A stretch of 64,000 bases of DNA, from assembly GCF_030684315.1 (NCBI RefSeq), contig NC_081383.1:3701690-3765689 (forward strand), written 5' to 3'. The position numbers were made by a program, and so were the translations under genes. This DNA comes from Stegostoma tigrinum. Taxonomy: Eukaryota. Within the stretch, counting starts at the first letter, position 1; every line of letters begins with the position of its first letter. The notes under the pieces were generated by a model. The model did not search any database. It was not told the DNA's origin and was given only the letters and a program-made list of their open reading frames with translations. Below, in pieces: positions 1-64,000 of the stretch.

Positions 1-357
1 AATGAGTACAATCCCAGGATCCTTAGCCATTCATCATACGTTAAACCTACCATTCCAGGGTTCATCCGTGTGAATCTCCGCTGGACATGCTCCAGCGCCA
101 GTATGTCCTTCCTGAGGTGTGGGGCCTAAAATTCTAAATGGGGCCTGTTTTTACACCTCTGTTTTACTTTGCTCCTGGCTCCTCATACAACCCAGGTTTC
201 CATCCCTCGGCCATTGGTGACCATGTCTTCCGCTGTCTGGGCATCAGATCTAGAGATACCCCCTCCCCACTAAACACCCCCCCTTCCCCTTTTCCTCTTT
301 CCCTTTCAACTTAAAACTGATGACTTTGGCCTTCCTAAACTTTCCCAAAATCCGCAA

Positions 358-2168
358 GCCTGACAGCCCCAGCAGGCCCATTGTCTCTGCCTGCTCCTGC
401 CTTAATGAACTTATCTCCATTTACCTTGACTCTGTTTTCTCCCCCTGGTTCAGGAAACCCCCCACCAATGTCCAGGACATCACCCACGCCCTCTACATCC
501 TCCAAGACTTCCAATTCCCACTATGGACACCCAGTCCCTGTATACTTGCATCCCCCATGTCAATGGCCTAAAAGCCCTCTGCTTCTTCCTCTCCAGCAGG
601 CCCAACCAGCCCCCCTCCACTGAGACCCTCATCTGCTTTTAACTGAACTCGTCCTCACCCTCAACAAATTCCCCTTCAGCTCCTCCCACTTTGTACAGAC
701 AAAGGGGTTGGCCATGGCTACCTGCATGGGCCCAAGCTATGTCTGCCACTTTGTAGGGTACGTGGAACAGCCTCTTTTCCACTGTTACACTGGCCTTAAA
801 CCCCACATCGCTGACTGTATTGGCGCTGCCTCGTGCTCTCCTGAGTAGCTTGAACAATTCATCCACTTCACTAACACATTCCGCCCCAACCCCAAGTTCA
901 CCTGGGCCATCTCTGATACCTCTCTCTCCTTCCTGGACATCTCTATCTCCATCTCTAGTGACCACCTTGAAACTAACATCTATTTGAATCTGACTGACTC
1001 CCACAGCTACCTGGATATATCTCCTCTTACCCACCTTCCTGCAAGAATACGATCCCTCCGCCCACTCTCCTCCACCTCTGCCGTTTCTGGTCCCAAGATG
1101 GGGCATTCCACTCCCGAACATCCCAGATGTCCTCCTATCTCAAGGATTGCAATATCCCCCCTTTGGTGTTCAAAAACACCCTTGACCACATCTCTTGCGT
1201 TTCCCACACCTCTGCCCTCACCCCAACAAAAAGAAAGGCAGAATTCCCCTTGTCCTAAATTATCACCCCACCAACCTTCCCATCCAGTGTATCATTCTCC
1301 GCCAATTCCACCAATTACAACCCGACCCCACAACCAGAGAGATATTTCCCTCCCCACCTCTATCTGCCTTCCGTAGGGACTGCTCTCTCTGTGACTGCCT
1401 CATCTGCTCCATAGTCCCCACTAACCCCACCAACCCCGGCACCTTTCCCTGCAACCGCAGGAGGTGCTATACCTAACCCTTACACCTCCCCCCCTCACCC
1501 CCATCCGAGGCACCAAAAAAACTTTCCATATCAGACAGGCATTCACCTGCACATCTGTCAATGTGGTCTCCTGCATCCACTGCTCCCGATGTGGCCTCCT
1601 CCACATCAAGGAGATCAAGCGGAGGCTTGGAGACCATTTTGTGCTCTGTTTGCAACAAATGACAACACCTCCCAGTTACATGCAATTTTAACTCCCCCTC
1701 CCACCCCCTGGGTGATGCATCCATCCTGGTCTTCCTCCAGTGTCACAATGACACCATCTGCAAACTGGAGGAGCAGCACCTCATATTCCACCTCGGGAGT
1801 CTACGGCCTGATGGCCTAAATGTGGAATTCACCAGTTTGAAAATCTCCCCACCCCCGGCCTCATCCTATAACCAACCCTCCCTCTTATCCCAGCCTCCTC
1901 GACCTGACACAACCCATCCATCTTCTCTCCCAGCTATCTGCTCCACCCAACTCACTGACCAATTCCCCACCACTGCATACCCGCACTCAGCCATCACCAT
2001 CCCACCCACCCTCCCCAGCCCCACCCCTCCTCTCTATTTATTTCCCAGCTCCCTTCCCCCTCCCCCATTTCTGAAGAAGGGTCCTGACTGGAAATGTCAA
2101 CTTTCCTGCTCCTCTGATGCTGCTTGGCCTGCTGTGTTCATCCAGCTCCACATCTTGTTATCTTGGAC
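358..2168 (+). mobile_element. Penelope-like element (RT + GIY-YIG), degraded and 5'-truncated
   Basis: Frameshifted homology to the 31669-33381 element (QTKG.AM...MGPSY, RIPLVLNYHP, NVVSCIHCSRCG) and the same 3' tail. Confidence 0.9.
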
Positions 2169-5100
2169 CAATTGTTTTAGTCATTTGTCTCTGCATTTCC
2201 CATGTGGCTCAGTATCAAACATTGTTTGATCAAGTTCCCATGAATGGTTTGAGATGTTTAACTGAAGGCATGGTCACCAGTGGCCAAGGGATGGAAATCA
2301 GGGTTGCACAAAGAGTCAGGATTGGGGATGCCATGGGCTGGAGGAGATTACAGAGATTGCTTAGTGTTGTGAGATTTTAAATCATTGCCAGATATGTAGC
2401 TAATATGAGTCAATGAGCACAGTAGGTGATGGCTAAACAGGACTAAGAGTTCTTTCTACACCCACTGCCCCTGAGAAATATAGAATAACTGGGCACTTAA
2501 CGGTGTAAGATAACAAAGTGAGTAAGTCTGATGGTGCTGATTTGCAAACTGGTGCGTATGAAGCTAGTGATTGATCATCTCCTGCTCTTGCAGATAAATG
2601 CTGGCTGAAAGTACAGGCCCAGATTGGCATTTCACTTGTCCTAAGAGCAGCACCTTACACCCAAACACTGAACACAATGAGAGGCCATTCGGCCCACTGG
2701 TTCTGTGGTACATGATCCTCCTCTCACCTCTCTACATCACACCCTCTGACTTTATCATAGAACACCTAGAGTGTGGAAACAGGGCCTTTAATTTAACATA
2801 GCCAATCGACCTAGCCTGCACATCTTTGGACTGTAGGAGGAAACCAGAGCATCCAGAGGAAACCCACGCAGACACAGGGAGAACGTGCAAACTCTGCGCA
2901 GTCGCCCGAGGTTGGAATCGAACCCGGGACCCTGGCGCTGTGAGGCAGCAGTGCTAACCCCTGAGCCACCTTCCCTCAGCCAGCTTGCCCTGAGATGTAT
3001 CGATCCTATTGTTTGCAGGCACTCCCTGTGGTAATGAGTTCCCCATTCTCACTCATTTCTAGGTTAAAGGTTTTCGCTCTGAATTACTGAACTTTTTTAT
3101 AGTATTCAGAAATGCCCCCACACACAACTGAACAGTTATACCAAATCACCCATTGTGTGTTTTCTAGCTCATTAGTTTACACACAATGCTCATTAAACAT
3201 AGAACATAGAAAGAAAGCAGAGTGGTGTAACTAGAGCACACTGGGCCATTAACTCAGAGTTCGAGTGATTGAGATCATCCTCTGTTATTTACATTACGAA
3301 GCAGTTAAAGGGGGAGCCACGGTGGCTCAGTGATTAGCACTGCTGCCTCACAGCATCAGGGACCCGGGTTCAATTCCACCCTCAGGTGACTGTCTGTGTG
3401 GAGTTTGTACATTCTCCCCATGTTTGCATGGGTTTGCACCCATAGTCCAGAGATGTACAGGCTAGGTTGGTCTGTAGGGGGCAGGCTGCGTGTTCTGTCA
3501 GATTGAACTGGGACCTTCCCCAAGATTCTGTACACTGCTGCCACCTCCAGCTCACATTGTGCAGGTGCTCCTGCTTTTTCTTGAGGAACAAACAACAATC
3601 AAAGTGGATTCGGGGTAATTCCGAAAGATATTCCCACTGACAATGCTCCAATGTCCCCAGCAATAGATTGTCCTGATGCACCATTTATTTGCTCTGAACA
3701 AAGAGTCAGGTAAACGGAATGGTGATGGGTTACTGTCCTTAAACCTGCTCAAATGTCTCGCTGGTCAATATCAACTCTGGGGACCATTATTGGCAGTAAA
3801 TCAGTGGGTCATTGATCCGTCTCAGTAGAGGTTCTGGAATTCAGTCCATTCTCAGATTGGAGTGTATAATCCACACTCTGTAGCCAAAGGAATGGCCTTT
3901 CAGATAGAAAAAGAGGCTTGCATTTATAATGGTTTTCACAATCAAAAGTTGTGTCAAGATACTTTATCAGACAGTGAAAATTTATTTTCAGGTGTACAGA
4001 CGTGGTGATCGCCTAGTGCTGTTATCATGGGACTAGTAATCCAGAGACGTTGGGAAATGATGGAACTTGAATTCAATATTTTTTTTTAAATCTGGAATTA
4101 AGATGCCGTTGAGACCCAGGGTAGGGGAATCTCAAAACTAGAGGGGCATAAATTTAAGGAGAGGGGAAAGATTTAAAAGGGACCTAAGGGGCAACTTTTT
4201 CACACAGAGGGTGGTGCGTGTATGGAATGAGGAAGTAGTGGAGGCCGGTACAATCACATTTGAAAGGCATCTGGATGGGTATATGAATAGTAAAGGTTGA
4301 GAAGGATATGGGTCAAATGCAAACAGATGAGACTAGTTCAGTTTAGGACACCTGGTCAGCATGGATGAGTTGGGCTGAACGGCCTATTTTAATGCTGCAT
4401 GACTCTGCAACCTATTGTTGCAGAAAGACCCCTCTGGTTCATTAGTGTCCTTTTGGGAGAAGAGCGGGGGTTACCTTATCCAGTCTGGCCTACATGTGAC
4501 TCCAGAGCCACAGTGATATGGTTGAAAATTAACAGCCCTCTTGTGACAATCAGGAATGGGCAATAGTGATGCCCACGTGGCACGGATGAGTTTTTAAAAA
4601 GTCATTGTTGTAGCAAACACAAAAGCCAGATTTCACACACTTCAATGACACAGTGCACAGCAGGATCTCACAAACAGCAACTGGATCCGTGACCCGGTCA
4701 TTCAGTTTAATTGTGATTGGCATAGCGGTCAGGACATGAATCAATTATTTCACACAGGAAGATCCCACAAGCATCAGCACAATGACATTTGCTTCTGCAA
4801 TGTTTGTCGAGGGATAAGTATTGTCCAGGACTCTTCAAAAGATTCCCATGGGACCTCTTACATCCCCCCAAGAGAGTGCCCGGGGGCTTCTGATTGCTGC
4901 CTCACCTGAGGGACAGTGCCACTGAGAGTGAGACACTCCCTCAGTACTGCACTGCAGCGTCAGCCTTGTGCTTTGTGCTCAGATCTTGGAGAAGGTGTTG
5001 AACACAGAACGTTGTGTTTCAGAGGTGATGTGAGGTGTTACACTGAGATCTTGTTTGCCTCTCAGGAGAAGGAAAAGATTCCCAAAGCTGCTGTTGTGTA

Positions 5101-5539
5101 AAAACCATTAATTGATTCTGCTCCTTTTTTTTATCTGTTTGGTGTTTGTGGGATCCTACTGCACACAAACCCAGCGCTGGGTTTTCAATCTCACTACACA
5201 GGGAGTATGCTTCGCAAAACACTTCATTGCCTGTATGGCATTTCAGGATACACTGAGGATGTGAAAGATGCAATGAAATTGCAAATTTTTTCCTACATTT
5301 GTGCATGAATCTGACACACCAATTTACTGTTAGCTCCAAAGAGAGTAAATCTAGGGGTCAAGGAGGTCAATGAAGGCAGGAGGCAGGATGCAAATTAACT
5401 CTCCTCCAACCTCTGACCTCGCAGGTTTCCTGAGACACTTTTCTAAAGCAGCAAGAGGCCTGGGTTGATGGGCAGGAATGAATTTGACTCTAGACATATT
5501 TGTGTGAAATGGAGGGGGCCATTGGTGATGGGGAGAACT

Positions 5540-6450
5540 GAGGCCATAATTATTTGCAATATCTGTGATTGACTTGGATGAAAAAAGAGAACGTTCTATA
5601 AGCAGGTTTGCAGATGATACAAAAGTAGGTGATAAGGGAATGACACAGAGAGCCTGCAGAGGGATATAGACAGGTTATGTGAGTGGGTATAAATGCGATA
5701 GATGGAATATAACTTGAGGAAATGTGAGACTATGCATTTTTGTCGAGAAGAGTAGAGGAGCTAAATGTTATTTAAATGGAGAAAGTCTCCAGAAAGCTCC
5801 AGCACAGACAGCTTTGGGAATCATCTTCATTAAATCACAAAATACTAGCATCTACATTCAGTGGGTACTAGAAAAGGCAAAGGGAACAGAATGTAAAAGT
5901 TGGGAGGTTTGCTAAAACTGTATTAGGCACTAGTCAGGCATTAGGCACTTATCCAATAAAAGATAGACAGGTATTGGAGGCAGTTCAGAGAAGGCTCACT
6001 AGGCAGATACCAGGTAGGGATAAGGGCTGTCATATGAGGGGAGACCGAGTAGTTTGATCCTCAACTTATTGAAAATAGAGAAGGATGGGAAATGCCTTTC
6101 TTGAAACATACAAGATTCCTAGGGGGCTTGACAGGGTAGATGCAGAAATGTTGGCTCCCCTTGTGGGAGAGTCTAGGGCCAGAGGACAGCATCTCTGAGT
6201 AAGGGGTCACACATTTAAGACAGTGGTGAGATGTTGAATCTGTGAAATTCTTTACTGCAGAGGGCTGTCCATGCTGAGCTGTTAAACATGTTTAATGTCG
6301 AGATAGACAGGTTTTTCATCAGTAAGGCACCAAGGGGGAAAAGACAGGGAAGTGGACTTGAGAATTCGCAGAGCAGCCATGATCGCATTGAATGGTGGAG
6401 CAGACTCAATGGGCTGAATGGCCTATTTCTGCTCCTATGTCACATGCTCT
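5540..6450 (+). mobile_element. CR1 LINE 3' fragment
   Basis: ggtttgcagatgatacaaa (FADDT) through the gggctgaatggcct tail. Confidence 0.85.
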
Positions 6451-7257
6451 TACGAAGTCAGTGGGTTCAGTCTGCAGCAGGAAGTGACGGATACCAGAGT
6501 AAGGCTGGAGGACACTATCAGGGACAATTACGATGTCACGCCCATCCTCCTCCTCTCCCCACCCAACCCCCCCCCCCTCAAAACATGCCCATGCGAGTTT
6601 GGGGACATCCTGGGAAAGATTCTACAAGGAGAGAGATGGAGGGAGTGGAACAGTGGAGAGACACAGCTCGGGATACCTGCGGCAATCTCAACTAAAAGCA
6701 ACTCAATTCCACGTAAACATTCTCATCGGGCACTCAGCCCCTGGTGCTTGAGGACAGTTAGTTGCCAGCCGTGCTTTAGATAGAACTCACTGTTGTTGTT
6801 CAGTAACTATTCCCTGGCAGTGAGAGAGCTCCAGCTTGTCAGTGTTCACAGGTCAGTGGGTTTAACTTTGTCTCGTGTGCATATTCAATTGGCCAGCTCT
6901 TTGGCCACGGTCCCACCCTACCAGCCAGAATGAAGACGTCAGCAACATGGAATGGCACCTTCTGTGGAGATTTCGAACCTCGCCCAGAGACGGCACGCCG
7001 GCTCTACCTGTTTATTCCAACAATGCTCTATTTGGCAAATTGGCTCATCATGGTAAACCTTACAACCCAGAGGGGCAGTGCGCTGAGTCGAGACACCTTG
7101 ATGAGAGGGTGCAGTGGTAGATTTAGTTTGAACATCTGAACAATAAACAGCATTAGGTCATTCAACCTCTTGAACCTGCAGTACGAGTCAATAGGACCAT
7201 GAGTGACCAGATTGGAACTTCAGATTCATATTTCCGTGTATCCCTAGTCACCTTTCA

Positions 7258-7520
7258 GTGCTTTGCTCTGTATCTAACCCCATGCTATCCCTGAGCTGGG
7301 AGTATTTGATAGTGTGGAGGAAGCTTTGCTCTCTATCTAACCCTGTGCTGTCCCTGTCCTGGGATTGTTTCATGGGGGAAGGACACTGTAAAGAAAGCTT
7401 TACTCTGTATCAAATCCCATGCTATTCCTGTCTGGGAGTGTCTGATGGGGACAGTGTAGAGAGAAGTTTACTCAGCATCTAACCCAATGCTGTCCCTGCC
7501 CTGGGGTTGTTTGCTGGGGA
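7258..7520. repeat. degenerate minisatellite, about 4 units of 63-74 bp
   Basis: Unit resembles ctttactctgtatctaacccngtgctgtccctgtcctgggagtgtttgatggggacagtgtagag. Confidence 0.85.
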
Positions 7521-10158
7521 TTTGGAATATCAGAGATGTGAAACACTGTGACTGCTACAATGTGTATTTTTCATTGTGATTATTGAGCAGTTTTTCAGGG
7601 AGAAGGTGAGAAGTGACTGGAAATGTATCTGGGATGTTTTGAACCATGAATGTAGCAGTCAGATATTTATAATTTGTTTTTAATAGTTTGAGCCAATGGC
7701 AGTTCTAGAGGCTAGTTTCAGTTTCCAAGTAAGGGTTCACAGTTACTAATAGAATCCTGTAACAGGCGCCTGGGACTATTTTGATACCAGTCTAACACTG
7801 CACTGTCATCTGTGTTTATTTCATTCAAGGTTCAGATTTCTGGGAACTCTTCATGGCTGTGTCTGGGTGCGTTGGCTGTTTTAGAATTGGATCATTTCCC
7901 GGAGCTGGACTGTCGTCAACACTGAATCCTGAAGCTTTCTTTAACGATTCCTTCAGAGAAAGCAGCCAGATTCCAAATTACATTGCAGGGGGTTTGGGGA
8001 GCCATTCAGTCTCCCGGTCAGTGGTGCGTCCAGGCAGTGGCAGCCCTGTCCCTCTCTCCTGAAGCGCTGGCTCTGGCGGGGGCGAAACACCCCAAACGGA
8101 GGTGTCTGATCCTCAACATCATCAAATCTCTGTGTACAGCACGCGCTATCACAGTGTGTTAGAGTGCAAAAGGAAGCCATTCAGCCCACCAAGATTTCAC
8201 CAAATCCTTGAAGACTATTCCACCCAGACCCATTCCCCTTACCCCACCCCCATTACTTTCACAGGGTTTTTTTTTAAACACCAAGGCTAACCCACCCAAG
8301 CCTGCACATCCGTGGACACTATGGAACAATTTAGCATGGCCAATCCACCCGAGCCTGCACATCTTTGGAGTGTGGGAGGAAACCCACGCAGACACAGGGA
8401 GAATGTGCAAACTCCACACAGACAGTCTCCCCAGGGTGGAATCGTACCTGGGTCCCATGTGCTAACCACTACGCTACCATACTACCCTATCCCCGGAGTC
8501 AGTCTGGTAATTGCACTTGATCCAAACAGAATGTTAGCTGCGGGGGGGAGCTGTCCCTTCAAAACAGGAAATCATTTCATCTGTCTCCCAACTTCTGCTG
8601 GGGACCAGTCCATTGCAGTGCCCCCTCCTCAGCTCAGTCTGTGGGTGCTTCAGGAATGGCGTCCTGGGTGAGACAGCAGATAGGCACTCTCAAACCTTCA
8701 GGTCAGAGACAGAGGAATGGCCAACAGATAGGACATATCCTCCATCTACAACCTTCAAAACTCTATCCCAGAGTCTGCTGTTCAATCGAATGGGAACTAG
8801 TGGTGGAGCAGTTTGGGTGAGCGAGTCCACTGAGGGTGGGGAGGGGCGGCGGTGGTTGGGATGGGGGCCTATGAAACAGACCAGTGACAGGATTTGGGGG
8901 AAGACAGGAGGAGAGGGAGGCCTGTTAGCAGTGGCTGGGAGAACCCTCCTCCTCCTGTTTTTGAGGCAACTCTAATCCTTTACTCAAACTTCCTGAGGCC
9001 TCCTGCCAAACCCAATGTGGGAGCAAGAAAAATCCCCCAGAGCCTGTTTGCATTGGCCCCTCACTGGTCCCACAATCACAAATACTATGCAATTTGATGG
9101 TGTGGGAGCTGCGCATCGAGGGGGGAGGGTGGGAAGGGTAGGGAGGAACATGGCTGCACCCCTCTGATTTTTCTACATCTGAGCATTCCCAGCTAATGTT
9201 AGAGAGCTCTGGGCTGTAGATTCCAGACTGGAGGTTCAGGATTCACGTGTTCCAGATTGTCAGAGGGCACTGGTCTCCTAGTCAGGTCCTGGCTGATCTG
9301 CACCGTGGCTCTCAGTCCCATCTCCCTAAATATTTCCTCCCCTGCCTAAATATTAAAAAGTATTGCATTGGTCATAGAGCCCTTCAGGACATCCTGAGAT
9401 GATGAAAGTGTGTGCCAGAGAAATATAAGTGTTTCTTCTCTCATTAGGACCAAGAGATGGATGCCCAGACAGGATTCATTTTCTTATGAACACAGAATCG
9501 GCAACAAATTTAAGAACACTGTCTTTTTAAAAAATATTTCCATAGAGATCTTGGAATTATAAACATTATTTCAACAACCATAGTTTGCACTTATATAGTG
9601 CCTTTAATGCAGCAACCAACCTAAGGTGTTTCACAGGAAGCATTACAGAACACATGAGCCATGTCAGGTGACCAGGAGCTCAGTCAATGGCCAAGGTATT
9701 CAGGAGCATCTTAAAGGTGGGGGGGGGGGTTGGAGACAGAGGGGTGAAAGGTTTAGGAATGGAACTCCAAAGGCTAACAACTCAGCAGCTGAATGCATAG
9801 CACCAAGAATGCAGGGACTAAAACCAGGAATATGCAAGAGCACAGGATTGGGAAATGGGTTTGAGGGTGAGACAGTTCAGAGGGTAATAAAACAGAAAAG
9901 GGATAGGCCATGTAATAATGGAAAAACAACGATGCAAACTTTTCACATTGACACCATGAACTGGGAACCAGGATACATCACTGAAGCAGAAATTTGAATT
10001 TGTACAGTATATTGGTCCTTTTGAAAGTTTCAGTGTGGTATTTCAACAGCTCAACTGGTTATTTTTCAGCATTTTGGGACTGAAGTGGATAATCTGCACC
10101 GTAGCCACCTGACCCATGGCCACCACCCTGAACTCCCGAGGGCCACAGTGCAAAAGCT

Positions 10159-10349
10159 TCAGCAAGGACTCGACTGTGGGGAGTCATTCGGTGGGTTTTT
10201 TGAAGATCTGTTCTTGGATGTCAAAGGTTTCCCTTGTATCAGATCCTTGAAGAGCCGTTTACGAGTTAAATAAAGTAAAACTCCAATCCCCAGAAAGCTT
10301 GCTAGAGGGACAGAGAGACCGAGAATGACACCTCTCTGGTCCGGCTTCA
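10159..10349 (-). CDS. VCAM-like exon 8, transmembrane helix and cytoplasmic tail
   Basis: ttacag| acceptor in phase 1; LKPDQR-GVILGLSVPLASFLGIGVLLYL-TRKRLFK...SSPC*: hydrophobic helix followed by a basic stop-transfer cluster. Confidence 0.85.
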
Positions 10350-13300
10350 CTGTAACGCAAACAGAAAGGATTAATTTACCAAATGCCACAGTGTAACTGG
10401 AAAATCATTTCATAACTCACTCGCAAAAGGAGTTCTGCAGAGAGCTTATCCACCTGAAAAGGCAGAGAGTTGGGATAAAAGGCTCTTTTTCGGAATGGCA
10501 ACTGGTGACGAGCGGTGTCCCACAGGGTTCAGTGTTGGGGCTGCAGCTGCTCACTTTATATATTAATGACCTGAATGAAGGGACTGGGGGCATTCTGGTA
10601 AAGTTTGCTGATGATACAAAGATAGGTGGATGGGCAGGTAGTACTGAAGAGGTGGGGAAGCGGCTGAGAGATTTAGACAGTTTAGGAAAGTGGTCCAGGA
10701 AATGGCTGAAGAAATTCAATGTGAGTAAATGTGAGGTTTTGCACTTTGGAAAAAAGAATACAGGCATGGACTATTTTCTAAATGGTGAGAAAATTCACAA
10801 AACAGAGGTGCAAAGGGATCTGGGAGTGTTGGTCCAGGATTCTCTAAAGGTTAACTTTCAGGTAGAGTCCGTGATTAAAAAAGCGAATGTAATGTTGTCA
10901 TTTATCTCAAGAGGGTTGGAATATAAAAGCAGCGATGTGCTTCTGAGGCTTTATAAAGCTTTAGTTAGGCCCCATTTAGAATACTGTGTCCAATTTTGGG
11001 CCCCACACCTCAGGAAAGACATACTAGCCCTGGAGCGTGTCCAGCGGAGATTCACATGGATGATCCCTGGAATGGTAGGTTTAACGTATGATGAACGGCT
11101 AAGGATCCTGGGATTGTACTCATTAGAGTTTAGAAGGTTGAGGGGAGATCTAATAGAAACTTACAAGATAATGTATGGCATAGAAAGGGTGGACCCTGGA
11201 AAGTTGTTTCTGTTAGGTGGGGAGACTAGGACCCATGGGCACAGCCTTAAAATTAGAGGGGGTAAATTTAAACGGAAATGAGGAGACATTTCTTCAGCCA
11301 GAGAGTGGTGGGCCTGTGGAATTCATTGCCACGGAGTGCAGTAGAGGCCAGGATGTTAGATGTCTTCAAGGCAGAGATTGATAAATTCGTGATCTCACAA
11401 GGAATCAAGGGCTACAGGGAGAGTGCAGGGAAGTGGTATTGAAATGGCCATCAGCCATGATTAAATGGTGGAGTGGACTTGATGGGCGGAATGGCCTTAC
11501 TCCCACTCCTATGTCTTATGGTCTTACTTGATACATTAATTGTATTTCCTAATCTACAAATGCTGACTGTGAAGAATTTCCAGTGTTTCTTTCAGATTTC
11601 CACCATCTTTCTGGATCCGAAATGCATGAGAAACAATTCAACGTTATCTCCAGCTGCATTAGCAGGCCACACTTTGGAAATATTTTGTTGGGATGTTGTA
11701 AGGATGTGATGGACACCAGCAAAACGCAAGTTCTCTTCTCTTACTTTGTATCTTTTCCCTCAAGAGCTAGCCATATAGGGAACTTTCCAGATCTCTCTCA
11801 CTGCTCTTTCGTCTCTCTCTAATCCCTACTGACATTGTGATCCAGTGTATTCATACAATCCCTGCTGTGCAGAAAGAGGCCATTTGGCCCATCAAGACCA
11901 TACAGACGATCTGAAGAGCAGCCCACCCAGACCACAAACCCTGCATTTCTCACGGGTGATCCACTCAACCAGCATATCCCGGGACACTATGGGTTAATTT
12001 CTCGTGGATAATCCACCCTAACCTAACATCTTTGGACTGGTGCGAGGGGCGGGGAGGGGGGGGGGAGCTGGTGGGACAGAGCACTTGGAGGAAACACGCA
12101 CAGACAACAAATTCCACACAGTCGCCCGAAGCTGGAATCAATCCCAGGTCTCTGGCACTGAGAATCAGCAGGTGCTAACTTCTGAGCCATCGCAACCTAT
12201 AGACGGATTGTTTTCCCAAAGTGTTTAAAACTGTAAATGATCCCCCTCGCCACAGCCACCCATCACAGTCCACAGACCCACCAACAAACAAGATGCATGC
12301 AAAGGCCACTTGGCCCCTCAAGCCTGCTCTCCCATTTAATAAGATCTCGGCTGATCTGATTTTAACATCAAATCTACATTCCTGATAACTGTAAAACCCT
12401 GCCTTCACATCTGTTGATCTTAAATGATTTACTAACCTGAACCGATCTCCTACTCTGTGACCCAGCTGACTTTATTACACCCAAGATCTCATCCACCATT
12501 CGATTCTTATTGGCTATCTTGAAAGAAGTAATTACAATATAATTTTAAAAAGTGTACGAAAGACAAGTCTTCAGTCTCGTTTCACCCAGTCTCATTGATC
12601 AGCCATGATCATATTGATTTAGATTTTTATTACCACTCAAGTACAGGAGTGAAAAGTGTTGCCACAAACTGCAACATCTTTGGTACAGCCACTTAAGGTA
12701 AAAAAAACACAGGTACAAAGTAGTAAAAGTAGTAAACGAAACGGGTCAAAGGGATCTGTTCAGTTATCGGACCCTCCTCGTGCCTCAAATGCACGTAAAT
12801 ATAGTCTGGCTCAAGCTAGAGATGCCTTGGGTTTGTTGGGATAGGGTCAAATGCCACGGTTTGTGTAAAACCAAAAGAACTGCGGATGCTGTAAATCAAG
12901 AACAAAACAGAAGTTGCTGGAAATGCTCAGCAGGTCTGGCAGCATCTGTGAATGAGAAAACAAAGTTAATGTTTCTGCTCTGGTGGCCGTTCCCTGAGGC
13001 CGGAAGGTTAACTCTGTTTTTGCCTTCACAAATGCTGCCAGACATGTTGAGCCTTTCCAGCAACTTCTGTTTTTGTGCTATTCGTTTGTTTGTTTCCTTG
13101 ATATGCTGCAGTGCAGAACTAAACTGTGTTTGTGAATAGATATATGAAAAGCACATTTTTGAAATAAAAAACAAAGTTAATAAAATTAAGGCAAAGTAGA
13201 AGAATAAAGAATTAAGGGCTGAATGGCCTACCCCTGTTCGTATGTCTCAGCGGAATAACATTCAAAAGGAAACTGTATAAATATCCGAAAAGATAAATAT

Positions 13301-16300
13301 TTTCAGGGTTCTGTGGAAAAGCAGAGGTAGTCAGATGAATGGAGTAGCTCTTTCGAATTGGCCAGAACAGGCAAGATAGGCCGAATAGCCTAATCATATG
13401 ACAATTTGCCTCTGTCCAGTCTCTTTCTCAGGAGGGCGAGAGCTCTCTAGCTGTGCACTGTTCTCTCCCTGGGCCCTGCATGATGAAGCCTGTCTCTCTA
13501 AGCTCAGAGTGAACATACTCACATTGGACATTGAGCTGAGCCTCCAGCCTCACTGCTCCCAGTGGATTCTCCACGACACACTCATAAAGCCCGTGATCGT
13601 CAGGGCTCAGGGAATCGATTCTCAGCTCCGACTTTCCCCGGGAGGTGGAAATATTCCACCTCGGCTGCTCGCTCCCGGTCTCTCTCCTCCACGTGATGTT
13701 GGCTTCGGGGTTAGCATCTCCCTGGCAGGTTAGTACCAGTGTCTCCCTCTCCCTGGCACTGCCCCCTCCCTCGATGGAGACATTCCGAGGACCATCTGGT
13801 AATCAGAGAACAGACGTCAGCTCCTGCGAGGATTTCAGGCCCCATCTCCTCACCTCCCAGCAACTCCCTCCCGCCCTCAGCCCTGTACACCCAGTGACCC
13901 ACGCTGTCTCTCAGTACAACATCCTTCTGTTCCAAGCCTTCCATGACCTCTTCCCTCATAGAATCATCACATCATAGTGATTGGCAGAACCATTCAGGGA
14001 GGAATTAGACAGTTGTCTGGGAAGGAGGATGGACAGGGTAATGGGAAGGAGGATGGACAGGGTAATGGGAACAAGATGGGAGAATGGCATTCACTTGGAT
14101 ATCTAGCATTGACACAATGGGCCAAATGGCACCATTCTACACTATCCTGATCCTTTGGCTCCAATCTAATCCCACTTTCTAGTCCATGGTGCTGATGAGT
14201 ACAAGGTTGAGTGCAAATACAGTGACGTAGGCACGGTGGCTCAGTGGTTAGCACTGCTGCCTCACACTGCCAGGATCCAGGGTTTGATTCCACCCTCAGG
14301 CAACCGGCTGTGTGGAGTTTGCACGTCCTCCCCGTGTCTGTGTGGGTTTCTTCTGGGTGCTCCGGTCTCCCCTCTCAGTCCAAAGACATGCGGGCTAGGT
14401 GGATTGGCTATGGGAGTTACAGTACAGAGATAGGCGAATGGAGTGGGTCTGGGTCAGATGCTCTTCAGTGGGTTGGTGTGGCTCAATGGGCTGAATGGCC
14501 TGCTTCCACACTGTAGGGATTCTATGATTTATTAAATACTGATGAGGGATTTTTACATCGAGCACCATTTTTTGCAGTGAGTTCCTCAGATCTTCATAAA
14601 ATCTAGGAGCAGATGTAGGCCATTCAGCCCATCAAGTCTCCCTGCCATTCACCAAGACAATTTCTGATCTGATAGCCCTCAACTCCACATTCCTGTCTTT
14701 TCCCCACATCGCTCGATTTCCTTTTCGATTAAAATTCCGTTTCTAACTTAGCCTTGAATATACTTAATGACCCAACCTCGACAGCCCTCTGAGGTAAAGA
14801 ATTCCACAGATTTATTACCTGTCAAGAGAAAAAAATGTCATCTCTATCCTAATTGAGCAACTCTTGGCGTTTGACCACATCTACCAGGCAGGTTATAATT
14901 TTGTGTACCTCAGATAGATCTCCTGTTCCAAAGGAAACAACCCCATCCTTTTTATAACTGATATACTTGAAGAAATTAACAGTATTGAGACGAAAAAGGT
15001 ATTAGCTGTTTGATCAGCTTGGAGAATGGATACATCTCCAGGCCCAGATGATATATATTCCCCAGGCTGCCATTGGAAGTGAGGGAGGAGATTGCAGGGG
15101 GCCTAACATCAAGTTTTAATTTCTCTCTGGCCAAAGGTGGTGTACCGCAGGACTGGTGAACAGCTAATTTCAGATCATTATTCAACAGGTGGTAGGGATA
15201 ATCCAGGAAACTACAGGCCTGTGAATCTGAGGAACAGAATTATCTTCACTTGGAGAAAGGCAAGGCTTAATCTAGGAGAGTCAGCCTGGCTTTTGCTGAG
15301 GTAGAGCTCACGTCTAATGAATTTGATTGAGTTTTTTTTGAGGTGGTGATGAAGTGTGAGAATGTGGGTAGGGCAGTGATGGAGTCTGGAGGCAGACCTT
15401 TGGTATGGTTTTGACACGGTAGGCTGGTTATGAAGTTACGAGCCTATGAGACCCAGGGCACTTTGGTTTCAAAACTGGTTTAGCGGCAGTCAAAGGTTCT
15501 TTCAGTGACCAGGAGCCTGTGCTCAGTGGCACATTGCAGGTTTGGTTCTGGGTCCTTGGTGTTTGTAGTGCAAATTCGTAAATGTAAAGAGATGCACAAA
15601 ACAGGAAAATTGATGGCATGGTGAACAGTGAAGAGGAAAACCTTATATTACAGGAGGATATAGATGGGCTGATCAGAACAGTCGTAAATGGAATTTAATT
15701 TTGACAGGTGTGAGGTGATAGACTTTTGGGATGACTAACATGGCAAGGGATTACACAATGAGTGGTAGATCCCCAGGAAGTACAAAGGATGAGGAGAAAC
15801 TTTGCACATTCCTAGATCTTTGAAGGTACAGACAGGTATGGCAGCAGGAGGCATATGGGCTACTTACCTTCATTTGTCGAGATGTTGAATAAAAGAGCAC
15901 GGATGGTACACTGGAGATGTTTGAAATGATCGTTATGTCACAGCTGGAGTACTGTGCGCAGTTCTGGTCCCCACAGTAAGGGAAACAATGTGACAGTACA
16001 GGAGGGGGCTGCAGAGGAGATTCACCAGGATGTGGTCTGGGATGGAGAGTTTCAGCGATGCTAAGAGACTGGATAAGCCAGGGATGTTTTCTCTAGAGGA
16101 GAGAAGGCTGAGGGGTGGGACCCGTACAAAGTGAGGAGGGGATTGGTAGGACACATCCAAAGAAATCTTTCCCCATTGTACAGCCGTCAATAACCAGGTG
16201 CAGGGATTTGAGGAGTAGGACGGGTGGGGGAGCTGTTGGTCAGAGGGGATTTGAGGAGAAGCTTGAAAGGTTGGCAGAGTCAGGAACCATCAATACATTG

Positions 16301-19300
16301 AAGTATTTAGATGGGATTTCAAACACCATTGAATGCACTTCTCCTATTTCTGCGTTGATCTTTCTCTGCACCTTCTCTGTAGCTGCCACACTACGTTCTG
16401 TATCCTGTTCTATTACCGTGATGTATTTAAATGAGATATGGCTTGTCTGGATCGCACACAAAACAATATTCACTGGATGTGACAAGTATGTGACAATAAT
16501 GACTCAAATCAAACGAAATCAGGCTGAAGAACGGGACCAGGATGGATTGGTGCTCGATGACCAGCATAGCACAATGGCTGAATGGCCTTTCTCAGTGTTC
16601 TAATACCCTAGGGCTTTAAGAACACACTGTATGGTCTATGGAGTGAATGAGCAGAAGGAACAGGAGTAGGCCATTCAGCCCCTTGGACCTGCTCCACCAT
16701 TTCATAGGATCATTTCATCCCAAGGTTCAGTTCATTCATCTCATCCACTTTCCAGCCCTTTCCTTGTAAGCCTCGATTCCGCGACTGATCGAGAATGTAA
16801 CTCGGCCTCAGATGTACACAAGGACTCTGTCCCAATAGCTCTCTGTAGCAAGGAGTTCCAAAGATACTCAATCCTCCGAGAGAAGAAATTCCTCCTCATC
16901 TCAATCTTAAATTGGTGCTCCTTTATTCTGAGACTGTGATCTCTGGTCCCGGACTCTGCTATTGGTTGGAACATCCCCTCAGCATTTACTCTGTCTAACC
17001 TCTTAAGAATCCCATATCTTTCAATGGGTTCTTCTAAACTCCAGTGAGTAGAGTCCCAAACTGTTCAGCCTTTGCTCAGAAGGCAGTCCCTCCTCATAAG
17101 ACAATGAAATAATATGCAGGTCCACTTCTCATCCACACCACATTCATTCCACAGGGGCAGCACGGTGGTTCTGCAGTTAGCGGTGCTGTCTCACAGCACC
17201 AGGGACCTTGGTTCGATTCCAGCCTCAGGCAACTGTCTGTGTTGAGTTAATATGTTCTCCCTGCATGTGCAGGTTTCTTCTAGGTGCTCTGGTTTCCTCC
17301 CACAGTGCAAAGATGTGCAGTTTGAGTGGAGAGATAGTAGGAACTGCCCAAGCTGGACAATCTGAGATATTAAGGTGTAGAGCTGGATGAACACAGCAGG
17401 CCAAGCAGCATCAGAGGAGCAGGAAAGCTGACATTTCGGGCCTAGGCCCTTCTTCAGCAAATGAAGGAGGGTCTAGGCCCGAAACGTCAGCCTTCCTGCT
17501 CCTCTGATGCTGTTTGGCCTGCTGTGTTCCTCCAGCTCTACACCTTGTTATCTCAGCTTGGGTGGATTGGCCATGGGAAATGCAGGGTTACAGGAGTAGG
17601 GTGGGCCTGGGCAGACTGCTCTTCAGAGGGTTAGTGCGGACCTGATGGGCTGAATGGCCTTCTTCCACACTAAGGATTTCTGTAAAATGCACACCAGATC
17701 CTCATTCATTCTAGATCCGCTTCTCACTCAGGTTAAATTGAGTCCACAGCCTGATGCTGCTGTCTCAGTCTCCTGAAGGTTCAGCTCATTCAGCCATTAG
17801 CATCTGCTGAAGAACAACCCCACCTGGTGTTAGAAACAGGAAACGCTGTGATCGCTCAGCAAACTCAACAGTGAAGCTGGCAGAGACATTCATGATCCTG
17901 GATTATGACTGAGTCAGTAACAAGGAACTGTTCCAGGGCCACGAGGGCTGGTATTGATAGGGACACAGTTTCAGGAGGGTCAGTAGGGGAATTCAGACTG
18001 GAGATGGGGACACTTTTTATGCAGCGAATTGGCATGGTCTGGAGCACACTACCTGAAGAGAGTCTGGAAGCAGTTTCAGTTGTAGTTTTCAAAAGGAATT
18101 GAATAAATAATCAAATGTTTAAATGTACAGACTTTTGAGGAACGAGCTGAAAGTGCGACACTAACTTGACATCTCTTTCAAAGAGTCAGAACAGGCACTA
18201 TGGGCTGAATGGCCTCCTAGAAAGATCACAAGAAATTGGAACAGGAGGCCATTCAGCCCCTCGAGCCTGCTCTGCCACTGAGTAGGATCCTGGCTGAGCT
18301 GACATTCCTCACACCCACTTTCCTGCCCTTTCCTCACAGCCATTGATTTCTGACTGATCAGAAACCTATCGCTCTCAGCCTTGAATATACACAAGGACTC
18401 TGTCCCCACAGCTCTCTGTGGCAAGGGGGTTCCAAAAACTCAACTCTCTAACAGAAGAAATTCCTCCTCATCTCAGCCATAAATTGATGCCCTTTTATTC
18501 TGAGACTAGACTCTTAGGTCTCAGACTCAGGAGAAACATTGTCTCAGCATTGACCCCATCAAGTCCTTTAAGGATCCAACGTGTCTTCATGAGATCACCT
18601 CTCATTCTTCTCAACTCCTATGAGTAGAGTCCCAACCTGTTTAGCCTTTGCTAATAGGAATCCCTCCATACCAGGGACCATCCTAGTGAACACTCTCCAA
18701 ACTGCCTCCAATGAAATAAAATCTCTCCTCGTATAAAGGGCCAAACTGGTCACAGTACTCCAGATTCTGTGCTGATTTGCCTCTGTCCAGTCTCTTTCTC
18801 AGGATGGCAAGAGCTCTCTAGCTGTGCACTGTTCTCTCCCTGGGCCCTGCAATGATGAAGCCTGTCTGTCTAAGCTCAGAGTGAACATACTCACATTGGA
18901 CATTGAGTTGAGCCTCCAACCTCACTGCTCCCAGTGGATTCTCCACGACGCACTCATAAAGCCCGTGATCGTCAGGGCTCAGGGAATTGATTCTCAGCTC
19001 CGACTTTCCCCGGGAGGTGGAAATATTCCACCTCGGCTGCTCGCTCCCGGTCTTTCTCCTCCACGTGATGTTGGCTTCGGGGTTAGCATCTCCCTGGCAG
19101 GTTAGTGCCAGTGTCTCCCTCTCCCTGGCACTGCCCCCTCCCTCGATGGAGACGTTCCGAGGACCATCTGGTAATCAGAGAACAGACATCAGCTCCTCCA
19201 AAAACTGCAGGCACTCAGCCGCCTGCCAACCCAAAACCCAAAGACAAATACCCCTCACTCACCCCCACAACCCTCCACTCATTTCTGTTCTTCATTCCCA

Positions 19301-22300
19301 CGTGACTGAATATATCAAAGGGAAAACTTGCATTTATATATCGCTTTTCAGTGTCAGATTTTGCAAAAGCATAAGGTTGAGAGGGTGCAGAAAAGATTTG
19401 CAAGCATGTTGCCGGGGTTGGGGGGTTTCAGCGATAGGGAGAGGCTGACTAGGGGCTATTCTCCCTGGACTATTAGTAACTGAGGCATAACCTTAACGAG
19501 GTTTATAAAATCATGAGGGGCATGTCTGGAATTGAGGGTTTATTGATGACCGTGAATCTATTGTCGATCGTTGGAAAAACCCATCTGGGTCACTAATGTC
19601 CTTTAGGGAAGCAAACTACCATTCTTACCTAGTCTGGCCTACATGTGACTCCAGACCCACAGCAATGTGTTTGACTCCCAACTGCCCTCTGGGCGATTAG
19701 GGACAGGCAATAAATTCTGCCTGGCCAGCGACACCCCCATCCCGTAAATGAATAAAGAATAACCAAGTTTCCCTAGGTTGGGCTGGCCAAAACTAGAGAG
19801 GTATAAGTTTTAGGTGAGAGGGGAAAGATTTAAAAGGGGCCCGAGGGGAAATATTTTCACACAGAGGGTGGTGTGTGTATGGAATGAGCTGCCAGAGGAA
19901 GTGGTGGGGGCTGGTACAGTTACAATATTTAATAAGTATCTGGATGAGTATAGGAATAGGAAGGGTTTACAGGGATATGGGCCAAATGCTGGCAAATGGG
20001 ACTAGATTAATTTAGGATAAATAACCAGTGCAGATGGACCGAAGGGTGTGCTTCCACGCTGTATAATTATGTGGCTAAATGAGTAGTGGCTGTTATAGAA
20101 AATTAACTCATAGACGAGTGGGAAAAGTTATTAGGCTGCACGGGGCAGTTGATGGTGGGAGAGCTGGTGATGAAATCTGGAGGGCTGCGCTTCCTGGACC
20201 GTAACCCCCACTTCCCCTGCTCTCCAATGGTGGGTGTGGGGAGACCCAGGAGTGGGTCACGAAGCCCCCCCTCCCCTGAGGCTGCACCCTGCTGCACGGA
20301 GGCGGTGGCGGGGTGGGGGAGGGGGGTAGTACCCCTCAGCCCGCCGTGGAGAATGGGAGTGATTGGGAGGGTTAGACAGGAGGGGCATCTTCATTTTCAT
20401 CTTGTGTTAAGGCCACGGCCTCCAAACAGCGAGGAGCTGGTGCTTCATCTGCACCGGGATGGGCTGGCACCATTCGGGCTTTTCCAGAGCACTAGCCTGG
20501 GTTAACAAGCAGTAGCACCTCGAGCTCGGAGTGGCGGGGGGGGGGGGGGGGGGTCAACACGCAGGAGAAATGCACAGCTGCCATGGGTCAGTAAGCAAGA
20601 GGAGAGCGGCCTCACTGACTGACTCTGGGGTACGTGCATTGTAACTTTCAGACTAAAAAGTTTAACAAGACAGCGGTCGGGAAGCTAGTAAAGTCCACAT
20701 TGAGACCATCAGGCTGTAGGCTCCCGAGGCGGAATATGAGGCGCTGCTCCTCCAGGTGGTGTCATTGTGACACTGGAGGAGCCCCAGGATGGGCATGTCA
20801 CCCAGGGAGTGGGAGGGGGAGTTAAAATGTTTCGTGACCAGACGGTGTTGTCGTTTGTCACAAAACAGAGTGCAGGTGTTGCACAAAGCGGTCTCCGAGC
20901 CTCCGCTTGGATCCCCACCCCCCCCACCGCAGTGTGGAGGGGGCCCTCCAACCCCCCGGCCTCATCCCATGTCCAACCCTCCCCTCGACCTGACATAACC
21001 TGTCCAGCTTCTCTCCCACCTTTCCGCTCCTCCCATCTCACTGGCCAATCCCCACCAATCCCTACCCGCACTCACCCTGTCACCATCCCACCGACCTGCC
21101 CCAGCCATTCTCTCTCTATTTATCCATGAGCTGCATTCCCCCTCCCCCATTTCTGAAGAAGGGTCCTGACCCAAAACATCAGCTTTCCTGCACCTGGCCT
21201 GTGTTCCTGCAGCTCCACACTGTTATCTCTTCGTACATGTGACACAATATACAGGAACTTTAATAATTACATTGCTCTGTTACAGTGGCTGCTTTATTGC
21301 TGTTTAGTTTTTGTTGGTGTTTGGGGTCAGTTTGAAAAATAATACAGGAAGCGTCACTACAGGGATTCGTTCACAACAGTGCGGGTGACTCCAAATGAGC
21401 ATTTGAGGGACATCCTGTAAAGAGGCTTCGTGCTCAATCCCAGGCTGTTGCTCTAGTTTCAAAGCCTCCAGAAGACACCCGGCCCTTTGCTCCAGCCATT
21501 CAGTTATTAGGTGGCAGCTGCACTGAATTGGCCCCAGCTCCAAGCTCAGAGTGAGCATACTCACATTGGACATTGAGCTGAGCCTCCAGCCTCACTGCTC
21601 CCAGTGGATTCTCCACGACGCACTCATAAAGCCCGTGATCGTCAGGGCTCAGGGAATCGATTCTCAGCTCCGACTTTCCCCGGGAGGTGGAAATATTCCA
21701 CCTCGGCTGCTCGCTCCCGGTCTCTCTCCTCCACGTGATGTTGGCTTCGGGGTTAGCATCTCCCTGGCAGGTTAGTGCCAGTGTCTCCCTCTCCCTGGCA
21801 CTGCCCCCTCCCTCGATGGAGACGTTCCGAGGGCCATCTGGTAATCAGAGAACAGACATCAGCTCCTGCGAGGATTGCAGGCCCCATTTCCTCACCTCCC
21901 GCCCTCAGCTCTGTGCACCCAGTGACCCACACTGTCTCTTCAGTGCAGATAAAGGCCATTCGCACCGACAGATCTCACCCCATCCCTGTAAATCCACATT
22001 TACTGTAGTTAACTCACTTAACCTGCACACCTACAGGGCAATTTAGCATGGCCAGTCCACACTAACCTGCGCATCTTTGCACTGTGGGAGGAAACCAGAG
22101 ATAATCCACGCAGACACAGGGAGAACGTGTGAACTCCACACAGACAGTCGCCCGAGGCTGGGATCGAACCCGGGTCCCTGGTGCCGTGAGGCAGCAGCGC
22201 TAAAGAGGGGCGGCACGGTGTGTCAGTGCTTAGCACTGCAGCCTCACAGCGCCAGGGACCCGGGTTCGATTCCAGCCTCGGGCGAGCTTGCACATTCTCC

Positions 22301-25300
22301 CCGTGTCTGCGTGGGTTTCCTCCGGGTGCTCCGGTTTCCTCCCACAGTCCAAAGATATGCAGGATAGGTTAATTGGCCATGCTAAATTGCCCGTAGTGTT
22401 CAGGGGTGTGAGTGGGTTATAGGGGGATGGGTCTGGGTGGGATGCTCCAAGGGGCAGTGTGGACGTGTTGGGCCGAAGGGCCTGTTTCCACACTGTAGGG
22501 AATCTAAATTATCCATATCCATTAACCACTGAGCCACCGTGCCCACTGTCTCCGCTTCTCCCTTAATAACCACCCATAAACCTGGATCTTCAGTCACTGC
22601 ATGGTCCAGGAGCTGCCAACCCTCCGGAAATTAAAGAATAATCTTTAAAAGACTGTAAAGACAGTGTTTATTAATGGAAGTTAGAATTTGTACAGCACCT
22701 TTCATGACAATGAGATTCCAAACGACTTCACAATAAGTACTTTCGATGTGCCGTCACCGCTTCAATGTAGGCAATTATTTCCAAAACAATCTCGGGTAGA
22801 GTAGTGGGAAGAGCTGTGTGGCTGGGTGAGGGAGGTGGTTTTGGGAGATCCGACTATGAAACTTCCAGGGATATTTCAAGCGGAGTTGGCGAATCCAGGG
22901 AAGTGTTTGTTTCTGCTGGGTGAGCTGCAAAAGGAAATCTCTTGTCCCGGGAATCTGTGACGGAAATAACTCCAATTCCAGTTCCCGCAGTGTTCTCTCC
23001 TTTTCGGGACAATCCCCGTTTCCCGCTGAAAGGCAGTGACTGATAACGTATTTGCAACCTGGCGCCCGTTTGAAGAGTGCTAATGGGATCAGCATTCAGA
23101 GATTGGGGGGTTGCGGTTCTCATTTCATTCTGGAGACAGCTGCTGCACACTAATTAGAGGGAGGGCCATGGGTAGGTTTGCGACACAGTGAGACACCAGC
23201 AGTGCGGGTTCAAATTCTCACACTGGCTGAAGTTCCTGTGAAGGTTCTTACACCTCCCCTCACCTGAGATGGAGTAACCCACCAGTTGTCTGTCTCTCTC
23301 TCTCTGATGACAGACTAACCCATGGCAACTCAGAATTGGTTCGCAACAGAAATTTACAAAACTAACTGGAAGAAAGGAGGTCACCTTCCCAGGGTTGTTA
23401 AAAAAAAGAACAGGGCAGTGGGAGTAATTGAACAGCCCCAGCAAAGGCATGATGGGCCGAATGGCCTGCACCGTGTTTTCTGGAAAGTTGAAAGCACTCA
23501 CACCAAACTTCTACTGAGCTCAGACGTTGCGTGTGGCTTTCTCCATCGCTGATCTCACAGATGTAAGCTCCCCTGTCTTCAGGTTCCAGCTTTTCTATGT
23601 GGAGTGTTGAATATCTGGTTTTCTGGCTGATGTTCCAATGGGAAGGAGCCGTGCTGTCTGTGCTGGCTTTCCTCCAGGTGATTGTAGGGACATTGCTACT
23701 GTCTGCGCCACATGACAGGGACAGAGGCCTCCCAGCACGCCCCACCGTGTGAGCTGGTTCAATCCAGACATTGTAAAGTCCAGCTGTATTTAACACAGAG
23801 ACAAATTCAACAGGGAGATGCAGGTTTCAAAATAAAATTAAATTAAAGGAAAAAAAATCAAGCCCGCAGAGGAACTCAATGTGAAATGTAGCAGGAAGGC
23901 CAGGGAAAAGTGAGGAAGTCTCATAAACCCCAGCTTTAATGTCCTGCATCAGGAATCCTTCAGCAAATTGCCCGATTTAATCAGGCAGTGTCACTCTGAG
24001 GGACACCTTTTAAAGGAGGGTTTTTACAACAGGGGGTTTCCTTCTTAAGGGAACTGTCTCATCATAAGGGACCCCCTTTAAAAAGGGTCTCAGATTTACT
24101 GTTTCAGCAACAAAAGGATCCCCATCACCACCTTCCCAAGGACATTGAATGCAACATGAACATTTCCTCTGCATTCTCCATAGGATTATCTTTTCTTTAA
24201 CAACTCAGCCTGAAAACCTGGGCTTACGTGTTAGATTTGCTAATGGCATGGAAAGAGACCATTCAGCCCAACACCCCATGCTGGATCCCATTTTATTTGC
24301 TTCCGCCACCAGATGGATTCTTGGGATGGCAGGACTGTTATATGAGGAAAGATTGGATCGGTTAGGATTATATTCACTGGAGTTTAGAAGAGTGGAGTCA
24401 TTGGGGGATGTCTCGTAGAAACCGATAAGATTCTAACAGGACAAGACTAAACACAGGAAGGATGTTCCCAAAGGCTGGGGTCCCAGAACGCGGGTCACAG
24501 TTTAGGAATACAGGGTAGGTCACCTAGGCCTGAGAGGGGGAGAAATGTCTTCACCCAGAGAGTGGTGAGCCTGGGGAATTCTCTGCCACAGAAAACATTG
24601 TAGTATTTCAAGGAGGAATAAGATATAGTTCTTAAGGCTAAAGGGATCAAAAGTGAATGGGGAGAAAACAGGAACAGGGGATTGAGTTGGATGATCAGCC
24701 ACGGTCATATTGAATGATGGAACAGGCTCAAAGGGCTGAATGGCCTGCTCCTGCTCCAACATTCTATGCTCCCTATTTCAGCTCTTCAGAATATCTTTCT
24801 AATCACTCTATTTCATTACCAAATCAATTTTGAGATCAACGTCTTATTTCCCTGCAGGACTTATCACTAACTTTCTAGTAAATTTTGGTCCTTTTCGTTC
24901 TACAGTTTAAAAGCGGCCCTGACAACCCGCAGCCTGGGCTGACTCACAGTTCAGGTGGACCTCCAGTGTGCTGTTCTTGCTTCGGAATCGTGCTGCAGAT
25001 AGACCCAGGCGAATCTCACAGGTGAAGGTGATGTTTCTGTCCGCGCTAGCTGTTGTGTAGTTTTGATGAGAAACTGTGTGACACAGGTGGTCATACCTCA
25101 TTACTGCTGGCTTCTCAGCAGAGAAGAACTCTCGGTTGCGATACCAAAAAACTTCGACCGTGTGGCAGGGGTAAAGATTTTGCGCGGAACACCTAAGGGT
25201 CACTGTTTGTCCATCCATTGGATTAAGTGATTGCAGTTCCACTTTGGGATGGTGTGGGAATGCTGAAAGAAAGTCAGTACATTAAATTAATCCACCTTTC

Positions 25301-28300
25301 TGTCTCTTAATTAGAAATGTTGCCCACTACCCCCCTCCCCCGTCCTCCCTCTCTCTGTGTCGCTTTCTTTTCTTCAATTCCACTCATCTGAAGCAAACTG
25401 AAATACTCCATGTTCAAACACAGCAAGATCTGGACAATATAATAAAATGTGAGGCTGGATGAACACAGCAGGCCCAGCAGCATCTCAGGAGCACAAAAGC
25501 TGACGTTTCGGGCCTAGACCCTTCATCAGAGAGGGAGAAGGGGAGAGGGTTCTGGAATAAATAGGGAGAGAGGGGGAGGTGTACCAAAGATGGAGAGAAA
25601 AGAAGATAGGTACAGAGGAGAGTATAGGTGGGGAGGTAGGGAGGGGATAGGTCAGTCCAGGGAGGGAGGACGGACAGGTCAAGGAGGTGGGATGAAGTTA
25701 GTAGGTAGGAGATGGAGGTGCGGCTTGGGGTGGGAGGAAGGGATCGGTGAGAGGAAGAACAGGTTAGGGAGGCAGAGACAGGCTGGACTGGTTTTGGGAT
25801 GCAGTGGGTGGAGGGGAAGAGCTGGGCTGGTTGTGTGGTGCAGTGGGGGCAGGGGACGAACTGGGATGGTTTTGGGATGCGGTGGGGGAAGGGGAGATTT
25901 TGAAGCTGGTGAAGTCCACATTGATACCATTGGGCTGCAGGGTTCCCAAGCGGAATATGAGTTGCCTTGCCCCCACACCTCCTCCCTCACCCCTATCCCA
26001 GGCCCCAAGATGACTTTCCATATTAAGCAGAGATTCACCTGCACATCTGCCAATGCGGTATACTGCATCCACTGTACCCGGTGTGGCTTCCTCTACATTG
26101 GGGAAAACAAGCGGAGCCTTGGGGACCGCTTTGCAGAACACCTGCGCTCGGTTCGCAATAAACAACTGCACCTCCCAGTCGCGAACCATTTCCACTCCCC
26201 CTCCCATTCTTTAGATGACATGTCCATCATGGGCCTCCTGCAGTGCCACAATGATGCCACCCGAAGGTTGCAGGAACAGCAACTCATATTCCGCTTGGGA
26301 ACCCTGCAGCCCAATGGTTTCAATGTGGACTTCACCAGCTTCAAAATCTCCCCTTCCCCCACCGCATCCCTAAACCAGCCCAGTTCGTCCCCTGCCCCCA
26401 CTGCACCACACAACCAGCCCAGCTCTTCCCCTCCACCCACTGCATCCCAAAACCAGTCCAGCCTGTCTCTGCCTCCCTAACCTGTTCTTCCTCTCACCGA
26501 TCCCTTCCTCCCACCCCAAGCCGCACCTCCATCTCCTAGCTGCTAACCTCATCCCACCTCCTTGACCTGTCCGTCCTCCCTCCCTGGACTGACCTATCTC
26601 CTCCCTACCTCCCCACCTATACTCTCCTCTCCACCTATCTTCTTTTCTCTCCATCTTTGGTCCACCTCCCCCTCTCTCCCTATTTATTCCAGAACCCTCA
26701 CCCCATCCGCCTCTCTGATGAAAGGTCAAGGCCCGAAACGTCAGCTTTTGTGCTCCTGAGATGCTGCTGGGCCTGCTGTGTTCATCCAGCCTCTCATTTT
26801 ATTATCTTGGATTTTCCAGCATCTGCAGTTCCCATTATCACTGATACAAAAATAATTCTGTTTGTCTCTTTTCCTATTTCTTCCTCCATCGAACAGTTAT
26901 GCCCCTCTGCACCTATTCATGAGATCCATGGCAATGATTATTTCTCTCTGCCTTTAGCTTTGACCATCATTCTGATGAAAAGTCAGTGACTGGAAGGTTA
27001 ATGCTGTTTCTTTTCACAGACGCTGCTGAGTATTTTCAGTGTGTTCCACTTTAATTTCAGGTTTCCAGCATTCACAGAGATTTGCTTCTGTTTCGCTACC
27101 CATCTCTGACCCTCTCTCAGTTCCTGTCTGTCCCTCTGCTCCATCCTGCTTGTTTCTTTGGAAAAGCTGGGGCAGGGATGTTAAACAGGAAACACTGAAT
27201 GAGTAGACAACATAGCAAGCTCATTCGAATACACTTTCAGGACTCAATCTCCAGTTCAATGTTTTAGGGTCTGGGCACCTGCATTCATGTCATTAAACAA
27301 CACCCCCACCCCACCCCCGACCAACCCACCCAGCACCACACTCCACATGAGCAACTTTTAGCACTCCTAACCCATTCTCACCCAATTATCATCCCCAATA
27401 TCAGCTTATTTCACCCTGGTTCACCAGTATCCATCCCTCTGACTGCCAATCATTTCCTTTCTCTCTGGGCTCCATCTCTGCCCATCTGTTCACTTCCCCG
27501 TACCCCTTATTACTGCCTTCAGCATAGATACCACCTTTTTCTATCCATCAGCTTGGACTCTGCCTTCTCTTCACACATGCTGCCAGACCTGCTGAGTTCC
27601 ACCAGGATAATAGTGTGAGGCTGGATGAACACAGCAGGCCAAGCAGCATCTCAGGAGCACAAAAGCTGACGTTTTGGGCCTAGACCCTTCTCCAGCAGTT
27701 TGTTTTTAAATGATATTTTTTGTCTAACCTCTTGGCTGTCTGCAATTTACCAAACATTTCACTACTTACAATAAACTGCTAGATAAACATCCTTGGAATA
27801 GAACTTTCCCCTGCACATTGTGGTACATCTGTAGTTATTCTCATACGATTCTAGCACTTTGTCAATTCGGAGAACAGTCTTCGAAGGGGAATGGGTAATT
27901 TTCCCAGGCATAGAGTCGATGGCTTTCTCCCAGCTGGGCTTGCTGTTGGGACAGTGAGCATCACAGACCAACTCCACCGCCTGGCCCACACTCACAACAG
28001 GAGCCGTTGGGGCAATGTATAAAATGTCTTCCTTCCCGGTTACAAAGGCTGGAGAACAGACAAAGAAAGGTCTGAGTCAACCACAGAATTTGCTTTGCCA
28101 CAAAACACCGCTGCAGTAATCAATGGGACAGTACTGAGGGCAGCTTCCTTCACTCTAAGCACTGTCTGCGTGAATTCTACAGAAGACTCGTGTTCTGACA
28201 AAATCATACCAGACCCACAAATGCTGCCAGACCTGCTGAGTTTCTCCAGCACTGTTATTTATTTCACATTACCAGCATCTGTAAGGTCTTTTTTAAAAAA

Positions 28301-30527
28301 CCTCTTCTCCAGCCCTCAGCGCCTGCCCAGTCAGAGTTTGCAGAACAGCAGTGTCTGTTCTGAGGAAGGGTCACCACACCTGAAACGTTAACTGTTTCTT
28401 TCCTTCACAGATGCCACCAGACCTGCTGAACTTTTTGGTTTTGTTTATGATTTATAGCATCCACAGTTCTTTCAGTTTTTAATTTAGCAGTGTATACTTG
28501 TCTGACACAATTCCTCACGCACACACGGGCAAGCGACACACACAGCACACTCAAGGCTCTCACACTCACACTGAGGAGCAATGGGGGCCTAGTGGTGTTA
28601 TCACTAGACTGTTAATGAAAAGTCCAAGGTAATGTTCTCGGCCCCTGGCCTCAAATTCTGTCACTGGCAGATGGTGGAATTTGAATTCAATAATATATTT
28701 AAAAATTCAGCATTATGAATCTAATGATGACGATGAAACAAACCATTACCGATTGTCAGGGGGGAAAACCCATCTGGCTCACGAAGGTCTTTTAGTGAAG
28801 GAAGTCTGCCATGCTCACCTGGTCTTGCCCACGAATGATGCCAAACCCACAGCAATGTAGATTACTCTTAACTTATCTCTGCCCAATAAATCCATGTACA
28901 TGAATGAACAAACACATTCATCTTGTTGACAGACTGTTGAATCCAATGAAGTGCATGATGACTAGAACCATCTTCTCTACACCCCTCCATTCCCCTCTGT
29001 CCTTACAAACCACACACACTCTCACACCTTCTCTCTCACACACACACACACACACTCCTCATTGATAAAAATGCGACACAAGCTGGTTAAAACCATCCAT
29101 GCTCTTTCCTCCTCCTCACTTACCCACTCTACAACAATCCATTCAATCTGCACACCACCACCTCTCTGTCCCCAGATCCAGTGACCTCCCTTGGGCACAA
29201 TGCTTCAACAGACTTCATTTGGATCCATTAATTGGGAACATGGGAATTGCCAACTAGCTCCTGGTGCCAAGTCCAATGGTAGGATCTGAGCTATCAGAGA
29301 GAGGCTGGTCTTTGCTAAACAGGGTCAGGTTCAGCCAGGGTCCCTTTACTGTCTCATGCCACAGCTAGACCCTCAGTTCAAACTCCCAGACAGACACAAA
29401 CCAAACTCCACACCCCAGAAGAGGGTTCTTTCTGTAGACTGAGCACTGGACTGAGATAGATAGGTAGGTTCTGAGTATCAAGGGTTACAGGGAGAAAGTG
29501 GGAGAATGGGTTTGAGGAACTTATCAGCCATGATCGAGTCTGCTCTGCCATTCAATGGGCCGAATGGCCCAATTTCTGCTCCTGTGTCTTACGCTCTTAA
29601 CTTCAGCAAATAAAAGGAGGCTAACACTTAGCTCTGCGGATTTTCACTCACCAAATAAATTAAGAAACTTGAAAATAGGTAGGGTTTGTTTTTATACAAT
29701 TAGCTTGCGCTTAATGAGAAAATTAAATCCACCAAATGAGGGAATTTTCAAAGACAGAGAAGGCCATTCTTGTCACTCTGCTTGGTCAAATATTCTCAAA
29801 TTGGCTCCACTGCCCTGTTCTACTGCAAAGGCCCTTCATTATTGCTCAGATATTTATCCATCTTGTTTAAACAAACAATATTCTTCACCTTTAACCGCTT
29901 GTGGAAGCAAAGCATCCCAAAGCACAAAACAAAAGCCTCTGTGCTAATTCTACGTTCTGTAAACTCTGACCCCACTTAGTAAGTTCTCAATTAGTCATTC
30001 TGTCATCATTTGTTCCAGAGCCAATAGAAACCTGATATTTTTCACCAAAACCTCTCATTTACAGAACACTATATTTTTAAACTTGCATTAGATTTATTCT
30101 AACTTAATAGTGGAAATAGTTTCAGAAATCTTAAGTCCCCTTAAGGCTGAATTCTACAAATTTGGACTCATTCTTGTTGACCTGTGCTGTCCACTCTCTG
30201 CAACTTTAATATCCTGTCCTCAACAAGGCATCTGAAATGTGCAAAGATGCAAAGACTATGGGGTGTATTCACCAAGTTGTACATGTTCCGCGTGAACACA
30301 TTTGAATATTTCGCAGCAAAAGATAAAGTGCACTTTTCGCTCAAATTCTGCACAACTAAACTCGACAAAATCCCTACAATTTAAAATGTTTAAAAATATG
30401 TATATTGTTAATCAATATCTCTTTTGAAAACAAAGATTTTGAATTGATAAAAAGATTATAAGTACCTACCAGAATCTTGAATAAGTACAGAGAAAGTAAA
30501 AAGTAGGAAGGCAATTCTTGTCCCCAT
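10159..30527 (-). CDS. VCAM1/MAdCAM1-family cell adhesion protein (VCAM-1-like), 8 coding exons, predicted 647 aa: signal peptide + 6 Ig domains + TM + cytoplasmic tail
   Basis: Exons 30470-30527, 27770-28048, 24948-25262, 23502-23783, 21565-21837, 18895-19167, 13523-13795 and 10159-10349. All introns are GT-AG and phase 1; the total of 1944 nt is 648 codons including the stop. D1 has the two C-x3-C pairs and IDS motif of the ICAM/VCAM/MAdCAM family; the D1/D2 junction VYSFP matches VCAM1 YSFP. Confidence 0.88.
10455..11525 (+). mobile_element. CR1-clade LINE (HER1-like), 5'-truncated and relatively young
   Basis: 258-aa ORF 10505-11281: SGVPQGSVLG, KFADDTK, YKALVRPHLEYCVQFWAP; typical 3' tail. 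Confidence 0.95.
12867..13075. mobile_element. older hairpin element (gatgctgccagacctgctgag family)
   Basis: Inverted arms ~12901-12975 and ~13003-13075; relatives at ~26970-27090, 28215-28460, 33440-33535 and 53325-53500. Confidence 0.7.
13523..13795 (-). CDS. VCAM-like exon 7, repeated Ig domain copy C
   Basis: 4 nt differences from copy A (A->V, 3 silent); splice sites and frame intact. Confidence 0.88.
14230..14528 (+). mobile_element. tRNA-derived V-SINE (HE1-like)
   Basis: A-box tggctcagtgg, B-box ggtttgattcc, V domain tgtgtggagtttgcac, CR1-like tail. Other copies at ~2760-2970(-), 3316-3475(+), 8160-8470(-), 11860-12190(-), 17155-17680(+), 38680-38945(+) and 62530-62790(-). Confidence 0.88.
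14975..16600 (+). mobile_element. CR1 LINE remnant(s), heavily degraded
   Basis: PGNYRPV-like and LEYCAQFWSP-like segments and 3' tail. Confidence 0.75.
16650..17100 (-). mobile_element. CR1 LINE 3' fragment
   Basis: GTRDHSLRIK..MRRNFFSRR on the minus strand. Confidence 0.85.
17331..17554. mobile_element. short fold-back Penelope-tail element inserted in a V-SINE
   Basis: Two inverted copies of the tail (~17361-17457 and ~17462-17556); flanks cagtttgagtgga / cagcttgggtgga. Confidence 0.85.
18225..18765 (-). mobile_element. CR1 LINE 3' fragment
   Basis: Reverse-complement tail ggccattcagcccctcgagcctgctc and RT C-terminus. Confidence 0.85.
18895..19167 (-). CDS. VCAM-like exon 6, repeated Ig domain copy B
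   Basis: 5 nt differences from copy A (E->K, D->N, 3 silent); splice sites and frame intact. Confidence 0.88.
19365..20065 (+). mobile_element. CR1 LINE 3' fragment interrupted by a Meta-domain-type SINE (~19525-19755)
   Basis: RGNIFTQRVVCVWNELPEEVV; nested aacccatctgggtcactaatgtcctttaggg segment. Confidence 0.8.
20680..21230. mobile_element. Penelope-like fragment with internal inversion
   Basis: GIY-YIG end on - (~20690-20905), then 3' tail on + (~20950-21230). Confidence 0.75.
21565..21837 (-). CDS. VCAM-like exon 5, repeated Ig domain copy A
   Basis: 273 nt, ccag| and |gtgagt; YGPRNVSIEGGGSARERETLALTCQGDANPEANITWRRETGSEQPRWNISTSRGKSELRIDSLSPDDHGLYECVVENPLGAVRLEAQLNVQ. Confidence 0.9.
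22018..22544. mobile_element. nested V-SINE pair: a + strand copy (~22209-22505) inserted in the head of a - strand copy
   Basis: The minus copy breaks at gcagcgctaa (22203) and resumes as taaccactgagccaccgtgccc (22523-22544). Confidence 0.85.
22775..23025 (-). other. candidate alternative terminal exon in intron 4 of the VCAM-like gene
   Basis: gcctttcag| acceptor; the phase-1 frame is open for 83 codons including TAA; AATAAA at 22667-22672 (minus) is followed by U-rich sequence. No transcript evidence. Confidence 0.35.
23502..23783 (-). CDS. VCAM-like exon 4, Ig domain 3
   Basis: tacag| acceptor, |gtgagt donor, 282 nt; LSLSC...ITWRK...LHIEKLEPEDRGAYIC. Confidence 0.92.
24305..24770 (+). 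mobile_element. CR1 LINE 3' fragment
   Basis: GMAGLLYEERLDRLGLYSLEFRR and tail. Confidence 0.88.
24948..25262 (-). CDS. VCAM-like exon 3, Ig domain 2
   Basis: ctttcag| acceptor, |gtgagt donor, 315 nt; SFPHHPKVEL...LRCSAQNLYP...WYR...FTCEIRL. Confidence 0.92.
25502..25529 (-). ncRNA. minimal hammerhead ribozyme motif (Penelope-type)
   Basis: CUGAUGA-AGGGUCUAGGCCC-GAAACGUC. Confidence 0.65.
26715..26742 (+). ncRNA. minimal hammerhead ribozyme motif (Penelope-type)
   Basis: CUGAUGA-AAGGUCAAGGCCC-GAAACGUC. Confidence 0.55.
27770..28048 (-). CDS. VCAM-like exon 2, Ig domain 1 (integrin-binding I-set)
   Basis: ttctccag| acceptor, |gtaagt donor, 279 nt; VCDAHC...WEKAIDSMPG...YRCTTMC. Confidence 0.92.
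28585..28910 (+). mobile_element. tRNA-derived SINE with Meta-like central domain
   Basis: ggcctagtgg head and aacccatctgg...ggaaggaa...cctggtc core; relatives at ~4010-4595 (split by a CR1 piece), 19525-19755 and 54160-54450(-). Confidence 0.65.
30470..30527 (-). CDS. VCAM-like exon 1, signal peptide MGTRIAFLLFTFSVLIQDS
   Basis: ATG at 30527, hydrophobic core, donor G|GTAGGT in phase 1; joins exon 2 in frame. Confidence 0.78.
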
Positions 30528-31668
30528 CTGGTCCTTTTTGTTTGGAATTTCTGTTATTTAAGGAAAATAACACACCATCTTCATTCACTCTAATTCTGAT
30601 ATCTGTGTAAACCCAAATCTATTAGGCTGAAGCTTCTCTGTGAATTTCAATTATTAACAGTAGCCTGTGTCCCCCCTGAGCAGCTCAGGGTTTCAATCCC
30701 TCTCTCTGCCCCTCTGTCTCAGAACTGAGAGCTGTAATAATTCATGGAGTTCTGATGTAACTCTTCGATCTTTTCCTGGAAGGAAAAGGGTTGCAACATA
30801 AAGCTGTCACTGCCAATTGTATTGTCTGTTCTGAGTCTCCCCCACCAACTAGCCTCAACAGATTTTGTGGGGTGGGGTTTAAATGTCTAACACCCTTTGT
30901 GTGAGGAATTCTATCCTAATATCATCCAAATACACCCCTGCCTCTGTTGCTGCTGAAATCCCTCATCCCACGGTGCCTCAGAACTTTGTGATTCTAATAC
31001 TTCCATCTTGGGGGCTGGTTAGCGCAGTTGGCTGGAGAGCCACTATGTGATGTGCAGTAACACAAAAGTGTGGGTTCATTCCTGCACTGGCTGAGGTTTC
31101 CCCCAAAGGGCTCTCCTTCACAACCTCTGTCCTTGCCTAAGGTGTGGTGACCCTCAGGTTAAGCCAGCACCAGTTTTCTCTCTCCCTGTCATGAGGAGGC
31201 AAGACTGGTAAGACTGTGGTAACTTTACCTTTGATTTCCATTTGCCACTCCACATGCATTTCTCTTCAGTCAAAACTCTGCTGCTTGCATCACATCTTGC
31301 AGTGGATCCTACACCTCGTCCTCTTCTTTCTGATCCATGTGAACGCAGAGATTATATCAATTTTAACATTTCCATTTTTGACTTCACCTCTCCATTTCTG
31401 TAACTTCCTCCAACTCTGAGATACCTCTGTCCATCCAATGGATGACACCCATTTCCATTCCTCTGACACTATCCCTCTTTCCCTGTCTCTCTTCTCCTTC
31501 CATGTGCCCTTTTAAATACTACTTCATGGCCTAAGCTTTTGGTAATGTCTTAATATCTTCTCAAATAACTCAGTGCCAAATTATCAGCATTCTGGGAAAT
31601 GCCTTGTGGGGAGGGGGGGGGCAGGGGAGTATACTATGCAAAGGGTGCTATGCAAATCTAAATTGTTT

Positions 31669-33381
31669 CAGTGATAATGGGAACTGCAGATGCTGGAGAA
31701 TCCGAGATAATAAAAACGTGAGGCTGGATGAACACAGCAGGCCAAGCAGCATCTCAGGAGCACAAAAGCTGACGTTTCGGGCCTAGACCCTTCATCAGAG
31801 AGGGGGATGGGGAGAGGGTTCTGGAATAAATAGGGAGAGAGGGGGAGGCGGACCGAAGATGGAGAGAAAAGAAGATAGGTGGAGAGGAGAGTATAGGTGG
31901 GGAGGTAGGGAGGGGATAGGTCAGTCCAGGGAAGATGGACAGGTCAAGGAGGTGGGATAAGGTTAGTATGTAGGAGATGGGGGTGCGGCTTGGGGTGAGA
32001 GGAAGAACAGGTTAGGGAAGCAGAGACAGGTTGGACTGGTTTTGGGATGCAGTGGGTGGAGGGGAAGAGCTGGGCTGGTTGTGTGGTGCAGTGGGGGGAG
32101 GGGACAAACTGGGCTGGTTTAGGGATGCGGTGGGGGAAGGGGAGATTTTGAAACTGGTGAAGTCCACATTGATACCATTAGGCTGCAGGGTTCCCAGGCA
32201 GAATATGAGTTGCTGTTCCTGCAACCTTTGGGTGGCATCATTGTGGCATTGCAGGAGGCCCATGATGCACATGTCATCTAAAGAATGGGAGGGGGAGTGG
32301 AAATGGTTTGCGACTGGGAAGTGCAGTTGTTTGTTGCGAACTGAGCAGAGGTGTTCTGCAAAGCGGTCCCCAAGCCTTCGCTTGGTTTCCCCAATGTAGA
32401 GGAAGCCGCACCGGGTACAGTGGATGCAGTATACCACATTGGCAGATGTGCAGGTGAACCTCTGCTTAATGTGGAATGTCATCTTGGGGCCTCGGATAGG
32501 GGTGAGGGAGGAGGTGTGGGGGCAAGTGTAACATTTCCTGCGGTTGCAGGGGAAGGTGCCAGGTGTGGTGGGGTTGGAGTGCAGTGTGGAGCGAACAAGG
32601 GAGTCACAGAGAGAGTGGTCTCTCCGGAAAGCAGACAGGGGTGGGGATGGAAAAATGTCTTGGGTGGTGGGGTCGGATTGTAGATGGCGGAAGTGTCGGA
32701 GGATGATGCGTTGTATCCGGAGGTTGGTGGGGTGGTGTGTGAGAACGAGGGGGATCCTCTTTGGGCGATTGTGGCGGGGGCGGGGTGTGAGGGATGTGTT
32801 GCGGGAAATACGGGAGACGTGGTCAAGGGCGTTCTCGATCACTGTGGGGGGAAAGTTGCGGTCCTTGAAGAACTTGGACATCTGGGATGTGCGGGAGTGG
32901 AATGTCTTATCGTGGGAGTAGATGTGGCGGAGGCGGAGGAATTGGGAATAGGGGATGGAATTTTTGCAGGAGGGTGGGTGGGAGGAGGTGTATTCTAGGT
33001 AGCTGTGGGAGTCGGTGGGCTTGAAATGGACATCAGTTACAAGCTGGTTGCCTGAGATGGAGACTGAGAGGTCCAGGAAGGTGAGGGATGTGCTGGAGAT
33101 GGCCCAGGTGAACTGAAGGTTGGGGTGGAAGGTGTTGGTGAAGTGGATGAACTGTTCGAGCTCCTCTGGGGAGCAAGAGGCGGCGCCGATACAGTCAATG
33201 TACCGGAGGAAGAGGTGGGGTTTGGGACCTGTGTAGGTGCGGAAGAGGGACTGTTCCACGTAACCTACAAAGAGGCAGGCATAGCTGGGGCCCATGCGGA
33301 TGCCCATGGCCACCCCCTTAGTCTGTAGGAAGTGGTGCTCCTGAGATGTTGCTTGGCCTGCTGTGTTCATCCAGCCTCACA
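31669..33381 (-). mobile_element. Penelope-like element, young and 5'-truncated, with RT C-terminal half and GIY-YIG endonuclease in one 452-aa ORF (32012-33370)
   Basis: QTKGVAMG..MGPSYA, RYID(D missing)C, NVVYCIHCTRCGFLYIGETKRRLGDRFAEH; an inverted copy of the 3' tail sits at 33335-33381. Confidence 0.95.
31771..31798 (-). ncRNA. minimal hammerhead ribozyme motif (Penelope-type)
   Basis: CUGAUGA-AGGGUCUAGGCCC-GAAACGUC. Confidence 0.65.
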
Positions 33382-34199
33382 GCATTAAAATTGGGATGCT
33401 CAGCACTGCAGAGATCGCATGGGGTGGAGAAGACATTATAAACAGAAAAACAAATTGCTGGAAAAACTCAACATGTTTAGAGAGAAAATAGTTAACTTGA
33501 GTCACACCCACATTTTCAGCGTCTTGCAGTTCTTTATGTTCGGTTACAGAGACAGTGAGGGTGAGGCGATAGAGGGATCTGAGAGACACAATGAAAAGTT
33601 GAAATGCTACAAGAGGGAGTGTAAACAGTTGGGTTCCTATACAAAGGAAGTTCTCATATTGTTGAAACATTTCTCACATCCCAAAGTGCATATGTTTAGT
33701 TATTGTTTGGTGAAGCAAGTGTCTATACCAGTGCTTCCTACATGACATGCCCAGCCATGGGAAACTAGCTGGGAGGCAGTTAGAGATGAGGAGAAGGCAG
33801 CCAGCAATGCTGAGTCATACTGCAGCAGTGGTCGGTGAACGATAGCACATGGAGGGCAGAGCGGCATTGACAGTGACTCTCAGTGAAGTCCTCCAAATGG
33901 CACCAGATTGTGGCGACAGAACACTTTTCACTTGAGGTACATGACAATACATCATTCGTCATTGTTTGCAGCTCTGGAAAGCAGTTTCACATCACCGAGG
34001 CTAGTTCTGCTTCCCCATTGCCAGTGTTTCTCATTAATGGAGTTAATTGGAAAAGCTTCTTTGGTGGCATTTGAATCCATTTATTTGGAGCATGAGCCCG
34101 GACTGATCAGGCGGAGAGGCCAGTGATATTATCAGGACCCCACGAGCTGCCCCTTCTCCTCCCTGCCAGATCCCAAAAATAAACAGCACAGACCCTTTG

Positions 34200-34850
34200 C
34201 CCTCCTGCACCAACAGGCGATGCCTTTCTGAAGTAAAAGCTTTTTGCCTCCACGCTGTTCCTACCCCTCTATCCCATGCCTATTGGCTTAACTGTCACGA
34301 TAGCTCTTAAAAGTTGCTTTTTGATTGGTCTTCACCAAGTCCTCTGTTAGCACATCCCAGGCAAATATTACCCTCTTTAAAAAAAACTTGCCTCACATCT
34401 GCCTTAAACTTACCCCCCTTTTTACCTTAAACCTACGTCCCTCAGTGTTTGATATTTCTGCCTTGGGGGAAAAAAAATCTAAACATTCAATTTATCCATG
34501 CTTATTTTTGTAAGCTTCTATCAGGTCACCACCCCATCCTTTGACCTTCAAGTTTGTCCAATCTCTTCTCTTGGCTAATACCCTCCAAACAGGCAACAAT
34601 TTGGTAAATGGTTTCTGCACCCTCTCCAAACCCTCCACATCCTTTGTCCAGTATGGTGACTGGAATATTCCAAATATGTCGCATGTTCTGTACAGCTGTA
34701 ACATGACTTGCCAATTTTTATACCCTATGGCCTGACCAATGAAGACAAGCATGCCATGCATCTTCTCAACCACGTGATCCACTTGTGTTGCTACTTTCAG
34801 GAAATGGTGAACTGTTTGCCTGGAGCCCTCTATATGTTGATGCCACAATG
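34200..34850 (-). mobile_element. CR1 LINE fragment
   Basis: QSPYWTKDVEGLERVQKPFT on the minus strand. Confidence 0.75.
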
Positions 34851-34859
34851 GTGCTCGCT

Positions 34860-36230
34860 TTGTTCCTCACCAGCCCTTATTTTCCATGAATCCTCCTCTC
34901 CCATTCACACCGTGCCTGGCATAGCACCACAGCCAAACACACTATTTCCATTCTCCCGGAGGTGCTGTTCCCTGTTCCCTCTTGGTCCATACCACTGTCA
35001 ATGTGACATCGCACAGCTCTACACCACAACAACCCTCCTAACAAACCCTCTTCTCCACTTTTCTGGCCCCCACCCCCAACTGAAGCTTTCCATGTAACTC
35101 CAGGATCACACATTTGGCCTTTCACCATCTCCTTCTCATTATCCAAACGCAGTGAACACGTCAACCAGGTGAAAGAGTGATTTACCTCTTTCACATACAG
35201 AATGTGGTCTCTTCATAGTGAAGAACAAATGGAGACAATGAGATTGTTTTGAGGAATTCATCTCTGTTTAGACCACAAACATGACTCTAAACTTGCCATT
35301 TGTTCGATATTTTAATTCTACATCTTGCTACCACTCTGACCCTGTCGTGTTCCACTGAAGCTCAATGTTAGTTGGATATATAGCAGGTCAGTATATCTTT
35401 TTGCTGTGCACCACTTGACATGTTTTAATATATGTTAAAAACATGAGATATTGCTGCTGTTGTCAAGGGCTGGGTACCTTTAAGATCTTGGGCAATGTTG
35501 ACAGAAGATGCTTCAATAATTTATATTACTGAAAAAAAGGCTCGTTTTACCAAACCATTTTGTCTTATGCTGATCAGGAAGATTTACAAGAATTCCCAAA
35601 GTAAAAATGCGTACTGTATGAAAGAAACTGCTGATTGGTTTGACAAGTGGATCTTCTTGGTTCCATGAAGAATGCATCTGTCTGATGATGATCGATACTT
35701 AAATGTCACACCTTGCTTAAAATTTAAACCAGGCAGGATGCCTCAGACATTGGTCTGAGAAAAGAGCCAGAAAAATGCTACGACAGTTTTCCAAAGTGTG
35801 TAGTACAAGCTGGGAGTACAGCCTCCCGTTTCATACTGAGGGAACCTGCAGACTTCAACAACTTTAGAACCAAAACTCCACCAGATCTTTCACCTAGAGC
35901 CCAGACCCTGTCATTTCAGCACCATCAACCCACTTTCACCTACATATGGCCCTCATTGTTAGCTTTCCTTTCTCCCCACTGTACCATCACCCATCCCCTT
36001 TTTCCCTCTCTCTCTGGGTTCTGTCTCCAATAATCACTCCTACCCACTCTCCCCCCACCCTACACCAAAACATCTGCAGTAGATATCCCACCTTTCCTTT
36101 ACTACTATCAGTTCTGGAGAAGGTTCTCTGACTCAAAGATTTAACTGAGCTCTCTCCACAAATTCTGCTAAATACTACCAGCAATTTGTATTTCAGTTTC
36201 CGATTTCCAAAATCCACAGTTCTTTACTTT
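34860..36230 (+). mobile_element. old, interrupted Penelope-like remnants
   Basis: Degenerate similarity to the GIY-YIG region and C-rich tail; hairpin-type tail at ~36105-36230. Confidence 0.45.
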
Positions 36231-38573
36231 ATTACAGCCATCACTCATTTTGTCAAGCTGAAACAGGCATTGTGTGTTTTCCATCTGCGAAGGACAGGGT
36301 CTTGTGCCAGTACCTGAAGTTATTCCACTCTCCAAGCCCACCTGACAGTGTAATGTAACATAAACAGCATGGAGAGCCTGAGGTTGTCATTTACAGAGGG
36401 GTCAGAGGCTTAAAAATCAGATGGAGAGGAGAAGGAAAAACAATAAAGTCAGCTACAGATTATAGATAGATAGGTCAGAAATGGATTTACAGTAAATGTA
36501 AGCATTTTGTCTATTGTTAAAAAATTCCCCTTAATTACATCCTTCTCCTTTTCAACTTAAGAATAATAACATCTTTTTAAAAAATATTGAAGGTATGAAC
36601 AATTGTTTGTTAACACTGATCCTTGCTTGACAATGATCAACTTCCCAGTCTTTAACCTTTGGCCAGTGTTTCGGAAAGCTTTTCAAACATGAGGCAGGGA
36701 TATTCAACATGACATCCTGTCAGGAGACTAATTCCACAAATGTGCAATTTATGGAAACTAACTTTCCCTTTTCCTCTGCAGGTCCAAGTGACCACTGTTG
36801 CTGACACTCAATTGTCACTTGGCATTGACAGAATAGAAATGAATCACAAAGCCACTGATATGGTGACCGACCCTGGACTGGCCTAACAATCCTCAGCTGT
36901 ATCAAACTATCACAGTCATACTGGATAAAGATGAAACTAGACAGATTAAACGGCAATGGCACAGCCTTCAAAGTTCGCCCCCACACATTTCGCACCCCCC
37001 CCCCACCACCCCCCGCCAGCCACCCCACCCACCCAATCCGCCAAGCCAACATTGGGCTCGAGGCAAAAAGTGAGGGAACCATACTATCAACAAGAAACAA
37101 GCTGCAATAACTATGCTCACTAAATGACACTTCATAGCCAAGATGCCAAACTTTTCCACTGCCATCTCCAGGTATGCCTGTCCCATCTGCATGACAGATC
37201 CTACAGCTAACAGCATTGGGGTAGTCACTTGGGAGGGTGTGACCATGGGAGGTCTCAACATTGCTTTCAGGCATCAAAAGGAGATACTAACACATGCTGA
37301 TCTGTGGAATTCCTTGCCCAAATGAAAGAGTTGAGGCTACCTTGTTGAATGTTTTTAAAGGCAAAGATAAATAAGTTTTTGAACAGTAAAGGAATTAAGG
37401 TTAGGATGAACAGGCAGGCAGATGGAGCTAAGTCCATGAAAAGATCAGCCATGATCTTATTGAAGGTCTTGAAGCTTGATGGGCCAGATAGCATACACCT
37501 GCTTCTACTTCTCATGTTACTTTGTTTAAGAGAAATATTATTTAAAAATGTACAGTTCTACAGCATCTTCAGATCTCAGAGCTTTATAGCCAATCATTTT
37601 AGGTGTGCAGTCACTGTTTACATTCCGAAACTATGGCTTCCAATTTGAACAAACAGAATTGCGTTGATAACTGGAGATTTGACTTCAGTGACAAGCCGGT
37701 GCAGAAGATCACAGAATTCCCATTCTCCTTCAGAAAATACATTGTCATCTTCTACCTCTGTGATAGAGCAGAAGGGGCCTTGCTTTGATGTTTTACCTGA
37801 AATATGCCATTTTCCAACAGTGCAGCACACCTGCAAGCCTATACTGGAGCAAGGGGAAAATGAGCAAACAGAATGAGATTGCAATTCAAGACCTCCAATT
37901 TAAACAGACACTGATTTAATATCCTGCTGCAACTCAAAGTAATGACTGCTTCACAACCAAAGACAAAGGAGAAGCCCATTGATTCCACTTTATCAAGGGA
38001 TTCAAGACTGATCTGTTACCCCCAGATTTCACTTCCTGCCTTTCCCCATAATCCTCAATTCCCTTACTGACTAACCATCTAATTTGGCCTTGAATACATG
38101 CAAAGACCCATCTTTGACAGCCCTCTGCAGTAAAGAATGATGTAGATTCACTGCCCGCATCCTGATCATAACTGGGTGACCCTTTACTCCTGTGGGAGAA
38201 TCTAGGACCAGAGGGACATCATCAGAATAATGCCTCCACATATGCCCTGTCTAGACCCCAAGAATCTTCAATGTTTCAATAAAATCTCCCCACATTCTAA
38301 ACTCCAATCACTACAAGCTCAACTTATTCTTCCTCGCTACAGAAGGCAGTACCTCCATACCAGAGATTGGGCTCATGAACTCTCTCTGAAGTGTCTCCAA
38401 TACCAGTATCTTTCCTTAGACAAGGCGACAAAAATTGTTCACAACCCAGTCTAGTCTATCCACTTGAGTGATGGTCGACATTGAGAATGATGATCAAGAC
38501 CACAAATCCTGGGACAACTGAAGGATACAGGCAAACTACCTTCACATAAACTAACACAGCATTGGTACACATG

Positions 38574-38644
38574 GGTCTGTTAGCTCAGATAGTTGGAGCA
38601 TGGTGTTAATAACACCATCATGGGTTCAATTCCCATTTTGACCA
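38574..38644 (+). pseudogene. tRNA-Ile(AAT)-derived pseudogene or SINE head
   Basis: ggtctgttagctcag..., perfect anticodon arm tggtg-ttAATaa-cacca, ggttcaattcc T-loop; variable loop shortened and acceptor stem only partly paired. Confidence 0.7.
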
Positions 38645-41600
38645 AATTTGCAGGAGCTTCGTCATGAGCTCACTTCTTTCAGCATGGCATAGTGGTTAGC
38701 CATGCTGCCTCACAGTGCCAGGCACCCAACTTCAACTCCACCCTTGGGTGACTGCCTATGTGGAGTTTGCACATTGTCTCTATGTCTGTGTGGGTTTCCT
38801 CCCACAGTCCAAAGACGTGCAGGCCAGGTGGATTGGCCTTGCTAAATTTCCCATAATGTGCAGTGATGTATACATTAGGTAGCTTACGGGGGATAGGTCT
38901 GGGTGGGATGCTCGGAGGGTTGGTGTGTACTTGTTGGGATCCTATGATGACAAGGGAACAAATTTATTTGTTTTGCACTCATTCCCAGGATTTGGATATT
39001 GCTGGCAATCATAATTGCACATCCCCCATTGGCTTTAAGACATGCAAAGCACAACAGAGTGGCTTGCGTGACCACAGCACAGGGCAGCTGAGTCAGCTAT
39101 AGTGCTGTGGTGCTCTAGCAGCATGCAAGCCAATAATTTCATCTGCATTCCACATTTTAAATCATGGTTTTGCAAAGTTAATTGCTAGTTACAAGAAACA
39201 TCAGGGTTTGGTGATGCAGTGACAGTGTTCTTACCTCTGGGCTACATGATCTAGGTTCAAGCCCCACCTGCTTGAAAGGTGTGGCATGACATCTCTGAAC
39301 TGGTTGACTAAAACACCTATAAAAGGTCAGTCACAAAAAGCAGATTCATTTCCCAAGCTGACATTACTGAACTGAGCTTTTACAGTAATTCAACAGCTTC
39401 ATGCCATCACAGTTGTCAACTTTTCTCTTTTAAAATAAATCTCAATTCTCCAGCTGAGGAGACACAATGTGAACTCATGGCCTTGGATCATCGGGTCCAG
39501 ATCTCGGTTAATATTCATCAATGTAACACTACATTACTCCCCTGGTCAACTTGCAAGTAGTCCTTGAACCAAGTTTCCCACCAGTAGTTAAGATAGCTGT
39601 TGAAAGATTGCCAAGCATTTCTTAAGATCAGGGACTTTCTCAGTCAACATTTGTCATTCAGATAACACTAGCAAAGCATGGTTAACTGAACATTGATTTA
39701 CTTGCTCTCTGCCTGGGACCTTCCTGTGTAAAAACTGAGTTAGGTCATAAAAGTACATTTGCATCTTGAAGCCAATAACATTGTGAGATTTTAGACAGAA
39801 GTCATCTGGTTCCAAACTGGGCCACAGATCAATGCTCTCAAACAGACTTTTGCTACACTTTTACTTGCAAAGAACTAGATTAAATTGGTAATGTGCCTTC
39901 ATTACTGACATTACTCCAAAGGCAAAAGCTTTTTGCAGATGAACATTATAGACACTGTTCAGATGTAATTTGAAAAGTGTTTGCACAGATTTGATAATAT
40001 GTGTCAGGCAAGATACAGTTATTATGGATTGAAATACTGAAATAGTAGATCAGTGCTGCTTTCAAATATGAAAAGACATCTGAATGATCCTGATTTAAAG
40101 AAAACACTCAGTTGTAAAACATCTCAACAATACTTTGCAGTGGATAATTTTAAATACATTTCAGGTAGTTATGTTATAGTGTGTTTCATTAAATCAAATT
40201 GGCTGGAACACAATTGAGCTGAATAGTGAACGCTGTTTAGGTAACACAAGTGAGTTATAGCAATTTACCATAGCGACCTCCCTATTACATAATTTTCAAC
40301 AATGATTTTCTACAGCACAAGGACACACAAGAACAACTACTGCATTATAGGAGAACTACCTCTATTAAGTAGGTAGTCACTAGAAGGTTTCCACGTACAG
40401 CAAGATCAATGGATGGTTAATATAACTAGAACATTCTACCTTTCTTCAATTTGCATAATGGAAAACCTTTGGAACATGAACAGGATTTTGGTTTAACATT
40501 AACCTAACAAATGGACTAGTGGTTCAAGACAGCCACTACCACCTCCAGGATATCAAGAGACTGGCATTAAATGCTAGCCCAGCCAGCAATTCCTAATTCC
40601 ACAAACAAATTTGAAAATATTTTCATACCATTACCAATCTTGAGGTGCACTTACACTAAAATACTTCTAAAACTTCAGTTTATTTCAGATAATGCTACAG
40701 GCCCTCTGCTCAAAACCAGTTTCTACAAGCAGCCATGTGATAACAACCAAATTATCTGTTTCAGTGACATTAGTTGAAGGAGAATCTTTTCCATTCAGCC
40801 AACAGTGCAGTACTCTGTCAATATTGCATTGAAACAAGAGCAAACAGGCCAGTAGGTAAAGTGTGTACCCCGAAACCAGAGTTATTTACTGAGTGAGCTG
40901 TCAATTCAGTCCACTCTCCACACTCTATCATTGACTTGCAATTTAGTTTTTATCCCACCTCTCCCTGCAACACCCCCCCCCCCCAAAAGTATGTTCAAGG
41001 TCCTAATTGATTTGGGCTTTTTATTCTGTCATGAAATGTGGGCAACAGCAGCATTTATTGCCTGTCCTAGGTGCCCTTGAGAAAATGATGGTCAGCCACC
41101 ACCTTAAACCATTTCACTACTCTTTCAGGTAGTCCATCTCAGGCAGCACTTTCAAATAAAAAAATTCTCAACAGCTTCTTTTGCCAGTTACCTAGGATTA
41201 GCATTTTGATTCCTGACTTGCCGAGCACTGGAATAATTTCCCTTATCTAGTCCTCATGCCTTTGATAATTTTGAACACATTCATTGTAATGCATAACAGA
41301 CAGGGGATTTTCTTCGATAACTGTGGAGCTGGAGGAACACAGCAGGCCAAGCAGCATCTCAGAAGCACAAAAGCTGACATTTCGGACCTAGACCCTTCAT
41401 CAGAGATTTTCTTTGTTCTGTTTTATGGTACTCACTAGAATCCGCTTTATACAAAATACTGAACAATTGTCAAGTTTTTTTTGAATTTGGAGAAGGATAC
41501 CAAAACTGACTGCAGCATAAAAACAGGCCATTCTGCCCGACCAATCCATATTGTTGAGTATTCTCCACAGGAACTTTCACCTACCTTATGTCATAACGGT

Positions 41601-41688
41601 ACATCATTCTTTTCATTTCATGCTTGCATTTACTCATCGCTCTTTACATTCATCTATGCTATTCACTTTAAACACTCATTGCTGTAGC

Positions 41689-41691
<3 letters not shown>

Positions 41692-41729
<38 letters not shown>
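41692..41729. repeat. (CA)n microsatellite
   Basis: Seen directly; a shorter tract lies at ~29037-29054. Confidence 0.9.
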
Positions 41730-42254
41730 GTATGATTTATTGGTGACCACATTTTCTTAATGGCCAAGTTCTAGACTCACATTTAAGCTGAAAAACACTT
41801 CAGTAAGCTCATCATAATTTTAAAGACATCGTCAGTCACTTTTAAAACATTCTCTTTTCCAGTGGGTAGAACAGAAGATGTAAATAAATTCAGTCACAAC
41901 CACTTTTTCAGTTCCATGTACATTTTTAATAAATACTTTTCTTTGACAATTCCTATTTACAATTTGTACAGGTTTGATAGGCACATTTGAAGGAGGCAAC
42001 AAGCTTCAACCAAAACCTCCGAAAGAACAAATTAAAATGTTACACCTTGCAATTTTTGCAGCTGTACCGAATCCAGCATCTGAGAATTTAGACAACATAT
42101 ATGTCAAGCTGTGTTTGATCGCAGGGTTTTTCTTACAAAAAAAAACACTTGGCAAGGCATGCTTCAGAAACTTCTGATAACAAATCTGGAGATGTGCTGT
42201 TAGTTCAAAATACTGTTGACTGACTGTTCACCATTTCAGTGGGTAAAGAAATAA

Positions 42255-42632
42255 CCTGCATTTCCACAGCAACTTTCACAACCTCAGAACATCCTAGAAG
42301 CATTTTATAGTCAACAAGATTAAATTGTAGTCACTGTGACAAAATAGGAGATGCAGCTGCTAATATGCATACAAGCTCCTCAAAAAGAGAGAGTTAAGTG
42401 ACCAGATAATTTGTTTTAAGTATTGGTTGAGGGGTAGTCATTGACTGGGACACCAGGGAGAATGACTCTGTACAAAGAAAAGTTTCATGTGATCCTTTGG
42501 CACAAGATGGCATGACAGAGTGATGGCACCCTTGAATGTACAGCTCTCCCTTGTTACTGCACTAGTTCCTCTGCCTAGATTCTGTGCTCACATCTCTGGA
42601 GTGGGATTAACTAACATTGAGCCACTGCTGAC
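42255..42632 (-). mobile_element. Deu-domain SINE (SacSINE1-like)
   Basis: accagataat..gttgaggg..ggacaccagggagaa..gcctagattctgtgctc..ctggagtggga; relatives at ~4600-5050, 5080-5290(+), 40715-40900 and 46910-47210. Confidence 0.65.
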
Positions 42633-45600
42633 ACCACACGCTCACCAGTTATGTCACAACTCAATGGAAATCTAGTGTATTTCCAAAAGCAATTTTGTTT
42701 TTATGGGTTTTAGCTTTATTTACAGTCTACGATTGGGAAAGGGAACAGAATGATTAATCTCAGTTAATTCTATGAATCCTTTATCTTTGAGTTAATGCAG
42801 AAGCTTTTTTTAATCAGTACTGTATGGTTGTGCTCATTGCTTAACAGAAATGAAGGCATCTGAAAGTTCATCAAATGTGGGAAGTTCAGAACCAGTGCTG
42901 TGATAAACATGACAAAAATCTGAAGCAGGACTTGGACACAGAACTGGTCTTTTTTTGAAAAAAAAACTTTGTTCTGGTGCAGCTTCAACTCTGAGCTTTT
43001 TAGATTCAGGCAAGTGAACAGTTTTAAAAAGAACAGAAAATTCTTTGGGCCATTCCTCACCAGCCTCGATGTGAATAGAAACCCAGGTAACTGCACGTCT
43101 TTTATATAAAGCTAATAAATGCCACAGTATAACCTAAGAAAATTCTCATCCATTGATTGCTTATTTTCAGGAAAATAACAGTAAAAACTCTAATTAGTGA
43201 AAATGCACAGACTAGTACAGAGAATGAATTGGCTATGTTGTTACTACAACTCGAACGGACAAGTTAGCTAAAACAGACAAGATGGCTTCCTCTCCAAAGG
43301 CTAGAGTTACTCAGACTGAGTATCCTCTGGAATCTCTGCACCACCCATCACCTTTCCTCTCAAAGTGGTCACTCATCCCAGAGTGAGGTTTCATTGTAGA
43401 ATGACATGCAACAGTGCTTGATAGTTGTCTTACCAGAAAGCCACAAGCATTGTCCAGCAACACTCCCCCATCTCTTACCCGCACCCCCCCCCCCCCCCCC
43501 CCCCGACCCCGACCAAGACAAGCTGCTACAGAGAAGAGTAAGTGCCCCAACTGAACTAGCAGAGGATAAGCAGATCTGGAGCTAGATATAATGCAGAGTA
43601 CATGGATATACACTAATGAAAGCACAGCTGGAATCTGAACACATGCACATGCATTTCAGTGCTTTTACGATGAGGGAGATGTCAACAGTAACAGTGCCCT
43701 AGGGTACACCAAGCACAAAGTCATCTATTTCACATTAACTGTTTTTGTGAACCTTACTAGAACACACACACAATCAAGCCAATAAGATCCACCAAATAGG
43801 AGGCACCAGGAAACATTCTGCCAGTTCAGTTGGCCACAAGAGGGTGGACAATTACAGCAATGTTGGCAGAAGGCAAGAGAAAACAGGTAAACAAAACTGA
43901 TGGTATAGTTAACAATTTTTAAAAAATGAAAAAACATTTTTGGTTTCGTGGGCAGCAAGTGTACTCTGCCATGAACATTGCATTAACAGTAGAAAACAAC
44001 TAGCCAGGAAAAGTAGTTCTCCAACAGGCAAAAGGAAGAACTGGAAGAAATGGACACCACACCAAACCGATATTTCACATTACAATGTATTGATGTAGTA
44101 GATACTCTCATGTGTTGTTATATCAGAGCAACACCTATCATCTTCAAAATTCAGGAATTGAGGATTGCAGCTATAACTGGGCCCTCCATGAGGGACACCT
44201 TAAAAATGGTCTCACTGAAGTGAGGAGATGACAGAAGATTTAAGCAGTTAGTATACTAACTGGATTTGTAAAACCTAGTAAGTGGCACATAAAATCTATA
44301 AAACCAGCCTAGCCCCAATTCCCAAAAATTGCTTGCCCCTCTGAAATCCCACCATGACTCTTGCAGCTCAATTCCAACAGCAAATAATCATTGTGCCTGC
44401 ATTATACAGATGTTTCTAGAAACAAGTTACTTGGTCCCAATGCTTGCCAGGTAAATTGGTGTTTACTCTTCCTTCTGACAAGAATTGTTGTTTCTAGTCT
44501 TTACAACCTGTGAACTCAAATTCTCACAAGGGACATCAACTTGCCTCAAAATGCAGGGAGTCTGAACTGCTACTTTTCTAGTCAAAACCAACTCCAATCA
44601 CTCTCCACAAAAAACAAGCAGACAGGTACAACATACGTGCACAGTTGGTGGATTTACCATCTTTAACACTTACAATTGCCTTCACTCTGTTCTGGAACAT
44701 TGGAGCAGTAATGACTAATAGCTCCATGGAGGAGAGTAAAAATGCCCCTCAGAATGATATTCAAACACATGAGCCTACAATACCTAGTAGAATGAACAAC
44801 TGAATGTCTTGCTGGTCCTTTTCCAACACTTCATTTAATCTTGGTCTTGAATTTCTAAGTTGAAACAAGAGCACCTCCATGTCACAGTTAATAAACCTGC
44901 ATGTTACTGCTGATGTACCCTGCTGAGATTGTATGATGGTGCAGACAGTGTTAATATTTCCAGCCTCAATTTCCAGGGGCCATGCTTCCTCTGCAGTGAG
45001 CACAATTGAATTAAATCCTGAGACCCTGAGGGCAAAAGCCCTGACCCAAATTTCAGGCACAGAATTATTTCCATAGCCAGGCCAACTGATGCATCTTTCC
45101 AATACCAACCAGATTTCCACTGGTTGAATCTTTTTGACACTTTCCCGCTACTACTGAAACCGTTCAAGCTTAGAGGTGAAGCTCAATCACCTCCAGGGTC
45201 CACCATCTGATTCCAGTAAAGCCTCAGGGACTGTGGAAAGCCTCAAGGAGGAACATGCAGCTGGCCTCAAGGAGATGAGAGTTCCACTGTACATTTTGAA
45301 GAGGCTAAAAAGAATTTTCCAGGGAAACCCTTCTGAAACTGTTCTGCCTCATGGCATGTCACGGTCCAGTTAAAATGCACGAGAATAATGCATCGTTCCC
45401 GAGATGTGACTGCTCTTTACATCCTGTGCAACCTCAGGTTCATTTCATATCATAATTGGGTACAACTAACTTTTGTCCAGATTTCCTATTTCTAAACTGA
45501 TCCCTGGTACCCTACCAGCCAACTTTAAGCAATATACTATATTTTTTCACTGGGGCTAAACGCAATATCATTGAAGCTATGTACGCAGGGCATTTCAATT

Positions 45601-48600
45601 CATCTTGCGCACTGATCAAGAGTTTGTCCAAAAGATTTGGGTGAATTGGCTAGGAACACTGCAGGCAATTGAAACAAATGGAAACAGCGCAATCCACAAT
45701 TGCAGAGGTGTTTAATTGCAGAATAGACAAACCTGGGTCCACAGCATACTCATGATCCACTCAGCAGCCATTTGGGGTTCAGTGATGTGACCAGCATGGT
45801 TTCAGCTTGTTCAGGACTGTAGTGCTATCCCTACACACACCTGGCCTCTGCTCTTGCTGAGCAGTATTTAGGAAATGTTCTGAGAATGTGCAGCAAAGAG
45901 TACATGCTCCATGATCAACCAAATGGTATCTGCATCAACATGGGCTGCCCTGCAGTTCGGTTCATAGATTCCTTCAGCATGTTGATCAGTTACTGAAACC
46001 ATCACATATCCAGTAATTCAAAATGAAAGGGACCAGCTGCTCAAATGCAGTTACTAACTTAATACGTCTGCAGAAATTAGTCATTTTATCCTGCTCTGAC
46101 AGGCGGAGGGCAATCCATAATCAGGCACTGTGCGATTTTATTTATAATTAATAGTCTCAGGTAAGGGACTCAGAACCATGGGTAAATAGAATGTGTGTTC
46201 TGGAGTTGACAACACTCTCAATTAGATGGGGTCCTGGAAGGCTTTGGCTTATTTATTTGCTGATTGAGAACAAAAAACCTGCTTTTAATTATGTGGCAAT
46301 GACAGATCATGGATTTTGCAATCCTGCAATGTTTGTTTATCCATGCACAGTTAACAGGAAGGAGAAAGGAATTAAAGACCATACTTAGAGATGAGACGTG
46401 GTTCATGACAAACATGAGGGACAAATGGTCTACTGCTGTTCCCAAGTGTACAGCCCAATATTGATATGTTTGCCAATGAGTTGTTCTGAATGACCTTTCA
46501 TTGTGTCATTCTTACCAAACAAAATGAACTGACTAGCTTGTGCCAGCCACGAAAAGCCAAGCTTACACAGAGAGAGGGATTTTTTTGTTTTAAAAGTTAA
46601 AATTCAACTCTTTGTAAATATTTCAGGAACATCCAACTACAATTGGAGCAGGTTTACACATTAGGGTTCCCGCTCGACTCTAACTTGAGCAATGCTCAAG
46701 GCCAGTCTGACATTCAGTGTGTCTCATGCAACGCGGAAGTCTGTCAGGGCAATCAGGTCTCATGTGCTTATGTGCAGAAATGAACAAAGGAACACCCCAA
46801 CTGACAGGCCTCAGTTGCAACAACGTAAACAGAGCATAGACAAGAAAAAGAAATCTAGTCAAAAAAACCCACAAAACTAAAAACAAACTTGCAATTACTC
46901 AGTACCAATGAAATACTCATCGTGCATAGTCACCATTGCATAAAGGAAACATAGCAGTGAACCTGCACATAGCAAATCTCCATAAACAGCATTGCGATTA
47001 TCCTTTTTAAAAGAAGTTACTTAAACGAAATTAATTGAGTGATAATAATTGGACAGGACACCATAAAGTATGCCCCTGATCTTTTTCAAAAATAGTGTCA
47101 TGAACACTGCCATCCACCTGACAGCGCAGCTAGGCCCTTGGTTAATGTCTTATCCTGAAAATCAACACTTCTGACGCTACAGCACCTCAAGTGCTGCAGG
47201 AATGGGGTGTCAACCACATTTCATATGCTAACAGTTGCTAAGCCATGCCAATAGTGCTTTTTTCCCCCAAGGTACTGATCTCTCCCAACGAAAAAAATGG
47301 TACTGGTATTCTGATATAAAATATTCAATGCATTGGCAACAATTACTCTTGCAACAATTTCCACGTCAAAGATTTTTAACCAAAGAACAACATGTTTTGC
47401 TACAAAATGCATGATTATATTACCCTCCAACTCATAAATGTTCAATCACACTCACTCCCCCAACACCCACACATTTCCAGGTGGAATAAAACTCCCAAGA
47501 CAGCACTGATTTTGTGCTATTGATGGAAAAATCAATTAATACACTAATATTAATGTGCTGAATCAATGCATTGTTTGAAATCTCATCATCTTGAGAGAAA
47601 CAAAGTAAAATTAACATTTGTCTCCTCCTTTGGTTATAAAATGAATGCAGTATGGATTGACTGAAGAGAACATCTTCCCTCAGCCAAAGCACCATTCAAA
47701 AGGTGATCCATGTCTGGACACCCTGCTCTCCCTGATGAGAAGACGTGCCCTTTTTGGGGGCCAAAGAGGAAGAGAATGGAATTGAAGTTGTGGTGTTTCT
47801 TTCTAAAACACTGGCTCGAGCAGAAATGGGCTCTTGAATGTGGATGCACAGTGCACACAGTTATCCAACTTCACGGATTTCGGGGATGGCTTTGGCAGCA
47901 GAATGGAGATCAATGAATGATTCTTGCACTGATCACGTTCAGCGAGCACCATGCTTGAATGGAATTGATTTCATGCACATAGCTTGGATAATGCAAAACA
48001 TCCTCCACATATTGCATTTTCTGGAGAAATAATGCATGTTTTTAATCCAGAGAATCTACTGATGCTGTTGGTCAATGTTATGCCCATTAGTTCATAATGA
48101 CTGCTTCAAATTGGGCTCTGCAGACTTAAACGCAGTGCACTGTACAATCGACTACACATTGCAAGTCCTGTCTGACTCCAACTCATTAGCTGATAGTGTA
48201 ATCAACAAACACCAAAATAATCACAACACAGCAGGTTAAGCAAGTATTAAATCAAGATTTTCCAATCTCAACTGCTACATTTTAGGAAGAAATGGCTTCC
48301 ATTGCTCCACTTCCATCGAAGAATTGGTTAGAATTTCCTTCAAGTCTCAGCTCAATCTTAACATCTGGCCTCCACACTAAGCACAACTCTTTCTACTCTA
48401 TACTAGGATGACTGTTAAATCGCCCTTTAGACATGTCTACAAATGAATACAAAGCATTGCCAGGCCAACATTTAGAAAATTTCACAGCACGGCCATATTT
48501 AAAAGATAATGGAAAGTCAGGAGATCTGCACATGAAATTCCTTTCAGTAGCCGTAATACTACTTCAATCAAGTGGTAAGTCAGTCAATGCACCACAGATC

Positions 48601-51600
48601 TAAGCGCCGTGATTGTCAACAAACATGTGGTTATGTCAGATATCATAGCACATGTGCTCACATCTTGCCCTAAAATCTACATGTCCAGCAGGATGTGTAC
48701 AAAGCACTGAAAAGAAATGAACACTGACTGATTGAGATCAACTACAGACTTAATACTCCAAACGTGAGAGACCTGGTTTAAAAAGTAACTAACTTGCTGT
48801 AGTCCAAGAACTGATGCTGGAAGCTTCCAAGGCTCACATCTACCTTTGTCAATGTTCATGTAGCTTCACAATGCTGACACACCATCTACTCTTAATTTGT
48901 TTTAACCATTTTGAAGGTTCCCATTGTTGGAAAGACAAGGAAGTACCATCAGTCATCATTCCCCTATATTACTGAAACTTGGGTAAAGAGAACTCACTGC
49001 TCAAGGCCACTTGACAGCCTGTACAGGCCATCAAGAAACACTACTCAAACCAATAAGCTTTGAATTTTGCTGCAAATATTGCTCCGGTCCTGACAAAATT
49101 AGCATTGTAATAGGTTTAACATGCTGAACACTTTGAAACCAAGTTGACTGGTACCCATTATCAAGATAAAGCTAGAAATTGAAATATGGACTTTATATAT
49201 ATTTCTATAATTAAATAAGCTTTACAATAAAACTTACACAAACTACTTTGTCTAATCGAAGTGTACTTTGTTAAAAGTACAATTATCTTTGAGGCCTATA
49301 ACAGCCTCTCAATGCTCACACGGGAGCATCAACCAAGTTTATCATCCCATCAGATTGTACTCGTCATATGGGTAATGAAATATTAATTAAAAGTCATAAT
49401 TTGTCTAAGTTGCTAAGTTAAATAAACTCACTTTTATCAAAGTGCTCTGTACCCCCTTGAAACGGAAATACTTGAATTTGTTTCGACCTTCAGTAGGAAA
49501 GCTGTATCATTTGTTTTTCCCTCTACCCAAATCTGCTTCAGTTTGCCAACATTCAACAGTGTATCCTTCCATTCAAGTTCCCTCTTTTAAAAGAAAACAG
49601 TTGGTTTAAAAAAAAACACAATTTCCATCTATTGACCTGACCACCGCAACAAGGGTTAAGGCATCATTATGTTTTGGTCTCTTGGTTGCTGCATGTCATG
49701 ATTTCCAAGACTTAACCCAAAAACAGGCTCATGGCAAAGATTACATTATTTGGTAATTTTGGTGGGACAGATGGGGGGATAATTGAATTTGTAGTTGGCG
49801 GCAGCACAACCATGTTGTTAGAGGATGTATCATGACAATGGCGTATTGCTATATTCCAAATGACTCTGAATAAGGTGGTGTATTGCAATGACAATGGAGT
49901 TGGTGTGTCATTTCCATTGTATAACTTCAAAGTGTAAGGACAAAAGGAAATGGATAACCACTGTGGAGGATCAATCATTTTCCTACCCTCCTTTCTCACA
50001 GTGGACTGATCACACCTCAACAAGTAAAGTGATCACCAATTTTAGGAAAAGGCACCCATGGTAATTCTTGTTTCTCCCCTCCCCACTCAACAAAAATTTT
50101 CTCAACAAAGCTGAATAATGTTTACAGTCAGAATAAAACAGGGCACATTAGAGTAAAATAATATGGCACATTAAAAATAAACCAGGTATTACCGGAAGCT
50201 TAATCCTCATTTTAGCTTGCAAAGGGCAGTAGGGGCCTTGCAGTTGGTGACGGATTACTTCATCAGAACTTCGTTTTGCTTCATGTAGTTAGACTATAGG
50301 TAGAAAGTAAACTTTCCTGTGCCACATCAGGTGGACAGAGTAGTTGGTCATGGGTGGTGGAAAAAAACTTTCAAACTTTAGAATACATTTCGAAAAGGAG
50401 GATGCAGTGATAATTACTGGACTAGCCCAAACTCATTCCACTCTGGCAAACATTTGGCAGCCATTTCCAGTTCCAAACTACAAAAATGCAAATTGCAGTC
50501 TTCTCTATTCTGAGAAGTTAGTAATCTGGTTTACAAATTCTCTGCCTCCAATCCCAAGGCAACACAGGGTGTAAGATTCTAATCGGTATGAACACCCAAA
50601 TTAAGAAACTGATTTCAAACTCAGCATTAGCAACGACATTTTATTCTTCCTTTCCCAGAGGGTCTCAGTGGATGTTTTACAAATGCTACATACTCCTAGC
50701 AGTTCAAAATAGCACCATTTGTGTCAATGCCAATTGTGAGAGTCTGCAGATGGGGACAAAGCAGCAGTAGGTTCTGACCTTCCTCAGATGTAGGTTCCAA
50801 TAGAAGTACTGAATGTTCAGGAGTTACAGCACAGGCTGATTCCTCCTCTACCCAAGGGTGCAGAGGTAAATCATAACATGCTCCAACCTCAGTTCACTCA
50901 ATAAAATCTGGAAACGAAATCTGGGATACCTATGGTACAGTTTAGAGGAACCTCTAGTCAAATCTCAAAGATGATAAAATAAAAGCAGGGTGCAATCAGG
51001 GAACTGGATTACAATAAATGCTCCATTAACCAGTTTCCATCAGGGGTAAATACAAACTCAAGTATAAAAATCCAAGTGCCTAAATCCACTTGCCTGTAAA
51101 ATTCAAATATCATACATTAAGTCGATTGTTAGAATGAAGCTGGAGGCAGTACAGAGTAAACCATATACAAATTATCCTCAAGTCTACCACTAATTTCAGG
51201 AACAACACTAGGCAGCCAACACCTCAGATAGCTTCAAGGTGCCTCACAGACATGACAGCTGTGAATTTAGCCACTTCAAAGTTGGATAAACTTTGTCTGA
51301 ATAGACAGCAGCCAGCACAAACAATAACTCGAGTCCTATGTTAGGATCTGGCATTTATGAAATGCACTCTTCAGCAAAGTATACTTGCAGCACAGTTGGG
51401 TTCACACACACTTCCATGCCCAAAGTTCTCCAGAGTTTTGGGTTTGACCTGTATTAAGTAAATTGCAAATGTGTAACAAGATAGAACATGATAGAACATG
51501 ATAGGGTTTCTTTCAGCTATTATTGGATAGGTAGAAGGTTTCCACGGTTAAGGAATATGATTTGACACTAGGGCAATGGAATTGCACTTCAAAAATCCCC

Positions 51601-52713
51601 TCCCTTGTGACCTAATTGAGGGACTCTCCATACGGAGGCTGTACTTGGCCTGAAAATTAATGCTATTCGAAGTCCATTTCCTGTTCTTTACTGATCCAAC
51701 TCTCAAAAAAACAAAAGGACTGTAGTCTGGCAGCAAGATTATCTCAATTCCTATAAGACAAAAAAAAGTGCTGTTCAAATAAAATAATTGCTCTTGTGGT
51801 GTTATTTTACCCATGCCCCAGATTTTCAGAGTGGTAAACATCTTTAGCAGCCTACTTGAAATAAAGAAAATACTGCACAGGGCATATTGCAGTAAGATCC
51901 CATTTCCCAGCAGTAAAACAGTCAAGATTTAGGGTGGGAGGTAGAGGAGGAGAAAAAGTCACTGTGGCCACTTTAGGACAGGACTGAATGATCAGAAACT
52001 GCAGCTTACATTCCAATTCGTCAGCTTTGAAAATAGTTAGCTGCTTAGCCACAAGACCAAAAAGACAGGTTTCATCGTACACAGCTGTGACTGAACCTGC
52101 ATTATAAAATAAGACATGTGCAATACGTTGCCATTAGAATCCCAGAATTGCAGGTGTTGACGAGCTAACAAGCTGAATTTGAAACCACCAGGACTCAAAC
52201 AGGCAGCCTGCCAGACATTTTGAAACACTCACTTTTGTTTGTGGATCATCTTTGCTGTGATCTGAGCAGACACCGGCAGTGTTATATTTGGCTTGCAGGC
52301 ATCCACATGATACTCATCTTCAGGCAATAATGCAATTTAAAAATGAAACTTGCACAGAAGCAGCACAGTAATTTAAGAACTGACTGTAACTGACTTCTGG
52401 TGTCTTGTACAAGGCAACAAAACAGGAACAACATCCTGTAATTAAAGGAACTTCAAGATTGTGCCAACTGCTAAAAGCATCCAGAGAGCATTGAGACTCC
52501 AATGAGCCAATCAGGTGAACCAGAAAGTGGTATGATAGGAATTGTTTCTCAACACATTAAATTTTAAAAAAAGACCAACAACTTTTAAACTTGCAAAAAT
52601 TCAGAAAGAATATTACAATTGTTAGTATTCCTAAAGTGAAAACCTTGGCTTTGCAGCCATGCCTGATCTCGAGCTCCACTTCTAGCTACCTGAGAGCAGG
52701 CAGCTCTTGGCCA

Positions 52714-52926
52714 TCATACACAACTGTCTTGCAATAGGGGCTCCTTGCCATCGGGACTCGTGCTCTGTGGACTGTGGGGGTGACCTTGTGATCCATTATT
52801 ATGTTTCTTCCAGCTGCCAGAACGCAGAGGGAGGCCGCTGTGCTCCGGGATGAACAAGGCGACTAGCAGCGACAGCAAGACTGAGCAGGCGCCAAAAAGA
52901 AACGGAGGTCCTGGGATTATAGTACT
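52714..52926 (-). CDS. MFSD14A: MFSD14A-like last coding exon
   Basis: tttgtccag| acceptor, 213 nt to TGA; ends in an acidic-dileucine-like KEPLL. Confidence 0.93.
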   Translation of the reverse strand, partial: STIIPGPPFLFGACSVLLSLLVALFIPEHSGLPLRSGSWKKHNNGSQGHPHSPQSTSPDGKEPLLQDSCV

Positions 52927-55900
52927 CTGGACAAACAAAATAAGATAGAGGAAGAAAAGAAAACCTGGAATTATTGAAGTTGTAATTTTGCAAGCTTTTA
53001 AAAATTAAATTAAGGACAGTTTGTTTCACAACTTAAAGAATTTAACACAAGGTAACTTGTCAATTTTTTTTCAAAATAGCTTTAACATTCTTGTTTCACT
53101 GATGTTCACGACTGTTACATGCATTAATGATGAGGGGCATTAAAAAGTTTACATGCACATACATCACATTTCAAAGTGCCTCAGATATGAAATTATGTTC
53201 GACTGTGGCAACATAAACATGGAAACATGGCAGCAAATTTTGCAGGGCATTCTTTCACACTTGATTTGTTTTAAGTAACAGGGAGAAGCAGAGGTCCCTA
53301 GAGCAAGAGAACTTCCTACATACAGAAAAACAGTGCTGGAGAAATTCAGCAGGTCTGACAGTATCTGAGCAATGAAAACAGCTAAATGTTTCTTGCTCAG
53401 TGATGCTTCATTAGAACCAGTTCTCTCCATAGATGCTGCCAGACCTGTTAAGTCTCTCCAACACTGTTTTTGTTTCAGATTTCCAGCAACTGCAGTTCTT
53501 TATTCATGAGAACTTCCTACCTTCAGTGTCTGCTCTAAGCTCTGGAATTTCCTCCCCAAATTCCTGCCTCACCTCTTCAAGGCACTGATTAAAATTAATA
53601 TCTTGGACCTGGCTTTTGGTTACCTGTTGTATGCACCATATGCAGTTATGGCATCTAACAGAAGTGGTATCCCATAGATTTCAAATGCTATCTACTGCCA
53701 CAGCTTTATCATATTGAGTACAAACTGGGGTATCTCAACAGAATCATACAGAAGTGGCCAACCACCCCAACTCAGTCTGTGCAACCTCTTTGAAGACTTT
53801 CCTCGAAATACATGCGTCCTTTACAATTACCCATTAGGTTCGCTTCTAAAAGCTCCTCCCGAATGGAAAACTGATTCTATTTTCAGGAGGTGCATTCTAG
53901 ATCAGAACTCACTGCTTAAAATAATTTATCCTCATCTGCCATCGGATTCTTTCGCCGATGATTTTAAATGTGTTCTGTCGCTGCAAACTAGACAGTGCAA
54001 GCAGGTTCTCCTTCCCCAAATATAGTGTCCAGTATTGAACATTATTTTCTTTCAGGGGCCCAACTTGGGCATTTTAATTGTTTAGCGTAATTTCCTTGAT
54101 TTTTGTCTTTACTCAAAGCCAAGGATTTCTCATACTTTCTGAAACAGCATTTGTTTAAAAAAAAATTAATGGGTTCTGGGCATTGCTGCCTTAGGCTAAC
54201 TGCCCAGAGAGCAGTTAAGAGTCAACCACAGTGATGTGGGCCAGGAGTCACGTGTATGTCAAATCAGGTAAGGATGGCACATTTCCTTCCTCAACAGCAT
54301 TCATAACCAGTAAGCATATTTTTATTCCAGATTTTACTTGAAATTTATTTCAAAATTTTACCATCTGCCAAGGAGGGATTTAAACCCAATGTCCACAGAG
54401 CACTGACCAGATTCTGGATTGCTAGTCCACTGACATTACCACTGCGTCACTACCTTCAACGCCAGTTGGTTATGCATCAAGAAATGACAAGGGAGCTGGG
54501 TCTCCGCACAAGTTGTTGCTTTACCTCATCAGTTGGATTTTGCATGTTTCCTTTAGGAACTTTGCCTGGGTTATCAACATCTCCCATTTCGTTTAATTCC
54601 ACATGGAAAAGGTAGAATACAAATCCATACAGTGCTGGGCCAAGGCCATTGCACAATCCTCTGATTCCAGTGATCATTCCTTGTACAACTCCTGTAGGGA
54701 AAGGGAAGAACCATCTCATATACAAATCCTTTGAAGACCACAAGGCATCGGTGCAGTAATAGACCATTCAGCCCATGGAATGTGCTTTGCTCTTGAAGAC
54801 TTCACATTTCAACTGTGAAGTATTGAATAGACGGGGTGAATTTACTCTTGCCCAAGCTAAAATAAATTGCAAACTATATTTAAAAAAGAACTTTTTTTGA
54901 ATTGCAATTCCATCAGTTGTCCCCTCCACTCATGCCCTGTGTTCTAGTAGCCCTACGGTACCATGCTAAAATGCAAAGATGGGAAAGTTGTGACAGGATG
55001 TTGTCATTTACAGTTACTCGAGATTCATCATTTGTCCTGTCCACTTGGACCTACTTTTGCCATTAAACATCACTACTTGTTATTCAGTCTTACCTGCCCT
55101 ACTCTAGACCAGTGCTTCCCTCTAATTCTTACCCATGTCACCTTCTGCCTATGCTTCTATAAAAGTAATGTTAACATAGAAAAGTACAGCACACTACAGG
55201 CCTTTCGGCTCACGATGCTGTGCCACGGAATAATCCTAATCCAAAAATAAAATAACCTAACCTACACTCCCCTCAATTCACTGCTGTCCATGTGCATGTC
55301 CAGCAGTCGCTTAAATGTCACTAATGAATCCGCTTCCATGCCTACCACTGGTAAACTATTCCATGTGCTCACAACTCTCTGGGTGAAGAACCTCCCCCTG
55401 ACGTCTCCTCTACACCTTCCTCCTAACACCTTAAAACTATGACCCCTCGCAGCAGTCAATCTTGCCTGTTATTCCAACATATTTCAGTCCTAGTGAAAGG
55501 AGGAGAAGTTATCAACACGAAACAGTCTGTTTTTTCTTTACAGATGCACTCAATTTCAACATTTTCCAATTACCCTTTTTTTTCAAGTGTTTTGTTTTTG
55601 ACAGACTGTATGGCATCACAGCTCATACACACTATGGTTACTTGGTGATTTCAAACCAGTGACCGATTCTTCACCCCCCCCCCCCCCACCCCCCGCCCCA
55701 TCCCCGCAGAAAATCAAAGATCCTACAGAGTACCATCCAAACTTACACGTTCTACCACTGAGAAGGACAAGGGCAGCAGATACATGGCAACACCATCACC
55801 ACCTGGAAATGTTTCTCCAAGCGCACACCATCCTAATTTGCAAATGCATAGCCATTCCTTTAGTATTGCTCTGTCAAAATCCCACAATTATTTTCCTATT

Positions 55901-56334
55901 GGCACAAAGGGTCTACCTGCAGCAGTTCAAGGCAGCAGCTCACCATCACCTTCTCAAGGGCAACTCGAAGGGCAATAAATGTCAGCTGAACCAGTGAAAC
56001 CCACAAGGCAATTCTTTTTTCAATTTATTCAGGGGATGTGGGCTTTGCTGATTCAGTTAGCAGTTATTGTCAGTTCTTAACTGCCCTTAAGATGGTGGTG
56101 AGTTACCTTCTTGAACTGACAGTCAATTTGGTGTTGATATACTCAACACCATTAGAGAGGGAACCCAGCATGTGTTAAAACTGTTTGAAACCTGCTACAC
56201 ATTGCACAGTCCAAGGAGAAAAAGGAAATAGCCTACCTTGTTGATCAGGATCGGCATTCCTAGAAACTAGAGCACTAACCGCTGGGAAGGTGATGCTGGA
56301 CATGGCAGCCACAGCTCCTGCTGCCCACATCATC
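52714..56334 (-). CDS. MFSD14A: MFSD14A/HIAT1-like MFS transporter, last three coding exons (5' part lies beyond the window)
   Basis: Spliced translation MMWAAGAVAAMSSITFPAVSALVSRNADPDQQG-VVQGMITGIRGLCNGLGPALYGF...-STIIPGPPFLFGACSVLLSLLVALFIPEH...KEPLLQDSCV* matches the HIAT1 C-terminus; the SWKKH/HPH tail resembles MFSD14A more than MFSD14B. Confidence 0.9.
54525..54691 (-). CDS. MFSD14A: MFSD14A-like penultimate coding exon
   Basis: ccctacag| and |gtaaag, 167 nt. Confidence 0.92.
56237..56334 (-). CDS. MFSD14A: MFSD14A-like antepenultimate coding exon
   Basis: ttttgcag| and |gtaggc, 98 nt. Confidence 0.92.
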
Positions 56335-57224
56335 CTGCAAAAATCAATATAAACAATCCATGTCAACATTCCAATCGTGGAGACTAGTTCTCCCAACTAG
56401 CTTTAGTTCAATCACTCAACAGTTCAGGCAGCAGCAGCATGGTGTACCCTTGAAAATGCAGGTGGACCATGGGAATAAAGGTGGTGGTTTCTGAAACATG
56501 AGCACAGCATGCCAGTTCCTGTAGACCATACAAATACACCCACATGAATACCACCATACAGGAATGAAAAGGGAAATGATAATGCAGGTATCAATGTCCA
56601 CTACGTGTATAAATGGGTCAAACCATCGGAAATAGTCAGCATAAAAGCAACTATTCAAGCTCCAGTCAACTTTAAAACATAGGAGCATCTGCTCAGTTTT
56701 GTTACATTAGTGACGACAAATGACAGGTTTTTTTTGTTTAAAACCCATTTCTTTTGATAAACTCCGCTTAAAAGTAAAAGTGTTCATTTAAAGGTTTTGT
56801 AAGGTTTCTTATTATTGAAGTTGCAAATGAAATTAAGTTTTCCCAAAATCAGCTGCTCTGCATACACGGGAACAGAATTAGGTGTTGTTTGTTTCAGTAA
56901 CTTCTTGCTCCACATGCTGTGTCACATCAACAGCTATGAAAGACAGCTGAGCTAGCTGTGGCTAAACCGAATACCCTAAGATTTTTAAGTTGCCATGGTG
57001 AACATGCTTGGGCAGTTTTACTTCATGTTCTGTACTATTTAGAGGCCAAAGGACAAGTGGTTCCAGCAAAACCAAAAAGTCAAACATGAAAGATGAAGAA
57101 ACAGGTTGAGCTGTCTGGGGAAGAAATGAGGTACTATACTTCCAATCGCCTGGAGCTGGCTGTTGAATGTATGTTTAGCATCGTATCCTATCATTATGGA
57201 AAAGGTCTCAGCATGAAACTAGCT

Positions 57225-60200
57225 GAATGCTCGGAGCATTCAAAACAAGGTGGATGAGTTGACAGTGCAAATCAGGCAAATGGCTATGATTTAATGGCCA
57301 TTACAGAGACATGGTTACAGGATGGTCATGACTGGCAGTTAAATATCCAGGGGTATCAAACTATTTGGAAGGACAGACAGGAGGGTAAGGGAGGTGGTGT
57401 TGCTCTGATTTTTAAGGATGCTATCAGGGCAGTAGTGAGAGATGATATAGGTTCTACTGAACAAAACTTTGAATCCATTTGGGTGGAAATTAGAAATAGC
57501 AGGGGGAAGTAGTCACTGATGGGTGTGGTCTTTAGGCCACCAAATAATGACATCGCAGTGAGGCGGGCAATAAACATCGAAATAGCTAACGCATGTAAAA
57601 ATGGTACAGCAATTATCATGGGGATTTTTAATCTACATATCAATTGGTCAAACCTGGTTGGTCATGGCAGCCTTGAGGAGGGGTTCATAGAATGCATTTG
57701 TGATCATTTCCTCGAATAATATATAATGGAACCTACGAGGGAGCAAGCTATCCGAGATCTAGTCCTGAGTAATGAGACAGGAATAATTAATGATCTCACA
57801 GTTAGGGATCCTCTCGGAAAGAGCAATCACAGTCTGGTCGAATTTAAAATACAGATGGAGCATGAAAAGGTTAAATCCAGTACCTATGTCCTATGCTTAA
57901 ACAAAGGAGACGAAGAAGGAATGAGGGAGGAGTTAGCTAAGGTAGAAGGGGGGCAAAAACTTTATGGTGGGTCAATTGAGGAACAGTGAGGACTTTCAAA
58001 ATTATTTTTCAGTGCTTAGCATAAGTATATTCCAGTGATAAGGAAGAACTGTAGGAAAAGAGAGAGCCAGCCGTGGGTGCTAAGGAAATAAAGGGAAGTA
58101 TCAGATTGAAAAAAACAGAAAAAAGCAAAGAGTAGTGCGTAACTAGTAGACTGGGAAATCTTTAAAGGCCAACAGAAAGCCACAAAAAGTTATAAAGAAA
58201 AGTAAGAGATTATGAGAGTAAACTAGCTCAGAATATAAAAACAGGCAGCAAAAGTTTCTCAGATAACAAAGTATGGAGCTGGATGAACCCAGCAGGCCAA
58301 GCAGCATCTCTTCATCAGAGACGAGGCCCGAAACGTCAGCTTTTGTGCTCCTGAGATGCTGCTTGGTCTGCTGTGTTCATCCAGCTCCACACTTTGTTCT
58401 CTTGGATTCTCCAGCATCTGCAATTCCCACTATCTGAGCAAAAGTTTCTATAAATGTGCAAATTGTAAAAGCGTGGCGAAGGTAAACATTGGTCCTTTAC
58501 AGGACGAAAAAGCCAATTTAATAACTGGGAATGAGGAAATAGCCGAGACATTAAACAGTTATTTTGTGTCGGTCTTCACAGTGGAAGATACAAATAACAT
58601 GCCGAAAACTAATGGCAAGAAGGTTATAGCAGGTGAGGACCTAGAAACTATCACTAAGGAGGCAGTGCTGGGCAAGTTAATGGGGCTAAAGATAGACAGG
58701 TCTCCTGGCCCTGATCAAATGCATCCGAGGGTACTAAAGAGGGTGATGGGGGAAATAGCAAATGCACTAGTAATTATTTACGAAAATTCACTGGACTCTG
58801 GGGTGGTTTCCACAGATTGGAAAACAGCCAATGTGACACCACTGTTTAAAAAAGTAGACAAAAAGTAGGTAACTATAGGCCAGTTAGCTTAACTTCAGTA
58901 GTGGGGAAAATGCTTGAATCTATCATTAAGGAAGAAACAGCAAGACATCTGGATATAAGTTGTCCCATTGGGAACGCCCAGCATGGCTTATTGAAGGGTA
59001 AGTCATGTTTAACCAAATTGGTGGAATTCTTTGAGGATATTGCTTGCATGGTGAATAATGGGGAACATGTGGATGTGGTGCATCTCGATTTCCACAAGGC
59101 ATTTGACAAGGTGCTACACAAAAGGCTGCTACGTAAGATAAAGTTGCACGGTATTACAGGTAATGCACTGGCATGGATAGAGGATTGGTTGACTAGTAGA
59201 AAGCAGAGAGTACGGGTAAATGGGTGTTTTTCTGGTTGGCGGTCAGTGGCTAGTAGTGTGATCAGGGATCAGTGTTGGGACCTCAATTGTTTACAATTTA
59301 CACAGATGATTTGGAGTTAGGGACTAAGTGTGGTGCGTCAAAATTTGCAAATGACACTAAGGTGAGTGGTAGAGCAAAGTGTGCAGAGGACAAAGTCTGC
59401 AGAGGAATATAGATAGTCTAAGTAGTGGGCAAAGGTCTGGCAGAGGGAGTACAATGTTGATAAGTGTGAGGTCATCCATTTTGGTAGGAACAACAGCAAA
59501 ACGGGCTATGTTTTAAATGGTAAAAAATTGCAACACACAATTGCAGAGGCACTTGGGTGTCCTTGTGCATGAATCGCTAAAAGTAGGACTGCATGTGCAG
59601 CAGATAATTAAAAAGGCAAATGGGATTTTGTCTGCCATTGCTAGAGGGATGGAGTTTAAAAACAGGGAGGCTATGCTGCAGCTGTATAGGGTCCTGGTGA
59701 GGCTACACCTGGAGAACTGTGTGCAGTTTTGGTCTCCTTACTTGAGAAGAGATATATTAGCACTGGAGGGTGTGCAGAGGAGATTCACTCAGTTGATTCC
59801 AGAGTTGAGGTTATGAGGAGACTGAGCAGACTGGGATTATACTCATTAGAATTCAGAAAAATGAAGGGAGATCTTGTACAAACACGTAAGATTATGAAGG
59901 GAATAGATAAGGTGGAGGCAGGGAGGTTGTTTCTGCTAGCAGGTGAAACTAGGATTAGAGGGCACTGCCTCAAAATCAAGGGAAGAAGCTGTAGGACTGA
60001 GATCGGGAGGAACTTCTTCACCCAAAGGAGTGTGAACCTGTCCAGTGAAGTGGTTGAGGCAGCCTCGCTGATTGTTTAAGGCAAGGCTAGATAAATTTTT
60101 GAACAGTAAAGGAATTAAGGGTTATGTTGAGTGGGTGGGTAAATGGAGCTGAGTCTCAAAAAGATCAGCCATGATCTTATTAAATGGCGGGGCAGGCTCA

Positions 60201-60240
60201 AGGGGCCAGATAGCCTACTCCTGCTCAGAGTTCTTATGTT
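57225..60240 (+). mobile_element. CR1-clade LINE ORF2 (endonuclease + RT), degraded, in an MFSD14A intron
   Basis: AITETWL, DWKTANVTPLFKK, LDFHKAFDKV, LENCVQFWSP fragments with stops and frameshifts. Confidence 0.95.
58260..58436. mobile_element. short fold-back Penelope-tail element inserted in a CR1 LINE
   Basis: Perfect 13-bp TSD agcaaaagtttct at 58247-58259 and 58437-58449; internal inverted repeat. Confidence 0.9.
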
Positions 60241-60377
60241 CCTGTGAAACACTTTCACGATAATGGCCCCGAGTAGGGGTAGTGGGAGAAATAAAGGGGA
60301 TGGTACAAACTAACAACTAGTAGCAAATAGACACAATGATCCACTCAAAGCAAAACCAGGGGTCGTCAAGACCGGAG

Positions 60378-60570
60378 ACAGTAAGAATTGCCAATGCCGG
60401 AGTCAGAGATAACACAGTGAGGAGCTGGAGGAACAGAGCAGGAAAGTTGACATTTTGGATCAGGACCCTTCTTCAGATAAAAACAAAAAGGGTCCCAGCC
60501 CAAAAAGTCAACTTTCCTGCCCCTGTGACGCTGCCTGCCCTGCTGTGTTCCTCAAGATCCACACTGTCAT
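60378..60570. mobile_element. degenerate short fold-back Penelope-tail element
   Basis: Same tail sequence in both orientations, decayed. Confidence 0.7.
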
Positions 60571-60579
60571 CAAAACCAC

Positions 60580-61135
60580 AATATGTAGGAGCAGAATTAA
60601 GCCATTTGGCTACTCCACCTTTCAATCATGGCTGAAATATTTCTCAAACCTATTCTCTTGCCTTCTCCCTGTAACTTTTGATGCCTCTACTAATCTTGAA
60701 CCTCCCTCTTACAGTCTCAAATGATTTGGCCTACTGCAATGAGTTCCACCGACTGATCACCCCAGCTGAATAAATACCCCATTTCAGTTTTGAAGGGTCA
60801 CCTTTTTACTCGGATGCTGTGCCTTCAGGTGATAGTCTCTCCTACTCGTGGAAAAATCTTTTCCACATCCACTCTCAGCAGTTTGTAAGTTTAAATGAGA
60901 TCTGCCTCATTCTTCTAAATGCTATCAATTATAGAGTGCTCAACCACTCCTCATATGACGAGGCCTTCATTCCCAGGATCATCCTAAACCTTGTCTGGGC
61001 CTCCTCCAAGGCCAGCACATCCTTCCTTAGATGCAGGGCTCAAAACATGTCATGGTATTCCAAATTCAATCATACCAGAGCCTTAAACAGCCCTGGACAT
61101 ACATCCCTGCTCCTGCGTTCTAGCCCTTTAAAAAT
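60580..61135 (-). mobile_element. CR1 LINE 3' fragment
   Basis: KGLERRSRDV..LFKALV and reverse-complement tail. Confidence 0.8.
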
Positions 61136-62949
61136 GAATTGTACTTCCCTTTGTAACTGCCAACTGACAAAATCATCACTAAGAAACCAAATAAGAAATT
61201 CAAGAGGGATCTCTTGACCCAAAGAACAGTGAGGATATGACACTACTGCAGAATGCAATCATGTTGGTCAGCTGTCAAGGAAATAAAAATTAATGGAGTC
61301 TCAGACTCTAGCATCCGGAGTGCTGATAAACCCCACAAAGCAGGGATGGGGCAGTGTGGAGTGAGAGTTACTTTTACTGTTTTTTTTTAAAAAGTAGTGC
61401 TGAAATGTATATAAAATTATTTCTGCTGCCACTGGCCATCTGTTATGGGCAAAAGTTCCATTCTCTATCCTCCGAAAAGAAAACACCGCACTAAGGTACA
61501 CAAAGGACACCCAGAAAAAAGCAGTGTGAATCAACTGTGCATCTATTTATTCTCATTTTCTTACATGCAGCCTGTTCCCAATAAGAAAGCTGGTTCTCAG
61601 TCAGCCTGAACCATAGCATTGCAGTATAGAGGCAAGTAGTTACTGTTGTTAGTGATTCATTGGTACAAATATCAAGTGAGAAATGATAAACTGACGACCA
61701 GGAAATCATATGCCTAGTAATATGTGAAACTGGTTTAGTCAGGAGGCAACTGGACTCTGGGTTGTTTTTGACCCCCCTTCCCACAGTACTTTAGCATTTG
61801 TTCTTGTCAACATGTTTTGTGCCTCTGAAATGCTACCTTATATTTTTAAAAAGTGATTTTTAAAAATATTTGAGCCACTATGAACCTCAACATGTTGTTA
61901 ATCTATTGTACTTCTCCAAAGAGGCCATTAACCATAGCCACCAAGCAGGAGTATGCTGGTCAGCAGCAGGGATCACAACATGCATAAGGCTGCAATCAAC
62001 CTCTCGCACATAGGCACTAACGGGAGTCACAAGGTACCATTCAGAAACAAATCTGGTTCAACTCTCCCTTCAACGAAGATTCATCAAAATCCAGTGTAAT
62101 TCTCCCCCAGAAGATCAGCAAACTGATAATCAGACATTAAAACAAAGCTCTTCCCAGTATGCTCAAAATCAGAAATTCTCTCTCCAGTCATATACCTGTA
62201 ATAAATATTTTTCCTATTAATGTTATGATACAGAATATCAAAAGCAGAAGGTGAACACAGCACACTGCACCCATGCCAGCTTTTTCGTAAAAATCAAACT
62301 AGGTCCATTCACCTGCTTTTTCCTCTTAATCCTACATATTTTCCAGATAGGCCACACATCCATGCAGCAAGTTGTTACTGTTAGGAAAGTAAAACTTTTA
62401 ACTGCCCTCCACTACCAGTGGATATCATGTTTAAATACACTATCAAGACCTCAGAATTTTAAATTGCCAGTGCTAAACAAGATTTTCAACTATCATGAAA
62501 AAGGAGCCCAAGACTTTTCTACAGCACACAGAATCCCTAGAGTGTGGAAACAGGCCCTTCGGCCCAACAAGTCCACACCGAACCTCAAAGCATTCCACCC
62601 AGCCCCATCTCCCTCTAACCCACCTAATCTACACCTCCCTGAAACACTACGGGCAGTTTAGCATGGTCAATCCACCTATCCTGCATATATTTGGACTGTG
62701 GAAGGAAACTGGAGCACCCAGAGGAAACCAATGCAGACACGGGGAGAATGTGCAAGTTCCACACAGACAGTCGCCCAAGGCTGGAATCAAAAGGGTGCTG
62801 TGGGCCAGAAGGAAGGCTTATAATGCAGAAGGCACAGCGGGGACACTAAATAAAAACCGAGCATCTCTTTTGACCAATAAGGATGCTGCTACGAAAGTCA
62901 CCATGACAGAAGAGATAATTCCAACATTTGAAGTGTTTAAATTTGCAAA

Positions 62950-63670
62950 GTAGGTTGCATTGGATAGGCTCTGTGCTTAAGAGTTACTAACAAAATGAGG
63001 TTCATCCAAGAATATATATGATATGATATGGAACTCAAGATGTTGGTTTTAGAACTTAGCCTCCCCGATATATTAACGACCTGGATGTTGATCTACAGGA
63101 TGAGGAAAATGCAAAATCTGCAGATAATACAAAACTGCATTATGAATTGTAAGGATAGTACAGAACTCAAAATGGACAGACAGGCGGAATGGGCAGGCAA
63201 GAGACGGATTAAATTCAGTGCAGAGAAGTGAGGAGTGATTCATTTCAGTAGCAAGAATGCAGAGAGACAACGCAAACTAAATAGTACAATTTTAAAGTGA
63301 GCGTGCAATTGAAGGTGACAGAAGATGCGTTGGATAAAACAAAAAATTTTTGGACTTTATCAACAGGGGTAAAGTGTTCAAAAGCAAGGCAATTATTTTG
63401 AAACAGAGAAACACTGGTTCAGCCTGGACTAGAATATTTGCATCTGTTTTGGACACATCTTAGAAGATGCAAAGATATTAAAGAAGGTACAGTTCCGGGG
63501 ATGACGAAATAGAATTGTAACCACTATCCTTGGAGAACGGGTGGTTGAAAGGATATTCAGTAGAAGACCAACTGACTAAATATGCAAAAACTGTTCTCAT
63601 CACTGGAAAGATCAAGAAATAAACAGCATCGACTTATTCTTCCACACAGCTAATTAGCATTTTGAATGAA
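62950..63670 (+). mobile_element. old CR1 LINE fragment
   Basis: Degenerate YINDLD / ADNTKL / KFSAEKC region. Confidence 0.65.
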
Positions 63671-64000
63671 CTTTTTAAAAAATATTCACTCACAGAACAT
63701 GGGCATCACTGGCTGGCCAGCATTTATTACTCATCCCAAGATGGCCTTTCATAAGGTGGTGCTGTTAGTTGTGAACTGCAACAGTCCACCTGCAGTGGGC
63801 TGACCCACAATGCCTTTAGGGAGGGAATTCCAACATTTTGACCCAGTGACAGTGCAGGAACAGCAATATATTTTTAAGTCAGGAGGGTAAGCGGCTTGGA
63901 CGGAAACTTGCAGGTGTTCTTGTTCGCATCTATCTGCTGCCCCTGCCTTTTAGATAGAAGTGGTCATGAGGTTGAAAGGTGCTGACTAAGGATCTTTGGG

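What the first reader, a model, noticed from the sequence alone, without database searches (positions are those of the whole stretch)
13523..21837. VCAM/MAdCAM-like adhesion receptor whose stalk is built from three near-identical Ig exons
Seen: three 273-nt phase-1/phase-1 exons with intact splice sites. They differ by only 4-7 nt pairwise (all transitions; 3 amino-acid changes in total) and each encodes three N-glycosylation sequons (NVS, NIT, NIS). They resemble D3 (WNIS...L.I..L.P.D.G.Y.C), so D3 looks like an older duplicate. Known: mammalian VCAM-1 is lengthened by a D1-3/D4-6 duplication giving two IDS sites, and MAdCAM-1 by a mucin stalk. Inference: this gene uses a third design, one integrin-binding head on a modular glycosylated Ig spacer. 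Symmetric phases would let exon skipping or unequal crossover set reach at 3-6 Ig domains.
Basis: partly seen in the sequence, partly recalled or inferred. Interest (0 to 1): 0.8.

Follow-up and report, generated by a model that had tools for sequence, protein, structure and literature searches.

The report
Shark adhesion gene with triplicated Ig exon
A zebra-shark cell-adhesion gene related to VCAM-1 and MAdCAM-1 carries three almost identical immunoglobulin-domain exons in its stalk, apparently kept alike by copying between them; the gene is already in the public annotation under a misleading name.

Summary
On the minus strand lie three 273-nt phase-1/phase-1 exons (13523-13795, 18895-19167, 21565-21837). 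They differ at 4, 5 and 7 positions, all transitions, giving 3 amino-acid changes, and each carries NVS, NIT and NIS sequons.

They belong to a gene with two 5' exons, D1, D2, D3, R3, R2, R1 and a TM/tail exon. Its product is exactly RefSeq XP_048415371.1, 'hemicentin-2-like' [Stegostoma tigrinum], which includes all three repeats.

D1 matches human VCAM-1 D1 best by sequence (E 1.8e-5). By fold it matches VCAM-1 and MAdCAM-1 equally (TM 0.82 and 0.81). The Asp of 'IDS' is invariant in 18 of 18 aligned relatives.

The design is not unique to this gene. Six other elasmobranch species, a chimaera, gar and sturgeon have the same head with 1 to 8 R domains.

R copies group by species, the homologous tracts are only 329-423 bp with unrelated introns beyond, and R-exon GC is raised. 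Concerted evolution by gene conversion is the best explanation.

RefSeq isoforms in other species do differ by single Ig domains. VCAM-1 versus MAdCAM-1 orthology stays unresolved.

On another piece of this genome the scan noted an ICAM cluster with a homogenised last Ig domain; I did not check that note.

The parts
31229..31259 (-). 5' coding exon of the RefSeq model (MHVEWQMEIK + 1 nt), donor GTAAAG. It lies upstream of the signal peptide, so this ATG may not be the start used.
   Evidence: sequence of P0061
30470..30549 (-). Signal-peptide exon: internal ATG at 30527, MGTRIAFLLFTFSVLIQDS, phase-1 donor GTAGGT
   Evidence: matches P0061
27770..28048 (-). D1 exon (279 nt): head domain with CxxxC...CxxxC cysteines and the AIDSMPG motif
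24948..25262 (-). D2 exon (315 nt): second Ig domain (Pfam C1-set E 2.5e-7, Ig_2 E 7.9e-7)
23502..23783 (-). D3 exon (282 nt): I-set Ig domain, the older relative of R
21565..21837 (-). R3, first repeat in the transcript (273 nt); shares 63 nt of acceptor-side intron with R1
18895..19167 (-). R2, second repeat (273 nt), with K and N substitutions; shares about 119 nt of donor-side intron with R1
13523..13795 (-). R1, third repeat (273 nt), with the V substitution
10159..10349 (-). Last coding exon: transmembrane segment, 34-residue tail and stop codon
   Evidence: no Pfam hit; 52% identity to the Cetorhinus tail

Best explanation
This is the zebra-shark member of a fish family of integrin-ligand-type IgSF adhesion receptors related to VCAM-1 and MAdCAM-1. 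It has one D1-D2 head whose C-D-loop Asp (IDS) is the presumed alpha4-integrin contact. The head sits on a stalk of D3 plus three R domains, followed by a single TM helix and a short tail. The R exon was duplicated in tandem in an ancestor of elasmobranchs (timing inferred). Since then the copies have been repeatedly homogenised by short-tract gene conversion, and copy number has changed by unequal exchange. That is why the exons are 97-98% alike while the introns between them are unrelated. All three copies are under purifying selection and are spliced into the annotated mRNA, giving a six-Ig ectodomain. The stalk is presumably a glycosylated spacer that sets how far the head stands from the membrane (inferred). 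Shown: the anatomy, the family, within-species clustering of copies, and the short mosaic tracts. Inferred: integrin binding, the conversion mechanism, and the spacer role.
For: Anatomy and identity with XP_048415371.1. Head: D1's best PDB sequence hit is human VCAM-1 D1 with IDS aligned on QIDSPL (E 1.8e-5), and human MAdCAM-1 comes next among adhesion heads (E 0.05). The AF2 model of D1 has pLDDT 89.7, and its best superpositions are VCAM-1 (TM 0.82, rmsd 1.7) and MAdCAM-1 (TM 0.81, rmsd 1.6). Asp44 is invariant in 18 of 18 aligned sequences. Family: the same D1-D2-D3-R architecture occurs in Heptranchias, Carcharodon, Cetorhinus, Heterodontus, two Chiloscyllium species, Rhincodon, Callorhinchus, Lepisosteus and Acipenser, with 1, 2, 3 or 7-8 R domains. 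Conversion: R copies cluster by species. Supports (bootstrap/SH-aLRT) are Carcharodon 93/96, Cetorhinus 96/85, Heterodontus 92/92 and Rhincodon 86/90, and Stegostoma 99/66. Within-species amino-acid identity is 92-99%, against 88-92% between Stegostoma and Rhincodon and 82-86% between the two lamniforms. Homology between copies spans only 423, 363 and 329 bp, with different end points for each pair and no other non-TE intron similarity. In Heptranchias the two R domains are 9/22 identical at the start and 61/69 identical afterwards, as a partial conversion tract would leave. R exon GC is 0.58-0.60 against 0.47-0.52 for D1-D3. Selection: pN/pS is 0.11-0.24, and flank divergence (3-6%) is close to pS (5-6%).
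Against: Repeated independent recent duplications are therefore not excluded. With three copies, every variable site is a singleton, so there is no internal phylogenetic signal for conversion. Copy counts in other species rest on RefSeq models whose assemblies may collapse or expand repeats. Integrin binding is inferred from one conserved Asp and from the fold only. The flanking residues vary among the chondrichthyan sequences (IDS, MDS, IDL, RDS, TDI).
Confidence: 0.7

Rival explanations
1. The three exons arose by very recent tandem duplications in the Stegostoma lineage, with parallel duplications in other sharks, and without any gene conversion.
For: Copies cluster by species. Copy number differs among lineages: 1, 2, 3 or 7-8. 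Every difference among the three copies is a singleton.
Against: A recent unequal-crossover duplication should copy intron as well. Here similarity stops 26-120 bp from the exon, at a different place for each pair, and the 2.4-kb and 5.1-kb introns share nothing but dispersed repeats. This reading needs a separate recent duplication in at least six lineages. The sister genera Stegostoma and Rhincodon both have three copies, and the two lamniforms both have two. The Heptranchias pair is mosaic within the exon.
Confidence: 0.17
2. Assembly artefact: a single R exon was expanded into three by misassembly.
For: Near-identical repeats are error-prone in assembly.
Against: Each copy has its own unique flanks and its own private substitutions. 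An independent assembly of Rhincodon also encodes three R domains. Four runs of the same organism hold about 70% of the sampled words of 18850-24849; this is not copy-resolved and may include the source sample.
Confidence: 0.04
3. Only one or two of the R exons are normally spliced in, and the others are cassette or decaying exons. The six-Ig RefSeq model would then be a maximal form rather than the common one.
For: RefSeq isoforms that lack exactly one Ig domain exist in Heptranchias (X2, X3), Cetorhinus (X2, X3) and Acipenser (X1 versus X2 differ by 92 residues). No RNA data for Stegostoma were seen.
Against: All three copies keep identical acceptor and donor sequences and open frames, with pN/pS of 0.11-0.24. 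Only one Stegostoma model, containing all three, was returned.
Confidence: 0.09

Closest known systems
VCAM-1 (CD106) of bony vertebrates
   Same: D1 has the same fold (TM 0.82, rmsd 1.7). It has the extra cysteine pair and an I-D-S motif aligned with QIDSPL. The stalk is all-Ig, the protein has a single TM and a short tail, and R is most like VCAM-1 D3/D6 (26%, E 1e-8). Alternative splicing of whole Ig domains (6D and 7D forms) is known for VCAM-1 (abstract of PMC2119261, search listing).
   Different: The shark gene has only one D1-type head. Bat, loach and gar VCAM1 have two, from the D1-3/D4-6 duplication. In the D1-D2 tree the VCAM1 clade (100/99) excludes the shark genes. Gar has both vcam1b and a member of the shark-like family. 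Shark D2 gave no BLAST hit to bat VCAM-1 at E 1e-3.
MAdCAM-1 of tetrapods
   Same: D1 superposes equally well (TM 0.81, rmsd 1.6). In the library search, D1 scored better against reptile MAdCAM-1 (E 7e-15) than against bat VCAM-1 (E 5e-7). D2 hits turtle MAdCAM-1 (E 6e-8). It has one head only. Shark D3 groups with the membrane-proximal Ig of reptile MAdCAM-1 at 89/90.
   Different: There is no mucin-like Ser/Thr/Pro stalk. The motif is IDS, not LDT. The relationship is unresolved: AU p 0.17 for shark plus tetrapod MAdCAM.
RefSeq 'vascular cell adhesion protein 1-like' of sharks, chimaera and gar, and 'CEACAM5-like' of sturgeon
   Same: They share the domain order D1-D2-D3-R(n)-TM. Identity to the window's exons is 52-74% in D1/D2 for sharks, and R is 37% identical to sturgeon R. 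This is the family the window's gene belongs to.
   Different: The number of R domains differs: 1 in Callorhinchus and gar; 2 in Carcharodon, Cetorhinus, Chiloscyllium and Heptranchias; at least 2 in the truncated Heterodontus model; 3 here and in Rhincodon; 7-8 in sturgeon. Heptranchias also duplicated D3. Gar adds a Ser/Thr-rich segment before the TM.
Concerted evolution of Ig-domain exons by gene conversion in other IgSF receptors (Siglec-11/16, CEACAM families)
   Same: Paralogous Ig-coding segments are kept nearly identical within a species by conversion (titles and abstracts of PMC5701461 and PMC2832619 in the listing).
   Different: Those cases involve exons of different genes. Here the partners are tandem exons inside one gene, so conversion homogenises the domains of a single polypeptide.

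Membership tests
VCAM-1 (orthologue) | N-terminal Ig domain with the extra disulfide and an acidic residue in the C-D loop (QIDSPL-type motif) | tested here: met
   phmmer against PDB gives VCAM-1 D1 at E 1.8e-5 with IDS aligned. Fold TM 0.82. Asp invariant in 18/18.
VCAM-1 (orthologue) | Two integrin-binding modules from the D1-3/D4-6 internal duplication (seven-domain form) | tested here: not met
   The window holds a single D1-type exon and P0061 has one head. Bat, gar and loach VCAM1 each show two D1-D2 modules.
VCAM-1 (orthologue) | Groups with the VCAM1 clade in a head-domain tree | tested here: inconclusive
   The VCAM1 clade (100/99) excludes the shark genes. However, the four clades form an unresolved star with no outgroup, and holding shark plus VCAM1 together costs only 0.19 lnL (AU p 0.47).
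VCAM-1 (orthologue) | Conserved gene neighbourhood | not tested
   I recognised no non-TE neighbour gene among the window's ORFs of 110 aa or more. No other locus could be fetched.
MAdCAM-1 (orthologue) | Single D1-D2 head with a C-D-loop Asp (LDT-type motif) | tested here: met
   One head, and the Asp aligned with the MAdCAM Asp in 18/18 sequences. Fold TM 0.81 to 9p95_C. The flanking residues differ (IDS against LDT).
MAdCAM-1 (orthologue) | Mucin-like Ser/Thr/Pro-rich stalk | tested here: not met
   All exons between D2 and the TM exon are Ig domains and P0061 has no such segment.
MAdCAM-1 (orthologue) | Groups with MAdCAM-1 in trees | tested here: inconclusive
   The D1-D2 tree is unresolved. 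Shark D3 groups with the last Ig of reptile MAdCAM at 89/90, on long branches.
Fish D1-D2-D3-R(n)-TM family (RefSeq 'VCAM1-like') | Domain order and sequence similarity across all domain types | tested here: met
   Exon-by-exon BLAST to Cetorhinus, Heptranchias and Callorhinchus. The chondrichthyan clade has 100/99 support. P0061 is the exact product.
Hemicentin-2 (the RefSeq name) | Secreted giant protein with a VWA domain, dozens of Ig modules, and EGF and fibulin-type modules (recalled, from no call) | tested here: not met
   The product has 665 residues, six Ig domains and a TM segment. Only Ig-class Pfam families matched any exon at or above Pfam's curated cut-off.
Concerted evolution by gene conversion | Paralogous copies are more alike within than between species | tested here: met
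Concerted evolution by gene conversion | Short homology tracts with abrupt, pair-specific ends in otherwise unrelated flanks | tested here: met
   Tracts of 423, 363 and 329 bp.
Concerted evolution by gene conversion | Copies are orthologous by position between species, so the duplication is older than the species split | not testable with these tools

The most novel reading that the evidence does not exclude
The gene is the cartilaginous-fish orthologue of MAdCAM-1. A published survey lists MADCAM1 only for terrestrial vertebrates (PMC7916592, passages read). On this reading the ancestral addressin stalk was a tandem array of R-type Ig domains, whose number drifts by unequal exchange and is kept uniform by gene conversion. 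The mucin stalk of teleosts and tetrapods replaced that array later, with gar (D3 + R + Ser/Thr-rich segment) as an intermediate form. Skipping of single R exons would then give graded receptor lengths within one animal.
Probability: 0.3. Interest if true: 0.6.

Novelty: new variant of a known kind. Interest (0 to 1): 0.42.

Why it matters
It gives a clean example of concerted evolution acting on tandem exons inside one gene, so that the domains of a single adhesion receptor stay alike while their number changes between lineages (1 to 8). It shows that the RefSeq name 'hemicentin-2-like' is wrong. It also places a one-headed, Ig-stalked receptor beside VCAM-1 and MAdCAM-1 at the base of jawed vertebrates. 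This makes two questions testable: how leukocyte-homing ligands acquired their stalks, and whether stalk length matters for integrin engagement. The gene and its three repeats are already in public annotation, and Ig-exon duplication with conversion is a familiar process. The surprise to a specialist is therefore moderate.

Tried and rejected
I have no depth, junction or copy-number data.

Transcript fragments in the protein collection: a search with the R1 exon, which sees only proteins of 50-157 aa, found no candidate. That says nothing about longer proteins.

VCAM-1 versus MAdCAM-1 orthology: a D1-D2 tree and AU tests left four clades unresolved, and I had no ICAM outgroup. The domain tree gives hints only, on long branches.

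Synteny: the window's ORFs of 110 aa or more looked like Ig exons or transposon remnants, judged by eye and not scanned, so no neighbour gene was available.

D2 against PDB gave only weak C1-set-type hits and no VCAM-1 or MAdCAM-1 among the 60 listed.

The top library hit P0001 (Narcine, 2368 aa, 17 stretches) turned out to be an SRCR protein with many Ig repeats, not a relative of the head. I left it out of the trees.

Rows dropped from the trees:
- One search left out the Cetorhinus X2 R domain (same sequence as the first R of X3) and the two bat D1-type segments.
- One search left out the partial P0016 and the softshell-turtle fragment. Naja P0008 and P0018 gave no full D1-D2 match.
- One search used six of the ten chondrichthyan proteins parsed plus 18 chosen domains of eight other proteins.

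Literature: searches found no paper describing this gene family's repeats in sharks. I read passages of PMC10450919, PMC13262535 and PMC7916592; for the others I saw only listings and abstract starts. Supplementary files were not opened. I did not use the third homologous-protein search because the family was no longer open.

Full report
**Observation**

The repeat finder reports one direct-repeat family of three copies at 13496-13795, 18868-19167 and 21538-21837, 97-98% identical. Read on the minus strand, each copy contains a 273-nt exon: 13523-13795 (R1), 18895-19167 (R2) and 21565-21837 (R3). Each exon is preceded by ...TCTGATTACCAG and followed by GTGAGTATG, and is open only in the frame that leaves 2 nt at the start and 1 nt at the end. 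Both flanking introns are therefore phase 1.

The copies differ at 7, 4 and 5 positions over 8 variable sites. All 8 are transitions and 3 of the 8 are in CpG context. These give three amino-acid differences (V/A, E/K, D/N). Each copy encodes NVS, NIT and NIS. Each copy matches Pfam I-set at E about 1e-13. A tblastn of the R peptide against the window found no further copy, only D3 at 38% identity.

**The gene**

Other minus-strand exons with good splice sites and the same phase are:
- D1, 27770-28048
- D2, 24948-25262
- D3, 23502-23783
- a last coding exon, 10159-10349, encoding a hydrophobic segment, a short tail and the stop codon

A signal-peptide exon has its ATG at 30527, and a small 5' exon lies at 31229-31259.

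A word search started from a related shark protein returned P0061 (665 aa). This is NCBI XP_048415371.1, 'hemicentin-2-like' [Stegostoma tigrinum]. Its sequence is exactly these exons in the order D1, D2, D3, R3, R2, R1, TM. The window is therefore zebra-shark DNA, and the public gene model already includes all three repeats.

The name is a misnomer. Only Ig-class Pfam families reach Pfam's cut-offs on the exons, and the protein is a 665-residue type I membrane protein. I did not search a spliced model of my own in public tools; exons were searched one at a time.

**The head**

- D1 alone finds human VCAM-1 D1 as its best solved relative (E 1.8e-5), with its IDS aligned on VCAM-1's QIDSPL. Human MAdCAM-1 follows at E about 0.05.
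- In an exhaustive library search, the D1 hits after the chondrichthyan proteins include reptile and frog MAdCAM-1 (E 7e-15 to 1e-8) and bat, loach and gar VCAM1 (E 5e-7 to 3e-5).
- An AlphaFold2 model of D1, built on an 18-sequence alignment, has mean pLDDT 89.7.
- The model superposes best on VCAM-1 D1 (TM 0.82, rmsd 1.7 Å) and MAdCAM-1 D1 (TM 0.81, rmsd 1.6 Å). NCAM2 Ig1 has the lowest Foldseek E-value but a lower TM of 0.76.
- In that alignment the Asp of IDS, both cysteines of the first pair, one cysteine of the second pair and the Trp are invariant in 18 of 18 sequences.

'VCAM/MAdCAM-like head' is therefore a fair description.

**The family**

The same architecture is annotated, mostly as 'vascular cell adhesion protein 1-like', in the following species:

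| Species | Architecture after D1-D2 |
|---|---|
| Heptranchias | D3 x2, R x2 |
| Carcharodon | D3, R x2 |
| Cetorhinus | D3 and two R domains, read across isoforms X2 and X3 |
| Heterodontus | D3, at least 2 R (model truncated) |
| Chiloscyllium punctatum and C. plagiosum | D3, R x2 |
| Rhincodon | D3, R x3 |
| Callorhinchus | D3, R x1 |

It also occurs in ray-finned fishes:
- Sturgeon 'CEACAM5-like' has D1-D2, a D3-like domain, six or seven near-identical R domains and one divergent R before the TM.
- Gar 'VCAM1-like' has D1-D2-D3-R followed by a Ser/Thr-rich segment.
- Gar also has vcam1b with two heads.

The 'third design' is thus an old, widespread architecture, not a feature of this gene alone.

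**Why the copies are alike**

- In trees of the stalk domains, D3 and R form separate clades and each contains a chimaera member. The D3/R split is therefore older than the chimaera-shark divergence.
- Within R, the copies group by species and not by position. Supports are Carcharodon 93/96, Cetorhinus 96/85, Heterodontus 92/92 and Rhincodon 86/90, and Stegostoma 99/66.
- Within-species amino-acid identity is 92-99%. It is 88-92% between Stegostoma and Rhincodon and 82-86% between the two lamniforms.
- In the window, similarity between copies covers only 423 bp (R1/R2), 363 bp (R1/R3) and 329 bp (R2/R3).
- R1 shares about 119 nt of donor-side intron with R2 only, and 63 nt of acceptor-side intron with R3 only. 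The rest of the 2.4-kb and 5.1-kb introns share nothing except dispersed repeats.
- Divergence in the shared flanks (3-6%) equals synonymous divergence (pS 0.046-0.061), and pN/pS is 0.11-0.24.
- R-exon GC is 0.58-0.60, against 0.47-0.52 for D1-D3.
- In Heptranchias the two R domains are 9/22 identical at the N-terminal end and 61/69 identical thereafter.

Together these fit an old duplication followed by repeated short-tract gene conversion, with copy number changing by unequal exchange. They fit poorly with a series of independent recent duplications, which should have carried intron along.

The decisive test is copy-for-copy intron orthology between species.

**Results against, or missing**

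- No run on record as RNA holds the stretch.
I worked beside that place and sent none of its letters to any search tool afterwards.
- A search for short protein fragments with the R exon was blank.
- For Stegostoma there is therefore no direct evidence on splicing, on expression or on the assembly, beyond the RefSeq model and the distinct flanks of each copy.
- Indirect support for domain skipping comes from RefSeq isoforms elsewhere. Heptranchias X2 lacks one R and X3 lacks one D3. Cetorhinus X2 has one R and X3 lacks D3. Sturgeon X1 and X2 differ by one 92-residue R.
- Whole-domain splicing is known for mammalian VCAM-1 (abstract of PMC2119261).

**Orthology**

A D1-D2 tree gives four well-supported clades: VCAM1 100/99, tetrapod MAdCAM-1 97/96, ray-finned family 95/93 and chondrichthyan family 100/99. 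Their mutual order is unresolved.
- The ML tree joins sharks with the ray-finned family at only 44/10.
- Holding sharks with VCAM1 costs 0.19 lnL (AU p 0.47).
- Holding sharks with tetrapod MAdCAM costs 2.25 lnL (p 0.17).

In the domain tree, shark D3 joins the last Ig of reptile MAdCAM-1 (89/90). The sturgeon's membrane-proximal R falls among shark R domains (93/90). VCAM1 D3/D6/D7 form their own clade (88/91). All of these are on long branches.

These hints lean toward the MAdCAM-1 side but do not settle it. A published survey places VCAM1 back to cartilaginous fish and lists MADCAM1 only for terrestrial vertebrates (PMC7916592, passages read). My paper searches found no description of the repeated stalk in sharks. 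Supplementary files were not opened.

**Verdict**

The feature is real and correctly described, and the gene is already annotated under a wrong name. Gene conversion among tandem exons best explains the near-identity of the three exons. Their role as a length-setting glycosylated spacer, and any tuning by exon skipping, remain inferences. It is a new variant within a known kind of receptor and of moderate interest.

Noticed in passing
window 31229-31259 and 30470-30549: The RefSeq model starts at an ATG in a small upstream exon, which puts 18 residues in front of the signal peptide. Carcharodon, Cetorhinus, Heptranchias and Heterodontus models start at the Met that corresponds to 30527, so the upstream start may be an annotation artefact or an upstream ORF.
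   Followed up: partly
window 10340-10360 (acceptor of the last coding exon): Relatives read F-T/P-V-K-P at the junction of the last R with the TM exon, whereas the Stegostoma model reads L-K-P. The genomic letters 6 nt upstream would encode the longer form but are not preceded by AG. The acceptor therefore seems to have shifted by two codons in this species.
   Followed up: no
window 32015-33376 (-), 25435-25965 / 26279-26809, 31707-32213: A 454-codon ORF ends in a stretch that I recalled as a GIY-YIG-type (Penelope-like) motif; I did not scan it. Related tail fragments form a 96.6% inverted pair inside the D1-D2 intron and a 91% direct copy upstream of the gene.
   Followed up: no
window 10397-11278 (+) and 58287-59317 (+): ORFs that look like LINE reverse transcriptase, judged by eye and not scanned. 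One lies in the intron between R1 and the TM exon.
   Followed up: no
protein P0001 (Narcine bancroftii, 2368 aa; not in the window): An electric-ray protein with SRCR domains followed by about 17 nearly identical Ig domains and a TM segment. It is another elasmobranch receptor with a homogenised Ig array and is unrelated to the VCAM-like head.
   Followed up: partly
proteins P0007 and P0014 (frogs; not in the window): The frog MAdCAM-1 models contain two nearly identical D1-D2-mucin modules in tandem. This is a separate lineage-specific duplication of the whole head.
   Followed up: no
protein P0088 (Lepisosteus; not in the window): Gar 'VCAM1-like' combines D3 and one R with a Ser/Thr-rich segment of about 130 residues before the TM. 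This looks like an intermediate between an Ig stalk and a mucin stalk.
   Followed up: partly
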